From Eukaryota sp. GEM-RC1 (taxonomy: Eukaryota): a stretch of 64,000 nt of DNA. Location of the stretch: positions 2,232,001 through 2,296,000 of the forward strand of contig JAUFOQ010000004.1 in the NCBI GenBank assembly GCA_040285855.1. The letters run 5' to 3'. The notes below the pieces were generated by a model that did no database searches, was not told where the DNA came from, and saw only the letters and a list, made by a program, of their open reading frames with translations. A program made the position numbers and the translations under genes. Within the stretch, counting starts at the first letter, position 1. Every line of letters starts with the position of its first letter. Positions 1-64,000 of this stretch are shown in pieces.

Positions 1-298
1 CCTTTTGCAGTTTCTTTGTACGGAAATTTTGGTTCTTCTACCAAGGAGTTCTTAAAAATATTTGAAAATTTGTGTTCAGAATTTGGCAAGAAGTTTAACA
101 GATCGTACTGGAAGAGTAGATTTGCTTTTTCGATTTTTAGGTCTATGTATAGATATGTTGATTCCATTTTGTCCAAGTTATTTGGAGGCAACTACTTTTC
201 GGAATTAGGTAGTTCGTTTGATAATTTGATTTAATAGTGTTTATTTATTTGTTGTTTTCTTATTATGTGTTTTTCTCCGCACATAAATCCGTTTTTTT
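1..298 (+). mobile_element. 3' end of an RLE-type (CRE-like) non-LTR retrotransposon, family A
   Basis: Translation PFAVSLYGNFG...YWKSRFAFSIFRSMYRY..ILSKLFG is homologous to the endonuclease tail at 32703-32972. It ends in CATAAATCCG-T7, like the copies ending at 33029 and 35552. Confidence 0.8.
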
Positions 299-1728
299 AT
301 ACTCCACAATCATTTGTTGTTTGTTTCTGTAGCACTGGAACAATAATGAGCTGAAACTCGAGTTGATGAAGAATTTCATGTATTTTTGAAATATCTTGAT
401 TCAAATAAGAGTCACTTTCCTTTAAGTTTTATCAACATCCTGTCTGTGATCTCCAACATCATAAAGAGGATCGAGGAATATCACTTGTAGATCCTTTTTA
501 TCAATTACAATCAAACCCAATGTAAACCAGTCATTGCATCATTTATAGGAAGAAAAAGATATCTAAAATCTGTCTGAAGAATCTTGTTCATGAAAAACTC
601 GTGAAGAGATTGGGTTTCATCAACTAAATATGATTGAATAGATCCAGGAGTTACAAAGGCATTGAAATCAGCTTTGTATATGTCCATCAAATGACGAGAG
701 TACCAATTAACACATTCTTCTGCAATCGATTCTTCAGATGACAACGATTTGATTGCTTCCGAAACCTCTTGTAATTGAGTTTTTGTCAGTTTATTAGAAT
801 TTGAATCTGGAATTTCATCAGTAGATGACATCAGTCTAGAAGGTTCAGATAAATCAGAAGTATCGGCAGTCTTCTTTCTTTTTTTGGCTGGTTGTTTAGT
901 TTTAGGACCTTTTTTCTTTCTTGCATCAGATTTTTTGAATTTATGACGTTGTTGAGAAGGTGTCGAATGAACTGAAAAGTGTTTTTTAAGATTTGTCCAG
1001 CACGTTTAGCCCTCTCTGCTGATTGAGTAGATATAGTATGAGTCAAAACTGCTTTCCTCATTTTTAGAGCATCATAGTCTTCGTTAGTTACGAGTTTGGC
1101 TGAAATTTCTTAAAAAACCATAGATGAACAATCAATAGATGAGTCTGTCAGGCAACAAACTTTTGAATGTACATTAGAATAAAAGGTCCACAGTCATTTT
1201 TAGTTTGCTCTTGCTTTACAACTAGTTTATCCATATACAAATAATTTGCGTCATTAAATAAATCTTGCTGTAATTTTTGGACTACTGTTTCATTGCGAGA
1301 AGTTCGAATTGTATTCGCCAGTTGTTTGAAGTGTTCCTCTTCAGTATACGTTGAGTCGATTAAAAAAAGTCGTCTGATCTTAATATCGCAAATTAGAAGT
1401 GTCCAATGAGTCGGAGTTTTACCGAAAAGGCCATCGTTGATTGGCATGAATATGAATCGTTTCTTCGGAACACAATTATTCATTGATGTTATTAGGTATT
1501 CGAATTTTTTTAATAATAGTTGAAAATCATAAACACCAGAAGAACCAAGCATGTCATTGATTGGAAAGAACTGACAACAACATGAAGTGCTGCTTTTAGT
1601 TAGAAAATGACGGTATAAGTCGATGACGTCATCATTAACCAGACGTTGGGCTCTAATGTGTCGATATTGTCTACATTTGGAGCAGGAACGGGTCTCAGTT
1701 GCTCATCTGTGAGGTCATCTGTAGGAGG

Positions 1729-1790
1729 AGGTCCTGGATTGGATTCTATGTCTCCGTCCGTGGTTAGGTCATGATAGAACTGAGACGATT
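1729..1790 (-). other. 2A / StopGo ribosomal-skipping peptide
   Basis: QFYHDLTTDGDIESNPG|P matches the D(V/I)ExNPGP consensus; the core GDIESNPGP is at 1729-1755. Confidence 0.85.
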
Positions 1791-1931
1791 GTTGATTTAT
1801 TAACACATGAAGGGATATGGGGACCGATGCAAAAATATCACAGCAACAACAGCAAATGAACAAAAGTACGACCATGAGGGTTTTAAAAATCGTTGCAGCA
1901 TCGCCAATGACCGAGCGTAAAACAAACAAAA

Positions 1932-2292
1932 TTGAAGTACATCTGGGGCCACTAAGGACCCGCGACATACTTCGTGTTAAGAACTGATGTTCTTACGAGA
2001 GTACAAAAGACAGAGGAAGATGAGAAAGAGTTGAAGTACATCAGGGGCCACTAATGACCCGCGACGTACTTCGCGTTAAGAACTGATGTTCTTTCGAGAG
2101 TACAAAAGACAGAGGAAGATAAGAAAGAGTTGAAGTACATCTGGGGCCACTAATGACCCGCGACGTACTTCGCGTTAAGAACTGATGTTCTGTCGAGAGT
2201 ACAAAAGACAGAGGAAGATAAGAAAGAGTTGAAGTACATCTGGGGCCACTAAGGACCCGCGACGTACTTCGCGTTAAGAACTGGTGTTCTTT
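1932..2292. repeat. 99-bp tandem repeat, ~3.6 copies (33-aa unit on the minus strand)
   Basis: GGGGCCACTAA recurs at 1945, 2044, 2143 and 2242. The unit translates as EHQFLTRSTSRV(L/I)SGPRCTSTLSYLPLSFVLS(T/K). Confidence 0.95.
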
Positions 2293-2349
2293 CATAATTT
2301 GAGATAGGTTAAGAAGAGATGTGAAAGATATTTCAAATATGGATTCACA

Positions 2350-2358
2350 CTATTTATA
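2350..2358 (-). promoter_or_regulatory. TATA-like box upstream of the 2A/Ulp1 ORF
   Basis: Minus strand reads TATAAATAG about 55 bp upstream of ATG 2295. Confidence 0.35.
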
Positions 2359-2427
2359 GATGTTGTCTACAGTGACATCTTGACATTATGACATCTTCTT
2401 CATATGTTATTGATTCTATTAAATGTA

Positions 2428-2485
2428 TTCAACATTTGTAACAACAACATTTGGTAATACAACATTTGTAACAACAACATTTGTA
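2428..2485. repeat. Short tandem repeat, AACATTTGTAACAAC-like, ~4 degenerate units
   Basis: aacatttgtaacaac / aacatttggtaatac / aacatttgtaacaac / aacatttgta. Confidence 0.7.
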
Positions 2486-3062
2486 GAAGACTATGAGATA
2501 TACTGAAATGTACTGATACAATAAAAATCGCCATTTGTTTACTCTTACAAATACAAACTTTCATCGATATTAACAAATATGATACATGTACTAATACCTC
2601 AAATCAATAAAATCTGATCTGATCTAATATTTTATAGAATAGAAACAACAACAGAAAACCAATCACCAGTCTCTGTCCAACCTCCAACTCTAATAGCCTG
2701 AAGATAACTATTTGCTTATCTCATCGAATGAATTCTTTGTTTATTTGTATAAAGATCCTAACCCAATACATGTTCTTTAGTTGGTACTGCTGATTTTGTT
2801 GGGTACAATCACATTCAATGTAGCATGGATGTTATTAACTCTACAACTGTGTTCAAGACTGTCGATCAGGACTTAGAAGTGTAGTGGATCTACTATTTGT
2901 GAGTCACACATGTCATGGTTCTTAAAGAGAACCCATATAGGATGATCATAATAACGATCAAATTTGAACGAGTATTATTCAAGAAATAGGTCTTTTGAAC
3001 TCATAACAGGTTCAATCTAAACACCGTGTTGTACTAAATTAGTGAATATCACAAAGGACGAT

Positions 3063-5111
3063 TCATTTTTTATAATCTAAAAGGAACGTACGGTCTTCAA
3101 TCAAATCAGTCAATTCTGGGTACTTAGCTCTTAAGTCATTAATAACTTCCTGCAGCCACGTTTCCATCTTCAAGGTCCTCTCTCTTCTCTCATCAAATAG
3201 TCTGTAATATGCTTTATGAGCAATTGCATAAGCTTTGGTCTTTATATAGTCTTCAATGGTATCCAAGTCATTTAATATTTCTGCTCCCTTGTTTTCAGTC
3301 ACAAGTGTCCATTGTTTATATATATTATTGATAGCATCGTTTAACGCTCTAAATTTCGTGAAATCCGTTAACGGGTCACCGCAAAAGAATGTTTTAACAT
3401 CAGGTAGGACAAAATCAGGTATATGTTCAATCTTCACATTTTGATAAGATGGACGTGTTTCAGCTGGAAACACGTTGTCGAACTGGGCTTTCAGACGGGT
3501 TGAGGAACCTATAGAGAAGATAGAATCAATAAGAGGGGAATCGTTGTTCTTACCAGAAGACTGTTGTGGAGCAAACACAGCAGGAAAGGTATCGTCATCA
3601 TTTTTGATTGTAGAGTTCATAATGATTGAGTGGCACGTCACTAAACCAATGATAAATGTAGCAAACCTTTTGTATTGTAGTACTCTAAGACAAGGGATCA
3701 CAACACTTGCCCAAGTACTAATAATAGTTGCTGGTCCCTGCAGTGAACCTTGATGACGTTGGTCCATCATTGTACTAGTTATCAAATCCACTAACTGTTG
3801 CAACTGGTCTGGTTCATGCATTGAAATCCATGGAAGAGGGATTTGATAATGATCTCTTATAGACAAGACAGCTGATTGACTGTGAGATTGAGAGTTTCCC
3901 TCCTCGTCGTGAGTGAGGTTGATGACGATACGTCCTCTCCCAAACCATTTAGTTCCAATTCGATGAAGATAGGTGGCAAAATCAACAGACCCATCTTGAT
4001 TAAAAGGTAAATCATAATTGATTACAAAGGCAACGTGACGCATATCGATTTCACGATGCAGACCATCAGTAGCAATCAAAACTTGAAGCTGTTCCCCAGT
4101 AAAAGCAGTAATTACTTCGTCTCTGTTTTCAACTTCACCAGTCAATAGTCCACATTTTAACCCAAACCATTTAGTGAGATCAGAATGTAACTTGATGGCT
4201 TGGTCCGTAGTTGACACGAAAATAATGGCTTGACCAATGGAGAAATAGTTCTTCATGAGATTTACAAGGAGATTTATTGTTCCATCTTCGGAACAAGTGT
4301 TGAGTGCTGTTTGTAGAATACATGAATGTGGAAGATCGTCCTTCTTCATAATGATTTTGGGACGCCTTGTTGGCTTGTTAGCAATTTCGAAGTAGTAATT
4401 GTGGTGTGCTTCAGGGTAAGTTGCTGAGAAGAGGAGTCGTTGGCAGGAATCAGGGAGAAGTTGGTGTATATGATCTAGGGTTTTGTCTTCATTAAGCAAT
4501 TGATCAGCTTCATCCATAACAAAGACGGTGATGGTTTCTAGGGAGAGTTCCTTGTTCTGGATGAATTGTTGGATGTCACAACAAGTTCCAATGATGACGT
4601 GAGCATGTCTGGGGGATGTCACAATGTTTTCTTTGTTATGGACAGAATCTGCTCTTGGTTCTCTGTATAGAGGACAAATATAGATAGCTGGTTCTGTATG
4701 TTTGACTAGAGTGGTGAACAGTTTGAAGATACCATGGGAATTTTGAGGAGATGAAGTAAGAACAAGAATTTGAGGAACTGAGATGGATCGGTCAACTTTC
4801 ATCAAAGAACAAAGTGCACAAGCCAGGGTTTTACCAGTACCACTTTGTGACTGAACAATACAGCTGGTAGGTGGATCGTCCATCACATTTGAAATCAACT
4901 CAGCTTGAATCTCGGTAGGATTGATGAATCGAAGATCATCTTTAACGGCTCTAAGAAGATCTTCAGATACACCAAGTTCTTCGAAAGTGTAATCAGATCG
5001 ATTTAGTCGTGTGTATGTGGAGTAGAGATCAGAATCAGCGCAAAGATCTGATGCTTTTCCAGTAGGTTTAAAGGACTGAATAAGTTTCTCAAACTGTTGT
5101 TTGTTTGTCAT
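3063..5111 (-). CDS. DEAD-box RNA helicase, Dbp5/DDX19-like, degenerate, with a C-terminal extension
   Basis: Q motif PTEIQ, QSQSGTGKT, DEAD, SAT, IGQAIIF, VINYDLP, YLHRIG. The likely start is MTNKQQ. Confidence 0.8.
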   Translation of the reverse strand: MTNKQQFEKLIQSFKPTGKASDLCADSDLYSTYTRLNRSDYTFEELGVSEDLLRAVKDDLRFINPTEIQAELISNVMDDPPTSCIVQSQSGTGKTLACALCSLMKVDRSISVPQILVLTSSPQNSHGIFKLFTTLVKHTEPAIYICPLYREPRADSVHNKENIVTSPRHAHVIIGTCCDIQQFIQNKELSLETITVFVMDEADQLLNEDKTLDHIHQLLPDSCQRLLFSATYPEAHHNYYFEIANKPTRRPKIIMKKDDLPHSCILQTALNTCSEDGTINLLVNLMKNYFSIGQAIIFVSTTDQAIKLHSDLTKWFGLKCGLLTGEVENRDEVITAFTGEQLQVLIATDGLHREIDMRHVAFVINYDLPFNQDGSVDFATYLHRIGTKWFGRGRIVINLTHDEEGNSQSHSQSAVLSIRDHYQIPLPWISMHEPDQLQQLVDLITSTMMDQRHQGSLQGPATIISTWASVVIPCLRVLQYKRFATFIIGLVTCHSIIMNSTIKNDDDTFPAVFAPQQSSGKNNDSPLIDSIFSIGSSTRLKAQFDNVFPAETRPSYQNVKIEHIPDFVLPDVKTFFCGDPLTDFTKFRALNDAINNIYKQWTLVTENKGAEILNDLDTIEDYIKTKAYAIAHKAYYRLFDERRERTLKMETWLQEVINDLRAKYPELTDLIEDRTFLLDYKK

Positions 5112-5483
5112 TATGCCAGGAAGATTATTGGAGAATTTCAATTTGCAAAAATGACCGAAAAGCACTCATAAGATTGACTGAGGGTAACTACACGTACATG
5201 TTTTTTTCAATTTCAAAGAAGAGTTTGGTTCATTGTGGATTGAAGAATTCTTTAAGAAGTATGGAGGTTCTGATAAACAATGGTTTGTCAGCGTATTTGT
5301 TTTTGGCGAAGCTGAAAGGACATTGGGCTTTTCATTTTTGAATTGAATTGATGTACATGTGTACGTCGGAATAACAGATTCAGCTTATCAATTTGGCAAA
5401 TATTCCATGATGCTTGTCACTGTACCAATCGAATCGATGACCAATTTTATTGAGCCAAATACTGTATCACAAAGTGTAAATGT

Positions 5484-5896
5484 CATAGTTGTAAAATACA
5501 CGAGCAAAAAATAATCCAATACAGAATACAAAAAATACAGAATACAAAAATACAGGGATAAGACTGACGTGGAGTTATACAATGTGACTTTGGACACTTC
5601 TCGTGTCATTATTTGTAAATAAACCGCTTTAAAGTTAAAAAGTTTAAACTCAAAATCATAGTCACCACATTGTATTTCTGCAATGCTTTTAAATAATACA
5701 TGGCCCAATTGTGCTATACAATACTATAATGGACCAGAACGATCTTCAGTCATTTTCATCAATTAAAGGAATTTTAGGGCTGAGAAAAAAATACAGAAAT
5801 TAAAATACAAATACAGTTTTTCGGAAAAATATGCAATACAAATAGAGAAAAATACAGAACACACAAAAATACTGTATTTTGTATTTTTGAACTCTG
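5484..5896. mobile_element. hAT-type MITE
   Basis: Imperfect TIRs CATAGTTGTAAAATAC / GTATTTTTGAACTCTG, subterminal AAAATACAG repeats, and an 8-bp TSD GTAAATGT/GTAAAAGT. Confidence 0.65.
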
Positions 5897-6900
5897 GTAA
5901 AAGTTGATCTATGATTTTATTGTTTTTCAGGGACTTGTGTCAAGTTGTGTGAGTTTATTGAAACACCCAACTGCCTTTTATTGTATAATATAATTTTTAA
6001 TGAAAGGAATGAAAGATAAATAGTTGATAGATGAAGGGGACCAAAATACATATCAAAAACAACTGTAAAACACTAGACACAAAACACTCCTGGTCAACAC
6101 TACCACAGTTCTCATACAACTTCGTGATAATTGGAAAAAATGATGTGCTTGTAAATCATCAAAGAATGAGAAATGATGAGTGAACACTTTGTCAGTCAAT
6201 GTCGAAGATCACAAATACCATTGATACCGCAGGGGTCCGTCTCTTTTGGTAACAATAGACAAAAGCGATCCACTTTTGAATGTTCTATATATATTAACCA
6301 ATATGCAAAATCAAAATATCTTTCAGACAGAAAGCGTCTTGCTTCTGAGTAACAATTTGCAGTATGTCCAGTTTCTAAAACGGGATTGTATGTCTTCTTC
6401 AGATTCTGATGAAGAATTCTCGAGATCTGCAATTCCAAAAACCTATTTCAAAATGAATATAAGGGTGGAACCAATCTTAACAAAGTGCGTTCTCGTAGTG
6501 TTAAGCCAGATGACAAAATAGAAGCAACACCTTTAATTGACCTACCTCTAAAAGTTAAACCAAAATCTAAAAGTTCCACACTGTTAGTACTCGATATAGA
6601 AACTTAAGATGACATTGATGAAGGAAGTTTTGTCGTTCCGATTGTCATGATTAGGTTTTTCTTTTTGTCCTTTTAAAAACGAAAAGCTTTTTAATGCGGA
6701 AAACTATGCGTTTAGCGTTGGAAATGTTACTGCAGTAGAGTCTGTCAGAAAAATTAAAAGTAATATTTTTTCATTTATATCTGAGTCTCATTTGATTTCG
6801 AGTTTCCTTCATTTTTTTAATTCATTGTCACCAGATTTTGTGTCAGGTTTCTATTCTGAGATCTGTTGTTATCTACTATACTACCATCACTCATGAAGTT

Positions 6901-7455
6901 ATGGCAGACAATGTGATCTCATACACTTTTCTTTCAGCCTCTTGGAACTCAACCATCTCTCATAAATTTGGCAATTCCACTTCCTTAGACTACTGTTCTT
7001 TTGCCAGGAAAAATTTAACTTCCAAATTTGGCAACAGTCTAAACAGTGTTTCCTTAAGTATTTTAGCTGAAGGAAAATTTAAACTCAGCAAATCATATTC
7101 TACTCTAACGGAAACGGCTGAAGGAAGAGCTGAATTAGCCAATCACTGCATGAAAGATGTAATTCTAACTTTAAAACTTTTTTCAGTTTTTCAAAGACCT
7201 AATCCCAATGTTCATAAATCAGATGAATTCTACAAAGTGCTAACAGAAATCAGCCGTAACGTGAACGCTGTGTTAAACATGATTCATATTGTAGATGAGC
7301 TTGTTAGAGGAAATGGTAGTGCGGAAGTTTTGCTTCTAGTACACAATTTTCTCATTGATCTAACCAAGTCACTATTATTTGACATTGGTAAGCTATTAAC
7401 TGATGTCCAAGATCACAAAAGCACATCTTCTTCATTGGATATCACAGCTCTCTAA
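6901..7455 (+). CDS. Hypothetical protein (~184 aa)
   Basis: Open ORF from MADNV with protein-like composition; overlaps the next gene by 53 bp. Confidence 0.5.
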   Translation: MADNVISYTFLSASWNSTISHKFGNSTSLDYCSFARKNLTSKFGNSLNSVSLSILAEGKFKLSKSYSTLTETAEGRAELANHCMKDVILTLKLFSVFQRPNPNVHKSDEFYKVLTEISRNVNAVLNMIHIVDELVRGNGSAEVLLLVHNFLIDLTKSLLFDIGKLLTDVQDHKSTSSSLDITAL

Positions 7456-9655
7456 ATCCAGAGTAACTTCCTTTGACGATCTCATTGATGGTTCTGTCTT
7501 CATCCGTGTGTTAGCTCGTCTTTTCCCTAAATCGCTTAACCATCTCTACAAAAACACTCCTCCACCTCCTAATGATACTGAACTCCGTAACTACACCAAC
7601 CTCATCCTTTCCACCCTTAAAAGTGTCGCCATCCCAATCAACATTGTGGACATTAAGGGAATCTTCCAAGGAAAGTTTAGAGCTAGCTATAACTTCGTAG
7701 TTTTACTCTACTTCCTTCATCAACTTACCATATCTGCCGATTTCTCTGTTGACTTTGAGTTTCCTGTTAGCAATGCCATTGCCGGCTTCCTCCAATCTAA
7801 CCAGTCCGTGGAATCTTTAATTAAAGGAGGGGGGTTATGTTTGAAGAAGGACCAAGTATCAAATGCTCTCTTCTTACAAACTTCCACTCCCCAAACTCCA
7901 AAGAGAACTCCTCTTGGCTCACCGCAATCACCACGTCATCAAGTTCGTACGAATATAGGTCAAAATGATCACGTGAACAGATCACGTGAACAGAAAGTAG
8001 AAAGTGTTGTGAATACTCCGGTTAAGGCTTCATCTAAACAAGTTAAGCCTGAGAAAAAGATTACAACTTTGGAAGCTAGTCGTGTTTCTGATAAAGAAAA
8101 CGACCGATTAACAAAAGAAAATCAAATGCTGATCAATAAGATTAAGGAGCTCAACTCGGTAAATAAATCAATGTTGACTGAGATAAAAGAGCTCAAATCA
8201 ATGCCAGAATTGGAAGGAGTTACAGATTTTGCAGTGGCTTATGCTGAACTCAACAATTTGCTTAGTCGTGAATTGTCTTGTGAATGTGGTCAAAATTTCA
8301 ACACAATTTTGAAGTTAATTCAAAAAGTTCATGGTGAATACTTTATTGCAACAAAGACCAATACAGTTTTGAAAACCAATCTTTCTTCTTTAACTCAAGA
8401 TCATCATGCACTCAAGACTGAACTCCAGGAAATCAATTCATTTTATCAAAATCAAATCTCATTAATTAAGAAAGAGTCAATTTTACAAAGTGAAAAATTA
8501 AAAAATGAGTACGATCGAAAACTTTCTTTTACTGAATCTCGATTGGATCTGACTTGGAAGCAGCTGGCGTTTGCACAAGAAGAGCTACAGTCGATGATTA
8601 AGAATCAGGCTCAATCAATCAAAACCAAAACTCAATCAGTTTCTGATTGGTCAGTTGAGTTATCTGATAGAGTTATGAAACTTTCCAACAAAGTACTCAT
8701 TTTTAATAAGAGAGAAGACGTTTGGAATGAACTGTACCAAAAACAATCACAATTGATTGATTGCGTTAAGTCTGGTAAACCGGAAGCCGACTCAATTTCT
8801 GCAGAAATCAACAAACTGTTGGAGCAACTTACTGCTTTTGAAACTGAAGATGATGTGGATGCTGAATCACCATTGACTTCTCTCGAATCTTTGGAAAGCC
8901 ATGTTAGAGATATCGAAGCTCAATTAATAGAGGAAAAGTCTCTAAAAACTCAACAAAACGCAATGATTTGTGATTTAAAAGCTTCTATTAAACGTTTATC
9001 ACTTGAAATTGAAGAAAGTTCATTTGATTGTAGTCTCGAACTTAAAACTCAGATTGCACAATTACAACAATCCCTTGGAGAAAAGAATGAAGAGAAGAAA
9101 GTTCTTGAGAAGAAGTTTGTTGAGTTGGAAAAGAAATTTCAAGATAATGAGATTCAACTTTCAAAATTAAAGGAATTGAATGAATGTGCGAGTATGATCA
9201 ATCAAAATAAGGATCAAAATGATGACGTGGATGATGACATTACTTCTATGTTAAATGAGGAAGTAGAACGATTGCAATCTGAATTGAAAACTCGAACTAA
9301 TGAGTTAGAACAATTGCAGGTTCAATTAGCCGAAAACAATGAAGAAAAACAGGAACTTTTGACTAATATTTCAAATTTGCAACAGCAATTGGATCAAATC
9401 AATGATTCTCAACCCCCATCACTACAATCAACGACTCTCAATCAAACTGAGCCCAACCCTTCTGATTCTGCTAATCTTTCCACTTCTCCGTTTGTTCCTG
9501 AAAGACCAGATTCACCGCCAGAATTCATTGATTCTGAACAGTTGAATGATACGTTCTTTGAAAGCAATGGCCAAGAAAAACAAGAAGAACTATTAGTAGT
9601 TGAAGAGCCAGTTGATGGTGACGTTGACAGTAATCCTCAAGATGATTCGTTGTAA
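7403..9655 (+). CDS. Calponin-homology (EB1/HOOK-like) domain plus long coiled-coil protein
   Basis: N-terminus LLHWISQL..VTSFDDLIDGSVFIRVLARLFP...NYTNLILSTLK...IVDIKGIFQGK; heptad-rich C-terminal half; acidic tail. Confidence 0.8.
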   Translation: MSKITKAHLLHWISQLSKSRVTSFDDLIDGSVFIRVLARLFPKSLNHLYKNTPPPPNDTELRNYTNLILSTLKSVAIPINIVDIKGIFQGKFRASYNFVVLLYFLHQLTISADFSVDFEFPVSNAIAGFLQSNQSVESLIKGGGLCLKKDQVSNALFLQTSTPQTPKRTPLGSPQSPRHQVRTNIGQNDHVNRSREQKVESVVNTPVKASSKQVKPEKKITTLEASRVSDKENDRLTKENQMLINKIKELNSVNKSMLTEIKELKSMPELEGVTDFAVAYAELNNLLSRELSCECGQNFNTILKLIQKVHGEYFIATKTNTVLKTNLSSLTQDHHALKTELQEINSFYQNQISLIKKESILQSEKLKNEYDRKLSFTESRLDLTWKQLAFAQEELQSMIKNQAQSIKTKTQSVSDWSVELSDRVMKLSNKVLIFNKREDVWNELYQKQSQLIDCVKSGKPEADSISAEINKLLEQLTAFETEDDVDAESPLTSLESLESHVRDIEAQLIEEKSLKTQQNAMICDLKASIKRLSLEIEESSFDCSLELKTQIAQLQQSLGEKNEEKKVLEKKFVELEKKFQDNEIQLSKLKELNECASMINQNKDQNDDVDDDITSMLNEEVERLQSELKTRTNELEQLQVQLAENNEEKQELLTNISNLQQQLDQINDSQPPSLQSTTLNQTEPNPSDSANLSTSPFVPERPDSPPEFIDSEQLNDTFFESNGQEKQEELLVVEEPVDGDVDSNPQDDSL

Positions 9656-10199
9656 CTTTGATCGCTTGTGTTTCTTTCAGTTAGCATGTTGTACAGAATT
9701 TTGTATTATTAAATTTAAATATAGTCTGTATTTTTTATTTCAACCACACTTTCTAGAAATGATATGTATCCTCAAAAATAGAGGGATTTTGTTACTTCTG
9801 TGTTTTATTTACCGATTCAAAATTCTAGATGAGACCATTAGTGTTACAACTGACTTGCAATCAAATCTCACTAATTGCTGCTTCAAATTTGATTGAACCT
9901 ACTTCGCACGTTCCCCTATTTAATTTGTCGAAATTGTCTAGTTTTTCTATCTCAATCAGTTTTTTCTCTGGACTCTAATAAAAATTCAAAATCTCAGTAC
10001 AAATGTATTAAACAATTAGATTTACCGGTAACTACATTAAATCAGCCAAATCTGGAGCACGTTGTTTCATAGTCCAATTGAACAGAAATCATTACTATAA
10101 ACAATAAACATTGAACATTATTACAAAGTAACAGTAGCCAGACTCCCTAAAGATGATGATCACGTCATCAACTGACATCTATTGAGTTAACCAAATAAA

Positions 10200-10513
10200 C
10201 TAAAGTTGATTCGATTATTTGAGATTCTTTTGGCGAGCTGTTCCGTCTCAACGCCAATAGAGTTACCCCACACTTTGATCTTTGCAATAGTTCAATTGAC
10301 CTTAAAAGCTTCAGCCAATGCAGTAGCACCTTCAGGACCAATAACGTTGCTTCTAATCTTAATCTGAGTCACTGTTGCATTAACTTTCAACACTTCGGCT
10401 AGTGCAATTGTACCTTCATCACTAATGGAATTATTCCCTAGAATAACCTGGGTAACAGACGTATTCACATTCAAAGCATCAGCCAACGCAGTAAAGGTTG
10501 TGTTATACAACAT
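10200..10513 (-). pseudogene. RNI-like (NLRC3-type) leucine-rich repeat fragment
   Basis: 28-aa repeats ALADALNVNTSVTQVILGNNSISDEG / ALAEVLKVNATVTQIKIRSNVIGPEG; in-frame stop; 5' truncated next to a MITE. Confidence 0.7.
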
Positions 10514-10563
10514 CTATGAGAAAACAACAGATCTAAATTGAAGCTGAGAGTGCACATCTGAAT

Positions 10564-10928
10564 GAGGGATCGAAAAAAATAAATTGTATCGCAATACATT
10601 GAAATATATTATGTTGCAATAAATATTGCACTCTTTTGATGCGCAATATATTTATTGCAACAAAGGATTTATTGCAATACTTCACAACGAGATTTATGCA
10701 GAGTAACTGTAACAAGTTTTGTTCGTAAGAACACTTTCTTTCACTGTATGTCCACTCCAAGTCCAAATAAGTTAAAAGGGGACCTACAGTTGGTTTCTAC
10801 ATCTCTATTGTCATCACTCAACACATACTCCAAGTAATGAGATTTGTGGAAACTGGTACATGTGTTATTTACGAATCAATAAAGACACGACCCGCATCCA
10901 GCAATACAATTTATTTATTTCGATCCCT
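10564..10928. mobile_element. hAT-like MITE; uninterrupted sibling of the element at 35850-44016
   Basis: TIRs AGGGATCGAAAAAAATAAATTGTAT / ATACAATTTATTTATTTCGATCCCT. The interior matches 35850-35981 plus 43846-44016. Confidence 0.8.
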
Positions 10929-10953
10929 TTTAGGTGTACTTATAACTCATCTC

Positions 10954-11740
10954 ATGACAGAAAAATTCTCCATCGGACAACAAAGCTACGATGTAATGAA
11001 CCGGCATATATACGTTGATAAAACACGCCATCTGGTTGAACTTGCTCAAGATGAGTGTCCTTTCTGTTTATCAAGGCCTGGTCGAATTGGCAAATCTCTC
11101 CTTACCTCTACACTTTCAAAGCTCTTTGCTGGAAATAAGGACTTCTTTGAGAATACATTTGCATACAAGAACTGGGATTGGAGTACCACCTATCCAGTCA
11201 TTCATCTTGACTTTAGTGGTTGCTCTATCTTTTCTCGAGAAGAATTGAGACATGACCTTCTATCTAAGATCACTGCTGTTGCTAAACCTTATGGTGTTTC
11301 TTTTCGAACTGATGTTACACCTCACGATGCTTTGTCTATTCTCATCGAAACGCTATCACTGAACACCTCTCTCCCCGACGACCGAGTTGTTCTTCTTATT
11401 GATGAATACGATGCACCGCTTTTAGACGCCCTCAATTCTCCTATATTTGAGGAAGTGAAACAAGTCATGAGTCCAATCTTCAATGTCATTAAGAGTGCTG
11501 ACGAATATTTGCGATTTACTTTTTTAACGGGAGTGACTCAATTTTCAAAGTCGAGTTTGTTTTTGGTTTAAACAGTGTAATTGACATTCCACTGAATCCT
11601 AAGTATGCTTCAATAACTGGCTTCGCACGTGAAGAAATTGAACAACACTACCCCAAATTTATCGATGAAGCAATGTCAAAACTGAACACAGAGAACCAAT
11701 TTTGGGAAAAGTTTTAAAAATACTATATTGGATAGGTATT
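10954..11740 (+). pseudogene. Bacterial-type AAA-ATPase-like protein (AAA_PD-(D/E)XK nuclease family), truncated
   Basis: YVDKT, LSRPGRIGKSL (cf. RPRRFGKSL), YPVIHLDFS, LLIDEYDAP, FLTGVTQFSKSSLF; after a frameshift GLNSVIDIPLNPKYASITGF, then stops. Confidence 0.8.
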
Positions 11741-12240
11741 GGAAAAACATTTTTGTCCGATAAATTATTTTTTCCCGAACCAATAATTATTTTCTGTTTT
11801 TGTGTGACAAAAATTAATATTTGTTTATTACAGAAAAATACAATATATGTTTATACTGTTGTTAAGTACGTGCACTAAGCGTTGTACATGAAACGATTTA
11901 CGGTTCCCACTCATCATTATTATCCTGTTTAAATTTCACACTGTTTCTTGCTTGCTTGACATTTCTGTTATTAAAATATAATCTAAATACTTTGTTGATC
12001 TCCTCTTGCCCAACTATTCGTCTTTCTTCAGAATAAGATCATGTTCCAACTTACTGTACGAAAAAGTTATCGTGAAACTAGATCAATTTTTGAATTTTTG
12101 TAAAAAGAATCATTTCATTTGAAGACACCAACTTACCACGTACAATGTACACTATTCAAAACTAGAATGCACTAGTTAAAGTATCTGAACTAAACTCCAC
12201 CTGACTAAAAATTTTTTTAAATGTAATTATTGAAATTTAG

Positions 12241-13952
12241 TCATACACAAATACGGTTACTATAGAGTCTTCTCATATACTGCTGGATTTCAGGTTCAAT
12301 GGGATTACCTGTTAAATCAAAAACAATACTGGAAGAAAATGACTTCAATAATTCAGTTAAAACCATAGCACCGTATGATTTAATAAAATTTGATTGTAAA
12401 CCAATATTTGTAAGATTTGAAGAAGATTTTGATTGAAGTGTAGAAACTAAATTGAACAAATCTTGATCCGTCAATTGACAGTGGCTCACTTCAACTGAGG
12501 TCAATGACGAATTTTGGTTAACTAAACCACAAAAAGCACTAAAGGCTTGTGGAAAAAACCGAATTCTTCTCAAAACAAGTCGTTTAAGTTGAAATTTGGC
12601 CAAAAAGTGGTCAAATAAGGAATTTCTTGCACTGTGACAATTATAAAATCTAATGCCACATAAGAGAATATTCTATTGATGACGTCAACAAAATGAGGTG
12701 AAATGTCAACAATTGACCTGAGTTTTTCTGATTGAAACTTTTCATAGATTAAAAGAAGAGAATTTAAATCGTAACATCGGAAAAGACTTTTTCCAGTGAA
12801 GAATTATTTTCCAGACTACTGAAAAATTTGGCCAATTGGTTATCATTTATACGTGGAAACACAATTTTCAAAACACGCAAATTGACTTTTACTCGTAACA
12901 CTTCATCCAAAGAATCCATGTCTTGATCAATAAATTCAGCATCGATAATGCTCAATTCTTTTAAAGAATTTGTAAACATGAAGGGGTTTACTAAATTTAA
13001 ATTAATATCATACAAGAAGATCTCCCTGATTGAGGAATTGAGTTTCTCAATAGGATGGATATGACAATCTTCCTCCTCATAGCCAGGTAAATGAATAATT
13101 TTGATAGAACTAGTGTTGAACAGATGTCTGATAGAAGAAGAAGTTTCTACTACAACTCCACAAAAATCGAGTTCTCTGACATAGACATTTCTTGAAATAG
13201 CTGAGCACAATTGTAGAAATTCTGCATCATTCACATATGTTTCACATCTGTCCTGAAGGGGAATTGAAATTTTCTTCTTGGTTTTGTTGTGAAATATTAA
13301 ATTTCTCAAACTACTGCACAAAGAAGGGGAATCCCCGTAAAATCTGAGTGATAATTCCAACACCGTTGAGTTAGACTCTAATTTTGAGCAAACTACCTTA
13401 AGCAGTTCTGCACCAACGCTTTGTAATATAAGTTGTTTAAGATTAGGTAAGAATGAACAAGAAGAAGATAAAAGGAAATCAGTGTTTATCATATTTGTAT
13501 TTGATAGCCGAACTGAAGAAATGATTGTTGAGTACTCCAAAAGATCGTGAGATACATAGGAGTCATCTACACTGAGACATATTGCAGTAATGTCAGCTCC
13601 AAAGAGCTGAGCCACACCAGAAAGTAAAGCAAAGTCTTCAGGATGACCTGGAACAATATTATTTTCTAAAAAGATTTTTACTGCTGCATTTGCAGAGTTA
13701 AAGAAAGACTGGCTGACAAAGCCAGATTTAGAGAATAATATAACAAAACAATATAAATATTACAACTCGATGAAAATCATAGATGAAGAGGTTCGAATCT
13801 AGACTGGACGTTCGTAAGAAGATACGTCGGAGTAGGTGAGAGTTGATCAGTACTAGTAAGGAGTGAGGAAGATGTTCACATGGATTTATAGATTCCGAAA
13901 AGGAGTCCAGAGAGCTACGTTTCTGCTTCAATGGAGGTGATATGATGGACAA
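12241..13952 (-). pseudogene. Leucine-rich-repeat (RNI-like) protein, broken into three ORFs
   Basis: NSSLTSVEVSHCQLTD, NLTNIGLQSNFIKSYGA, NSTVLELSL and NSSLEKV motifs in collinear ORFs. Confidence 0.6.
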
Positions 13953-14820
13953 GAGAATTCGCTTACTTCATGTCTCAACAACTCAATTCATTCCGTTAAC
14001 ATAAGTTTGGTACCATATTTTCTGTGTCTCAGTTGCTTCCGAAATTGATGACGTCATCGCAAACCTTCATGTGTCTTCCAACATTGTTGTAACTTTGTTG
14101 CAACTTTACATTTCCCTCCGTGATGAATTCAACTGTCCTTCTTACTTTGAATTTCAAGCAATTCAAACCCAAGGATGACAGGAAAGTGTATATGAATTAT
14201 TTCTATATGGAAATGTTGCTTTAAAAAACAGATCAGTAACATACTAGCTACTTCACTGACACACGCGTTAGAGCACAGAAGTGTCCGAGTGTTATTTGAA
14301 ATTTGATGTGTTTTTCATTTTTTCATCGATGCAAGAAGTAATTTCTTTCACTCAAATATTTTGAAACACACACAAAAGGTACTCAATTAAACTACACATT
14401 CAATTCTGCAAACTAAATTAAGCACTGGCAATGCTTATTCAAGAGTTTTTCGCAAATCAATTAAAAACCTATTTTAAGAAATGAATTCGAATTAATGGAA
14501 AATGTAGAATATCATGGGTAAGTTTTCTTGGGTTTCTATGATAGTTATATTCTCTATCAGATTAGCTATATAATAAGTGAGGTTTCAAGGTCGTGATGCT
14601 CTGAACTAAAGGAGTGTAATTTTTCCTTCTGTACTGATTACAATTACTCAATTTTATCGATTATTGCTGTTAAATTGTTGAGTTTAGTTCGTGCACTGCA
14701 CGTTAATTGGTCCACTCCAGTCAGGTCAATTAATTTGTGGGACTACGATCAATAACTACACTAAATACTTAGAACAACAAAAGCTACTACTATTGTCAGG
14801 TACTAGTCTTCAGTCACAGT

Positions 14821-15160
14821 CAGGGACCGTCAAAAATATATCGCAATATATTACCGGGTCAAAAGGATTTGCAATACAGTATTGTAATAACTTGAAACAA
14901 TATAAGCATTGTTGAGTAGATTATTTATTGTAGTAATTGAATCGATAAGTCATAAGATCATCATTAGTCAGTATCTAAGTTGACTAGTTTCTGATTAACC
15001 ATCTTGCGAACCAAACAAAAGTCCCAAAACTCTCTGTTTACAGGAAGAAATTGTTGATTGGCAAGTCTTCGATGAGAAAAGTTGTGTCGTGACAACTCTT
15101 GCGCCAATCGTGCTTTACTGAAAAGTCGTTCTACAACATTTGATGTTGCTGGGATCAATT
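14821..15160 (-). mobile_element. hAT transposase C-terminal dimerisation-domain remnant with terminal repeat
   Basis: IPATSNVVERLFSKAR...RRL motif. The end at 14821 reads CAGGGACCGTCAAAAATATATCGCAAT, similar to the CAGGGATCG MITE ends. Confidence 0.7.
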
Positions 15161-17399
15161 GTAAAAAGTATGCAAATTGAAATTATGGTCATGTTCTATT
15201 ATCATAAACTTCAATCGTGCTCACGTGATCATCACGTCAGATGATAATTGTAAATTTATGTTAACTAAGAGTGGTGTAGGGTACTGATTGCATTACGCGA
15301 ACAAAACTTCTATATTAACAATACTCTGGAATTGTTTAAAAATGATTCCATGTCGTTCGGCCTTAAAAAATTGAATTTTGACATCCTTTTTGTTTCTTTA
15401 TAGCTGGGCCAAAATTATCCAGGATTGTTCTGGAACACTATTTTTGACTTCCTACTTCAATTTTATAGAAATCAATTCTGACACTTGAATGTTTCGCGAG
15501 TTTGGTCACGAGATTTTTGGTGGCGGATTGTTCGGAGAAATGACAGTATTTGTTGTAGTTGTAGATTTGTGGAATTTCATATTAGGTTTTTATCTTCCTT
15601 TTTTACATCTATAGAGGTTCTTTCCTTATAAAGGTTCTCCTCTAATTAGTATGTCCCATTATAGTGCACAAAGACCAACATATTCTTAGGTTGTTGGTGT
15701 CCACATACAGGCTTTACTAATGTAAAGGCAATCTACCTCGTTCCATCTCCTTAGATTCTTCTAGTTCTCAGTAGTTCTTTTATTAGGATGTTTCCTCAGC
15801 AATGTGGTTCATTTTCACTTTATTGGCGTCCCATGGTCTAGATTTCAATTCTTCTTTTGATTTCGAATATTTACCAATAGATACAGGCGTCTTTGAATGT
15901 ATCGTGTTATGCTTCCTGACGAAGTACTTCACGGACAACTCTTTACAATTTGCACATCCAATAAAGTTGTCAAGATACTGCCTCGTACCCTCCTGCTTGC
16001 CAGAAGTGAAGCATTGGACATTTCGACAGCTTTTCTTTCAAGTAGTAACATCAGTAGTTGAATCAGAGCGAGGTTTTGGTTGGACATTAGCAGTTGTTTT
16101 TTAATTTTTGTTTTATTTCAAGATATCGTCAGACTCATTAGCTCGCGCATTTATAAATTCACAATGATAATGAAATTTATTGACCATTAGGAAAGGCGTT
16201 TTATATTTGTATATACTAATAGTAATATCACATTCCAACAGTTTAATCCCACTGATCAGTCGCCAACTTGATGACGTCACCAAAAGAGATGTAAAATGGG
16301 TGAAAAAGTGGCTTGGGCCCAGCCGCCAACCCTAGAAGAATTTTGAAAAAAGAAATCTTTAATTCTATCCGAAAGTGATCTTGATTAATGACACACAGGA
16401 GTATAACTCAGCTTAAGACAAGTTATCATAACCTTAACGTCTAGCCGAAAAAACAACGACTCTTTTACAAATAATCGAACTCAACATTTTTGTATTTCTC
16501 GTATCTCAATAAGCATTCTGAGTAGAAATTTGCATAAATTTAAATTTTGATACATCATGCAGTTAAATAATGGTTACTATGTGTGAATAGACTTTAATCG
16601 GGACTATTTTATCACTATCATTTGATTGTTGGTCAGTTATGTGATATATCGAGTTAACTGAACTGACTAACGAATTCCCCCCCCCCATCCCCCACAACCA
16701 GCTTGAGTAGAAATGATTTGCAGAAACAATTCAACCCTAACTTACGATCAAAATATTTGTTTTTTTTTACTTTTAGGATTATTATAATCACTGAAAGCAC
16801 TCTTGACTATACGTACATGTATTGACATAACAATAGAACATAGTTTCTGTTCTACTATTTAAGATCCGTTAACAGTCTTTGCTATTTGTAAAATTAAATA
16901 TTTGGTTTGTTTTAAATATGTAAAGAAGAGTTTTTAGACCACTATAATAAACCTTAAATAAAGTACTACTGTTGACTCCAATTGGAATATAGAGATTTTT
17001 AAAAGTAAAGTTGCATCTCCAAACGACGCCTACAACTTCTAAACACACATGTTTGTTTAAACAATTGAAAATTGGAAAAGATTCTTGTTGACTTTTTGAG
17101 GGATCAATTTTGACGGTCGTTTACTGATTCTCAAAACAAATCTCCAGTGTTCTTTTATTATGATATGAATTTTTGTACCCTCCGTCAATAAACTGTCTCA
17201 ATCTCCAGTGTTTGAATCTGAAAGTGTTATGTCTAGGAACCCACTTGGCTGGTGAATTGGATGATGTCAATCCTATGGAATCTTGAACATTTTTTGATAT
17301 GATCGCATTGAGAAATCTCAACAACCGAAATGACACTTGTTAATTACTCTTAGAAATCATTTAATGATTTTAAAGAGTTGTGTCAGCAAAAAATGTGTT

Positions 17400-18375
17400 A
17401 GTTTGAAGTCTAAGTGGAATAATAGATGTTATATATTATATACATACGACATGTTCTCGTCTAGTGGACTTACGCGTAATCATCTACCAGATAACGATGA
17501 CAATGAGTGGATTTAGTGTTAGTCGAGTATTACTATTAGTTCCAGTGTCTATTTTTGTTTTGTTTGAGTTCAAATTTGTGTGGCAAATTTACTTTTGGCT
17601 AGTTGAAAAAATTGATTACATGTAGTATGCGTTTACGGTCATATATTTGGCCTGATAACCTTCCACATAATTTGAAATGCCAATGTGGGCAATCTGTAAC
17701 ACCTACACATTTATTGAATTGTAACCGTTATATTTCTTTTAGAAGTAAGGTTCATGATTCAGTAAGGGATCAATTATATTGTATGTGTAAATTTTATGGA
17801 ATAGTTTCCTTTTTAGAACCAGTTCTGGCTGGTTTGTTTGATGATACGGATGTTGACAAATCGTTTGGAAATAGCCGTGGTGATGTCATATCTCCTGGTC
17901 TCGATGGATCTTTCATTATTGCTGATGTTATGTCTATCGATGTTTGTAATGATTGCAACAAAAAACTTGCTAAATTTAATGCTAAAAAACCCTTGTTGAT
18001 TGGTCAAAAATTTAAAATGGAAAAGTATTGTGCTAAATTGAAATTATTGAATTCAGTTTCACACTCGAATTACTTGTTGTACCCTTTTGTATTTTGGCTG
18101 TACGGTTCTTTAGTTGAATCTGCAACATCATTACTTGAAATCTTTGTGAAGATTGTAAAAGAAAAAACATCTAGGACTTTTGATCTTAGATTTTGGAAAA
18201 GTCGAATTGTGTTTGCTATCTTTAAAGGTATGGTGACTTCTGTATCTAGCGCTATATTATCTCTTGGCAGACATTATGAGGATAAGGTAGAAGAGAATTT
18301 CCAGTTAGGCAATCTGGACTTTGAGGATATTGATTATTAGATGTATGTACACTGTAGTGTTGTTACAAAAAAATA
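17400..18375 (+). mobile_element. RLE non-LTR retrotransposon 3' fragment, family B
   Basis: MRLRSYIWP, CQCG..HLLNC, HDSVRD, LEP, RGD, ADV, K..KY, YPFVF.LYGSL, FWKSRIVFAIFK (CCHC finger plus PD-(D/E)xK endonuclease). Confidence 0.85.
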
Positions 18376-18507
18376 CATGTATTTGTATTTTCCAAGTATG
18401 CTTACTACTTTTTATTTTTTTTTTATTTGACAAGTTTTATTTAATACATATTTATTGGTATCTTTCAATTCATTTTTTACAATATATCAGTACAAAATAT
18501 AGAACCA

Positions 18508-21500
18508 CTAAGAACAGCTACTACCGATACGGATTCCCCAAGAAGAATTTGTTGGGGGATGCTTCTTGTGGTGTCTTTCTTTCCACAAGACTTGTTGCTC
18601 AAGGTCTATCTTCAGACATTTCACTTCCCGATCCTTGGCTTTTAGTTGAGACTCGAGATTTGAATTTAATGAGACAAGTTCCTGTAATTTAGATTCAAGT
18701 TCTTCACTAGAAGAATTCTTCAAAGCATGGATTTCACTGGACAATTCAGTATTAATTACTTCCTTCTCTTTTAGTTGAGACTCGAGAGTTAAATTTGAAG
18801 CGACAAGTTCCTGTAATTTAGAATCGATTTCCTCGTTATTAGAATTCTTCAAAGCTTGAATTTCACTGGACAATTCAGTATTAATTATTTCCCTCTCTTT
18901 TAGTTGAGATTCGAGAGTTGAAGTCAAAGCGACAAGTTCCTGTAATTTAGAATCTATTTTCTCGTTAGTAGAATTCTTCAAAGCTTGGATTTCACTGGAC
19001 AATTCAGTATTAATTACTTCCTTCTCTTTTAGTTGAGACTCGAGATTTGAATTTAAAGAGACAAGTTCCTGTAATTTAGATTCAAGTTCTTCACTAGAAG
19101 AATTCTTCAAAGCATGGATTTCACTGGACAATTCAGTATTTATTACTTCCTTCTCTTTTAGTTGAGACTCGAGAGTTAAATTTAAAGCGACAAGTTCCTG
19201 TAATTTAGAATCTATTTCCTCGTTAGTAGAATTCTTCAAAGCATGGATTTCACTGGACAATTCAGTACTAATTATTTCCTTCTCTTTTAGTTGAGATTCG
19301 AGAGTTGAAGTCAAAGCGACAAGTTCCTGTAATTTAGAATCTATTTTCTCGTTAGTAGAATTCTTCAAAGCTTGGATTTCACTAGACAATTCAGTATTAA
19401 TTACTTCATTCTCTTTTAGTTGAGACTCGAGAGTTAAATTTAAAGCGACAAGTTCCTGTAATTTAGAATCGATTTCCTCGTTATTAGAATTCTTCAAAGC
19501 TTGGATTTCACTGGACAATTCAGTATTAATTATTTCCTTCTTTTTTAGTTGAGATTCGAGAGTTGAAGTCAAAGCGACAAGTTCCTGTAATTTAGAATCT
19601 ATTTTCTCGTTAGTAGAATTCTTCAAAGCTTGGATTTCACTGGACAATTCAGTATTAATTACTTCCTTCTCTTTTAGTTGAGACTCGAGATTTGAATTTA
19701 AAGAGACAAGTTCCTGTAATTTAGATTCAAGTTCTTCACTAGAAGAATTCTTCAAAGCATGGATTTCACTGGACAATTCAGTATTAATTACTTCCTTCTC
19801 TTTTAGTTGAGACTCGAGAGTTAAATTTAAAGCGACAAGTTCCTGTAATTTAGAATCGATTTCCTCGTTATTAGAATTCTTCAAAGCTTGAATTTCACTG
19901 GACAATTCAGTATTAATTATTTCCCTCTCTTTTAGTTGAGATTCGAGAGTTGAAGTCAAAGCGACAAGTTCCTGTAATTTAGAATCTATTTTCTCGTTAG
20001 TAGAATTCTTCAAAGCTTGGATTTCACTGGACAATTCAGTATTAATTACTTCCTTCTCTTTTAGTTGAGACTCGAGAGTTGAAGTCAAAGCGACAAGTTC
20101 CTGTAATTTAGAATCTATTTCCTCGTTAGTAGAATTCTTCAAAGCTTGGATTTCACTGGACAATTCATTATTAATTACTTCCTTCTCTTTTAGTTGAGAC
20201 TCGAGATTTGAATTTAAAGAGACAAGTTCCTGTAATTTAGAATCTATTTCCTCGTTAGTAGAATTCTTCAAAGCTTGGATTTCACTGGACAATTCATTAT
20301 TAATTACTTCCTTCTCTTTTAGTTGAGACTCGAGATTTGAATTTAAAGAGACAAGTTCCTGTAATTTAGATTCAAGTTCTTCACTAGAAGAATTCTTCAA
20401 AGCATGGATTTCACTGGACAATTCAGTATTTATTACTTCCTTCTCTTTTAGTTGAGACTCGAGAGTTAAATTTAAAGCGACAAGTTCCTGTAATTTAGAA
20501 TCTATTTTCTCGTTAGTAGAATTCTTCAAAGCTTGGATTTCACTAGACAATTCAGTATTAATTACTTCATTCTCTTTTAGTTGAGACTCGAGAGTTAAAT
20601 TTAAAGCGACAAGTTCCTGTAATTTAGAATCGATTTCCTCGTTATTAGAATTCTTCAAAGCTTGGATTTCACTGGACAATTCAGTATTAATTATTTCCTT
20701 CTTTTTAGTTGAGATTCGAGAGTTGAAGTCAAAGCGACAAGTTCCTGTAATTTAGAATCTATTTTCTCGTTAGTAGAATTCTTCAAAGCTTGGATTTCAC
20801 TGGACAATTCAGTATTAATTACTTCCTTCTCTTTTAGTTGAGACTCGAGAGTTAAATTTAAAGCGACAAGTTCCTGTAATTTAGAATCTATTTCCTCGTC
20901 AGTAGAATTCTTCAAAGCTTGGATTTCACTGGACAATTCAGTATTAATTACTTCCTTCTCTTTTAGTTGAGACTCGAGAGTTAAATTTAAAGCGACAAGT
21001 TCCTGTAATTTAGAATCGATTTCCTCGTTATTAGAATTCTTCAAAGCTTGAATTTCACTGGACAATTCAGTATTAATTATTTCCCTCTCTTTTAGTTGAG
21101 ATTCGAGAGTTGAAGTCAAAGCGACAAGTTCCTGTAATTTAGAATCTATTTTCTCGTTAGTAGAATTCTTCAAAGCTTGGATTTCACTGGACAATTCAGT
21201 ATTAATTACTTCCTTCTCTTTTAGTTGAGACTCGAGAGTTGAAGTCAAAGCGACAAGTTCCTGTAATTTAGAATCTATTTCCTCGTTAGTAGAATTCTTC
21301 AAAGCTTGGATTTCACTGGACAATTCAGTATTAATTACTTCCTTCTCTTTTAGTTGAGACTCGAGAGTTGAAGTCAAAGCGACAAGTTCCTGTAATTTAG
21401 AATCTATTTCCTCGTTAGTAGAATTCTTCAAAGCATGGATTTCACTGGACAATTCAGTATTAATTACTTCCTTCTCTTTTAGTTGAGACTCGAGAGTTAA

Positions 21501-24500
21501 ATTTAAAGCGACAAGTTCCTGTAATTTAGAATCTATTTCCTCGTCAGTAGAATTCTTCAAAGCTTGGATTTCACTGGACAATTCAGTATTAATTACTTCC
21601 TTCTCTTTTAGTTGAGACTCGAGAGTTAAATTTAAAGCGACAAGTTCCTGTAATTTAGAATCGATTTCCTCGTTATTAGAATTCTTCAAAGCTTGAATTT
21701 CACTGGACAATTCAGTATTAATTATTTCCCTCTCTTTTAGTTGAGATTCGAGAGTTGAAGTCAAAGCGACAAGTTCCTGTAATTTAGAATCTATTTTCTC
21801 GTTAGTAGAATTCTTCAAAGCTTGGATTTCACTGGACAATTCAATACTAATTATTTCCTTCTCTTTTAGTTGAGATTCGAGAGTTGAAGTCAAAGCGACA
21901 AGTTCCTGTAATTTAGAATCTATTTCCTCGTTAGTAGAATTCTTCAAAGCATGGATTTCACTGGACAATTCAGTACTAATTATTTCCTTCTCTTTTAGTT
22001 GAGATTCGAGAGTTGAAGTCAAAGCGACAAGTTCCTGTAATTTAGAATCTATTTCCTCGTTAGTAGAATTCTTCAAAGCTTGGATTTCACTGGACAATTC
22101 AGTATTAATTACTTCCTTCTCTTTTAGTTGAGACTCGAGAGTTGAAGTCAAAGCGACAAGTTCCTGTAATTTAGAATCTATTTCCTCGTTAGTAGAATTC
22201 TTCAAAGCATGGATTTCACTGGACAATTCAGTATTAATTACTTCCTTCTCTTTTAGTTGAGACTCGAGAGTTAAATTTAAAGCGACAAGTTCCTGTAATT
22301 TAGAATCTATTTCCTCGTCAGTAGAATTCTTCAAAGCTTGGATTTCACTGGACAATTCAGTATTAATTACTTCCTTCTCTTTTAGTTGAGACTCGAGAGT
22401 TAAATTTAAAGCGACAAGTTCCTGTAATTTAGAATCGATTTCCTCGTTATTAGAATTCTTCAAAGCTTGAATTTCACTGGACAATTCAGTATTAATTATT
22501 TCCCTCTCTTTTAGTTGAGATTCGAGAGTTGAAGTCAAAGCGACAAGTTCCTGTAATTTAGAATCTATTTTCTCGTTAGTAGAATTCTTCAAAGCTTGGA
22601 TTTCACTGGACAATTCAGTATTAATTACTTCCTTCTCTTTTAGTTGAGACTCGAGAGTTGAAGTCAAAGCGACAAGTTCCTGTAATTTAGAATCTATTTC
22701 CTCGTTAGTAGAATTCTTCAAAGCTTGGATTTCACTGGACAATTCAGTATTAATTACTTCCTTCTCTTTTAGTTGAGACTCGAGAGTTGAAGTCAAAGCG
22801 ACAAGTTCCTGTAATTTAGAATCTATTTCCTCGTTAGTAGAATTCTTCAAAGCATGGATTTCACTGGACAATTCAGTATTAATTACTTCCTTCTCTTTTA
22901 GTTGAGACTCGAGAGTTAAATTTAAAGCGACAAGTTCCTGTAATTTAGAATCTATTTCCTCGTCAGTAGAATTCTTCAAAGCTTGGATTTCACTGGACAA
23001 TTCAGTATTAATTACTTCCTTCTCTTTTAGTTGAGACTCGAGAGTTAAATTTAAAGCGACAAGTTCCTGTAATTTAGAATCTATTTCCTCGTCAGTAGAA
23101 TTCTTCAAAGCTTGGATTTCACTGGACAATTCAGTATTAATTACTTCCTTCTCTTTTAGTTGAGACTCGAGAGTTGAAGTCAAAGCGACAAGTTCCTGTA
23201 ATTTAGAATCTATTTCCTCGTTAGTAGAATTCTTCAAAGCTTGGATTTCACTGGACAATTCAGTATTAATTACTTCCTTCTCTTTTAGTTGAGACTCGAG
23301 AGTTGGAAGTCAAAGCGACAAGTTCCTGTAATTTAGAATCTATTTCCTCGTTAGTAGAATTCTTCAAAGCATGGATTTCACTGGACAATTCAGTATTAAT
23401 TACTTCCTTCTCTTTTAGTTGAGACTCGAGAGTTAAATTTAAAGCGACAAGTTCCTGTAATTTAGAATCTATTTCCTCGTCAGTAGAATTCTTCAAAGCT
23501 TGGATTTCACTGGACAATTCAGTATTAATTACTTCCTTCTCTTTTAGTTGAGACTCGAGAGTTAAATTTAAAGCGACAAGTTCCTGTAATTTAGAATCGA
23601 TTTCCTCGTTATTAGAATTCTTCAAAGCTTGAATTTCACTGGACAATTCAGTATTAATTATTTCCCTCTCTTTTAGTTGAGATTCGAGAGTTGAAGTCAA
23701 AGCGACAAGTTCCTGTAATTTAGAATCTATTTTCTCGTTAGTAGAATTCTTCAAAGCTTGGATTTCACTGGACAATTCAGTATTAATTACTTCCTTCTCT
23801 TTTAGTTGAGACTCGAGAGTTGAAGTCAAAGCGACAAGTTCCTGTAATTTAGAATCTATTTCCTCGTTAGTAGAATTCTTCAAAGCTTGGATTTCACTGG
23901 ACAATTCAGTATTAATTACTTCCTTCTCTTTTAGTTGAGACTCGAGAGTTGAAGTCAAAGCGACAAGTTCCTGTAATTTAGAATCTATTTCCTCGTTAGT
24001 AGAATTCTTCAAAGCATGGATTTCACTGGACAATTCAGTATTAATTACTTCCTTCTCTTTTAGTTGAGACTCGAGAGTTAAATTTAAAGCGACAAGTTCC
24101 TGTAATTTAGAATCTATTTCCTCGTCAGTAGAATTCTTCAAAGCTTGGATTTCACTGGACAATTCAGTATTAATTACTTCCTTCTCTTTTAGTTGAGACT
24201 CGAGAGTTAAATTTAAAGCGACAAGTTCCTGTAATTTAGAATCTATTTCCTCGTCAGTAGAATTCTTCAAAGCTTGGATTTCACTGGACAATTCAGTATT
24301 AATTACTTCCTTCTCTTTTAGTTGAGACTCGAGCGTTGAAGTCAAAGCGACAAGTTCCTGTAATTTAGAATCTATTTCCTCGTTAGTAGAATTCTTCAAA
24401 GCTTGGATTTCACTGGACAATTCAATACTAATTATTTCCTTCTCTTTTAGTTGAGATTCGAGAGTTGAAGTCAAAGCGACAAGTTCCTGTAATTTAGAAT

Positions 24501-26736
24501 CTATTTCCTCGTTAGTAGAATTCTTCAAAGCATGGATTTCACTGGACAATTCAGTACTAATTATTTCCTTCTCTTTTAGTTGAGATTCGAGAGTTGAAGT
24601 CAAAGCGACAAGTTCCTGTAATTTAGAATCTATTTTCTCGTTAGTAGAATTTTTCAAAGCTTGGATTTCACTAGACAATTCAGTATTAATTACTTCCTTC
24701 TCTTTTAGTTGAGATTCGAGAGTTGAAGTCAAAGCGACAAGTTCCTGTAATTTAGAATCTATTTTCTCGTTAGTAGAATTCTTCAAAGCTTGGATTTCAC
24801 TAGACAATTCAGTATTAATTACTTCCTTCTCTTTTAGTTGAGACTCGAGAGTTAAATTTAGAGCGACAAGTTCCTGTAATTTAGAATCGATTTCCTCGTT
24901 ATTAGAATTCTTCAAAGCTTGGATTTCACTGGACAATTCAGTATTAATTATTTCCTTCTTTTTTAGTTGAGACTCGAGAGTTGAAGTCAAAGCGACAAGT
25001 TCCTGTAATTTAGAATCTATTTCCTCGTTAGTAGAATTCTTCAAAGCATGGATTTCACTGGACAATTCAGTACTAATTATTTCCTTCTCTTTTAGTTGAG
25101 ATTCGAGAGTTAAATTTAAAGCGACAAGTTCCTGTAATTTAGAATCGATTTCCTCGTTATTAGAATTCTTCAAAGCTTGGATTTCACTGGACAATTCAGT
25201 ATTAATTATTTCGTTCTTTTTTAGTTGAGACTCGAGAGTTAAATTTAAAGCGACAAGTTCCTGTAATTTAGAATCTATTTCCTCGTCAGTAGAATTCTTC
25301 AAAGCTTGGATTTCACTGGACAATTCAGTATTAATTACTTCCTTCTCTTTTAGTTGAGACTCGAGAGTTGGAAGTCAAAACGACAAGTTCCTGTAATTTA
25401 GAATCTATTTCCTCGTTAGTAGAATTCTTCAAAGCTTGGATTTCACTAGACAATTCAGTATTAATTACTTCCTTCTCTTTCAATTGAAGATGTTTGTCAT
25501 CTTTTAAAGTAGAGATTTGTTTTTTACACTTTTCCAGTTCCATTGTCAACTCTTTGGTCACTTTGTCCTTTTGAAGTAAATCACTAGGGTCTAAAGCAGA
25601 AGTCAGGCCAGGAAACCAAGTTGCTCTACGGTTAGTTGTTTTGGCCTGACCTGTTCCATCAAAAGCGCGCTGATTCAACATCAATTGTACATTTCTTTCT
25701 TTTAGTTCTTCAATTTCTCTTTCGTACTTCTTGAGTAAAGCTCTATCATCTAAAACTTCATTAACTTTAGCCTTATTCTTGACATTCTTTGCTCTAGTAG
25801 CAAACTCTAGAGTTGTTCTACTTACTTCAAAGTGGTGAAAAGCTGGAGTTATACAGCATATGATGGCTGTTCGTGAGTTTCCACCGAGGGCGTTCTTCAA
25901 CAGAAATGTAAGCTTGGAATCTCTGTAATTGATATGAGCACGTGAATTTGACTGTAACTTAGCAATTAAAGTTCCCAAGTAAAGTAAACTTTTGTTAATG
26001 TTCGAAGTTTCCCGTAGTTGAGTTCCTTTTGCTCCTGTTTGAGAGGCTCTTTCAGATCCAGCTAAATCAACCAAATTCAAGTGAGAAATTCTTACAGCAC
26101 CATCACTATCTTTCGAATTTTCCTGGGATTCCAGAATAATTTTAAAAATCGAATGTGATCTCGATGATCGATCATTCATTTTTGTCTGACTGACACGTTT
26201 TCTTTGATTACCCTTTTTAGTTGTTCCAGAGCTTCTTCAACTGACATGACAACGTATTCGAGAGCATTACAGAGATTCACGTTTTCTTGGGTTTCTGTAA
26301 TAAAGGGTTTGTTCTTGGGTTCTAGGAGATCATAGACAACTTCATTGTAGATTTCAATAAATGACACTCTGCAGAGATATCGGCGGTGTGAACAGGCCTG
26401 GATGTGGTCGAAGATCTGGTGTAACGTGAGGTGCACTAGGCCTGGGTCAGACTTGGTACCCATGATTGTGTGTGTTTTGCCTGAGGAAGTCTGTCCGTAA
26501 GCAAAGATTGTTCCATGAAAGCCGTTGATAACATCTAGGACGACGGGAGAGGCAAAAGACGTGTAAAGTTCTGAGTTAGAGCATTGTTGATCGAAGACAT
26601 GATCGAAGTGATATGAATGCTTCAAGTTTGCAGTATAAACAGCATTACTAGTGGTGTGGAAGAGACCGTGGGACTCAATCCCAAAGAGATTCCGAACTCG
26701 GACTGCAACTAGAATGCCGGCGGTTTGTGGCGCCAT
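18508..26736 (-). CDS. CENPE: CENP-E-like kinesin-7 with a tandem-repeat coiled-coil stalk (~2740 aa if 4 indels are corrected)
   Basis: Motor motifs FAYGQTSSGKT, NDRSSRSH, LVDLAGSE, HINYRDSKLT, then the CENP-E-type RRATW motif after the neck. Frameshifts at ~26215, 25370, 23305 and 20700. Confidence 0.85.
18630..25480. repeat. 129-bp coding tandem repeat (43 aa), ~53 copies
   Basis: Unit ELSSEIQALKNSTNEEIDSKLQELVALTSTLESQLKEKEVINT; period 129 (e.g. 18714 to 18843). Confidence 0.97.
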
Positions 26737-26808
26737 TTTATTGTGCAAAATTTGCTTTTCACACTGTTCTTCATTCGTTTTACATCCATTTCAGCCATCG
26801 GTGGCTAC

Positions 26809-26828
26809 TAGACATCACGTGATGTCTA
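26809..26828. promoter_or_regulatory. Perfect 20-bp palindrome centred on an E-box (CACGTG), upstream of the kinesin
   Basis: TAGACATCACGTGATGTCTA, ~75 bp before the kinesin ATG. Confidence 0.4.
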
Positions 26829-27059
26829 CTAGACACATGGTTCCGGTGGACTCCTGCACCGATGACGATCACATCCATGTTCCAGATACTGTTGGTTTCA
26901 CCAACCTGTCCTTATCAGAGTCTGTACAGGTTCTCTTCAGAAGATGTGGGAGCTACCATTAAACGAGTTTTCCTTTATGATTTCATGAACTTTTTCCCTC
27001 TGAAATTTGGTATATGTGTCTGTCATCTCAGCAGTTCTCTACTTATTTATGGTGAACGT

Positions 27060-27670
27060 GCTTCTTTTTTTCGTGTTTAAAACACATGGTTTTCACTAAA
27101 GTTGACCCTGTTTTGAATCACTTTTCAGGTCCAAAAGAGGGACTCCGTGGCTTAAATCGAGTCAATCGTTAATGAATTTTACCACAGTAGATGTTTGGAT
27201 CAAGTCGTGTCTTGTGTCGATAGGATATTAGATTCTTGTTTAAATCCGTTAACATCTGCTGAAGAACTCATGCATTCCAAATATGACTTTCAAGCAGAAG
27301 ACTTAAACCGAAAATCATACTCAAAATTTGTGTTCGATACTTTTGTTGTTTCACTTTTTTGGGTCGATTAGTCCTGCAGGTGAACAATTTTGCAAGGTTT
27401 TTGATGAACTGTGTAATGAAAAGAAGCGTAAGTTTAGAATGTTTGAATTGAAACCCGTATTGTGGTTTCCGTTTATCGGAATATGCCTTTCAATTTCTCT
27501 CGGTAAGTTCAGAAACTGTACAAGTTTGGTGTGAAAAGTAATGTCAAAAAACGTAATCTTTTACCGGATGGGAATGAAGTCTTTTGGATTTTGTCATAGA
27601 ATTATTTGTTTTTTTTAAAATTAACATTTGTAAGAAGGTTACAATTTTGGATACAAAATAAAGTTTCATC
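27060..27670 (+). mobile_element. Degenerate RLE non-LTR fragment, family C
   Basis: Nucleotide and protein similarity to the reverse complement of 55200-55830 (KRGD, NFTTVDV, AEELMHSKY, SLFGSISPA, KKRKFRM). Confidence 0.75.
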
Positions 27671-28220
27671 TGAATTTACTATATCAAGTCAGTTGCTCAA
27701 ATATAAATAAAAGTTGTGTTAAAAGTATTACAACATCACTTTATGGAAATGTTGGCATTGTTGGACAACGATTTTCGATGTCAGGAAATTTTTTTCATTA
27801 AGTCCACTTCGGAATCCATCCCCCCAATTTAAGGTATAAACTCGTTATAACTGTGTGATGATAACAAACCCTGATTTGCAATAACAAATCTGTTCAATAA
27901 TCTGTTCAATAAAATGTTTCAACACCATAAAAAGCTCAAAAGCAGGAAATTGATTTACATTTTCTCAGGTGACATACTTTCATTTGTGTCAATACTGGTG
28001 AAATTGCGTTTATTCAATTTTTCAGTGATTGACAGTCAATTGTCCCTCATAGAAAACCTGTTTTAATGTTCTATAGAACTGAGGCTTTAAACTAAACTAC
28101 TAGAAAAATACTGCAAAGTAATAGTTAAATACATATTGACTACATAGATGCTTTCAAAAAACCAAAGCCTTGAGTACATGAAAAATTTAAAAGTATTCTC
28201 CCAACAAATACGAAACTCAA

Positions 28221-29462
28221 TCAAACCATTTTATTTGCCCAAACAATAGCATTAGCAAACATCTTATGTCCATCAGTCGAACTTGCCCAATTTGGACCAT
28301 CATGGGAGTCACTCGAAGTACAAAAGAATCCAAACTCTACAAGTCTACCTCCACTGACTTCTTTCTTTGCGATAAGAGGAATTCCGGAATTAACAGTGGC
28401 TAATAAAGTTCCATTAACCGAAGACTTTGTTTGATATCCACAATTAGTAGAAAACTTATCTACATTAATGAAAATAGGATCGTTTGGCAGAGTTTTTGTC
28501 ACGTCATGCTGGTCATCCATAACAGTTATCCAACTCCCACACGTCACGTCATCAAAGCAAGAATAACTAAATCCTCCGGGAATTATTCGAGGAAAACAGT
28601 GAAAGAGAATTAGACCTTTACCTTGGTTTAAGAATTGATCAAGAAATTTACCTGGGCAACAACAACCATTACTTTCAACAACAATAACATCGTAGTTTTC
28701 GATTTCTTTAAAGTCTTCAACAACACTAGAACATGGATTAATTGAAATATTAATATTTGGCCAGTTTTCAGCAAAACCTTTTTTAATTTTTTCAGTGAGA
28801 TCGTTTAAGTAGGGATCATGCCAGACGAAAACTCCAATATTAATGTTTAATGGTATTTTTGTAGCTAAAAGTTGATCTCTAATAACTTGAATTTCATCTC
28901 CAACAAGGTTTTTCTTCAGAACTTCTTCTAACCAAATTTGTTTGTTTTGATTTGATACAACATCTATAATAATTCTGGACAATAGATCTGAAGGTATATT
29001 CGGGATCTCAGGAACACTTTCAAATGAAAAACTGTCAATAACAGTAGACAGCAGATCAACATCGGAAAACTCAACAAATGTCGTAACAAGAGTAAGAAAT
29101 TCAGTTTCAGATAACGAATTGGCATCTAGTTTTTCAGAAACCAAAGTGCTTAGCTTATTGTACACACATTCCACGAGAGAACTTAGCTGTTGGCAATCTG
29201 CAGTGCGATCTAACGAATCAACAGAGGTCTTACACATTGAGATCAAACATTTGGAGCAAAAGGATTCAGGAAGGTTGGGGAGAGGAGGACACTTACAGGG
29301 AGATGCAGGGGATTGACTGAAAGGGAGTATATGGTGAGAGCGGAAGGTTTTAGGACGATGTAAAGTGAGAGAACAGGATTCACAATGACTAGTTGCACAG
29401 TCAGTACAGAAGAGCGTGGCAGGTGACTCTTCACACTCAAAGCAAGGGGTCTGGTTACTCAT
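28221..29462 (-). CDS. B-box zinc-finger protein with a C-terminal alpha/beta (possibly class I GAT-like) domain
   Basis: CFECEESPATLFCTDCATSHCESCSLTLH..FRSH is a B-box. The C-terminal YDVIVV..FLNQGKGLILFH..GGRLVEFG..MFANAIVWA suggests a GAT-like fold. Confidence 0.75.
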   Translation of the reverse strand: MSNQTPCFECEESPATLFCTDCATSHCESCSLTLHRPKTFRSHHILPFSQSPASPCKCPPLPNLPESFCSKCLISMCKTSVDSLDRTADCQQLSSLVECVYNKLSTLVSEKLDANSLSETEFLTLVTTFVEFSDVDLLSTVIDSFSFESVPEIPNIPSDLLSRIIIDVVSNQNKQIWLEEVLKKNLVGDEIQVIRDQLLATKIPLNINIGVFVWHDPYLNDLTEKIKKGFAENWPNINISINPCSSVVEDFKEIENYDVIVVESNGCCCPGKFLDQFLNQGKGLILFHCFPRIIPGGFSYSCFDDVTCGSWITVMDDQHDVTKTLPNDPIFINVDKFSTNCGYQTKSSVNGTLLATVNSGIPLIAKKEVSGGRLVEFGFFCTSSDSHDGPNWASSTDGHKMFANAIVWANKMV

Positions 29463-29812
29463 CAGGTATGGTAATCAAGAAAAATTTTCAAGTAAATCGG
29501 TTTGCAATTTAGTAATTGAAAACTATTGATATGGTTCTAGTTCAATTACTACTAATAAGTTCAACAATTGTTAATGACACATCACAGGATGACTAAATAT
29601 TTCTGAAACTGAGACTGTGTATATCATGATTACTTTATTCAGTGATGTGAAGAATCGACATTGTATTTGATAATAAAGTATTGATTAAATTCCGTGTAGA
29701 CAAATACTATTCCCTGTGAGTAGTAGATCGCGACACTCAAAAAACAATGCTAAAAAAAAGAAATTTGTGTACAGTGCTTTAATGATCAGAAAAGTATTTT
29801 AAAGAAAAATGA

Positions 29813-30502
29813 CTACGCCTTTGGTTTAGTGCTTGTCTTGAACTCATTTAAAACAGGAGCCATTTTCTCAAGAGCGAGATAAATAGCATCTCTAGTTCGA
29901 GCACCGGTTATGACAATTCTTCCAGTGACAAAGATCAAGAGACAAACCTTAGGCTCTAACAGTCGATACACAAGGCCTGGAAACAGCTCCGGCTCATATT
30001 GTGCGAATTTGTGATGGCGCATATGCAAAGCTTCCAAGTCTATACAGTAGCCCATCTTGGAGACACCAACGATGTTTTCAATCTTGAAATCCGAGAAGGA
30101 TACAGGACATTTGACCTTTTGCAAGATTCTACAGAACCTGCGTGCAGCGCGGTGACAGTCTTCTTCGTTTGAAGCACCAGTTATCACCATCTTTCCTGTT
30201 CTGAACATTAACGCTGTCGCTTTGGGTTCCATGATGCGAACGATTGCTGCCGCAAAACGACGTGGATTGTATTCTGCATTGCGGACATATGATGCTATGT
30301 GTTTCAGGTCTAAACTGCATTTCAGATTCACTGTTGCCACGACGTTGTATATCTTGACTTCTGAAGGTTTGATGCTGACCGAAGAATCATCCAACGGTAA
30401 GAGATCGGGATTCAGCGGGGAAAGGTGTGTTGTGTGATTGTGGGATGTAGAAGGTTGTCCTGCAGACTGCAATAAGCTGCTAAACTGGTTCAACTCTGGC
30501 AT
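29813..30502 (-). CDS. TBP: TATA-box binding protein
   Basis: Two TBP repeats: NVVATVNL..LDL..AEYNPRRFAA..EPKATALMFRTGKMVITGA and NIVG..YEPELFPGLVYRL.EPKVCLLIFVTGRIVITGA. Confidence 0.97.
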   Translation of the reverse strand: MPELNQFSSLLQSAGQPSTSHNHTTHLSPLNPDLLPLDDSSVSIKPSEVKIYNVVATVNLKCSLDLKHIASYVRNAEYNPRRFAAAIVRIMEPKATALMFRTGKMVITGASNEEDCHRAARRFCRILQKVKCPVSFSDFKIENIVGVSKMGYCIDLEALHMRHHKFAQYEPELFPGLVYRLLEPKVCLLIFVTGRIVITGARTRDAIYLALEKMAPVLNEFKTSTKPKA

Positions 30503-31499
30503 ATGTATTGAGACCAGGAAATGAGGATTTCATTTTGCTCTACTGTACTAGAAAGAACTACATGTAGCTTCACTTCAACTCAATGACTGGTTATAATCAG
30601 ACAGAACTCCAACTCGATGAAACTTGGTATGTTTCGGAGTTAAGTCAACAGTCGACTTTGAGACTTGGCTGGAGTTGTTACCGTCTCTACACAATTTATA
30701 GTCTCACATATCGATATGTGACCACTGTTTGTATGGATAATGACAATTAAAAAAAATTTATGTTATCTGGGACGGTATTCTGATTACCACAAAGTCATTG
30801 AAAATAATCAGTAAATTAAGATAATAATCATTGAAATTTTATGGCATGTTCTTGGCATGTACAAAGCGGTTACTAGAAACAACTTGAAATACCGAAGAAT
30901 TACTAAGAATGTTCTGAACCATCCAATGTCGAGTTTAAATTGTTCATAATATCTGATTTTGAAAGTGGCTTCTTAAACTACTCTGACATTGGTATGTGTT
31001 GAGACTTCCATTCCAAACTCATAATCACGCAGTAAAAACTTCTTTGAAAAGAAGGAAAGTCACACATGACTAGGCTCAACAATCAAAAGACATTGACCCA
31101 GTCAAAATACGTAGAAAACTACAACTACAACTGCGTCATCCCCAATGTTTTTGCAATCAAATTTTTAGTGAAGTCTGAACGGAACGGAATTGGAGATACA
31201 GAAGCACCCACAGTACATTGGAGCGGTAAACTAAACCAACGAACTTCTTTTTTTGGTTTTTAAAAACGGAATTGAATTTAGATGTATTTTAAAAAAGTGA
31301 AATGAGATCTTTCTGGAACTTGTTTGCAATACAAGCTATGAAACACTGGACACAGAAAATTACTGGTCAACACTACCACAGTTCTTACACAATCCAAAAT
31401 CTTTGAAGTATGTGACGAAGAACTTAGACAACAAGCATATTTCCTACATTTTCTGTTGACTTGTGTTCTCGTTATTCAGGTCAATGTATCGCTATTTTG

Positions 31500-33029
31500 A
31501 CGGGATTTTGGCCAAGTTATATGGGAATAACTATTCTGTAGATTTGGGGAGCCCTTGGAGTACTTTAATTTAGTTTGTGTTTTTGTTAATGTTCTAGATA
31601 TGTTTTTGACCATAAAGCCCCTTTTTTCTGTCCCTTTCCTTTTTCTTCTTTTGACTCGTTTGGTCAAAAAGCCATAAAATTGCTGCAATGATTGGACGGC
31701 GTGGTAAAACAGCATTGCAACAAATCTTTCAATCAAAGTTATTGGACGAACAGATTGGTATTTTCTGTTTTCAAGGCTATTCCTCAGATGTAGAAAAGAA
31801 GTCTGATTTCATGAAGCGGAGAGAAATTCTAAAATGTAAATTTGTTTCTTCATGAATATAAACTTGATTATGAAAATGTCTTCAATTTTTTCTAGAGACA
31901 CGACACAATGGATAAGCAACAGATCAACAAGAGAGCTATTAGAGTTGTTGATTGTTTGTGTAGTATCTCTTCACTATTCGAAGATTCCCCTTGACAGAAC
32001 CAAGAAGTTCTTTGGACTAAGTTCCAAACGAAAGTTGATTTTTAAAACTAAATAGAAACGCATTTAGATGAGGTTATCTTTTGATTAAGATAAGTGTATA
32101 CGTGATGACCGTTGAGTAGAGGGATAAAGACGTGACCAAAGGAACAACACAGACACACTGTCTTCTTGTTTAATCGTGGTCTACTGTTGAAAAGAAGTTT
32201 TGCTAAGTGAAGACATAAACCTAGAATGTTACATGTTTTTCTCGTTTTCGAAGAAAATTTTGTTTTAATCTTAAGGATCATGAATGTCTTATAAACATGA
32301 GACTTAGGTTAGGTTTATGGCCTTCAGGTCTTTTGAAGCATTCTCCATGTCTTTGTGGTCGTTCAAAGGCTTCAAATTTTCATCATTTAGTTAACTGTCA
32401 TCAATTTATTCATTTTCGATCAATTATTCACAACAGTATCCGGGATATATGTTTGGATATCTTTAAAGCTAATGGTGTTCATGGAAAAATTGAACCTTTA
32501 CTTGCTAATCTTTCTGATCAGCCAAAAGTTGATAGAAGTCGTGGTGATTTGATTGGTCCTTGGTTATCTTGTCAGGAAATTATCATGGATTGTTGATCCT
32601 TGTAATTCAAGATCAATTTCCAAAATTTTTGATGATGATTTTTCTGCTCTTGAAGTGGCTGAAAAAGGAAAAAATACAAAGTACTGTCACTGAATTAAGC
32701 AATTGAATGTTGACAGGTACAATTCTTATGTGTTTCAACCTTTTGCGATGTCGATATACGGTAATATTGGACCAGCTGCAGAAGGTTTTTTAACTTCCTT
32801 TGGTATAATGTGTTCTGAGTATGGTAAAGTGTTCAATGAAAATTTTTGGTTGAGTAGGTTAACGTTTGCGTTGTTTCGTTCAATGCACAGATACTTTAAT
32901 TCAATTTTAGGTAAGTTGTTCGGTGATGGACAGAAGGATCATAGTTTAGATACTTTAGTTAGTGTCTGTTAGTTATTAACTTCTGCAAATGCATTTATTT
33001 CACTGACTGATCATAAACCCCGTTTTTTT
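31500..33029 (+). mobile_element. Degenerate RLE non-LTR retrotransposon, family A; 5' boundary uncertain
   Basis: MRLRLGLWP, CLCG..HHLVNC, HNSIRD, IEP, RGD, FQPFAMSIYGNIG, FWLSRLTFALFR; ends CATAAACCCCG-T7. Confidence 0.8.
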
Positions 33030-33058
33030 GTAAGTTGCTTTCTGTTTAATCTACAAAT

Positions 33059-34680
33059 ATGTTGTCCACTCATCATACTCTAAAACCGCTTAGTTCATAC
33101 CTCTGTTCACTTCTTACACATAAAACTTCATCTAAATCTTCCCACAAACTCAAACCTCCTACAATTCTCGGTATTGATCTTGGAACCACCAATTCATGCT
33201 GTGCAGTTCTGGAGAATTCCGTACCCACAATCATTCCATCTCAAACTGGTTCCCGAACAATTCCCTCAATGGTGGCTTTCGATGAATCTGGGAACAAATT
33301 CGTTGGGGGAAGCGGCCAAGAAGCAATTCCTCCTCAATCCTGGTAATACTTTCTATGCTACCAAGCGTCTCATTGGCCGCAAGTACAAAGATCCCCAGAC
33401 CATCAAAGACAAAGCCAAAATGCCCTACAAAATAGTCAATGTCAAAGGTCAAGCCAACGTGTTAACTGCTGATGAGAAACACGGTCCTTTTTCTCCTTCT
33501 GTTATAGCAGCTGATGTTCTCTCCCACATTAAAACCACTTCAGAACGATATCTAGGTAGACCAATCACCAAGGCAGTCATTACAGTTCCTGCTCACTTCA
33601 ATGACCAACAACGAAATGCAACTAAAGAAGCTGGAAAGTTAGCTGGTTTGGATGTTGTAAGAATTATCAACGAGCCAACAGCTGCTTCGCTGGCATATGG
33701 TATTAAACAGACTGATGGTAAAACGGTTGCAGTGTATGATTTAGGTGGAGGTACTTTTGATGTTACTATTTTAAGAATTAGTAATGGAGTTTTTGAAGTA
33801 ATGTCGACTAACGGAGATACCTTTTTGGGCGGCGAGGATTTTGATCAAGTTTTACAGGAATATTTAGTTTCTGAATTTATTAAAAATTCAAAAATTGATG
33901 TTAGAAATGATCGGATTGCAATGCAGAGAATTCGCGAAGAAGCTGAAAAGGCCAAAATTCAACTCTCATCAGCTCACAAAGTTGACGTTTCCATTCCCTT
34001 TTTGACCTTGGGTCCTACGGGACCTGTTCATCTCAATATTTCTTTATCCAGAGATCAATTAGAATCTCTTACTAAACACTTAGTTGATAGGACAATCACT
34101 CCTTGTAGAAAGGCTCTAAAGGACGCAGGATTGACAATCAATGACGTGGACGAAGTTGTCCTAGTCGGAGGAATGACACGTATGCCCGCCATTCAGAACG
34201 CAATTCAATCAGAATTAGGCGCCAAAATCTGTTCGTTTACTGTTAACCCTGATGAGGCCATTGCCGCTGGTGCTGCCATTCAAGGGGGGAATTATAGCTG
34301 GAAGTGTTGATGACGTGCTGCTCCTAGATGTTACACCACTATCTCTTGGAATTGAGACCAGTGGCGGTGTGTTCAGCGTGTTAATCCCTAGAAACACGAC
34401 TGTTCCGACCAAGAGAACTCAAACCTTTAGCACTGTAGAAGACAATCAGACAAATGTCTCTATTAAAGTGCTGCAAGGTGAGAGTAAAGTGGCTAAGAAG
34501 AATCATTTATTAGGAGAGTTTGATCTTACCGGGCTTCCACCAAAGAAGAAGGGGGAGGTGAAGATTGATGTAACTTTTGATATTGATAGTAATGGGATTG
34601 TGAATGTTAGTGCAGTTGATAAGCAGAGTAACACTTCAGGCAAAATAGGAATCAATTTGATTGATGAAATTGAAAAGTAG
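33059..34680 (+). CDS. Mitochondrial-type Hsp70 (DnaK) with an N-terminal presequence; 2 frameshifts in G-runs; C-terminal lid absent
   Basis: [102 protein letters not shown]. Confidence 0.9.
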
Positions 34681-35115
34681 TGAGTGAATGATGGATTTTT
34701 CAGGTATCATGTGATTATGAAGGAATGTATACGTGGCAGACATGTAACTTTACTTTACATTTGTTTAGTGTTATCAATCAGTGCATTGAACATCATTTGT
34801 TTTTTCTCAAAAACAGCGCAACAATACATTTACACATACTACAGTAATTCAGAAAATGTACGAAATCTAATTCTCCGCATCAACAAGGGAGTTGTCTTTA
34901 TACAACTGACAATAAACTGAAACTTAGATCCTCAGGAATGCTTCTGTAAAGCGCAAAAAGATAAAATTAATCGTAAGAGAACCAAAAACGGCATTTCCAT
35001 TACTACTCATAGAACATTAACATTATTGAATAATTGTAAACCTTCAAGACCAATATTTGCCACTTTGTTTCGGTCAGTTTGAGATTCGATGGTACTGTGG
35101 ATTAAAACGACCCCA

Positions 35116-35552
35116 TGTTGATCCTTGTAATTCAAGATCAATTTCCTAAAATTTTGATGATGATTTTTCTGCTCTTGAAGTAGCTGAAAAGGAAAAAATA
35201 CATAGTACTGTCACTTAAATAACCAATTGAATGTTGACAGGTACAATTTTGTTGTGTTTCAACCTTTTGCGATGTCGATGTACAGTAATAATGGACCAGT
35301 GCACAAGGTTTTTTAACCTCCTTTGGTAAATTATGTTCTGAGTACGGTAAAGTCTTCAATGAAAATTTTTGGTTGAGTAGGTTAACGTTTGCGTTGTTTC
35401 GTTCAATGCACAGATATTTTAATTCAATTTTAGGTTAGTTGTTCGGTGATGGACAGAAGGATCATAGTTTAGATTCTTTAGTTAGTGTCTGTTAGTTATT
35501 AACTTCTGCAAATGCATTTATTTCACTGACTGATCATAAACCCCGTTTTTTT
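35116..35552 (+). mobile_element. 5'-truncated copy of RLE non-LTR family A, with TSD
   Basis: Near-identical to 32591-33029. Flanked by AAACGACCCCA (35105-35115) and AAACGATCCCA (35553-35563). Confidence 0.85.
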
Positions 35553-35981
35553 AAACGATCCCAAGGCCTTCTGAGAGGAATAAGTCCTGATGGTCTTGAA
35601 GTGTTCAAATGCTTAAATGATTCTTCCAATTAGTTGACCTCAAGGTGTTTGATCTATTTGATCGATCTTTTGCCAACATCTTTCCATCTGCACCAGATTA
35701 AGTAGAAGAGTACTACAACAAAGAGTCCTCAATTAGCTGCTGATGAATGATTAAACAAAAGCTCAGTGAACGTCTTTTTCATGTTATGACGTGTGAAACA
35801 AAAATTGTTTTTTAAATCATTGCAATTATTTATTGTTGAGTTGATGATACAGGGATCGAAAAAATAAATTATATTGCAATATGTCACAACGAAATATCTG
35901 CAGCGTAAATCTAACAAGTCTTGTTCATAAGAACACTTTCTTTTACTGCACGTCCACTTCAAGTCCAAAAAAGTTAAAAGG

Positions 35982-38900
35982 TGATACCTTCAGTACAAAG
36001 GGAAAGGGAAAGATATTTATAAATGAATTATAATGACTACGTAACTATACTAATACCTTTGGCTAACATTACCTCTTCTCTTCTTTCGAGCTCCTTGTTC
36101 TCTTAGCCACAGGTGTCTTAACTTTGGAGGGTGACTTAGGACTACTCTTACTACTTGAGGTACGTTTAAGCTTAGGCTTCTTGTTACTAGTCTTGATTCT
36201 ACTATTACTATGAAATAAATCTACATTTTCTAAATTACAAATTCACTATACACCTTGGTGTGTTTGATGTCTTTGATGGGAACTGATGAAGTATCACCAC
36301 CAAACCAAAGGACAGTACAATGTTGAACATCGAATGTATCGAACCTGTCTAGGATCTTAATCACGATGTGTTCTACAGAATCCCCAGAAGCAACTGCTCT
36401 GTGGAGATCATGATCAGCAGGTAGATCTGATTGAAAGATCTTACATTGATGAATGCTAGTCTTACTAACATATCCAGTGATCAGATTCTTTAGTGACACA
36501 GAAGATTTCGAATCAACTGATACAACTAGATAAGGTCCAAAGTAATTACCATGGAGCTTACTAGTTTTGGCGATCTTTAACACAAAATCACCAATCTTAA
36601 ATGATTGACTAGATTCAGATTTCTTCTTGGGCTTGATTGACGTCTGTCGAACCTCTGCCTCTTCTCTCATTTTCGTTAGTCGTTCTAGTTTCATTTTAAT
36701 GTCGTCAATAAACGGAACATTCTTTGTTGATTTCTCAACAGCATCTAGTAAACTACTAGGATCTGCACCAGGACTTAAGTCGCTACCAAACATCAGTTCG
36801 TAGGGAGTATGCCTAGCGTTGATTTGCAACTATACAGTTGGAATGTACGTTGACCAATTGTCTCAAACATTGAAGTCCACAAGGAGACGACGTAGGCTTT
36901 GCAGAACGTCTCTGTGACGTCATTCCACCAGCCCATTACTCTGGGAGAAATGAGGAATCGAACGACTTTCTTCAATCGCCAGTAGGTTACAAACTGCCTC
37001 GAAAATAGCATTGGCAAACTGAGTACCATTATCACTATGGATACACAACAATATTCCGAAAATAACAATCACATCTCACACAAGACAATATGCTGTTTCT
37101 TTACTATTGATATTTCTTCGAAGGGGCACAGAATGGTGTATCTGGTGAAAGAAACTACAAACACCAAGAGGTATTGGTTTCCACTCTGATCTTTTGGAAG
37201 TCAACCAATTGTATCGACGATTAGTCTAGCAAAAGGTCTATCAGCCCATAGAGAATCCGTCGATTCAATAATCTTTTCAGGAACAGGTGCCGTTTTCTGA
37301 CACGTGTTAGTGTCATGACTCATCAGGACCTATTTGTATAATAAATTCACTTTTCTCTATTCATATGACTAAGACCAACAATAATTATTGTGGCCTCTGC
37401 AAAGAGTTACAATGTATGTGTACTCCGGAGAACTTCACTCCTGGAAACCAAACTAACCCAAACCCTAGTTCCGTTCTAGGTGAAGATTCCAGTTCCGTCC
37501 TGGCTTCTTCTGAGTCTTCCACCGCGAAGGAACTTGGTCCAGATGGTCTCCCCCTGGGATGACACTGTTGACTATGACATTGTTTCGGATGAGGAACCTT
37601 CTTCTAATGGAACTTCGAATGAGAAACCATTCTCTATCGAAAACCCAAATGAGGATCCATCCCCCAATACTACTATAAACGAGGAACTTTCCTCCAATGT
37701 TGAAAACGAGGAACTTTCCTCCAATGTTGAAAACGAGGAACCATCCTCCAATGTTGAAAAACTTCACCAGATTCACAATCCTATGTCCACTAAAGGAACT
37801 GAATGCTCATGAGACAGCATATTCGTTAGTGTGTAAGGTTTGCGCTATCTTCGGCATTCCAGACCTCATTCACAGTGACAATGGCAAAGAATTTGCTAAT
37901 CACGTGTTCAATGACGTCTGCAATCAATTTGACATCACAACTAATAAATCTATACCTAGTTTCTCTCCTAGCAACGGTTTAGTTGAACGTCGACACAGAG
38001 ACATCCTACAAGCTTTACGAAAGATGCTCATAGACTTTAATGACTATGACAACTGGAGTAAATACATCCCACTAGTACAACTGCTGGTAAACACTACGAA
38101 GAGTAGGGTAACCGGCTTTACACCGTACGAATTGATGTTTGGATCTAACACCAACCCTGGTAGTGATCCAAGTAAAATCATCTCTTGTCTCACTCAGAAC
38201 AAGATTTCAGAAGATTCCTTCCTAGCTGATTACCAATCAAAATTAACAAGAATTTTGAAAAAACGGGAAGAAGCAGAAACCACCCAATCATCTATCAAAT
38301 CTTCCATTACTACGGTCGATACACCCTCGCTATTCGCTATCGGTGACCTAGCACTACGAAGTAACAAAGCTGCTAAGAAGCTTCATGGCAAACAAGAGGG
38401 ACCGTACCTCGTCATTGACATACCTTCTAAAAGCTCACTTGAACTGCAGAACTTTGTCACCGGACATCGCTTCCGCTCCAGCATTCATCTATGCACCAAG
38501 TACCTTTCCGACAAACCCTCCTCTGATGAGTTCCACAAAGCTGTAGCCTCTTGTGATTCTGAAGAGATGGTCATCATCGAGATCCTTGATCAACGTGATT
38601 CACCTACAGGTCCCATATGTTCCGTCGTATGGTTTGACGGCGATACTACTGAGGAACCTCTAAGTCTGGTTAAGAACACTAAGGCTTACTCAAGTTTTAT
38701 TAAACTAAATCCTCACGCCAAACCCAAATCTAAACCCAATACTAAATCTAGAAGTACGCGTAATAGAAAAGCGATCCCTAGTAACACTCCTAATTCCGTC
38801 ATTCTCACTACACCACCTGCTAAGAGGACTAGGTCCTCGAAAAGGGGGAAGAAGTAATGTTAGTGTCATGACTCATCAGGACCTATTTGTATAATAAATT

Positions 38901-41900
38901 CACTTTTCTCTATTCATATGACTAAGACCAACACACGGGGGCATTACTGAACATGTTTTAACATGTCAGCTTTCATACTTGACCAAAAGTAACCACTATT
39001 GCACAGTGTGTCCAAACTTTGTTTCTTGCTTGGATGTCCTGACTGGACTAATCCATGCAGCATATAAAGAACCTTCTTTATCAAGCTAGATGGAATCAAT
39101 CTCTTGTTCGTGGAGTTTATGTGTACATTACTCTTTGTACACAAGGTCGATCCAGTGAACAGTTGATCTCATTGTTCTATCGCTTTGCTTTGTTCCAACC
39201 TGATGGTTGATAGCCAAGAATCAAATAAAGGGATTTATTGTCGTATGAGAGGTCACGAAGACACTTGATAGCCAGCACGTTGGTGTTACGTGGAGGCATC
39301 TCAAAAATAATTTGCGTCATCAATGAGTAAGCCTTCATGAGAAAGGGTTAAATCATATTTGATGGAAAAATTTGAGATCATCAAAGATTTGATTGTTTCA
39401 ACTGGGCGTCGGTCAATAACACGTGTTAACATGTCAGCCCATTGATTGTTTGTACCAGCTACAAGCATTATCTCAAAATCAAACTCAGATAAAATGGGAA
39501 TCCATCGTTTCAATGCGATTCTTCTCTGGAGTAGATATTAGATAGGCAAGGTTCCTATGATCATTCGAGATCGTAAAGTGCCTACTTAACAGGAAACCTT
39601 CTAAACTAGATTCGGTCAGAATCAAGAGAATGGTAAACAGCTCTTTCTGGATAGCTGCCCATTCTGTTGACTGTCATTGAGTAAACGGCTACAAAAAGAT
39701 ACAGGTCTAACTCTACGTTCATCTAACGGAGTACCTGGAGGAGCTGGGGGATTTTCTTCCTGCCAGATCACACCACCAACAGCAATGTTGGATGTATCAG
39801 TTGACATGATAATGTTCCTATCAGTATCAAGTAAGTTTAATGCCATGTGATTTAGGATCTCAGACTTCAATTGTGCGAGTAAAGCATCATGGTCTTTTAT
39901 TCAAAGAATCTTCTTTGATTTTCCACGAGTGAGTTCATTGATTGTAGAAGTCAAATTTAAATAATTCGGAATCCATTCACGAACATGATTTAACGCATCA
40001 AGTAAACTTCTTACCTCATGTAAAGATGAAGGAGCTGGAAGCTCGATCAAAGCCGAAACTCTGTTCTCATTAATGCTACGGGTTTTGTTGCAACAATGTC
40101 TGTCCAGAATCTTATTAAGATGTTTAGAAGTGGTGAACCTACACTTCCATAATCCAATCCGTACTCTAAAACGTTCTGCTCGTTTCAGTACAAGATTTAT
40201 TCTTGAAATAAACACTTCGAAAGTATTGCCTACAACAAATATACCTATATATAAATGAAAACACCTTCGACATGGAATATTTCCATCACGATGTTATGGA
40301 TAATGGTTGGTACCGTCATCAATCCAAAACATGCTCGTTTGAAGCTAATAGACATTCCAGGTATAGACACACTGGTCTTATCGTCATCTTCTTCAGCTAC
40401 GTTTAGCTGCCAGAATGTTTTAGGAAGGTCGAGTGTTCCGATGCAATTTGCTTTGGAAAGGAACTCTAGAATATCACAGAACCGAAGTACGTTTGGTTTC
40501 ACCGGTCTGGTATTAGCTTTAATCCCGTCTGGTACACCGAAGTCACCAGTTAAACGAGGCTTCCTTATGTGGTCTTTGTACACAACCAACATAATGGGAT
40601 TACTGAACTTACCAGTCGATGGTACGGTCCATCCTGTCGTATAAGTTCTTTCAAAAACAAAATTTCGGCTATACGCTGTTCCTCAGGGTTAAGCCTTTAA
40701 GGAGGACGAAATACAGTGACATTTTCATCGTAAAGGAAATGGTCATCGGTGGACAAATCGATACCATATGAGTGAATCTGCTCGGAGAACACTTGTTTGT
40801 ATTTACTGAGTAGGCTCAGAAGCTCCTATGTCTGTTAGGATCATCCAATTCTATCGTCAACCAGAGTCAATGGTTTCTTCAAACAAACTGATGTCAGTTT
40901 GAGTGCTACCGTACTAATCAATATTAAATTTATTGTTGAGAAATTTGATTGAACACTATTGATTGATTGTAATGGTGATTTCATTCTACCATCAAAACAC
41001 TCTCTACATTGAGAAAAATGCGATGCTCTTTATCTAATCTAATGACTAAACCATCATACGTTAGTAACTCCAGTTCATCTTGCAAATCTCTGCCAATCAG
41101 AAGTTGTTTGGATCCAGGTACAACTGAGAGAGAAGTGTTTTCTGTGAATCTGTTTGGCCAAGCTACCAACGTTGAACGTCAGAACACCTACTGCACTACC
41201 TAAGGATGTTGCACGAATATTATTCGCAGAGATGTAGTCAATACAACTGTCAATCGTTGCCATCTCACAGTGACAAATCAAATTGAGCATGTAACTGCAG
41301 AATCAATCTCACCAATCACTGGCACATTGTTAAACAACAATCGAATACACAAGGTACCGTTATCCTTTGACTCGATCCCTAAGTTCTGGTTGAGACTCCG
41401 AATTGTTTCAACAGATGACGTACTTCTACCCTTGCTTGAATGTGTGTTCAAAGCAGCCAATGGGTTCATGTACTTTGCTGGTTTAGTGTAGTTGTGTTTA
41501 CCTATAATATTTGAAAAATAAAATTGGTGTATTGAAACGACAAAAATCACTACGACTATCACCAGACCTACGTTTTGTGGTCTTTTCTTTCTTTTTACGA
41601 TTGAGCACCATATTTCTAAGGTGGCAATCAGTTGCAGAATGTCCAAATTTGCCACAGTTAACACGATTAAGAGTGGTCTTAGCGTCAAAGGGAGTTCAGA
41701 GGTCACTTGAAACAAGGACCTTGATTTCTATATGGAGCGTTTCCACGATTTCAGGAGAAGCTTCTCAATTGAAGACCTCAAAAGGATGGGCAAATGGAAC
41801 TACATCATTCAATTGCATGTAAGTGATCCAAATCCCTTCAAGTTCGTTACAAAAAACTGTTGGAGGAGGCTATCATCCGACTTCAGTTTCTGTTTCCCAA

Positions 41901-43841
41901 TGTGACGATTGGTTGAGTGTCGACCTGATTTGCCAGAGTTGAATCAATCGTTCATCTATGGACAAAATTTCGAATGACTTCACTTGTCAAAGTGACTCAA
42001 GGTCTTCTCAAAACCAAAAACCCAGTATAGTTCAAAACTTGGTTTTCCTGTGAGTTGATATCAACGAAAGTCAGTAGACACTGATCTCTCTAAATCAAAC
42101 ACACGCATCTGAGGTTTCGCACAAACTCTCAGGTAATACAATCCAGTGAATCTTCTGTGTGAACTCTACATTTTCTCTTTTCGTCAAGCAATGTTTTCAT
42201 GAGACAACTACGTTGGAAAATTCTAGGACTTGTACAAAATCATTCACTACACTCATGAAAGTGAGCAACAATAAACATTGACCAAACAATATCATTACAT
42301 CAAGATATTTGGTTTATTTTAAAAAATCTATATGTCAACAAGACAACGGTTCGACTCCCATCGACATCCAAAATTTCACTCAATTGGGGAAATGGGGAAC
42401 CTATGTACTAAATTTGCACTGATATCGTCAGTGTGGCCTTACTGTTGGTCGAGAGCTTCATTGAAAGGAAGTTCGGTAGACAGAGGCTTTCTCAGTCTTG
42501 GACATTAGGGTTTCATCTCATCATTGTTTGTTAATGAGGAACTACTGAAGACACAAATTTTTGTCTAGAGTAGGGTTCTAATCTACATCTTGTAAGGAAG
42601 AGAACTCTTCTGGACTGCCTGAAATAGGTCTTATGTCATCTACGTTTCTGTTTTGAAGACAGAAGTCTACAAAGACGAAACGATTTCAATCTGAAACAAC
42701 TATGTGGACATGCCTATTTTTCGTATAGGGCTTATAGTCTTACCAGAACGCAAAAATAAAGTGAGTACAACTCCAACTAAATCGTTCATGGGGTTCACAT
42801 AGTAGACAAACTCAACTCTTAATGCCGTCTAACGAAATGGAGGGACTTACATCTTCCTTGTACAGGTGAAACATCAGATATAGACAGTTATTTATAACAA
42901 AACACTGAAAAGCTCCTGCTATCTCCAGAATAAAGTGCAAAAGAAACATTATCTGTTTATAAGCCTGCTACAAGGGACTTGCTTGATGGTTCATTAACGA
43001 ATGACACAGTTTCAAGACATAACATCAATCCAAACAACACAAATGTTGATCAATAATCTTGAGAATTCCTCAGAGTGTGACTGTGAGTGAATTCTTGAAG
43101 AATGATTGAGTTCTTCTATCAATGATAGGCATCCATGCTCAGATGGGAAAGTTGTTGACTTGGACCTACATTGAAGTATCCTTTACGAATAAATCGATGA
43201 TCTTATTAGTCATTTCAGTTGACCTCACATAAGGAACTGGTACTCTGTTCAATACAGGTTCTTTATTTGAAAACAACAACAGTACTACTGATACTATTGC
43301 TTAAAAAAACAGGTTCAAGGTTACTTTCTGCTGACAAAGTGGTAGCGTAACACTATTGATAACCGCTAGGAGGTCTAAACTTGTTCAATAAAGCCTCAAT
43401 GTCTATTACTGAGGCAATTAGACCTCCTTGACTGCCGCCACCCGTACTGGATGGGGGTCTTACGTCCTTGACTGCCGCCTTCCACAGAGGATGGGGGTCT
43501 TACGTCCTTGTAGAAGCCGTCACCCGTATTGGATGGGGGTCTGTCTCCCGCATCACCTTCGCCTTCCAAATTGGCTGAGGGAGATGAGCTTCCGCCTCCT
43601 TTTGAAGGAGAGGGACTACGAATGCCTGAAACAGGACTTATATCGGTAAGAGTAGAATCTTATGAGCTGGACTCATAGAATCTACGATTAGACGAGTCTT
43701 CACTAGAGGACTCGGGTTAGCATGGTTTCACCTTTTACCATGGACAATAATTATTGATACCTTCAGTACAAAGGGAAAGGGAAAGATATTTATAAATGAA
43801 TTATAATGACTACGTAACTATACTAATACCTTTGGCTAACA
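35982..43841 (-). mobile_element. Ty3/gypsy chromovirus-like LTR retrotransposon, family 2, internally decayed
   Basis: Identical 87-bp LTRs at 35982-36068 and 43755-43841 (TGTTAG...TATCA on the minus strand) with TSD AAGG. Fragments of protease (IDSAVTCS), RT (KPRLTGDF, LDLPKTFWQ, FIYI), RNase H (TDTSNIAVGG), integrase (GHP, TPYELMFG, GPY) and a chromodomain-like tail. Confidence 0.92.
37305..38933 (+). mobile_element. Internally deleted (non-autonomous) family-1 LTR element nested in the family-2 integrase
   Basis: 76-bp LTRs at 37305-37380 and 38858-38933, TSD CACG. The gag N-terminus is joined at ~37760 directly to the integrase core. Confidence 0.95.
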
Positions 43842-44456
43842 AAGGGGACCTACAGTTCGGTGTCAAACCCCTATTATCATCACTCAACATCAACATACAC
43901 ATACTTCCAAGTAATAAGATTTGTGGAAACTGGTACATGTGTTTATTTACGTATCACTATAGACACGATCCAATCATAGTGCACCCATCAATACAATTTA
44001 TTTTTTTCGATCCCTGGCCAGAGTCTATACCAGGAAGCGTGAAGTGTTGAAACATAGTAGGTGGAGCTGTAATGAACGTGGTATACGTACATAACGAATC
44101 GCTAAAAAGTTCAAACACGTGTGTACATCACATCATAGGAACCGATGAAGTTAACAAGTATTGATATCAACAAAAGAGCAAAGTAAAAAGATCAGTTGTG
44201 AAGTCTGAGCGTACGTTATGATCAGAAGAGGTGTCAAGCTTTACTGTACGTTAAGGAGTAAAATGAATGTTCTTATGCATGTATCTGAAAGGGAAAATAA
44301 GCGTTGGTTTTCAGTCAGCAAGTTTCAGCAAAACATCTCAATTTTCTACATTTTCACAGACCAAATTTTACCCAAAATATTGCAATATATTGCAATTATT
44401 TATTGCAATCATCACATTTTCCAATATATTTATTGCAATGATCACAATTTCCAATA

Positions 44457-45095
44457 TCGTCGAGGTCCCAATACAAGCAACCTTAAATACTATACAAGCA
44501 TACCCTTTACTATGCTTGTATTGGAACCTGCTTGTACTAGGGTCCTTAAAATCTCCCTTTGTAATATCAACTATTAATCATGACAAGATCACTAACATTT
44601 GAATGGATACTAAAAGAAACGTAAACCAGTTATCTTTAAAATATACTGATCAATCCTAACAGACAGGTAGATCAATCGAATCAAAACAAACAACAAAATA
44701 TGACACGTCTACAATTTCGTGGTCAAACAAGGTTTTCGTAATTCTCGTAAATTATCGACCACCGTTAAATCAAACGCTTCTCTAATGTAGAGCAAATATA
44801 ATTGCCGTTCAAATCGAGAAACTTCATTGTATCATTGTTATCTAGGCCATTGGTTGTTCTTGAGTTACAGACTTGTCCATCAGGTGTTCCAGTCTTTTTA
44901 CAAATTATACAAGGTAAGAGCTTTCGGAACTAGTAAATAAAATATGTGAAAAATTTCAATATGACTCTCTCCGGTTTTATTTATAGAGATCAGTATTTTT
45001 AAAAAAGAAATATGTGAGTTTATTTTGTGAAGCAATACAAGCATACACTCTACTATGCTTGTATTAGGATCTTGCTTGTATTAGGACCTCGACGA
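44457..45095. mobile_element. Tc1/mariner-type MITE with TA TSD, nested in a hAT-like remnant (~44380-45155)
   Basis: TIRs TCGTCGAGGTCCCAATACAAGCA / TGCTTGTATTAGGACCTCGACGA flanked by TA. Removing the element restores the host repeat CCAATATATTTATTG seen at 44421. Confidence 0.75.
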
Positions 45096-45227
45096 TATAT
45101 TTATTGTACATTTTTTATGCTAGAAATATATTGCAATATATTTTTTCGATCCCTGTATTGATACGGCAATAATTGATTTTTCTTTGTTCAGAAGAGATAT
45201 ACGGTATCTGATACTTTTCTTACAACA

Positions 45228-47714
45228 ATGATTCACTTGAATTGCTCAATCTGCGACTCAATCTTTGAAGATGCATGTACACTACCCTGTGGACACTGCT
45301 TCTGTCTCTCATGTATAATTCGATGGCTAAAACACAACCCAAATTGTCAGATCTGTGGTCAGGACGCCACGGTCAAAGATATTGTTTCCTGCTACGCTCT
45401 CCGTAAAGCTGTTGATAGTCTTGCTAGCAATCCCGCTGTTTTACCTGAGATCCCTTCTGAAGACCTCAGTTTCAATCTCAACGATGAATTGGGTAGTGGA
45501 ATCAGCGGAACTGTTTATCTATGTGAATGGGCTGACACAAGTGTTGCCTTGAAACTCGTCCGGAAAGCTGATCAGAAAGAAGCAAGACTCTTGCAAGAAG
45601 TCTCCCACATGGCCTCTCTGTCTCATCCTTTTGTCCTTCGAGTGTTTGGTATAACCAGACTTCCGAAGCACATTGGTATCTTGATGGAACTTGGTTCTGG
45701 ACATCTGCAAGTTCCAACATCTCTTTCTCCCACCACCCTTGCTCAAGCGATTGAGATATGTACCGCTGTGAAATACTTGCATTCCAAGGGAATTGTCCAC
45801 CATGACATTAAGCCCCAAAATGTCATTATAGTGAACTCACAGGTTAAGCTCGCCGATTTTGGTTCTTCACGGACTATGTACAACTACACATCTACTCTTG
45901 AAGTCACTCCAAAGTATACTCCGTTTGAAGCTTTCAAGAAGATCTATGGACCAGCTTTTGACGTTTATAGTCTGGGAATATTGTTTTATGAAATGTTTGC
46001 CAATAGACTTGCATTTGAGGATATGCTTGTTTTTGAAGTAGTTATGGCCAAACAAAATGAACATATATTGAGCTTTCCTGAAGATTTTCCCAAGCCAATT
46101 TCATCTTTGATTAACAAATGTCTTTCAGTTAATCCTAGTGAAAGACCTTCTATTAATGATGTACTGAAAGAGTTGAAAGAAATTCAAGGAACCATTGAAG
46201 TATTTGAGTTGAACAATTCACTAGCAAATGATCTTCAAATAGAGAAAAGTAATGATGAATTAGCTTTTGAAGGGTACCAAGAAGCTGCAGAACGAGGTGA
46301 TCCTGAAGCCATGGTTAATCTGGGTAACTGTTTTCTTGATGGTATTGGGGTAAACAAGAACGACAGACAAGCTGTGTACTGGTTCTTGGAAGCTATTTCT
46401 AAGGGAAACTCTAACGCAAGAACACGCTTAGGGAAAACTATTCAGTGGTGTCAACAGCACGCAGAATTAGGTGATGAACTTGCAATGACTGCGATTGGTG
46501 TTTGTTTCTATGATGGACAAGGTATCGAAAAAGACCAATCAAAAGCTGTATACTGGTATCAAAAAGCTGCAGATTTGGGTCACTCTGGTGCCATGGGTTA
46601 TCTTGGTGTTTGTTACCACAATGGACAAGGAATCGAAAAAGACCACTCAAAAGCTGTATACTGGTATCAAAAGGCTGCAGATTTGGGTCACTCTGGTGCC
46701 ATGCGTAATCTTGGTGTTTGTTACGATAATGGACAAGGAATTGAAAAAGACCACTCAAAAGCTGTATACTGGTATCAAAAGGCTGCAGATTTGGGTCACT
46801 CTGGTGCCATGTATAATATTGCTGTTTGTTACAAGAATGGACAGGGAATCGAAAAAGACCAATCAAAAGCGGTATTCTGGGTTGAAAAGGCCGCAGATTT
46901 GGGTCACTATGGTGCCATGCATGCTCTTGGTTGTTGTTACCACAATGGACAAGGAATCGAAGAAGACCACTCAAAAGCTGTATACTGGTATCAAAAGGCT
47001 GCTGATTTGGGTCACTCTGGTGCCATGCGTAATATTGCTGTTTGCTACAAGAATGGACAGGGAATCGAAAAAGACCAATCAAAAGCGGTATTCTGGGTTG
47101 AAAAGGCCGCAGATTTGGGTAACTCTGGTGCCATGTGTAATCTTGGTGATTGTTACTATGATGGACAAGGAATCGAAGAAGACCACTCCAAAGCTGTATA
47201 CTGGTATCAGAAAGCTGCAGATTTGGGTAACTCTGGTGCCATGGTTTGTCTTGGTGATTGTTACTTTGTTGGTGAAGGAATCGAACAAGACGACTCAAAA
47301 GCTGTGTACTGGTATCAGAAAGCTGCAGATTTGGGTAACTCTGGTGCCATGCGTCATCTTGGTGATTGTTACTATGATGGACAAGGAATCGAAGAAGACC
47401 ACTCAAAAGTTGTATACTGGTATCAAAAGGCCGCAGATTTGGGTAACTCTGGTGCCATGCATGCTCTTGGTGATTGTTTCTATGATGGACAAGGAATCGA
47501 AGAAGACCACTCAAAAGCTGTATACTGGTATCAGAAAGCTGCAGATTTGGGTAACTCTGGTGCCATGGTTTGTCTTGGTGATTGTTACTTTGTTGGTGAA
47601 GGAATCGAACAAGACGACTCAAAAGCTGTGTACTGGTATCAGAAAGCTGCAGATTTGGGTAACTCTGACGCGGCACAGCAACTAATTTATCTTTATGGTC
47701 CTGATTCTGATTAA
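45228..47714 (+). CDS. RING finger, Ser/Thr (TKL-like) kinase and Sel1-like repeat protein
   Basis: C3HC4 RING CSIC..LPCGHCFCLSC..CQIC; LGSGISG, VALK, HHDIKPQN, DFG, DVYSLG; ~13 36-aa Sel1 repeats. Confidence 0.93.
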   Translation: MIHLNCSICDSIFEDACTLPCGHCFCLSCIIRWLKHNPNCQICGQDATVKDIVSCYALRKAVDSLASNPAVLPEIPSEDLSFNLNDELGSGISGTVYLCEWADTSVALKLVRKADQKEARLLQEVSHMASLSHPFVLRVFGITRLPKHIGILMELGSGHLQVPTSLSPTTLAQAIEICTAVKYLHSKGIVHHDIKPQNVIIVNSQVKLADFGSSRTMYNYTSTLEVTPKYTPFEAFKKIYGPAFDVYSLGILFYEMFANRLAFEDMLVFEVVMAKQNEHILSFPEDFPKPISSLINKCLSVNPSERPSINDVLKELKEIQGTIEVFELNNSLANDLQIEKSNDELAFEGYQEAAERGDPEAMVNLGNCFLDGIGVNKNDRQAVYWFLEAISKGNSNARTRLGKTIQWCQQHAELGDELAMTAIGVCFYDGQGIEKDQSKAVYWYQKAADLGHSGAMGYLGVCYHNGQGIEKDHSKAVYWYQKAADLGHSGAMRNLGVCYDNGQGIEKDHSKAVYWYQKAADLGHSGAMYNIAVCYKNGQGIEKDQSKAVFWVEKAADLGHYGAMHALGCCYHNGQGIEEDHSKAVYWYQKAADLGHSGAMRNIAVCYKNGQGIEKDQSKAVFWVEKAADLGNSGAMCNLGDCYYDGQGIEEDHSKAVYWYQKAADLGNSGAMVCLGDCYFVGEGIEQDDSKAVYWYQKAADLGNSGAMRHLGDCYYDGQGIEEDHSKVVYWYQKAADLGNSGAMHALGDCFYDGQGIEEDHSKAVYWYQKAADLGNSGAMVCLGDCYFVGEGIEQDDSKAVYWYQKAADLGNSDAAQQLIYLYGPDSD
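46480..47670. repeat. 108-bp coding tandem repeat (Sel1-like), ~11 near-identical copies
   Basis: Unit AMxxLGxCYxxGQGIExDxSKAVYWYQKAADLG(H/N)SG. Confidence 0.95.
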
Positions 47715-47770
47715 TTTTGTTACGGTACATTTAATCAGCTTCTCTTTTCAAAAAAAAAAGAACATTTTGG

Positions 47771-48085
47771 TAGACATGTACACGACTCGACTCAACTCAA
47801 CTTGAAATTCACTTGACTCGAATCATGAGTGGTGTCGACTTGAGTCCGACTTCTAAGTCATAGTTAGATGGTTACTCAAATTGTTATACCAATTTCGCTT
47901 TATCTACAAAAGTTGCTAACAATAGTCATAAACTTTAATTAAAATAGTTTAAATGATATTTAACAAAGGCTTTGAGTCGAAGTAGTTGAAGTAGACAGTA
48001 CTCGTTTTGGCTCTGCTTTGATATTTCGTGAGTCGCCTCAACTCATGAAGCGGAGTCGACTGTTTGAGTTGGTTGTACAGGTCTA
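47771..48085. mobile_element. hAT-type MITE
   Basis: TIRs TAGACATGTACA / TGTACAGGTCTA, subterminal GACTC repeats, TSD CATTTTGG/CATTTTGA. Confidence 0.7.
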
Positions 48086-48559
48086 CATTTTGACTCAAAG
48101 ATACTTTCGGTATCTACCGAAATCCTGCAATTGAGGGTTTCGTTTTGATGTTGTGATATATATGAACGATTTCGTCTTGTAGGATGAAACCCACAATTGT
48201 CAAAGGAAAAGAAGCTTTTGAGTGAGCAATGAACGATTTAATTGTCTGAAAGTACGTGTCATTTGAGACTGTGTACAGATAGAAAGGATCTACTATATCA
48301 GAGCACGATATAATGTACTGTTAGCTATTTGTTGTAAGGTCGTTTTAAAAGCTTTATCTATACCAAGAGCATATTGATGTGCTGCTTGTAGAGAAATTCG
48401 AGAGCTGTATGTATCTTTTTTTTTAAAAAAGGTAATAGTACTCTTGAAACCTTTCAGTGTTGTCTACCGAAGATGTGGGTTGAATATTTTGTTTAACACT
48501 TCAGTTTTGAAAACTTTTTTCCGGTAAATTTCGTTTTTTTCTTTATAAATATTTTTTCC

Positions 48560-49415
48560 GTTTATAAATGTCAAATGACAACAACACTAGCTAAAATTTG
48601 ATATCATAAATGATGATGCTGATGTATCATTGACTGCTCTCAAACATACTAGACATGTTGAGTACAAATTATGTCATTTTGCAATTTCAATTAATGGTCG
48701 ACTTGGAAGAGATGCTCTTTGTTTTCTCTCTGATTTTGTGAAAGTTGTCAAAAAGAATGAACAAAGAATTTGACTTTAAGTTTTGGTAGAATCGTATTGT
48801 TTTTACCAGTGTTATCAATTTTCAGAAATGCGCCAAATGCGTCAAATGCGCGCATTTTGACGCCTTTACGCATTTGGGATTTTGGGATCCTGTGCATTTT
48901 GCCTTTGAGATTTTTTTTGAACATTTTTTGTTGTTGTGCTTCTGTATAAGTTTCTAGATACAATAACAGTGATGTTGATCTCAAAACAGGGTTTTGCAGT
49001 ACCTCCTTCGTTGTACAAATGCAAAGTTGTATTGTATACAGTTGAATGAACATTCTTTTGATATCACAATGTGAATTGGTATAAAATCTGTGAAGTTAGT
49101 GGTATTCAACCAAAACTTTTGATGAAAAGTCTGTTTTACCCATATTTACGAACAATGTAAATCGATACAAAAGGCAGAAATGCGCGCACTTGGTGCATTT
49201 CATTTCTGGAAAAAGTGCGCATTTGACAACACTGGTTTTTACAATATTTAAAACAATTCCTATTATGATTTCAACAGCTTTATTAGCTCTCAGTATTTTT
49301 TATGAAGAAGAAGCAAATGTGAGTTTTAATGGCAATAATTAATTGTTGCTTTAATGATGTTGAGTTCTAGTTTTTGTATTTATCTTACTGTTATTGTTCC
49401 ATAAAGGCATTTTTT
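48560..49415 (+). mobile_element. Degenerate RLE non-LTR 3' fragment interrupted by a MITE
   Basis: CHFAISINGRLG..LSDFVKVVKRMNKEFDFKFW.NRIVF|TIFKTIP continues across the MITE; ends CATAAAGGCA-T6. Confidence 0.65.
48807..49234. mobile_element. hAT-type MITE
   Basis: TIRs CAGTGTTATCAA / TTGACAACACTG, AAATGCGC subterminal repeats, perfect 8-bp TSD GTTTTTAC. Confidence 0.88.
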
Positions 49416-49462
49416 AAAAAAGATGTGTGGCTGTGATAAATGACTAAAAGTTGACTTCAAAC

Positions 49463-50133
49463 CATAGTACGGAAAACACCGGGCGTGTTTGAACACGGTG
49501 TTGAGTGTGAACGTGTTCTGAACGTGTTGTATTTTTGTGAAGGGTGAGTAGCGGTGTTCTTAGTTGTTGATTGTTTCCAAGCTATCGTATTAAATTAGTT
49601 TCAAATACATCATTCTTTACTGAATAAAAGGTGGTGAGAACAAATACAAGCTCTTTGGATCTGGAATTGATAGTCACTGATTGAACGTGAATATAAGTTA
49701 TCCACTACAGTAGTTAGCGTTTCAAGAAATTTGAACTATACACTTCACAATTAGTGGGTAACTTCATCTGAGTCTCCAAATTGTTCAAGATGAAACGGGC
49801 TTCAATTTACAGCACCACTGAAACTGATTTTTTGACTTGGGAGCAATGTGGGTACTCTTGAACTGTGTCTTATACATAAATACCTTTTCTTTAGACTGAC
49901 AATGTATCGGAAATATACGTGACTAGTAATGATACGATTGTAAATGTTGTGTCACGAATGCACATAGAAGGGATGTATTCGATCACTGAAGGTCAAACAC
50001 TTTTGAAGAGAGGATTGGATGAAAAGTTTGGGTGGTTGGGTGGCGGTGTTTTAGCGGTGTTCAACACGGTGTTGAGTGTGAACGTGTTCTGAACGTGTTG
50101 TAACTGGAAGAACACGTGTTTTTCCGTACTATG
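49463..50133. mobile_element. Non-autonomous hAT element
   Basis: TIRs CATAGTACGGAAAA / TTTTCCGTACTATG, perfect TSD CTTCAAAC, and a ~40-bp direct repeat near both ends. Confidence 0.9.
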
Positions 50134-50331
50134 CTTCAAACACATTGTTAGATGCAAAACAAAGTTTCAGTTAAGACCGATTCATGCAGCCTGTGACATT
50201 ACGTATGAATTGTTGTTGTTTAACTGGGAACATTGAGCCTCTTCTTTGGTACAGTCAGGTTCCTGTAAATTCAAGGTCCCAAAATGTTACACCCTTTCAT
50301 TACATCTTACATCAACTTTTTTCCAATATAA

Positions 50332-50760
50332 TGTTAGTTAAGATAGCGATACCTAGTAGATATCTTCACATCTGATGACGTATCACTTAGTCCTAAGGAC
50401 TTCTCTATACAACAAACTCTTCTTTCTTCTTTCTTATCAACGTTGACCTTACGGCAACAATAATTATTGGCCTATGACTGTCTCATCTGCTAACCCCAGA
50501 AAGTTCCGTGATCTTGCTTTCTTTGTCCCGCCAAAGCTTGCAACCTTCACACGGAACCAGATTCAAACCTTCCTCGAGGAAGTTGATATGTATATGTCCA
50601 TCACTGACAAAAAACATCAGGTAACCCTTCGGCTTATGCTGGATCCGGTTTTGCTCAGGTCGCTCCATCTCTCCCTGACCTTGAAGCTTCTGATGAGGCT
50701 CTCATTGTGTATCTCAAACGGCAGATACAATTCTCCACTTACGAGGAGTTCAACTTGTGC
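50332..50760 (+). mobile_element. 5' remnant of a third LTR family: ~128-bp LTR, palindrome, gag-like start
   Basis: TGTTAG...GCAACA (50332-50459), then ATAATTATTG and ATG 50474 (PPKLATF..IQTFLEEVDMY). No second LTR is visible. Confidence 0.6.
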
Positions 50761-51515
50761 TTTTCTTCCACACACTTATATTCCAAAAACCATCACTATA
50801 CAACACGAACACGTCTTCTTGGTTGTTGTGGTAGTACTGTAGGATACTCAGTGCCGAAAATCATGGTAAACGTGGTCTGAAGCATGCAAAACTCAGCTCT
50901 ACACGTTACGTTGATGAAGTCGACGGAGAAGGACATTTTGCAGACGACAAGATCCAGAAATCAACACTTATCGAATCAGTGCGATCCCTAAAAAGGACTA
51001 AGAAATATAATGAAGAATTGGTGTTTTATTAGGTTACACAGAAACTACAGAGTGAACAACAAACGAAAGTAGGTGAGAAGAAGGAGAAATCCTATAATTT
51101 CAAGGTCCGGATAGGGTTGAAATTATAGGAACCTGAGACTAGCTGTATTACAGTGATAACAATACCGTCAGTTTACTCCGCCTGATTTTACCCGAAATTG
51201 ATTTAAAAATATTCAAAAGTTCAGAAAGTCCAATGAAATTGAAGTCGAGAATAACGTTTTTGGAAACAAGAATTTAGCTCAATTATTGAACAAAAATTCA
51301 CATTAGCAAATTCGACAGTAACTAAGGTCAATAGAAGTCAAAGTATTATTGACCCTGATTAAATCACACAAACCAGTTATTGCTGCTGATGAAAAACTAC
51401 ACCCCTTAAGAGCAAGCCTTTTGATACTGAGACAATGCAAACAACACTTTATGGTTGAAACCTCTTCAGTAGTCGTTTGATGAGAATTGGTGGGAGAAAA
51501 GCAAATTACAACATT

Positions 51516-51820
51516 CAGTGAACGCTAACACGTAACACGCGTGTTAACACGTGTTAGGAATTTTGGCTGATTTCTAACACGCAAATATCGTTTACTATTT
51601 TCGGTCTAAATGATGTGAAAATGTCTTTTGTTGCTATAAGAATGAAAGACACCTTTTTAGAAGTTCCCTACAGGGATGTAGAGTATCGTAGTGATGAAAG
51701 TGTAGAAGAAATGAACTATTTAACGTTGAACCAGAAACCAGGAAAAATTCTTGTATCGCAAACACGTAACACGTCCTAACACGTGTTAGATTCGATTTTT
51801 GAACGTGTTAGCGTTCACTG
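51516..51820. mobile_element. hAT-type MITE
   Basis: TIRs CAGTGAACGCTAACACGT / ACGTGTTAGCGTTCACTG, perfect TSD ACAACATT. Confidence 0.92.
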
Positions 51821-51861
51821 ACAACATTTTGTATGTCAATTAAATGAGGAAAATTTCTGTT

Positions 51862-52592
51862 AGTATTTTTATTAACAACAACACTACAGTGGACATACAT
51901 TTAATAATCAATAGCGTCAAAGTCCAGATTGCCTAACTGGAAATTCTCACCTATCTTATCCTCATATTGTCTGCCAAGAGATAATTAAGCGCTAGATACA
52001 GAAGTCACCAAACCTTTAAAGATAGCAAACACAATTCGACTTTTCCAAAATCTAAGATCAAAAGTCCTTGATGTTTTTTCTTTTACAATCTTTACAAAGA
52101 TTTCAAGTAAAGATGTTACAGATTCACCTAAAGAACCGTACAGTGAAAATACAAAAGGGTACAACAAGTAATTCGAGTGTGAAGCCGAATTCAATAACTT
52201 CAATTTAGCACAGTATTTTTCCATTTTAAATTTTTCATCGATCATCAAAGAGTTTTTATCATTAGATTTAGCAAGTTTCTTGTTGAAATCATTACAAACA
52301 TCGATAGACATAACATCAGCAATAATGAAAGAACCATCGAGACCAGGAAATGAGACACCACGGCTATTTTCAAACGATTTGTCAACATCTGTATCATCAA
52401 CCAAACCAGCCAGAACTGGTTCTAAAAAGGAAACTATTCCATAAGATTTACACATACAATATAATTGATCCCTTACTGAATCATGAACCTTACTTCTAAA
52501 AGAAATAAAACGGTTACAATTCAATAAATGTGTAGGTGTTACAGATTGCCCACATTGACATTTCAAATTATGTGGAAGGTGATCAGGCCAAA
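51862..52592 (-). mobile_element. 5'-truncated RLE non-LTR fragment, family B
   Basis: Closely similar to 17645-18375 (CQCGQSVTPTHLLNC...FWKSRIVFAIFKG). Confidence 0.88.
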
Positions 52593-53146
52593 TGTCATCA
52601 ACATTATTAAATGGGCTTTAAATAATATCAAATGACATCAGTACGGATGGAATAGATCCGTACGTACAGTACGTACCAAAGATTAAATTTGCGCATATTG
52701 GATGGGAGTGAGAATATGGCGTCTCTTAAAACAATTCATGATGCATCTGTTACATCTTTAGCACATGTTTTTTTGCGCCACGCAATCGCATTGTTTGTTC
52801 TTGCTGTAGAAGTTTTCCAAAGTATTGCAATTCTCCGCGAGACATATTGTACCGTGTTACAAGAGTAGATTTCAATTGATATCTATTTTCAGATCTAGTA
52901 GTGAATGAATTATCACTATATTTTCAATCAACTTTTGTGACTCAAAAAGTGTTACACTAAGTCTTCAAAACATCATTGCACAGTATCATCATAGACAAAA
53001 CGCTTAAAATCATCAGCTACTTCAAGAAGACCATAAGAATCATTTAAAGTGGAGTGCTTATATACTCCTACAAATGTGTCAACTGAAGCCATTGAATTTT
53101 CAACAATAAATAAATAAATTTATGTGCAATCAAACTAAAAACTCAA

Positions 53147-54431
53147 CTATTTAATATCAATAACTACATATTCACTTCTACTGCCAATCCTAACCGGTGG
53201 ACCCCAAGTTCCTACACCTGAGGTAACAATGGTAGAAAACGAATCAGAATGGGAGTAATGGCCATAGAAATGACTGAAAAACAGGGGAACAAAGAAAGTG
53301 AATGGCCAAGCTTGACCTTTATGAGTGTGAGCTGCGAGGAATAGATAATTAATTGATGATTGTTGACGTTTCAGTCGGTCAATAATCGAATCGTGAGGTT
53401 GATGATTGAGGACGATTAAGAGCTCAGTAGATGACGTGGCATTGTGCTCCAGATAAGAGTTTAATTGTTCCAGGGAAGAATCAGAATCTGATGGAAAATC
53501 ATCAATACCGAAAAATTGAATTTGTTCAGAAATTGGAAATTCTTCATTTTTCAGAACTGTTATTTCTGCAGATTGTAACAGTTCAGAAACTTCGTCAGAA
53601 TCACTCATTCGATCGTCTAAAATTAGGAATATTTTAAATATTAAAACATACGATTTCCAAGAATTCCAATTACAGTAGAGTTTGTCGATTCATGATTAAT
53701 TATAGAAAGATCGATAGACGTCGCTTTGAACACTTCTGATGGATTTCTTACATCAATTATATCACCAAGTAAGAGCAGATAATCAACATCATACTCCAGA
53801 GAGAAATTTTTAATTTTGTGTAGAATTTGATTCCGATATTGAACACCATTAAGATGAACATCGCCGACTACTCCAAGTCTAACTGGATGAGAGAGGTCAA
53901 AATCAACGCTGTAATGAGTGATCTGGACGTTAGTGGAAACGAGAAAACCAATGAGAAGAATGAAGAATGAGATGAAGACGCCAAGCCACCAAGAAGTAAG
54001 AGGATATTTAGGATCTGGAGGATCGGCGTAGTGGAAGTACAGGAAGGATATGAAATGACCAACAGAGAGTCCAAAAAGAGTAGCGAAGACTACACCAAAG
54101 AAGATATCGCCTATTAGGTAAACAACACGAGAGAATATGGATGGTTCAAGAGAGAGAAATCGGGGGAAGAATGTTAAGAAAAAGATCAAAACACAAACTA
54201 CTCCAGAAACGATCCTCAGTCTTGTCCTGTTGTCGTAAGCTGTGGAGAAGCATGTGACAGAGCGGCGGTAGATGTAGTAGAGAGATATTGGAATGAAAAG
54301 ATGAGTGTCATGATCGTGAACATGACTGTCTTTAGAAGAATGACAACTGATTTGAACAGCCGTTGTAACCATTTTCTAGAGGGAGAAATGGGAGAAGGGA
54401 ACTCAACTTCACAGTCGTCCGAGAGTGCCAT
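53147..54431 (-). CDS. Membrane-anchored calcineurin-like metallophosphoesterase (YkuE/YaeI-like); 35-nt intron at 53617-53651; probable indel near 54296
   Basis: N-terminal TM helices; GDVH, LGDIID, GN|HD (restored by splicing), NHQP, AHTHKGQ, TSGVGTWGPPVRIGSRSE. Confidence 0.88.
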
Positions 54432-55189
54432 GAGTTGAGCTCAAAGTGAATGAAAATATCCAGAAACGGACTTAGTACACTTTGTACTAAGTTATTTCTG
54501 TATTTGAAGTAACTTAGTAGTAGAAGTTAGTACATTAGAGTAGCACTAATTGGTGTCTGTTTCTGAACCAGTACGACAACACCGCAAAACTGACCTTTAA
54601 TTAATTCATGTGATTATGTTGCGTGTTACTGACATAAAACGACGTGGCATTCATTCTAGTTTGTATTATTATCAATAAAAGTATTCCTAGCTCTCGAAAA
54701 GGCTAACACATGGATCAAAAATTGTGTTATCTTTTTTAAAGTTGTTGCTTGGAAATTAGTTGGTTAAGAAAAGGATTATTGAAAAGAATATTAATTACAA
54801 AGACAATCTAGGTTTAGTGTAGAATCCTCTTCACTCTATTCATGGATTTTCAGTACTGTAGTTGTAGTTATTGGAAAGATCTACTAATGTAGTACATTCT
54901 TTACAAAATTTAGACTGAATCACTCATTGGTCAGAGCCAGACTAATTGTCGCGAAGAGTGTAATAATATGCATAGATTGCCTCACTAGAACGATTGTCCA
55001 TGTACTATACAAAATAGATATTAATACCACACCTTAATTATATCTGATATTATTGCGGCTCAGAAGTTGATTTTCTAGTGAAGGAACATAGATGAACAAC
55101 AAAAAATTATTGTGAAAAGGAAACATTGTAAGTAATTGCACTTTGAGTGAGGGAGTACACATAGTTAGAAGTAGTACATATGAGAGAGA

Positions 55190-56209
55190 GATGTTTATTC
55201 GGCACCCAATAAGGTAAACTTCCTACAAACTATGAAATTGTAAAAACAAACAAATAATACTAAGATTAAATCCAAACGACTTCATCACCACCCGGTAAAA
55301 GATTACGTTTATCAACATTAACCTTCACACCAAACTTGTACAATTTCTCAATTAATCTAGAGAAATAGAAAGGCATATTCCGATATATGGAAAACACTAT
55401 ACGGTTTTTCCATTCAGCCATTCTAAACTTACGCTTCTTTTCTTTACACACAGTTCTTCGAAATCCTTGAAAAATTGATCAGCAGCAGGACTAATAGATC
55501 CAAAAAGAGAAACAGCATAAGGTTGAAACACAAATTTGGAATATGAGTTTCGATTTAATTCTTCCACTTGAGAGTCATACTTAGAGTGTTTGAGCTTTTC
55601 AGCAGCTGTTATCGGATTAAAAGAAGAATCTAATATCCTACTAACACAAGATTTGTTACAAACATCTACTGTAGTAAAATCCATTAATGATTGACTCGAT
55701 TTTCGTCACGGAGTATGGAGATCCCCTCTTTTTTGATCAGTAAATTCATTTTCTGAAAGATTGTTCAAAACTGGTTCAACTGTAGAGTGAAGACCATGTG
55801 CTTTAAACATGGAATAACAAGAATCACATACACCATCATGAATTACTGCACGTAGATGAATAAAATAACGACAATTAATTAAATGACGAAAAACAAAATT
55901 AGCTCCACAGAGCCAGTTGAGTAGATTAAATTTGCAGGTCAAATAGCCAATTGAGGACGCATATTGATCATCCAAGCTTCATCAGATAGATGTAATCCAA
56001 ACACCTTAGGAATTTGAGAAATTAATCCAGAAGGTCCACTATTACAAAGGTCCCTTATAAGAGCATCGAACTCGGGACTATTAGTTTTAGCCAAGCTAAT
56101 ACGATATAGTAGTAGTACATATTGTTTTGTAGGAGGGTTACCTTATTGAGTACATTATAAAGTAAGTTTTGGAAGAATTCAGTGTAGTTAGAACAACTGT
56201 AGGCTATTG
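55190..56209 (-). mobile_element. Degenerate RLE non-LTR retrotransposon, family C; interrupted upstream by a MITE and the LTR element
   Basis: LCG..RHLINC..HDGVCD, VEP, KRGD, MDFTTVDVC, AEKLKHSKY, FQPYAVSLFGSI, WKNRIVFSIYR. Confidence 0.82.
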
Positions 56210-56866
56210 CAGGGCTCCTCATAAATAAATATAAATTCTATTTATTTCTATTTATTTCTATTTATATTTATTTTTGAGCCTTTTTGGCGATCATGCAAAT
56301 AAAACCAAATAAAACAAAATATAAATAAATATAAATAAAATGTCGGAAAGTAAACTTCATTGATCTATATAATACATCGGTTAATTTCGTGCTCAAGGTT
56401 GTTGATTGACTTGAAACATGATGTGTGAAATACTCAAGTTCAGCCCAGAATCAAAGTCAAGTCATTATTCCTCAAACTTTGCCATTTCAATGTCGAACCT
56501 AACCGACACAGACGTGCCTTTACCTGTGTTCTAAGCCAATCCAACGACTATATCTGGCCATATAATCACTGAACGATTCTCATGGTCGTCCACGATGCTG
56601 AATATTGAACTAATGCTGAAGATCCAGAGGTGGTGGCGACACAGTCAGAGCAATTGAACGAAGCAGAAAGTCAACTAACCATTTTCGACAAGAAAGGGAT
56701 GATCAAATGGATTGTGTAATCATCGATAGTGACTGAGAGAAACTGTACTAATAAAAGATTTGGGTTTTATTTGGGTTTTATTTTGTTTTAATTATATTTA
56801 TTTCACATTTATTTTTGGTATTTTTTCATGTTCAAATTATTTTAAATTATCTTATGAGAGGGCCTG
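56210..56866. mobile_element. Non-autonomous hAT element
   Basis: Imperfect TIRs CAGGGCTCCTCATAA / TTATGAGAGGGCCTG, perfect TSD GGCTATTG, AT-rich subterminal repeats. Confidence 0.85.
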
Positions 56867-56939
56867 GGCTATTGGCTATTGTTAGTGTCATGACTCATCA
56901 GGACCTATTTGTATAATAAATTCACTTTTCTCTATTCAT

Positions 56940-59900
56940 ATGACTAAGACCAACAATAATTATTGTGGCCTCTGCAAAGAGTTGCAATGTATGTGTACTC
57001 CGGAGAACTTCACTCCTGGAAACCAAACTAACCCAAACCCTAGTTCCGTTCTAGGTGAAGATTCCAGTTCCGCCCTGGCTTCTTCCAAGTCTTCCACCGT
57101 GAAGGAACTTGGCACAGATGGACTCCCTTGGGATGACACTGTGGACTATGACATTGTTTCGGATGAAGAACCATCTTCTAATGGAACTTCGAATGAGAAA
57201 CCATTCTCTATCGAAAACCCAAATGAGGATCCATCCCCCAATACAACTATAAACGAGGAACCTTCCTCCAATATTGACGAAAACGAGGAACCATCCTCCA
57301 ATATTGATGAAAACGAGGAACCATCCTCCAATTTTGACGAAAACGAGGAACCATCCTCCAAGGTTAATGAAAACGAGGAACCATCCTCCAACAGAACACC
57401 TGCTTCTGAGTCAAATCCACCAGTTGGGTGGACCTATCGACCTTCGGTAACTCCTCCGCCTATCCCAATAGTACAGAGATCTACACCTCCTATTAGGACA
57501 CCGGAACCCTTTATTCCGAAATTACCCCCTACACGTCTCGCCTCCCTCTACCTAGAACTCTGGCCCAAATGGAAAGACTCCAAGGATTTACACTTCTTCT
57601 TTCAACAGTTCTCGAACACTATTACCAATGGTGCAAGAAATGGACAAACGGTCCCACACATGTTCAACTTGAACAAAAGAACGTGGAAATTCTCATGCAC
57701 AGAGACAAGGATTCCTGGAACGACATCCCAAAAGCAATCCAACGCTCAGCATCCAAAATTTTCGCCCCAGGAAATTTGAAGTCTAAATCATCTTCAAAGA
57801 ACCCTCACAATGCAGCCCCTCCTTTCAAAAAGAAGCATCGCTCAAACTCATCTGATAGACCTCCTAAAGATGATAACCGCTGTAGCTTCTGCGACTCCCC
57901 GGATCACAAGATAAACCTTTGTAATCATCCTGACTGTCGTAGAAGCGAGCTCCCCGCGGATCAACGTCTTCCACGATCTGAGGCAAAGAAACCTCCCACT
58001 CGTAGTAATAGTCATAGTTCGCGTAAACAAAATAAACATAGTAAGTATTTCGTGCAATCGATAAACACTATTCACAAAGATAACACATCATCGTCGGATT
58101 CACATAATCCATACATAAACCCACTCCACAACATCAGTAATTCGAGTGGTACGAACTCACTAAGCCTGAATTCAATATTCAGCATAATCGATCACCAGGA
58201 TCCACCACCATTCCTCAGCTGCAGTCTGACCATCAATGGTGTTTCGATTCAGGGTCTTTGGGACAGTGGAGCATCAATGTCCGTAATCACACGAGACCTG
58301 GTCGATAGATGTTCAATGAAGTTCATTAACAAGAACGTACCATTCACATCTGCAAACAACGTCAGATCTCACTCACTGGGTAGCGCCCAAGGGATCTTGA
58401 CCTTCAAGTTCAGTAAGGTGACACACCTAACATCTGTGACGAAGACTTTACCTATCATCCCTGGATCCAACAAATGTTTGTTAGGTATTGATCTCATGAA
58501 GCAGTTAGGTTTACTGACTGAAGAGGGACTAATCATCCCGGTTCAACAGACTATGTTAGCTCATAGCAACGACGAGTCAGAGTTCGACTCAAACATATCT
58601 ATGCCCAATAGCCTTTCTATTATAGACAATATAGATTTCAATAAATTTGTTTATGATTCCGGCTGTTCAATCAAATTAGATGACGATGATAGAACCAATC
58701 GTTTACTGAACCTCCTTAGCGAGTTCTCAACTATCTTCGATTCCGTTCCTCACAAAGATGGCATCAATTGTCCACCGATGACAATTGACTTCTACGACGA
58801 AGAGTCCACGGTGAAACGAAAACCTCGGAGGCTTAATCCTGTCAAACAAAGGATAGCCGAAGAAACCTTTCATGAACTAGTACGTTTGGGATACGCTGAG
58901 TATACTACACCCAACGGAAAATTCAGCTCCCCGGTAGTACTTGTGGTATACCCCGATCATCGTAAGCCTAGACTTACGGGTGACTTCAGTGGTACTGGAG
59001 GAGTCAACGAACTTACTAAACCTGTCCAACCGAATCTACCGAGAATCGCAGACATACAGGAATTCCTGAGTGAAGCTAACTACATAGCCACTCTCGACCT
59101 GTCAAAAGCATTTTGGCAACTGAATCTCGCAGATCACGAACGCGACAAAACAACTCTAGTTATCCATGGCCTAGCCATTCGATTTAAACGAGCTTGTTTT
59201 GGTCTAAAGAACGTGCCTGCAATCTTTCAAAACTTGATGATGGATATTTTCGACCACGAAGGTATATTCATCTACATCGATGACATCATCATAGTCGCCA
59301 AAACTTTTGATGAATACTTATCTAGAATAAAATTCGTTCTTGAGAGAGCTCAACTCTATAGAGTCAACCTTGGCTTACACAAGTGCAAGTTCATAACAAA
59401 GAATCATCCTATAACTATCTTAGGTTGCGAATACATCGACAACACTCGTCGAATCGATTCAAAACGTGTAGAAGCTCTGGTAAACATACCAACACCGACC
59501 ACCATCAAAGAAGTTCGAAGTTTCGTCGGTTCTATCAACTACATTAAAGATTTCATAGCAGATGCATCGGACCTACTAGCTCCTATAATAGCCCTAGTAA
59601 AGAACAAAGCACGAACAGTTCATTGGACACCTCAACTTCAATCAAATTTTGATGAAATCAAAAGAGGATAATCAATCACATGCCACTATGTCTACCAGAC
59701 AAAGACAGACGCATACTGATCAGCGCAGACGCTAGCGATATCGCCGTAGGTGGTGTCGTATGGCTAGAATGCACCCCTCATTCACCTGAGGGAACTCCAT
59801 TGAACGACCGCAAAGTAGAACCACTAGCATTCTACAGCAAACTACTCACTGACTCTCAACAGAACTGGGCCACAATTCAAAAGGAATTGTACGCCATTCT

Positions 59901-61831
59901 CCTGATTTTAACAGAATCTCAACTGTCATCATACCTTATCAGCAGGGGAATTAACGATCTTCACAGATCATAAAAACCTCGCTTACTTAATCTCAGCACC
60001 CGAGAAGAATAGGATGGTCAAACGATGGATCCCTATTCTCAGTGAATACCTATTCACCATAGTCCACACCAGTGGCGAAGACAACCATTGGGCTGACATG
60101 ATGTCACGCAATGTTATCAAAGACGCAACAACTGAGTCTATAAACAACATAGTCACATATTGCCCAGAGCATTTGTTCTCTATAACCGATAGCCGATGTC
60201 CTACTGATGAGGATACGGAATATCAAACTTTATCAACAGAGTCAATCGACATGATTGACGATGCCCTGATCAACAAATCGAAGTTATTCGACGCTTGGCT
60301 CTCGAAAGTACGCTCTACACAAGTAGAAGCCATCAAAAATAACGACCCATTGTTCCAACACCCGTCTACTTGGTTCAATGAAGAGTTCCAGCTATACATG
60401 AATAGCAACAACAAGATCTTGATACCAAGTGCCTTGGTGAAAACCACCTTGAACCACTTACACGGTTTTCCACATGCAGGTCACCCTAGCATTAAAGATA
60501 GCATTGATCGGCTAAAATCTAGTGACTACTTCTGGCCCAGCATGATCAACGACATGAAAACTCACTGCAAGCAATGTCCAGCTTGTCAAAAGACAGCTCC
60601 CCTTGCCAAAACAACTATCAAATCTTCAGGTAATTTATGGTCCGACAAACCATTTGCAAAGATGAACGTCGACACAATAGGACCACTTCCCACTGACACA
60701 TCGGGAAACATTTACTTACTAGTGTTCATAGATTCCTTCACCAGATTCACAATCCTATGTCCACTAAAGGAACTGAATGCTCATGAGACAGCATATTCGT
60801 TAGTGTGTAACGTTTGTGCCATCTTCGGCATTCCAGATCTCATTCATAGTGACAATGGCAAAGAATTTGCTAATCACGTTTTCAATGACGTCTGTAAGCA
60901 ATTTGACATCACAACTAATAAATCTATACCTAGTTTCTCTCCTAGCAACGGTTTAGTTGAACGTCGACACAGAGACATTCTACAAGCTTTACGAAAGATG
61001 CTCATAGACTTCAATGACTATGACAACTGGAGTAAATACATCCCACTAGTACAACTGCTGGTAAACACTACGAAGAGTAGAGTAACCGGCTTTACACCGT
61101 ACGAACTGATGTTTGGATCTAACACCAACCCTGGTAGTGATCCAAGTAAAATCATCTTTGCCTCACTCAGAACAAGATTTCAGAAGATTCCTTTCTAGCT
61201 GATTACCAATCAAAATTAACAAGAATTTTGGAAAAAACGGGAAGAAGCAGAAACCACCCAATCATCTATCAAATCTTCCATTACTACGGTTGATACTCCC
61301 TCGCTATTTGCTATCGGTGACCTAGTACTACGAATTAACAAAGCAGCTAAGAAGCTTCATGGCAAACAAGAGGGACCGTACCTCGTCACTGATATACCTT
61401 CCAAAAGCTCACTTGAACTGCAGAACTTTGTCACCGGACATCGTTTCCGCTCCAGCATTCATCTATGCACCAAGTACCTTTCCGACAAACCCTCCTCCGA
61501 TGAGTTCCACAAAGCAGTAGCTTCTTGTGACTCTGAAGAGATGGTCATCATCGAGATCCTTGATCAACGTGATTCACCTACAGGTCCCATATGTTCCGTC
61601 GTATGGTTTGACGGCGACACTACTGAGGAACCCCTGAGTCTGGTTGAGAACACTAGGGCTTACTCAAGTTTTATTAAACTAAATCCTCACGCCAAACCCA
61701 AATCTAAACCCAAAACTAAATCTAGAAGTACGCGTAATAGACAAGCGATCCCTAGTAACACTCCTGATTCCGTCATTCTCACTACTCCACCTGCTAAGAG
61801 GACTAGGTCCTCGAAAAAGGGGAAGAAGTAA
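56940..61831 (+). CDS. Gag-Pol polyprotein (zinc knuckle, PR, RT, RNase H, IN, chromodomain-like) with ~5 small indels
   Basis: CSFCDSPDHKINLC; LWDSGAS; LDLSKAFWQ, FGLKNVP, YIDD; ADASD, KELYA, TDHKNL; GHP..CPACQ, VDTIG, SDNG, NGLVER, GPY; IIEILDQR..VVWFDG.TTEEP. Confidence 0.92.
57205..57392 (+). repeat. 33-bp coding repeat in gag (ENEEPSSNID-like)
   Basis: AACGAGGAACCATCCTCCA recurs every 33 bp. The nested copy has a 30-bp version at 37678-37760. Confidence 0.85.
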
Positions 61832-62117
61832 TGTTAGTGTCATGACTCATCAGGACCTATTTGTATAATAAATTCACTTTTCTCTATTCATATGACTAAG
61901 ACCAACACTATTTAATCAATGTCTACATGAACCTTCAAAGTTGTTTGAAAATCACAACATAAGTATTGCAATAAATCTTTCGGTATCCCTGTTATATCAT
62001 GGTCGAGTGCACTTGAATTTTGGAAACGTGACGTACTACAATACCATCATTACGATGAATATAACGGGAAGCAGGAATCATGGACTTTTTCAATTCTATT
62101 TTTACTCCTAATTCCTC

Positions 62118-62493
62118 ATGCAAGACGAACTTCGCTCTTCTGAAGAAACTGCCTTTGTCCAAGATGAAGTCAAAAGCATAGTACAAGAATCTTGCGAATC
62201 CATACTATCAAAAGCAACTTACTCTGCTGACAAAGTTCCCCAATACACCAATGAACTCATTGAAAGCATTCTGAAACGTCTCACAGCTCTCCAAAAACCT
62301 TTCAAGTACATCGTCTCCTGTATCTTCACACAAAAGACTGGCGCCGGCTTTCATACAGCTAGTTCTGCTTTCTGGGATTCCACGACTGATGGTACACACT
62401 CCCCCTCCTATTCTCACTCTAGGATCAGCTATAGTTCAATACGAGAACAACCATCTACGAGTAGTTGTAACTGTTTTCGGCCTAGCCATATAA
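62118..62493 (+). CDS. DYNLT1: Dynein light chain Tctex-type; 31-nt intron at 62392-62422
   Basis: EETAFVQDEV..LQKPFKYIVSC..QKTGAGFHTASSAFWDSTTDG. Splicing gives GSAIVQYENNHLRVVVTVFGLAI*, matching the Tctex-1 C-terminus. Confidence 0.92.
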
Positions 62494-62552
62494 TTCCATC
62501 TCTTATTGTAGAATATCTTGTGCAGAAAAATGCTATATTTATAACTAATAAA

Positions 62553-64000
62553 CTAAAACTTTCTACTTCTTCGAACGTTGGAATTAATAGAACCAGATTC
62601 CCCAGAATAATTTGACTTGGATCCTCTAGTCTTTCTCTTTCCAGACTCATTCTTCTTCTTGGCGGAATCATACTTACCACGATACTTAACTCTAGCGTTT
62701 CCACTTGCCTTCGAGTGATGAGCTGTCAGACCCTTGTTCTTATTGATATTCCACGTGGTCTTTCGCTTTCCTGAAGCATCTTGATCCATTTTGGGAACGT
62801 CAGCAGATCGTTTGGGAGCCATATCATCCTCGATATCTGATATTTCTGATTGTTCTTCATCTGGAAGGACTTCGTCATCAGAGAAACCACCAAATCTATC
62901 AGGGTCGCCTTCTGAGGGTCGTGATTGCTTGACTGGCACGCCATGATTGATTGGTAAATCAGCATCACCACTAAGCACTTTCTTTCTGTTCTTCGATGCA
63001 CCAATGATTGAGCTAAACTGACGTTTCCTATTCTCACCCCCATCAATCAAATCACTTTCCTGATCCAACAAATCCATCAAATCATCAGAATACTTGCCTA
63101 TAGACGTCAACTCATCCATCATTCCCTTCTTCTTTCCCTTCTTAGCCTTCTTTCCTTCAACTCTAACCATACGATCCTCCTCCAACTGCTCATGTTCCAT
63201 CATTTGTTCCATGTCGTTCATCTCAGCATTAGCTACTCCGATTCTCTCTGGAGCGTCAGTGAATTCAGAAGCTAAGTCTTGGAAAAGCCTTGACTTTTTG
63301 AGTCTATTTGAATGAGCTTCTTCTAAGTGAGCTTGTTTGTCATCGTCCATGAGCTCCATTCCAGAGACACGTGGCGGTCTGTAGACTTCTGAAGACTGTT
63401 CATCATCTTCCTCTTCGTCTGATTCGTCTTCATCGTCACTAAACTCAATCATTGCTTCAATATTAGGACGGAGATCATCTTGAGGCAAGTCTGCCTTATC
63501 AGCAGCTGATAGAATACGAGTGATGACGTGACGAACACGTGATTCCACGTCAGCAACACGTTCAAGATATAGTCGTAGAGTGATCAACTGCTTAATGACG
63601 GGATGGTTTTTGACTGACTTTTTGCGAATTTTCATTAGAATATAAAAGGTGCAATTCATACAATAATTCAAAAGGAGGTGATATTTGGTTGTCAATAGAG
63701 ATATTCCCTGTTCCAGTTCTTCTCCATCAGTGGATTTAGAGTCAAACAAAGGATCTGATCGGACAGACTTAGCCTCGGTGATGAGTTCAGCGACACGTAG
63801 GCGAGTCTCTGTGAGATGGTTTTTAAGAGCGGTTAACACTTTGGGAAGTTCAGCAGCGTCTTGTTCTAGAAGTTTACTGCTTGGAGTAGATGATGTGGAT
63901 TCAACTATGGGGGTGGATTCATCAGAGATTGGTTTTGACACTGAAGCTGAGGTTTTACGTTTGGTAAGGAGAAAAGGAACAAAGTCTTCCTCATCAAGAT
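62553..64000 (-). CDS. UTP3: Sas10/Utp3/C1D-family SSU processome protein; 5' end lies beyond the window
   Basis: TKYHLLLNYCMNCTFYILMK..HPVIKQL domain; Sas10 C-terminal domain INKNKGLT..NARVKYRGKY..YSGE..I. The frame is open to the window edge. Confidence 0.85.
   Translation of the reverse strand, partial: LDEEDFVPFLLTKRKTSASVSKPISDESTPIVESTSSTPSSKLLEQDAAELPKVLTALKNHLTETRLRVAELITEAKSVRSDPLFDSKSTDGEELEQGISLLTTKYHLLLNYCMNCTFYILMKIRKKSVKNHPVIKQLITLRLYLERVADVESRVRHVITRILSAADKADLPQDDLRPNIEAMIEFSDDEDESDEEEDDEQSSEVYRPPRVSGMELMDDDKQAHLEEAHSNRLKKSRLFQDLASEFTDAPERIGVANAEMNDMEQMMEHEQLEEDRMVRVEGKKAKKGKKKGMMDELTSIGKYSDDLMDLLDQESDLIDGGENRKRQFSSIIGASKNRKKVLSGDADLPINHGVPVKQSRPSEGDPDRFGGFSDDEVLPDEEQSEISDIEDDMAPKRSADVPKMDQDASGKRKTTWNINKNKGLTAHHSKASGNARVKYRGKYDSAKKKNESGKRKTRGSKSNYSGESGSINSNVRRSRKF

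Follow-up and report, generated by a model that had tools for sequence, protein, structure and literature searches.

The window, as we call the whole 64,000-nucleotide stretch of Eukaryota sp. GEM-RC1 DNA that was analyzed, carries near its left end a minus-strand gene whose predicted product combines a repeat-bearing leader, a 2A/StopGo motif, and two protease domains of the Ulp1/SENP family. Read in the direction of translation, the leader consists of an ATG at 2295 and 3.7 tandem 99-bp repeats of 33 codons each (1932 to 2295 with the ATG, 1932 to 2293 for the repeats themselves), in frame with the 2A motif and starting 188 codons ahead of the skip site. These are followed by a hydrophobic, Cys-rich stretch (1822 to 1878), the 2A motif (1729 to 1770), the first protease domain (1151 to 1650), a linker (800 to 1150), and the second protease domain (298 to 800), all on the minus strand. 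Comparison with paralogs indicates that only the 5' half of one copy of a multicopy gene is present in the window, in damaged form; whatever remains of the other half would lie past the left edge. The gene is cut by the 3' terminus of another repeated element. This piece, on the plus strand (1 to 297), comprises the end of an ORF (1 to 234) and a T-rich tail that terminates in CATAAA-N4-poly-T; it interrupts the second protease domain at about 298, on the opposite strand. From its motifs we take this element to be an RLE-type non-LTR retrotransposon; a longer relative of it gave no Pfam or PDB match. At least eight RLE-like 3' fragments, including this one, are present in the window (1-297, ~17600-18360, 27050-27660, 31450-31610, 32590-33030, 35120-35550, 51880-52600, and 55190-55840), and among the eight related ends compared, four share the CATAAA-N4-poly-T terminus rather than ending in poly-A on the coding strand. 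A reading in which the plus-strand ORF at 1 to 234 and the protease gene form one element with overlapping stop codons was dropped, because the paralogs continue beyond ~298 and the plus-strand piece carries the 3' tail of its own family.

The remainder of the window contains a variety of cellular and mobile genes. No long ORF lies at 2295 to 3060, beyond which a DEAD-box helicase frame (3063 to 5165, minus strand) has about 186 extra C-terminal residues (3063 to 3620); these gave no PHROGs or NCBIfam match, nor any Pfam match within the full ORF, and may represent a separate gene just upstream of the element. A bacterial-type AAA-ATPase_like gene (10771 to 11571, plus strand; PF09820, E 3e-45) has partial copies near 35870-36070 and 43755-44015. 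At 18632 to 26790 (minus strand), the gene of a motor that we presumptively label kinesin-like by its motifs precedes an array of 53 tandem 129-bp repeats whose product is a very long coiled coil, and at 45177 to 47714 (plus strand) lies a protein whose parts we take, again from motifs, to be RING, kinase, and Sel1-like repeats, with 11 tandem 108-bp repeats. A Ty3/Gypsy-like LTR retrotransposon with protease, RT, RNase H, and integrase, bounded by terminal repeats of ~80 bp, occupies 56877 to 61914 (plus strand), and an internally deleted copy of it is found at 37305 to 38934 (plus strand).

Searches for relatives of the interrupted gene returned 65 proteins, namely, 45 from Eukaryota sp. GEM-RC1, 17 from Eukaryota sp. 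TZLM3-RCL (hereafter RCL), the window product itself (P0006), and two that were set aside: P0013, a 5956-aa repeat protein with a spurious match, and P0016, a distant Ulp-like protein. The counts given below thus refer to 63 gene models, 46 of the GEM type and 17 from RCL. Behind the two species labels are the free-living metamonads described as Skoliomonas sp. GEM-RC and sp. TZLM3-RCL in PMC11316075, a paper whose main text lacks the words "retrotranspos" and "viral". In each species, the contigs that bear the models have eight different lengths. Most of them are fragments, with six ending at one common point and eight at another, which is consistent with recurring frameshifts. Most RCL copies are 95 to 98% identical to one of the models, P0055. 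Between the species, identity is 49% over the end of the exonuclease and the Fanzor region described below, 32 to 39% over the linker and exonuclease, and about 25% over the protease. Scans of viral and metagenome contigs, with a reach limited to close relatives, found no further members, and phage records gave no match to the family.

Protease domains and condition of the window copy

The first protease domain matches Peptidase_C48 (Pfam E 6e-9) and retains the catalytic triad, with the His in a THW motif (1411 to 1394), the Asp in LIDS (1363 to 1349), and the Cys in NDCG (1201 to 1184). The second, detected with a profile of our own (E 3e-16 to 8e-7 on its pieces), has its His, Asp, and Cys motifs at 528-517, 478-464, and 317-300, respectively, and in the window is cut just past the last of these. 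Within the linker between them, a basic stretch at 918 to 871 has a composition that suggests a nuclear localization signal (NLS). Over both proteases, the window is about 90% identical to the paralog P0004 and colinear with it, without need of an intron. Five frameshifts, all in the same direction (~1637, ~1150, ~985, ~514, and ~428), and three stops (2043, 1995, and ~1112) mean that the window copy, as assembled, cannot make the polyprotein. Three of the five frameshifts sit in runs of three to six identical bases, which suggests that they are long-read assembly errors.

The initial annotation had described a SUMO-protease domain after the 2A motif, with a Ulp1 WLND motif about 30 codons downstream. 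The tryptophan in question, 31 residues past the skip site, is real, but WLND as such spans the frameshift at ~1637: the 2A frame reads PNVWLMMT..., NDDVIDLY lies in another frame, and the paralogs P0003 and P0004 have WVND where the window seems to give WLND. Likewise, a protease of the predicted family with its triad is present, but there are two such domains, and the matches do not single out SUMO as the substrate. By profile, Ulp1 (3e-13) and SENP8 (2e-12) are tied, and the matches of single sequences would favor the deNEDDylase SENP8/NEDP1, which was the sole protease among the PDB matches of P0055 alone at E<=0.01 and the best match of the window domain (E 0.085). The number of protease domains varies, being one in RCL models and two in GEM subfamilies (P0004, P0030, and P0055 compared), and the second domain of the window is only 28% identical to the first. 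This combination suggests that protease domains have been shuffled among subfamilies, albeit with weak support from a tree in which three of 10 branches were well supported and which was not relied upon (P0016 entered the analysis solely as a row of this tree). Self-cleavage of the polyprotein at di-glycine sites between domains was considered and rejected, as GG is absent from P0004 and, in P0055, confined to the protease.

The 2A/StopGo motif and its leader

The 2A/StopGo motif, DLTTDGDIESNPG followed by the proline at which translation would resume, belongs to the DLTxDG class and recurs in most paralogs that cover its site. Its core, DLTTDGDIESNPGP, is encoded at 1770 to 1729 on the minus strand within an open frame at 1992 to 1600, with the predicted skip site falling between the G (1734 to 1732) and the P (1731 to 1729). 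The viral-type 2A peptide noted by the initial annotation is thus present, and a six-frame search of the window gives no second match to the pattern D(V/I)ExNPGP, for which residue frequencies predict 2.8e-5 occurrences by chance. The class assignment made there is also borne out, as DLTTDG-DIESNPGP has the D at p12 and the S at p15. A viral example of this class, which is the StopGo upstream motif 4 of PMC12846837, skipped almost 100% in lysate according to that paper; the window motif fits this class but sits in protist nuclear DNA. The residues ahead of DLT are more variable, being F-Y-H in the window, F-L-R in subfamily B, and W-K/E-K in the RCL copies. Among 65 distinct viral-class motifs, collected by pattern scans from 61 viral and 48 metagenome DLTxDG loci, 28 have a W at -3 and 47 have R/K at -1. 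The RCL copies with W-x-K match this viral pattern; the F-Y-H of the window departs from the W-V-R/K usual in viruses, which makes the skipping efficiency of the window 2A uncertain. Further, PMC3708506 describes the core motif alone as insufficient and several transposon 2A-like sequences as weak or inactive.

Conservation of NPGP among paralogous copies, on which the initial annotation had made its claim depend, was observed: the core is canonical in 12 of the 14 gene models that cover the site, the exceptions being P0022 (NLGP) and P0055 (DIHPNAGP). Across six subfamily representatives, 10 to 14 positions of the 14-residue core are identical, as compared with 2 to 15 of the 40 residues upstream (10 subfamily pairs of sufficient length) and 6 to 13 of the 30 residues downstream, where one close pair reaches 23. 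We regard the window motif as a genuine 2A-class sequence with predicted skipping activity. As the core is kept between subfamilies with unrelated leaders, skipping would likely strip a disposable leader.

The leader itself is repeat bearing, as had been claimed, although two in-frame stops, both substitutions, fall within the repeats of the window copy (2043 and 1995). In the paralog P0003, which is 91% identical to the window over the leader and 2A, the equivalent repeats are open and in frame. Tandem repeats are found in the leaders of different subfamilies, and their sequences are unrelated to each other. The hydrophobic segment predicted before the 2A motif is present at 1878 to 1822 (Kyte-Doolittle 2.66 over 19 residues), but it exceeds the expectation from T-rich DNA only modestly, its hydrophobicity being reached by 2.2% of 2000 stop-free shuffles, a value uncorrected for the selection of this segment. 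Initiation at an in-frame ATG at 1875 would yield a signal-like peptide of 48 residues, the last being the 2A glycine, and P0030 and P0062 share with the window this layout of ATG, hydrophobic stretch, and 2A. In the 12 copies compared, leader hydrophobicity peaks at values between 0.13 and 2.66, with P0008, P0009, and P0021 at 0.13 to 1.09. The membrane targeting suggested for the leader is possible but is not a conserved property of a region whose sequence is unrelated between subfamilies.

Relatives and the exonuclease-Fanzor1 region

Everything beyond the second protease lies outside the window and is known from automatic gene models. In P0004, the order is 2A, protease, protease, linker, and the beginning of a DNA_pol_B_exo1 domain (Pfam E 1.6e-11). 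P0004 ends with the 31 residues that begin P0037, and the latter supplies the rest of the exonuclease and then, in the same frame, a DUF8286/Fanzor region. The junction between the Exo III motif and the Fanzor N terminus, which begins ~27 residues past Exo III, is seen in six of 46 GEM-type and eight of 17 RCL models. No polymerase domain stands behind the exonuclease, this place being taken by the Fanzor N terminus, and a reading of the DNA_pol_B_exo1 match as a full family B polymerase was dropped on the same account. The 1571-aa model P0055, which alone is full length, covers the 2A site, one protease domain, the exonuclease, and Fanzor in a single protein, with PDB matches to SpuFz1 (E 1e-22), PpFz1 (2.5e-20), the Pol delta exonuclease (8.7e-6), and SENP8 (5.6e-6); Pfam, PHROGs, NCBIfam, and PDB searches found no RT, polymerase, or transposase domain in it, and its entire length is taken up by the other parts named. 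P0062 has a canonical 2A and a complete Fanzor and lacks the linker and Exo I; since the 2A of P0055 is degenerate, no single model is entirely intact.

Both species have the Exo I, II, and III motifs, and the RuvC-I D and RuvC-II E align with those of SpuFz1, the E standing six residues before a zinc finger, as PMC13565253 describes for Fanzors. At the third RuvC position, each of the 13 models extending that far has N (two further pattern matches lying inside the exonuclease were left out of this count), giving a D-E-N triad. Such a triad is active in GtFz1, and the substitution D606N raises the activity of SpuFz1, as stated in PMC11423790. The RCL models thus combine homology to Fanzor1 with the characteristic succession of RuvC D, E with the C4 finger six residues on, and R-D/N. 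The GEM-type models have only the N-terminal part of Fanzor with RuvC-I, none of the 46 reaching RuvC-II or RuvC-III in a search whose length range left short C-terminal pieces outside. AlphaFold models of P0038 had mean pLDDT values of 32.9 and 31.8, and an Atlas search with the whole of P0038, covering clusters of at least 50 members, gave a score of 0.76 and no exonuclease-Fanzor cluster. Within the window, the Fanzor profile found no piece, and Rfam on 1 to 3300 returned a single chance-level match (U7, E 0.51) and no evidence of a ribozyme.

A stand-alone, frameshifted exonuclease-like gene is also present in the window at 6390 to 7455 (plus strand). Its Exo I reads LVLDIET, its Exo II is degenerate, and HCMKD stands at Exo III; the gene is 38% identical over 92 aa to the exonuclease of the element (profile E 1e-12), and is not followed by Fanzor; it could be the host donor of the exonuclease domain or a domesticated piece.

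These observations alter the picture of what follows the skip site. RT-RLE, transposase, or viral genes had been proposed downstream, and none was found; instead, the proteases of the relatives lead into exonuclease and Fanzor1. By virtue of this fusion and of the basic, NLS-like linker at 918 to 871, the protein after the 2A motif is most likely nuclear, rather than the free cytosolic deSUMOylase envisaged in the initial annotation, and skipping would likely remove the disposable leader from a nuclear nuclease.

Possible origin, proposed mechanism, and significance of the element

Each part of this protein is known from some mobile element. With the Fanzor1 proteins of elements that have no transposase (Spu-1/SpuFz1, PDB 8GKH; PpFz1, PDB 9CF0; GtFz1), the family shares the RuvC-I D, the RuvC-II E six residues before the C4 zinc finger, and the WNR-x RuvC-III; like those elements, it is multicopy and has a single ORF, with the D-E-N triad of GtFz1, but P0055 adds ~880 N-terminal residues made up of leader, 2A, protease, linker, and exonuclease. 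APE-type non-LTR elements (L1Tc, Ingi, Rex1, L2, CR1, and Crack) similarly have a 2A-like motif near the polyprotein N terminus (PMC3708506), whereas the family has neither APE nor RT, its motif is of the DLTxDG class, and its payload is protease, exonuclease, and Fanzor. The RLE retrotransposons NeSL and Utopia-1_TSP carry a Ulp1-like cysteine protease at the head of their protein (PMC4640811); in contrast, the family lacks the zinc finger-RT-RLE succession and has one or two protease domains preceded by 2A. Mobile-element 3'-5' exonucleases are likewise known, in the form of DEDD enzymes, from P/piggyBac transposons (PMC3627910) and LTR polyproteins (PMC6338049), but the exonuclease of the family is of the PolB type (YxxxD, with Pol delta as the closest solved structure) and is fused to an RNA-guided nuclease. 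No report of 2A, Ulp1, exonuclease, and Fanzor together was found, nor any natural fusion of this kind in the available text of the Fanzor papers and 2A surveys searched by word, while the supplements of the Fanzor surveys and Repbase might contain something similar. Hence, the architecture, which the initial annotation did not recognize, does look undescribed in the literature searched.

The domain order, read from window DNA as far as the second protease and from gene models thereafter, the intact catalytic motifs, the conservation of 2A across unrelated leaders, and the dispersal of copies in two species are all apparent at the level of sequence. Taking these findings together, we propose, as the probable reading, that the damaged gene in the window is the 5' half of one copy of a dispersed, likely mobile Fanzor1 element predicted to encode a 2A-split protease-exonuclease-Fanzor1 polyprotein. 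A single gene would comprise the repeat leader, 2A, one or two Ulp1/SENP proteases, the basic linker, a Pol-delta-like exonuclease, and Fanzor1. Translation would begin at an ATG within the variable 5' repeats, with ribosomal skipping between the G and P of the 2A motif; one constant proline would thereby form the N terminus of the enzyme, irrespective of changes in the leader. The basic linker might then carry the enzyme into the nucleus, where Fanzor1 could load an omega-RNA from the 3' end of the element and cleave insertion sites that are still empty. Trimming of the cut 3' ends by the fused exonuclease might prevent simple religation, so that repair copies the element back (homing), and the protease may remove NEDD8 or SUMO from host proteins that act in silencing or repair. 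The 3' overhangs used by homologous recombination are not the product of a 3'-5' exonuclease, which makes the homing role the weakest step of this mechanism. To reach new loci, the element would most likely depend on a transposase provided in trans or encoded by a separate ORF; Spu-1 elements, too, are reported to be without transposase (PMC10432273). A bolder version, which we hold to be unlikely, is that the element is transposase free, RNA guided, and organized like a viral polyprotein, with the 2A motif freeing a protease-exonuclease-Fanzor that copies the element alone or with a borrowed reverse transcriptase.

Retromobilization and viral origin are, in our view, weaker rivals than a transposase acting in trans. 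On the former account, the family would be a retroelement derivative in which the 5' repeats, 2A, and Ulp1-like protease go back to a non-LTR element; it would have lost RT-RLE and gained exonuclease-Fanzor, with its RNA copied by the retrotransposons of the host genome. The N-terminal 2A and Ulp1-like domains of the non-LTR elements cited above, the abundance of RLE-like remains in the window, and the lack of a visible transposase would all fit; however, the RT-like YxDD motif is absent from all 63 models, no RT Pfam match was found in the models scanned, and the neighboring RLE-like piece is an opposite-strand insertion outside the element, so that we judge this origin unlikely. We consider it still less credible that the gene has survived from an endogenous large DNA virus or Polinton-like element. 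Such elements do have 2A, clan-CE protease, PolB pieces, and Fanzor, the 2A motif is mainly viral, and, among the top three Atlas clusters matched by the GEM Fanzor region, Nucleocytoviricota are the commonest taxon in two (score 0.98). Yet the exonuclease has no polymerase domain behind it, there is no capsid or packaging gene among the window ORFs read, the neighbors being the DEAD-box helicase and other cellular genes, and relatives are missing, within a reach limited to close ones, from viral contigs and phage records; the 109 same-class 2A loci also yielded no hit (0/109 at E<=0.01) to the protease, exonuclease, and Fanzor profiles.

Two further alternatives concern function rather than origin. 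With the polyprotein itself real, the 2A motif of the window subfamily might be a vestige that no longer skips, or the leader might be a signal peptide giving dual targeting, for which the nonconsensus upstream residues of the window, the degenerate motifs of P0055 and P0022, and the ATG-hydrophobic-2A layout in three copies could be cited, along with the sea-urchin 2A-signal sequences described in PMC4981915. We rate this as very unlikely, given that the core is canonical in nearly all spanning models while its flanks diverge, that some leaders are barely hydrophobic, and that a secreted DNA nuclease is hard to rationalize. That the family is a domesticated set of host genes for RNA-guided defense or gene control, and not a mobile element, strikes us as most improbable: the conservation of catalytic motifs between two species at 49% identity and the related stand-alone gene at ~6390-7455 would accord with it, but the models are mostly fragments on many contigs with near-identical young copies, and the window copy carries stops and an insertion.

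Fanzors are the RNA-guided nucleases of eukaryotes, and their role inside transposons is still being worked out. If the polyprotein proposed here is made by a mobile Fanzor1 element, its in-frame fusion of Fanzor1, exonuclease, and protease would show which partner activities selection has tied to cutting, the homing model could be tested directly by mutating each active site, and the fusion would offer a natural nuclease-exonuclease editor with a D-E-N triad. Were the transposase-free version true, the element would amount to a eukaryotic gene drive that spreads itself, processes the cut ends, and brings a protease directed against silencing or, alternatively, to a Fanzor moving through RNA. 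With the proposed element, StopGo recoding, known from RNA viruses and LINEs, would also have reached an RNA-guided DNA element, and this in a deep-branching lineage of protists.

Follow-up and report, generated by a model that had tools for sequence, protein, structure and literature searches.

A palindrome replacing the primer-binding site (PBS) has already been published for the fungal GalEa elements of the Ty1/copia group, in which it is named the Conserved Hairpin Site CHSeq1 (Donnart et al. 2017, PMC5445492). The available text of that paper gives the palindrome as CTGATCAGT or CTAATTAGT plus the LTR's A, compares the site to a dimer initiation site, and leaves the priming mechanism unsettled. 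We found one further paper that names the GalEa site, in its accessible part, in connection with bivalve TRIMs (PMC6934838). The Tf1/sushi elements (Tf1, Tf2, Tj1, Tosmo, and Tcn1) take their primer from the 5' end of the same transcript, which is folded on a non-palindromic PBS (available portions of PMC4600332, PMC6317226, and bioRxiv 2022.12.06.519325). Palindrome-mediated RNA dimers have been demonstrated in vitro for Ty3 (PMC11381356), and in both Ty3 and Ty1 the short 5' palindromes that link genomic RNAs lie apart from the PBS, with priming by tRNAiMet (PMC11381356 and PMC4974528, as far as their accessible text goes). Finally, the dictyostelid Skipper chromoviruses are protist gypsy elements with neither a TGG nor an LTR-internal complement, for which the authors propose a new type of self-priming (PMC5006619, available part).

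Here we describe a 64,000-nucleotide stretch of DNA from Eukaryota sp. GEM-RC1 (hereafter the window) that contains LTR retrotransposons of three Ty3/gypsy families with a palindrome at the PBS position. Like GalEa CHSeq1, the site comes with no tRNA PBS, follows straight after the 5' LTR, includes the LTR's last base, and finds no complement in the LTR. However, GalEa elements are copia and those of the window are gypsy, and the GalEa palindrome is 10 bp and takes in A only, whereas the palindromes here are 12 to 14 bp and take in CA. The conserved downstream inverse copy of GalEa (CHSeq2, 12-41 bp away, with an A/A mismatch) is not conserved here either; CHSeq2-like downstream pairing is partial, confined to families 1 and 3, and differs in sequence between them. 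The elements share with Tf1/sushi the gypsy domain order, a chromodomain in the wider lineage and, as we propose below, priming without a tRNA by an element RNA that needs to be cut. Their short flanking pairs look like the helices at the sides of the Tf1 'pretzel' (bioRxiv 2022.12.06.519325, available part), but their LTRs hold no complement of the kind that Tf1/sushi transcripts fold on. With Skipper they share the missing TGG and LTR complement, although the PBS position is a polypyrimidine tract there and a palindrome here, and with Ty3 and Ty1 they would share the linking of genomic RNAs by a short 5' palindrome. Judged from its sequence, the site acts like a tRNA-independent priming site, and it is neither a Tf1-type self-primer nor a GalEa element. 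New with respect to the published work covered here are this gypsy lineage, the evidence from paired changes, and a leader motif, CTAACCC.

Our literature search returned no gypsy element with a palindromic PBS, within a coverage that excluded Repbase and most subscription journals. Repbase reportedly describes gypsy elements in which a 12-bp palindrome at the LTR junction serves for self-priming; a search for their name found nothing, and given this coverage an earlier description in gypsy elements may exist. Troyka, considered as a palindrome-primed precedent, was set aside, as the text of PMC12440569 has no occurrence of 'palindrome', 'PBS', 'primer', or 'priming'; in its available part Troyka has CG..CG termini and 3-bp target duplications, whereas the elements here have TG..CA and 4 bp. 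The word 'palindrome' is likewise absent from the Helenus paper (PMC10886601), and the available part of PMC3212995 holds nothing on a palindromic PBS.

The features of the four elements are collected in Table 1. Copy a of family 1 (56880-61907) is a full-length Ty3/gypsy element with protease, RT, RNase H, and integrase. Its Pfam domains follow one another in that order along 57497-61198, which is the order of Ty3/gypsy and not of Ty1/copia, and in the PDB the clade profile matches Ty3 Gag-Pol best (E 1e-71). The RNase H is broken by frameshifts upstream of the ORF at 59912-61198, and the frameshifts of this copy may be mutations or assembly errors. All three complete elements (1a, 1b, and family 2) have TG..CA LTRs, a polypurine tract, and 4-bp target duplications, and their LTR pairs are identical (76, 76, and 87 bp, respectively); the identical LTR pairs and the target duplications mark them as young insertions. 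Pol segments of family 2 share 36-63% identity with those of family 1. The polypurine tracts of families 1 and 2 end in GTAA before the 3' LTR (61829-61831, 38855-38857, and 36069-36071 on the minus strand), and comparison of 10667-10928 with 35868-35981 plus 43841-44015 points to a second, empty copy of the repeat that family 2 entered.

Table 1. Positions, within the window, of the junction palindromes, leader motifs, and elements
Feature	Position	Strand	Remarks
Family 1 copy a, 5' LTR, 76 bp, TG..CA, with Gag-opening ATG at 56940	56880-56955	+	identical to 61832-61907
Family 1 copy a, 14-bp palindrome ACAATAATTATTGT across LTR end, primer-binding position	56953-56966		
Family 1 copy a, Gag 5' part, MTKTNNNYC across palindrome	56940-57779	+	frameshifted vs next ORF
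Family 1 copy a, CTAACCC	57028-57034	+	
Family 1 copy a, Gag 3' part, aspartic protease, reverse transcriptase	57497-59671	+	Pfam Asp_protease_2 E 2.5e-6, RVT_1 E 6.8e-16
Family 1 copy a, RNase H end and integrase (H2C2 zinc finger, rve)	59912-61198	+	Pfam
Family 1 copy a, integrase C-terminal tail, GPY motif, degenerate chromo-like stretch	61220-61831	+	ends in polypurine tract
Family 1 copy a, 3' LTR, not followed by the palindrome	61832-61907	+	target duplication CTAT
Family 1 copy b, with internal deletion, inside family 2	37305-38933	+	LTRs 37305-37380, 38858-38933; target duplication CACG
Family 1 copy b, 14-bp palindrome, 5' LTR end	37378-37391		
Family 1 copy b, CTAACCC	37453-37459	+	
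Family 2 element, many stops and frameshifts	35982-43841	-	5' LTR 43755-43841, 3' LTR 35982-36068; target duplication CCTT
Family 2, 12-bp palindrome CAATAATTATTG, 5' LTR end	43745-43756		
Family 2, CTAACCC	43714-43720	-	
Family 3, putative 5' LTR, 128 bp, TGTTAG..CA	50332-50459	+	no partner LTR in window
Family 3, 12-bp palindrome CAATAATTATTG, LTR end	50458-50469		
Family 3, CTAACCC	50490-50496	+	
Family 3, Gag N-terminal fragment, element truncated	50474-50680	+	

Family 3 had been counted as an LTR family in the preliminary description, a status that rests on its TGTTAG..CA ends and the Gag-like ORF that follows them; these stand, and the window offers no second LTR to pair with the first. 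The ORF ranked first among 1890 stop-free stretches against a Gag N-terminus profile (E 1.8e-5; 15 members, chosen by eye for this Gag type), and BLAST of family 3 against the collected proteins gave no match at E 0.01. Only in family 1 does the palindrome motif lie in the Gag frame. The LTR of family 2 has no ATG and the frame of its motif stops 3 codons past the motif, and the start codon of family 3, at 50474, lies downstream of the motif, so that in both families the motif is probably untranslated. An earlier argument from a Trp in place of Cys in family 3 therefore does not apply.

Several other features were noted in the window. In the interval 18511-26800 a 129-base unit is repeated in tandem about 53 or more times, and on the minus strand the repeats carry the frame of a long coiled-coil-like repeat protein, broken by frameshifts. 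An intronless ORF at 45177-47714(+) combines a RING finger, a protein kinase, and 12 Sel1 repeats. Three dispersed repeat pairs of 440-730 bases and 82-94% identity (17645-18376/51863-52593, 27142-27642/55214-55714, and 32591-33029/35116-35552) are possibly other mobile elements; the ORFs tested in them gave no Pfam match, and an Hsp70 gene lies between the two members of the last pair. Palindromes of the AACACGTGTT type cluster close to the truncated element of family 3 (51520-51830 and 50060-50130) and are possibly the ends of a DNA transposon or MITE.

A scan of both strands of the window placed ATAATTATTG directly after the LTR-terminal CA at 56956(+), 37381(+), 50460(+), and 43754(-), which is offset 0 at 4/4 5' LTRs from all three families, and after none of the three 3' LTRs. 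Together with the LTR-terminal CA it forms the palindrome CAATAATTATTG, perfect over 14 bp in both copies of family 1 and over 12 bp in families 2 and 3. The nine strand-matches to ATAATTATTG in the window are the four palindromic junctions, counted on both strands, and one non-palindromic site at 11781-11790; shuffled sequence held 0.40 matches on average, and 0 of 100 shuffles reached nine. Perfect 12-bp palindromes number 41 in the window, with CAATAATTATTG among them solely at the four junctions, and, with CA given, a 12-bp palindrome would arise by chance at 3e-4 per site. When the junctions of the three families are aligned, CA and the next 10 bases are identical, compared with 5 of 23 other upstream columns and 0 of 20 downstream columns, and conservation stops with the pairing partner of the LTR's C, which is the edge of the palindrome. 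The junction palindrome is real and non-random, and it is probably clade-wide.

None of the four junctions has a TGG-initiated PBS within 0-5 nt of the LTR. Tf1-type self-priming is called when at least 10 bases of the 5' LTR are complementary to the PBS (PMC6317226, available part), and the longest Watson-Crick complement of the site within the LTRs is 4-6 nt, or 7-8 nt with G-U pairs, so that no such self-primer was found. An 11-base complement in 'family 2' proved to be an artifact, as it belongs to the nested copy of family 1 on the other strand. These results bear out the preliminary description on the motif's place immediately after each 5' LTR and its absence after the 3' LTRs, on both lengths of the palindrome, on the lack of TGG, and on the lack of a Tf1-type complement in the LTRs.

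To place the elements, we compared their RT/RNase H sequences with those of relatives. The top 60 of 80 matches carry the names Eukaryota sp. GEM-RC1, TZLM1-RC, or TZLM3-RCL, and GEM-RC1 contributes partial copies that are up to 97% identical. We take TZLM1-RC to be S. litria. GEM-RC and TZLM3-RCL are free-living Skoliomonas from soda lakes (bioRxiv 2023.05.03.539051, available part), and the host is likely a skoliomonad metamonad. The tree was built from 42 matches, two of which were left out as too short, and its 40 midpoint-rooted rows include three plant gypsy rows and no Tf1/sushi row. The window's elements, their skoliomonad relatives, and two further rows form one clade of 23 rows (support 100/100), which nests in a larger element group apart from the plant, insect, and spider gypsy rows. 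The integrase tails in the window gave no Pfam match, though the tail aligns with those of relatives, and 4 of the 14 wider-clade proteins scanned passed the Chromo cut-off (P0204, P0206, P0291, and P0296); a single-sequence structure model of the chromo-like tail was too poor to inform (pLDDT 46.5). DNA of the relatives was found in 0 of 17 candidate stretches from viral contigs and 0 of 21 candidates from prokaryote genomes, and the one match among 28 from metagenomes was short, due to chance, and located in an ORF that belongs to no retroelement. When viral contigs were scanned by pattern, 94 loci emerged, and none of the 95 loci examined matched the elements' proteins.

In family 1 the Gag frame opens within the LTR, which allows the junction to be followed in the proteins of relatives. 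From 196 skoliomonad proteins we retained the 64 N-termini not contained in another protein, which fell into 25 groups. With the window's own family left out, residues 2-15 of 24 groups were searched for peptides encodable by a CA-n4-n4'-TG palindrome. Six of the 24 groups fit the 12-mer, all at residues 9-11, against an expectation of 1.12 (binomial p 6.6e-4 at a background of 0.34% per position; six was reached in 5 of 20,000 shuffles), in a test whose residue range was set after the first hits had been spotted by eye and whose groups are related by descent, with four peptide types among those that fit. Five later residue ranges gave 2, 2, 3, 0, and 0 groups, and the direct-repeat, reversed, and complement controls gave 3, 0, and 2. 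The fitting peptides are TIIIG/SIIIG, TVITG, TVITV, SIRIG (two groups), and QYIL. This evidence is protein only, and each peptide also allows many non-palindromic encodings. The six groups are separate tips of the RT/RNase H tree. It appears that in several families Gag starts inside the 5' LTR and reads through the primer site, in three frames (56940-56955 in the window; P0006, P0049, P0056, P0058, P0070, and P0128), although P0128 is a 2540-residue gene model that may be chimeric.

TIIIG fits the window's own 12-mer in a frame other than that of family 1's NNNYC, and the remaining peptides need different palindromes; the relatives use two frames besides that of family 1, which makes three in all. 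A change from Ile to Val accompanies one from Ile to Thr, as paired base changes predict, and the end residues within one family vary only as CA and TG permit (T/S and G/D). In three groups the middle Ile sets a self-complementary center, which a duplex needs and a hairpin loop does not, and this counts for a duplex. No palindrome-compatible peptide was found in the other 18 of 24 groups. In some of these the sequence begins at a Met that lies downstream of the site, or inside the protein, and P0034 aligns with the Met of family 3, which is such a downstream start; the large P0096 family is an unexplained miss. Residues 8-12 of P0084 (ATRIG) are one base change from a palindrome-compatible peptide and are possibly a decayed copy. 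The other frames and the paired changes make it likely that the site is self-complementary rather than invariant, and it looks to be selected for self-complementarity and not for one sequence or one peptide. The palindrome had been called invariant, a term that no longer fits when relatives appear to use others. A constraint at the nucleotide level, also put forward earlier, draws support from relatives' peptides that fit the same or different palindromes in three frames, but its original argument from identical codons fails for families 2 and 3.

A likely self-complementary site also argues against a single host-RNA primer. Such a primer could be the 5' half of tRNA-Ile(AAU), cut after position 40 and pairing with AATTATTG, two bases after the LTR, in which case the palindrome would be coincidental. 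The window itself contains no tRNA gene and no Rfam match. In all three families this register has a purine at position 37 and a G-U pair at U33, and there are reports of half-tRNA-Ile priming in Bianca copia (PMC6317226) and of priming by the anticodon loop in fungal copia and Helenus (PMC10886601, both in their available parts). However, the pairing common to all families would be just 8 bases, position 32 does not fit in families 1 and 2, and in family 1 the stem does not fit either; all generic tRNA checks are passed in family 3, and by it alone when the site is scored as a half-tRNA type (Ty5, copia, Bianca). A plant survey also confines half-tRNA primers to copia (available part of PMC6317226), and this primer accounts neither for the palindrome and the conservation of the site's first two bases nor for the differing palindromes inferred for relatives. 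We regard it as improbable.

Folding computations were used to ask what the palindrome may do as RNA. The 12-mer has a monomer fold of 0.0 kcal/mol and a self-duplex of -9.6 kcal/mol, and the duplex is extended by short flanking pairs that differ by family (CC..GG, GG..CC, and GGC..GCC). Duplexes of 32-mers ranged from -14.6 to -20.8 kcal/mol and were matched by 2, 8, 60, and 4 of 300 shuffles. In co-folds, 12/12 bases of the site pair across strands in 6 of 8 fragments; the two family 3 fragments gave 8 and 0, the zero being the long one. A two-base break of the site clearly weakened dimer binding in family 2 only (-11.0 to -6.2), with slight weakening in the short fragments of families 1 and 3 and none in the long ones. 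Folding thus permits a dimer in these models and does not prove it. Pairing of the leader with the PPT/U3 end (cyclization) was not above that of random stretches of the window, of which 358, 325, and 36 of 500 were as good.

The same computations bear on two rival explanations. In the first, an RNA cut just 3' of the palindrome folds into a hairpin (4-bp stem, AAUU loop, extended by the flanking pairs) and primes on its own U5, with a second RNA as full-length template. A monomer hairpin with flanking pairs does form at the junction in all three families, and this explanation accounts for the LTR's CA being part of the palindrome; however, at -1.3 to -4.4 kcal/mol the hairpin is weak, and its loop need not be self-complementary, yet the center is so in the window and in the relatives' peptides. 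We consider such a snap-back unlikely. About equally unlikely, in our view, is that the palindrome serves dimerization or packaging only, while the minus strand starts otherwise, from a protein primer, de novo, or from a GalEa-like hairpin with a downstream partner. Ty1 and Ty3 do dimerize through 5' palindromes separate from the PBS (PMC4974528 and PMC11381356, available parts), and in monomer folds of families 1 and 3 the 3' half of the site pairs with a downstream stretch in a competing hairpin. Moreover, copies 1a and 1b differ at a single position in their first 190 bases, and that difference turns a U-G pair of the downstream stem into U-A. Against this, the downstream hairpins differ by family and in family 1 are no better than shuffles (z 0.5 and -0.2), and a site for dimerization alone gives no reason for offset 0 and a terminal CA in every family.

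A second conserved element of the leaders is CTAACCC, which was noticed post hoc. Four of its five occurrences in the window (both strands) lie in the four leaders, 31-73 bases after the LTR. The motif resembles a spliceosomal branch site. It is complementary both to GTTAG, with which the LTR starts, and to TTAGGG, the telomere repeat that has been reported for GEM-RC (bioRxiv 2023.05.03.539051, available part). The base before it varies with LTR base 7, with pairing still possible in all three families. A second conserved motif suggests nearby cis elements bound by protein, as would be expected if the palindrome acted on DNA, in plus-strand transfer, in recognition of the ends by integrase, or as the binding site of a dimeric host protein, with something else as primer. 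A protein site, however, would keep one sequence and not covary as the relatives' peptides suggest, and a DNA-stage role leaves priming unexplained; we give this reading little credence.

In LTR replication the 3' end of the primer sets the right LTR boundary, so that the primer must pair at this position. The only full complement of the site within the element is another copy of the junction itself, and the junction of a second RNA is thus the sole full complement available, which favors a head-to-head duplex. Priming from the poly(A) end was rejected, as the first base of the site is A and requires U. We therefore favor a model in which two genomic RNAs pair at the palindrome and one of them, cut as in Tf1, primes the other, a proposal that the sequence evidence leaves about evenly balanced between right and wrong. 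Two packaged RNAs would pair head-to-head through the junction palindrome, and one would be cleaved within the duplex, about 10 bases into the palindrome, giving a new 3' end that would prime minus-strand DNA on the partner RNA. By analogy with Tf1, the nuclease may be the element's own RNase H. In Tf1, RNase H is reported to play this part (Levin 1996). The unpaired R-U5 tail of the primer is identical to the template just copied. The tail would therefore anneal to the newly made DNA, and RNase H would trim it back until a primer of about 10-12 nt remained. Each pair would lose one of its two RNAs in this way.

If so, and here our confidence falls a little short of even, these elements would follow a third route of LTR reverse transcription, trans-priming within an RNA dimer, in which the dimer link is the primer duplex. 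Such priming may involve neither a tRNA nor a fold-back of the 5' end, with one genome cut and spent as primer, which we put forward just as tentatively. To our knowledge, no element is known to prime by this trans route.

Among LTR elements that lack a tRNA site, the start of priming has been settled for the Tf1 type alone, and the elements described here are a compact test case, with LTRs of 76-128 bp, young copies with identical LTRs, and alternative palindromes inferred in sister families. Trans-priming predicts element RNA ending in the palindrome on strong-stop DNA, and rescue in trans. If the model is true, priming would be freed from the host tRNA and from silencing by tRNA fragments, and dimerization would become obligatory for replication, with priming tied to dimerization of the genome. 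Families of this kind would escape annotation tools that require a tRNA PBS. Trans-priming may then have arisen separately in the copia elements of the GalEa type and in the gypsy elements of metamonads.
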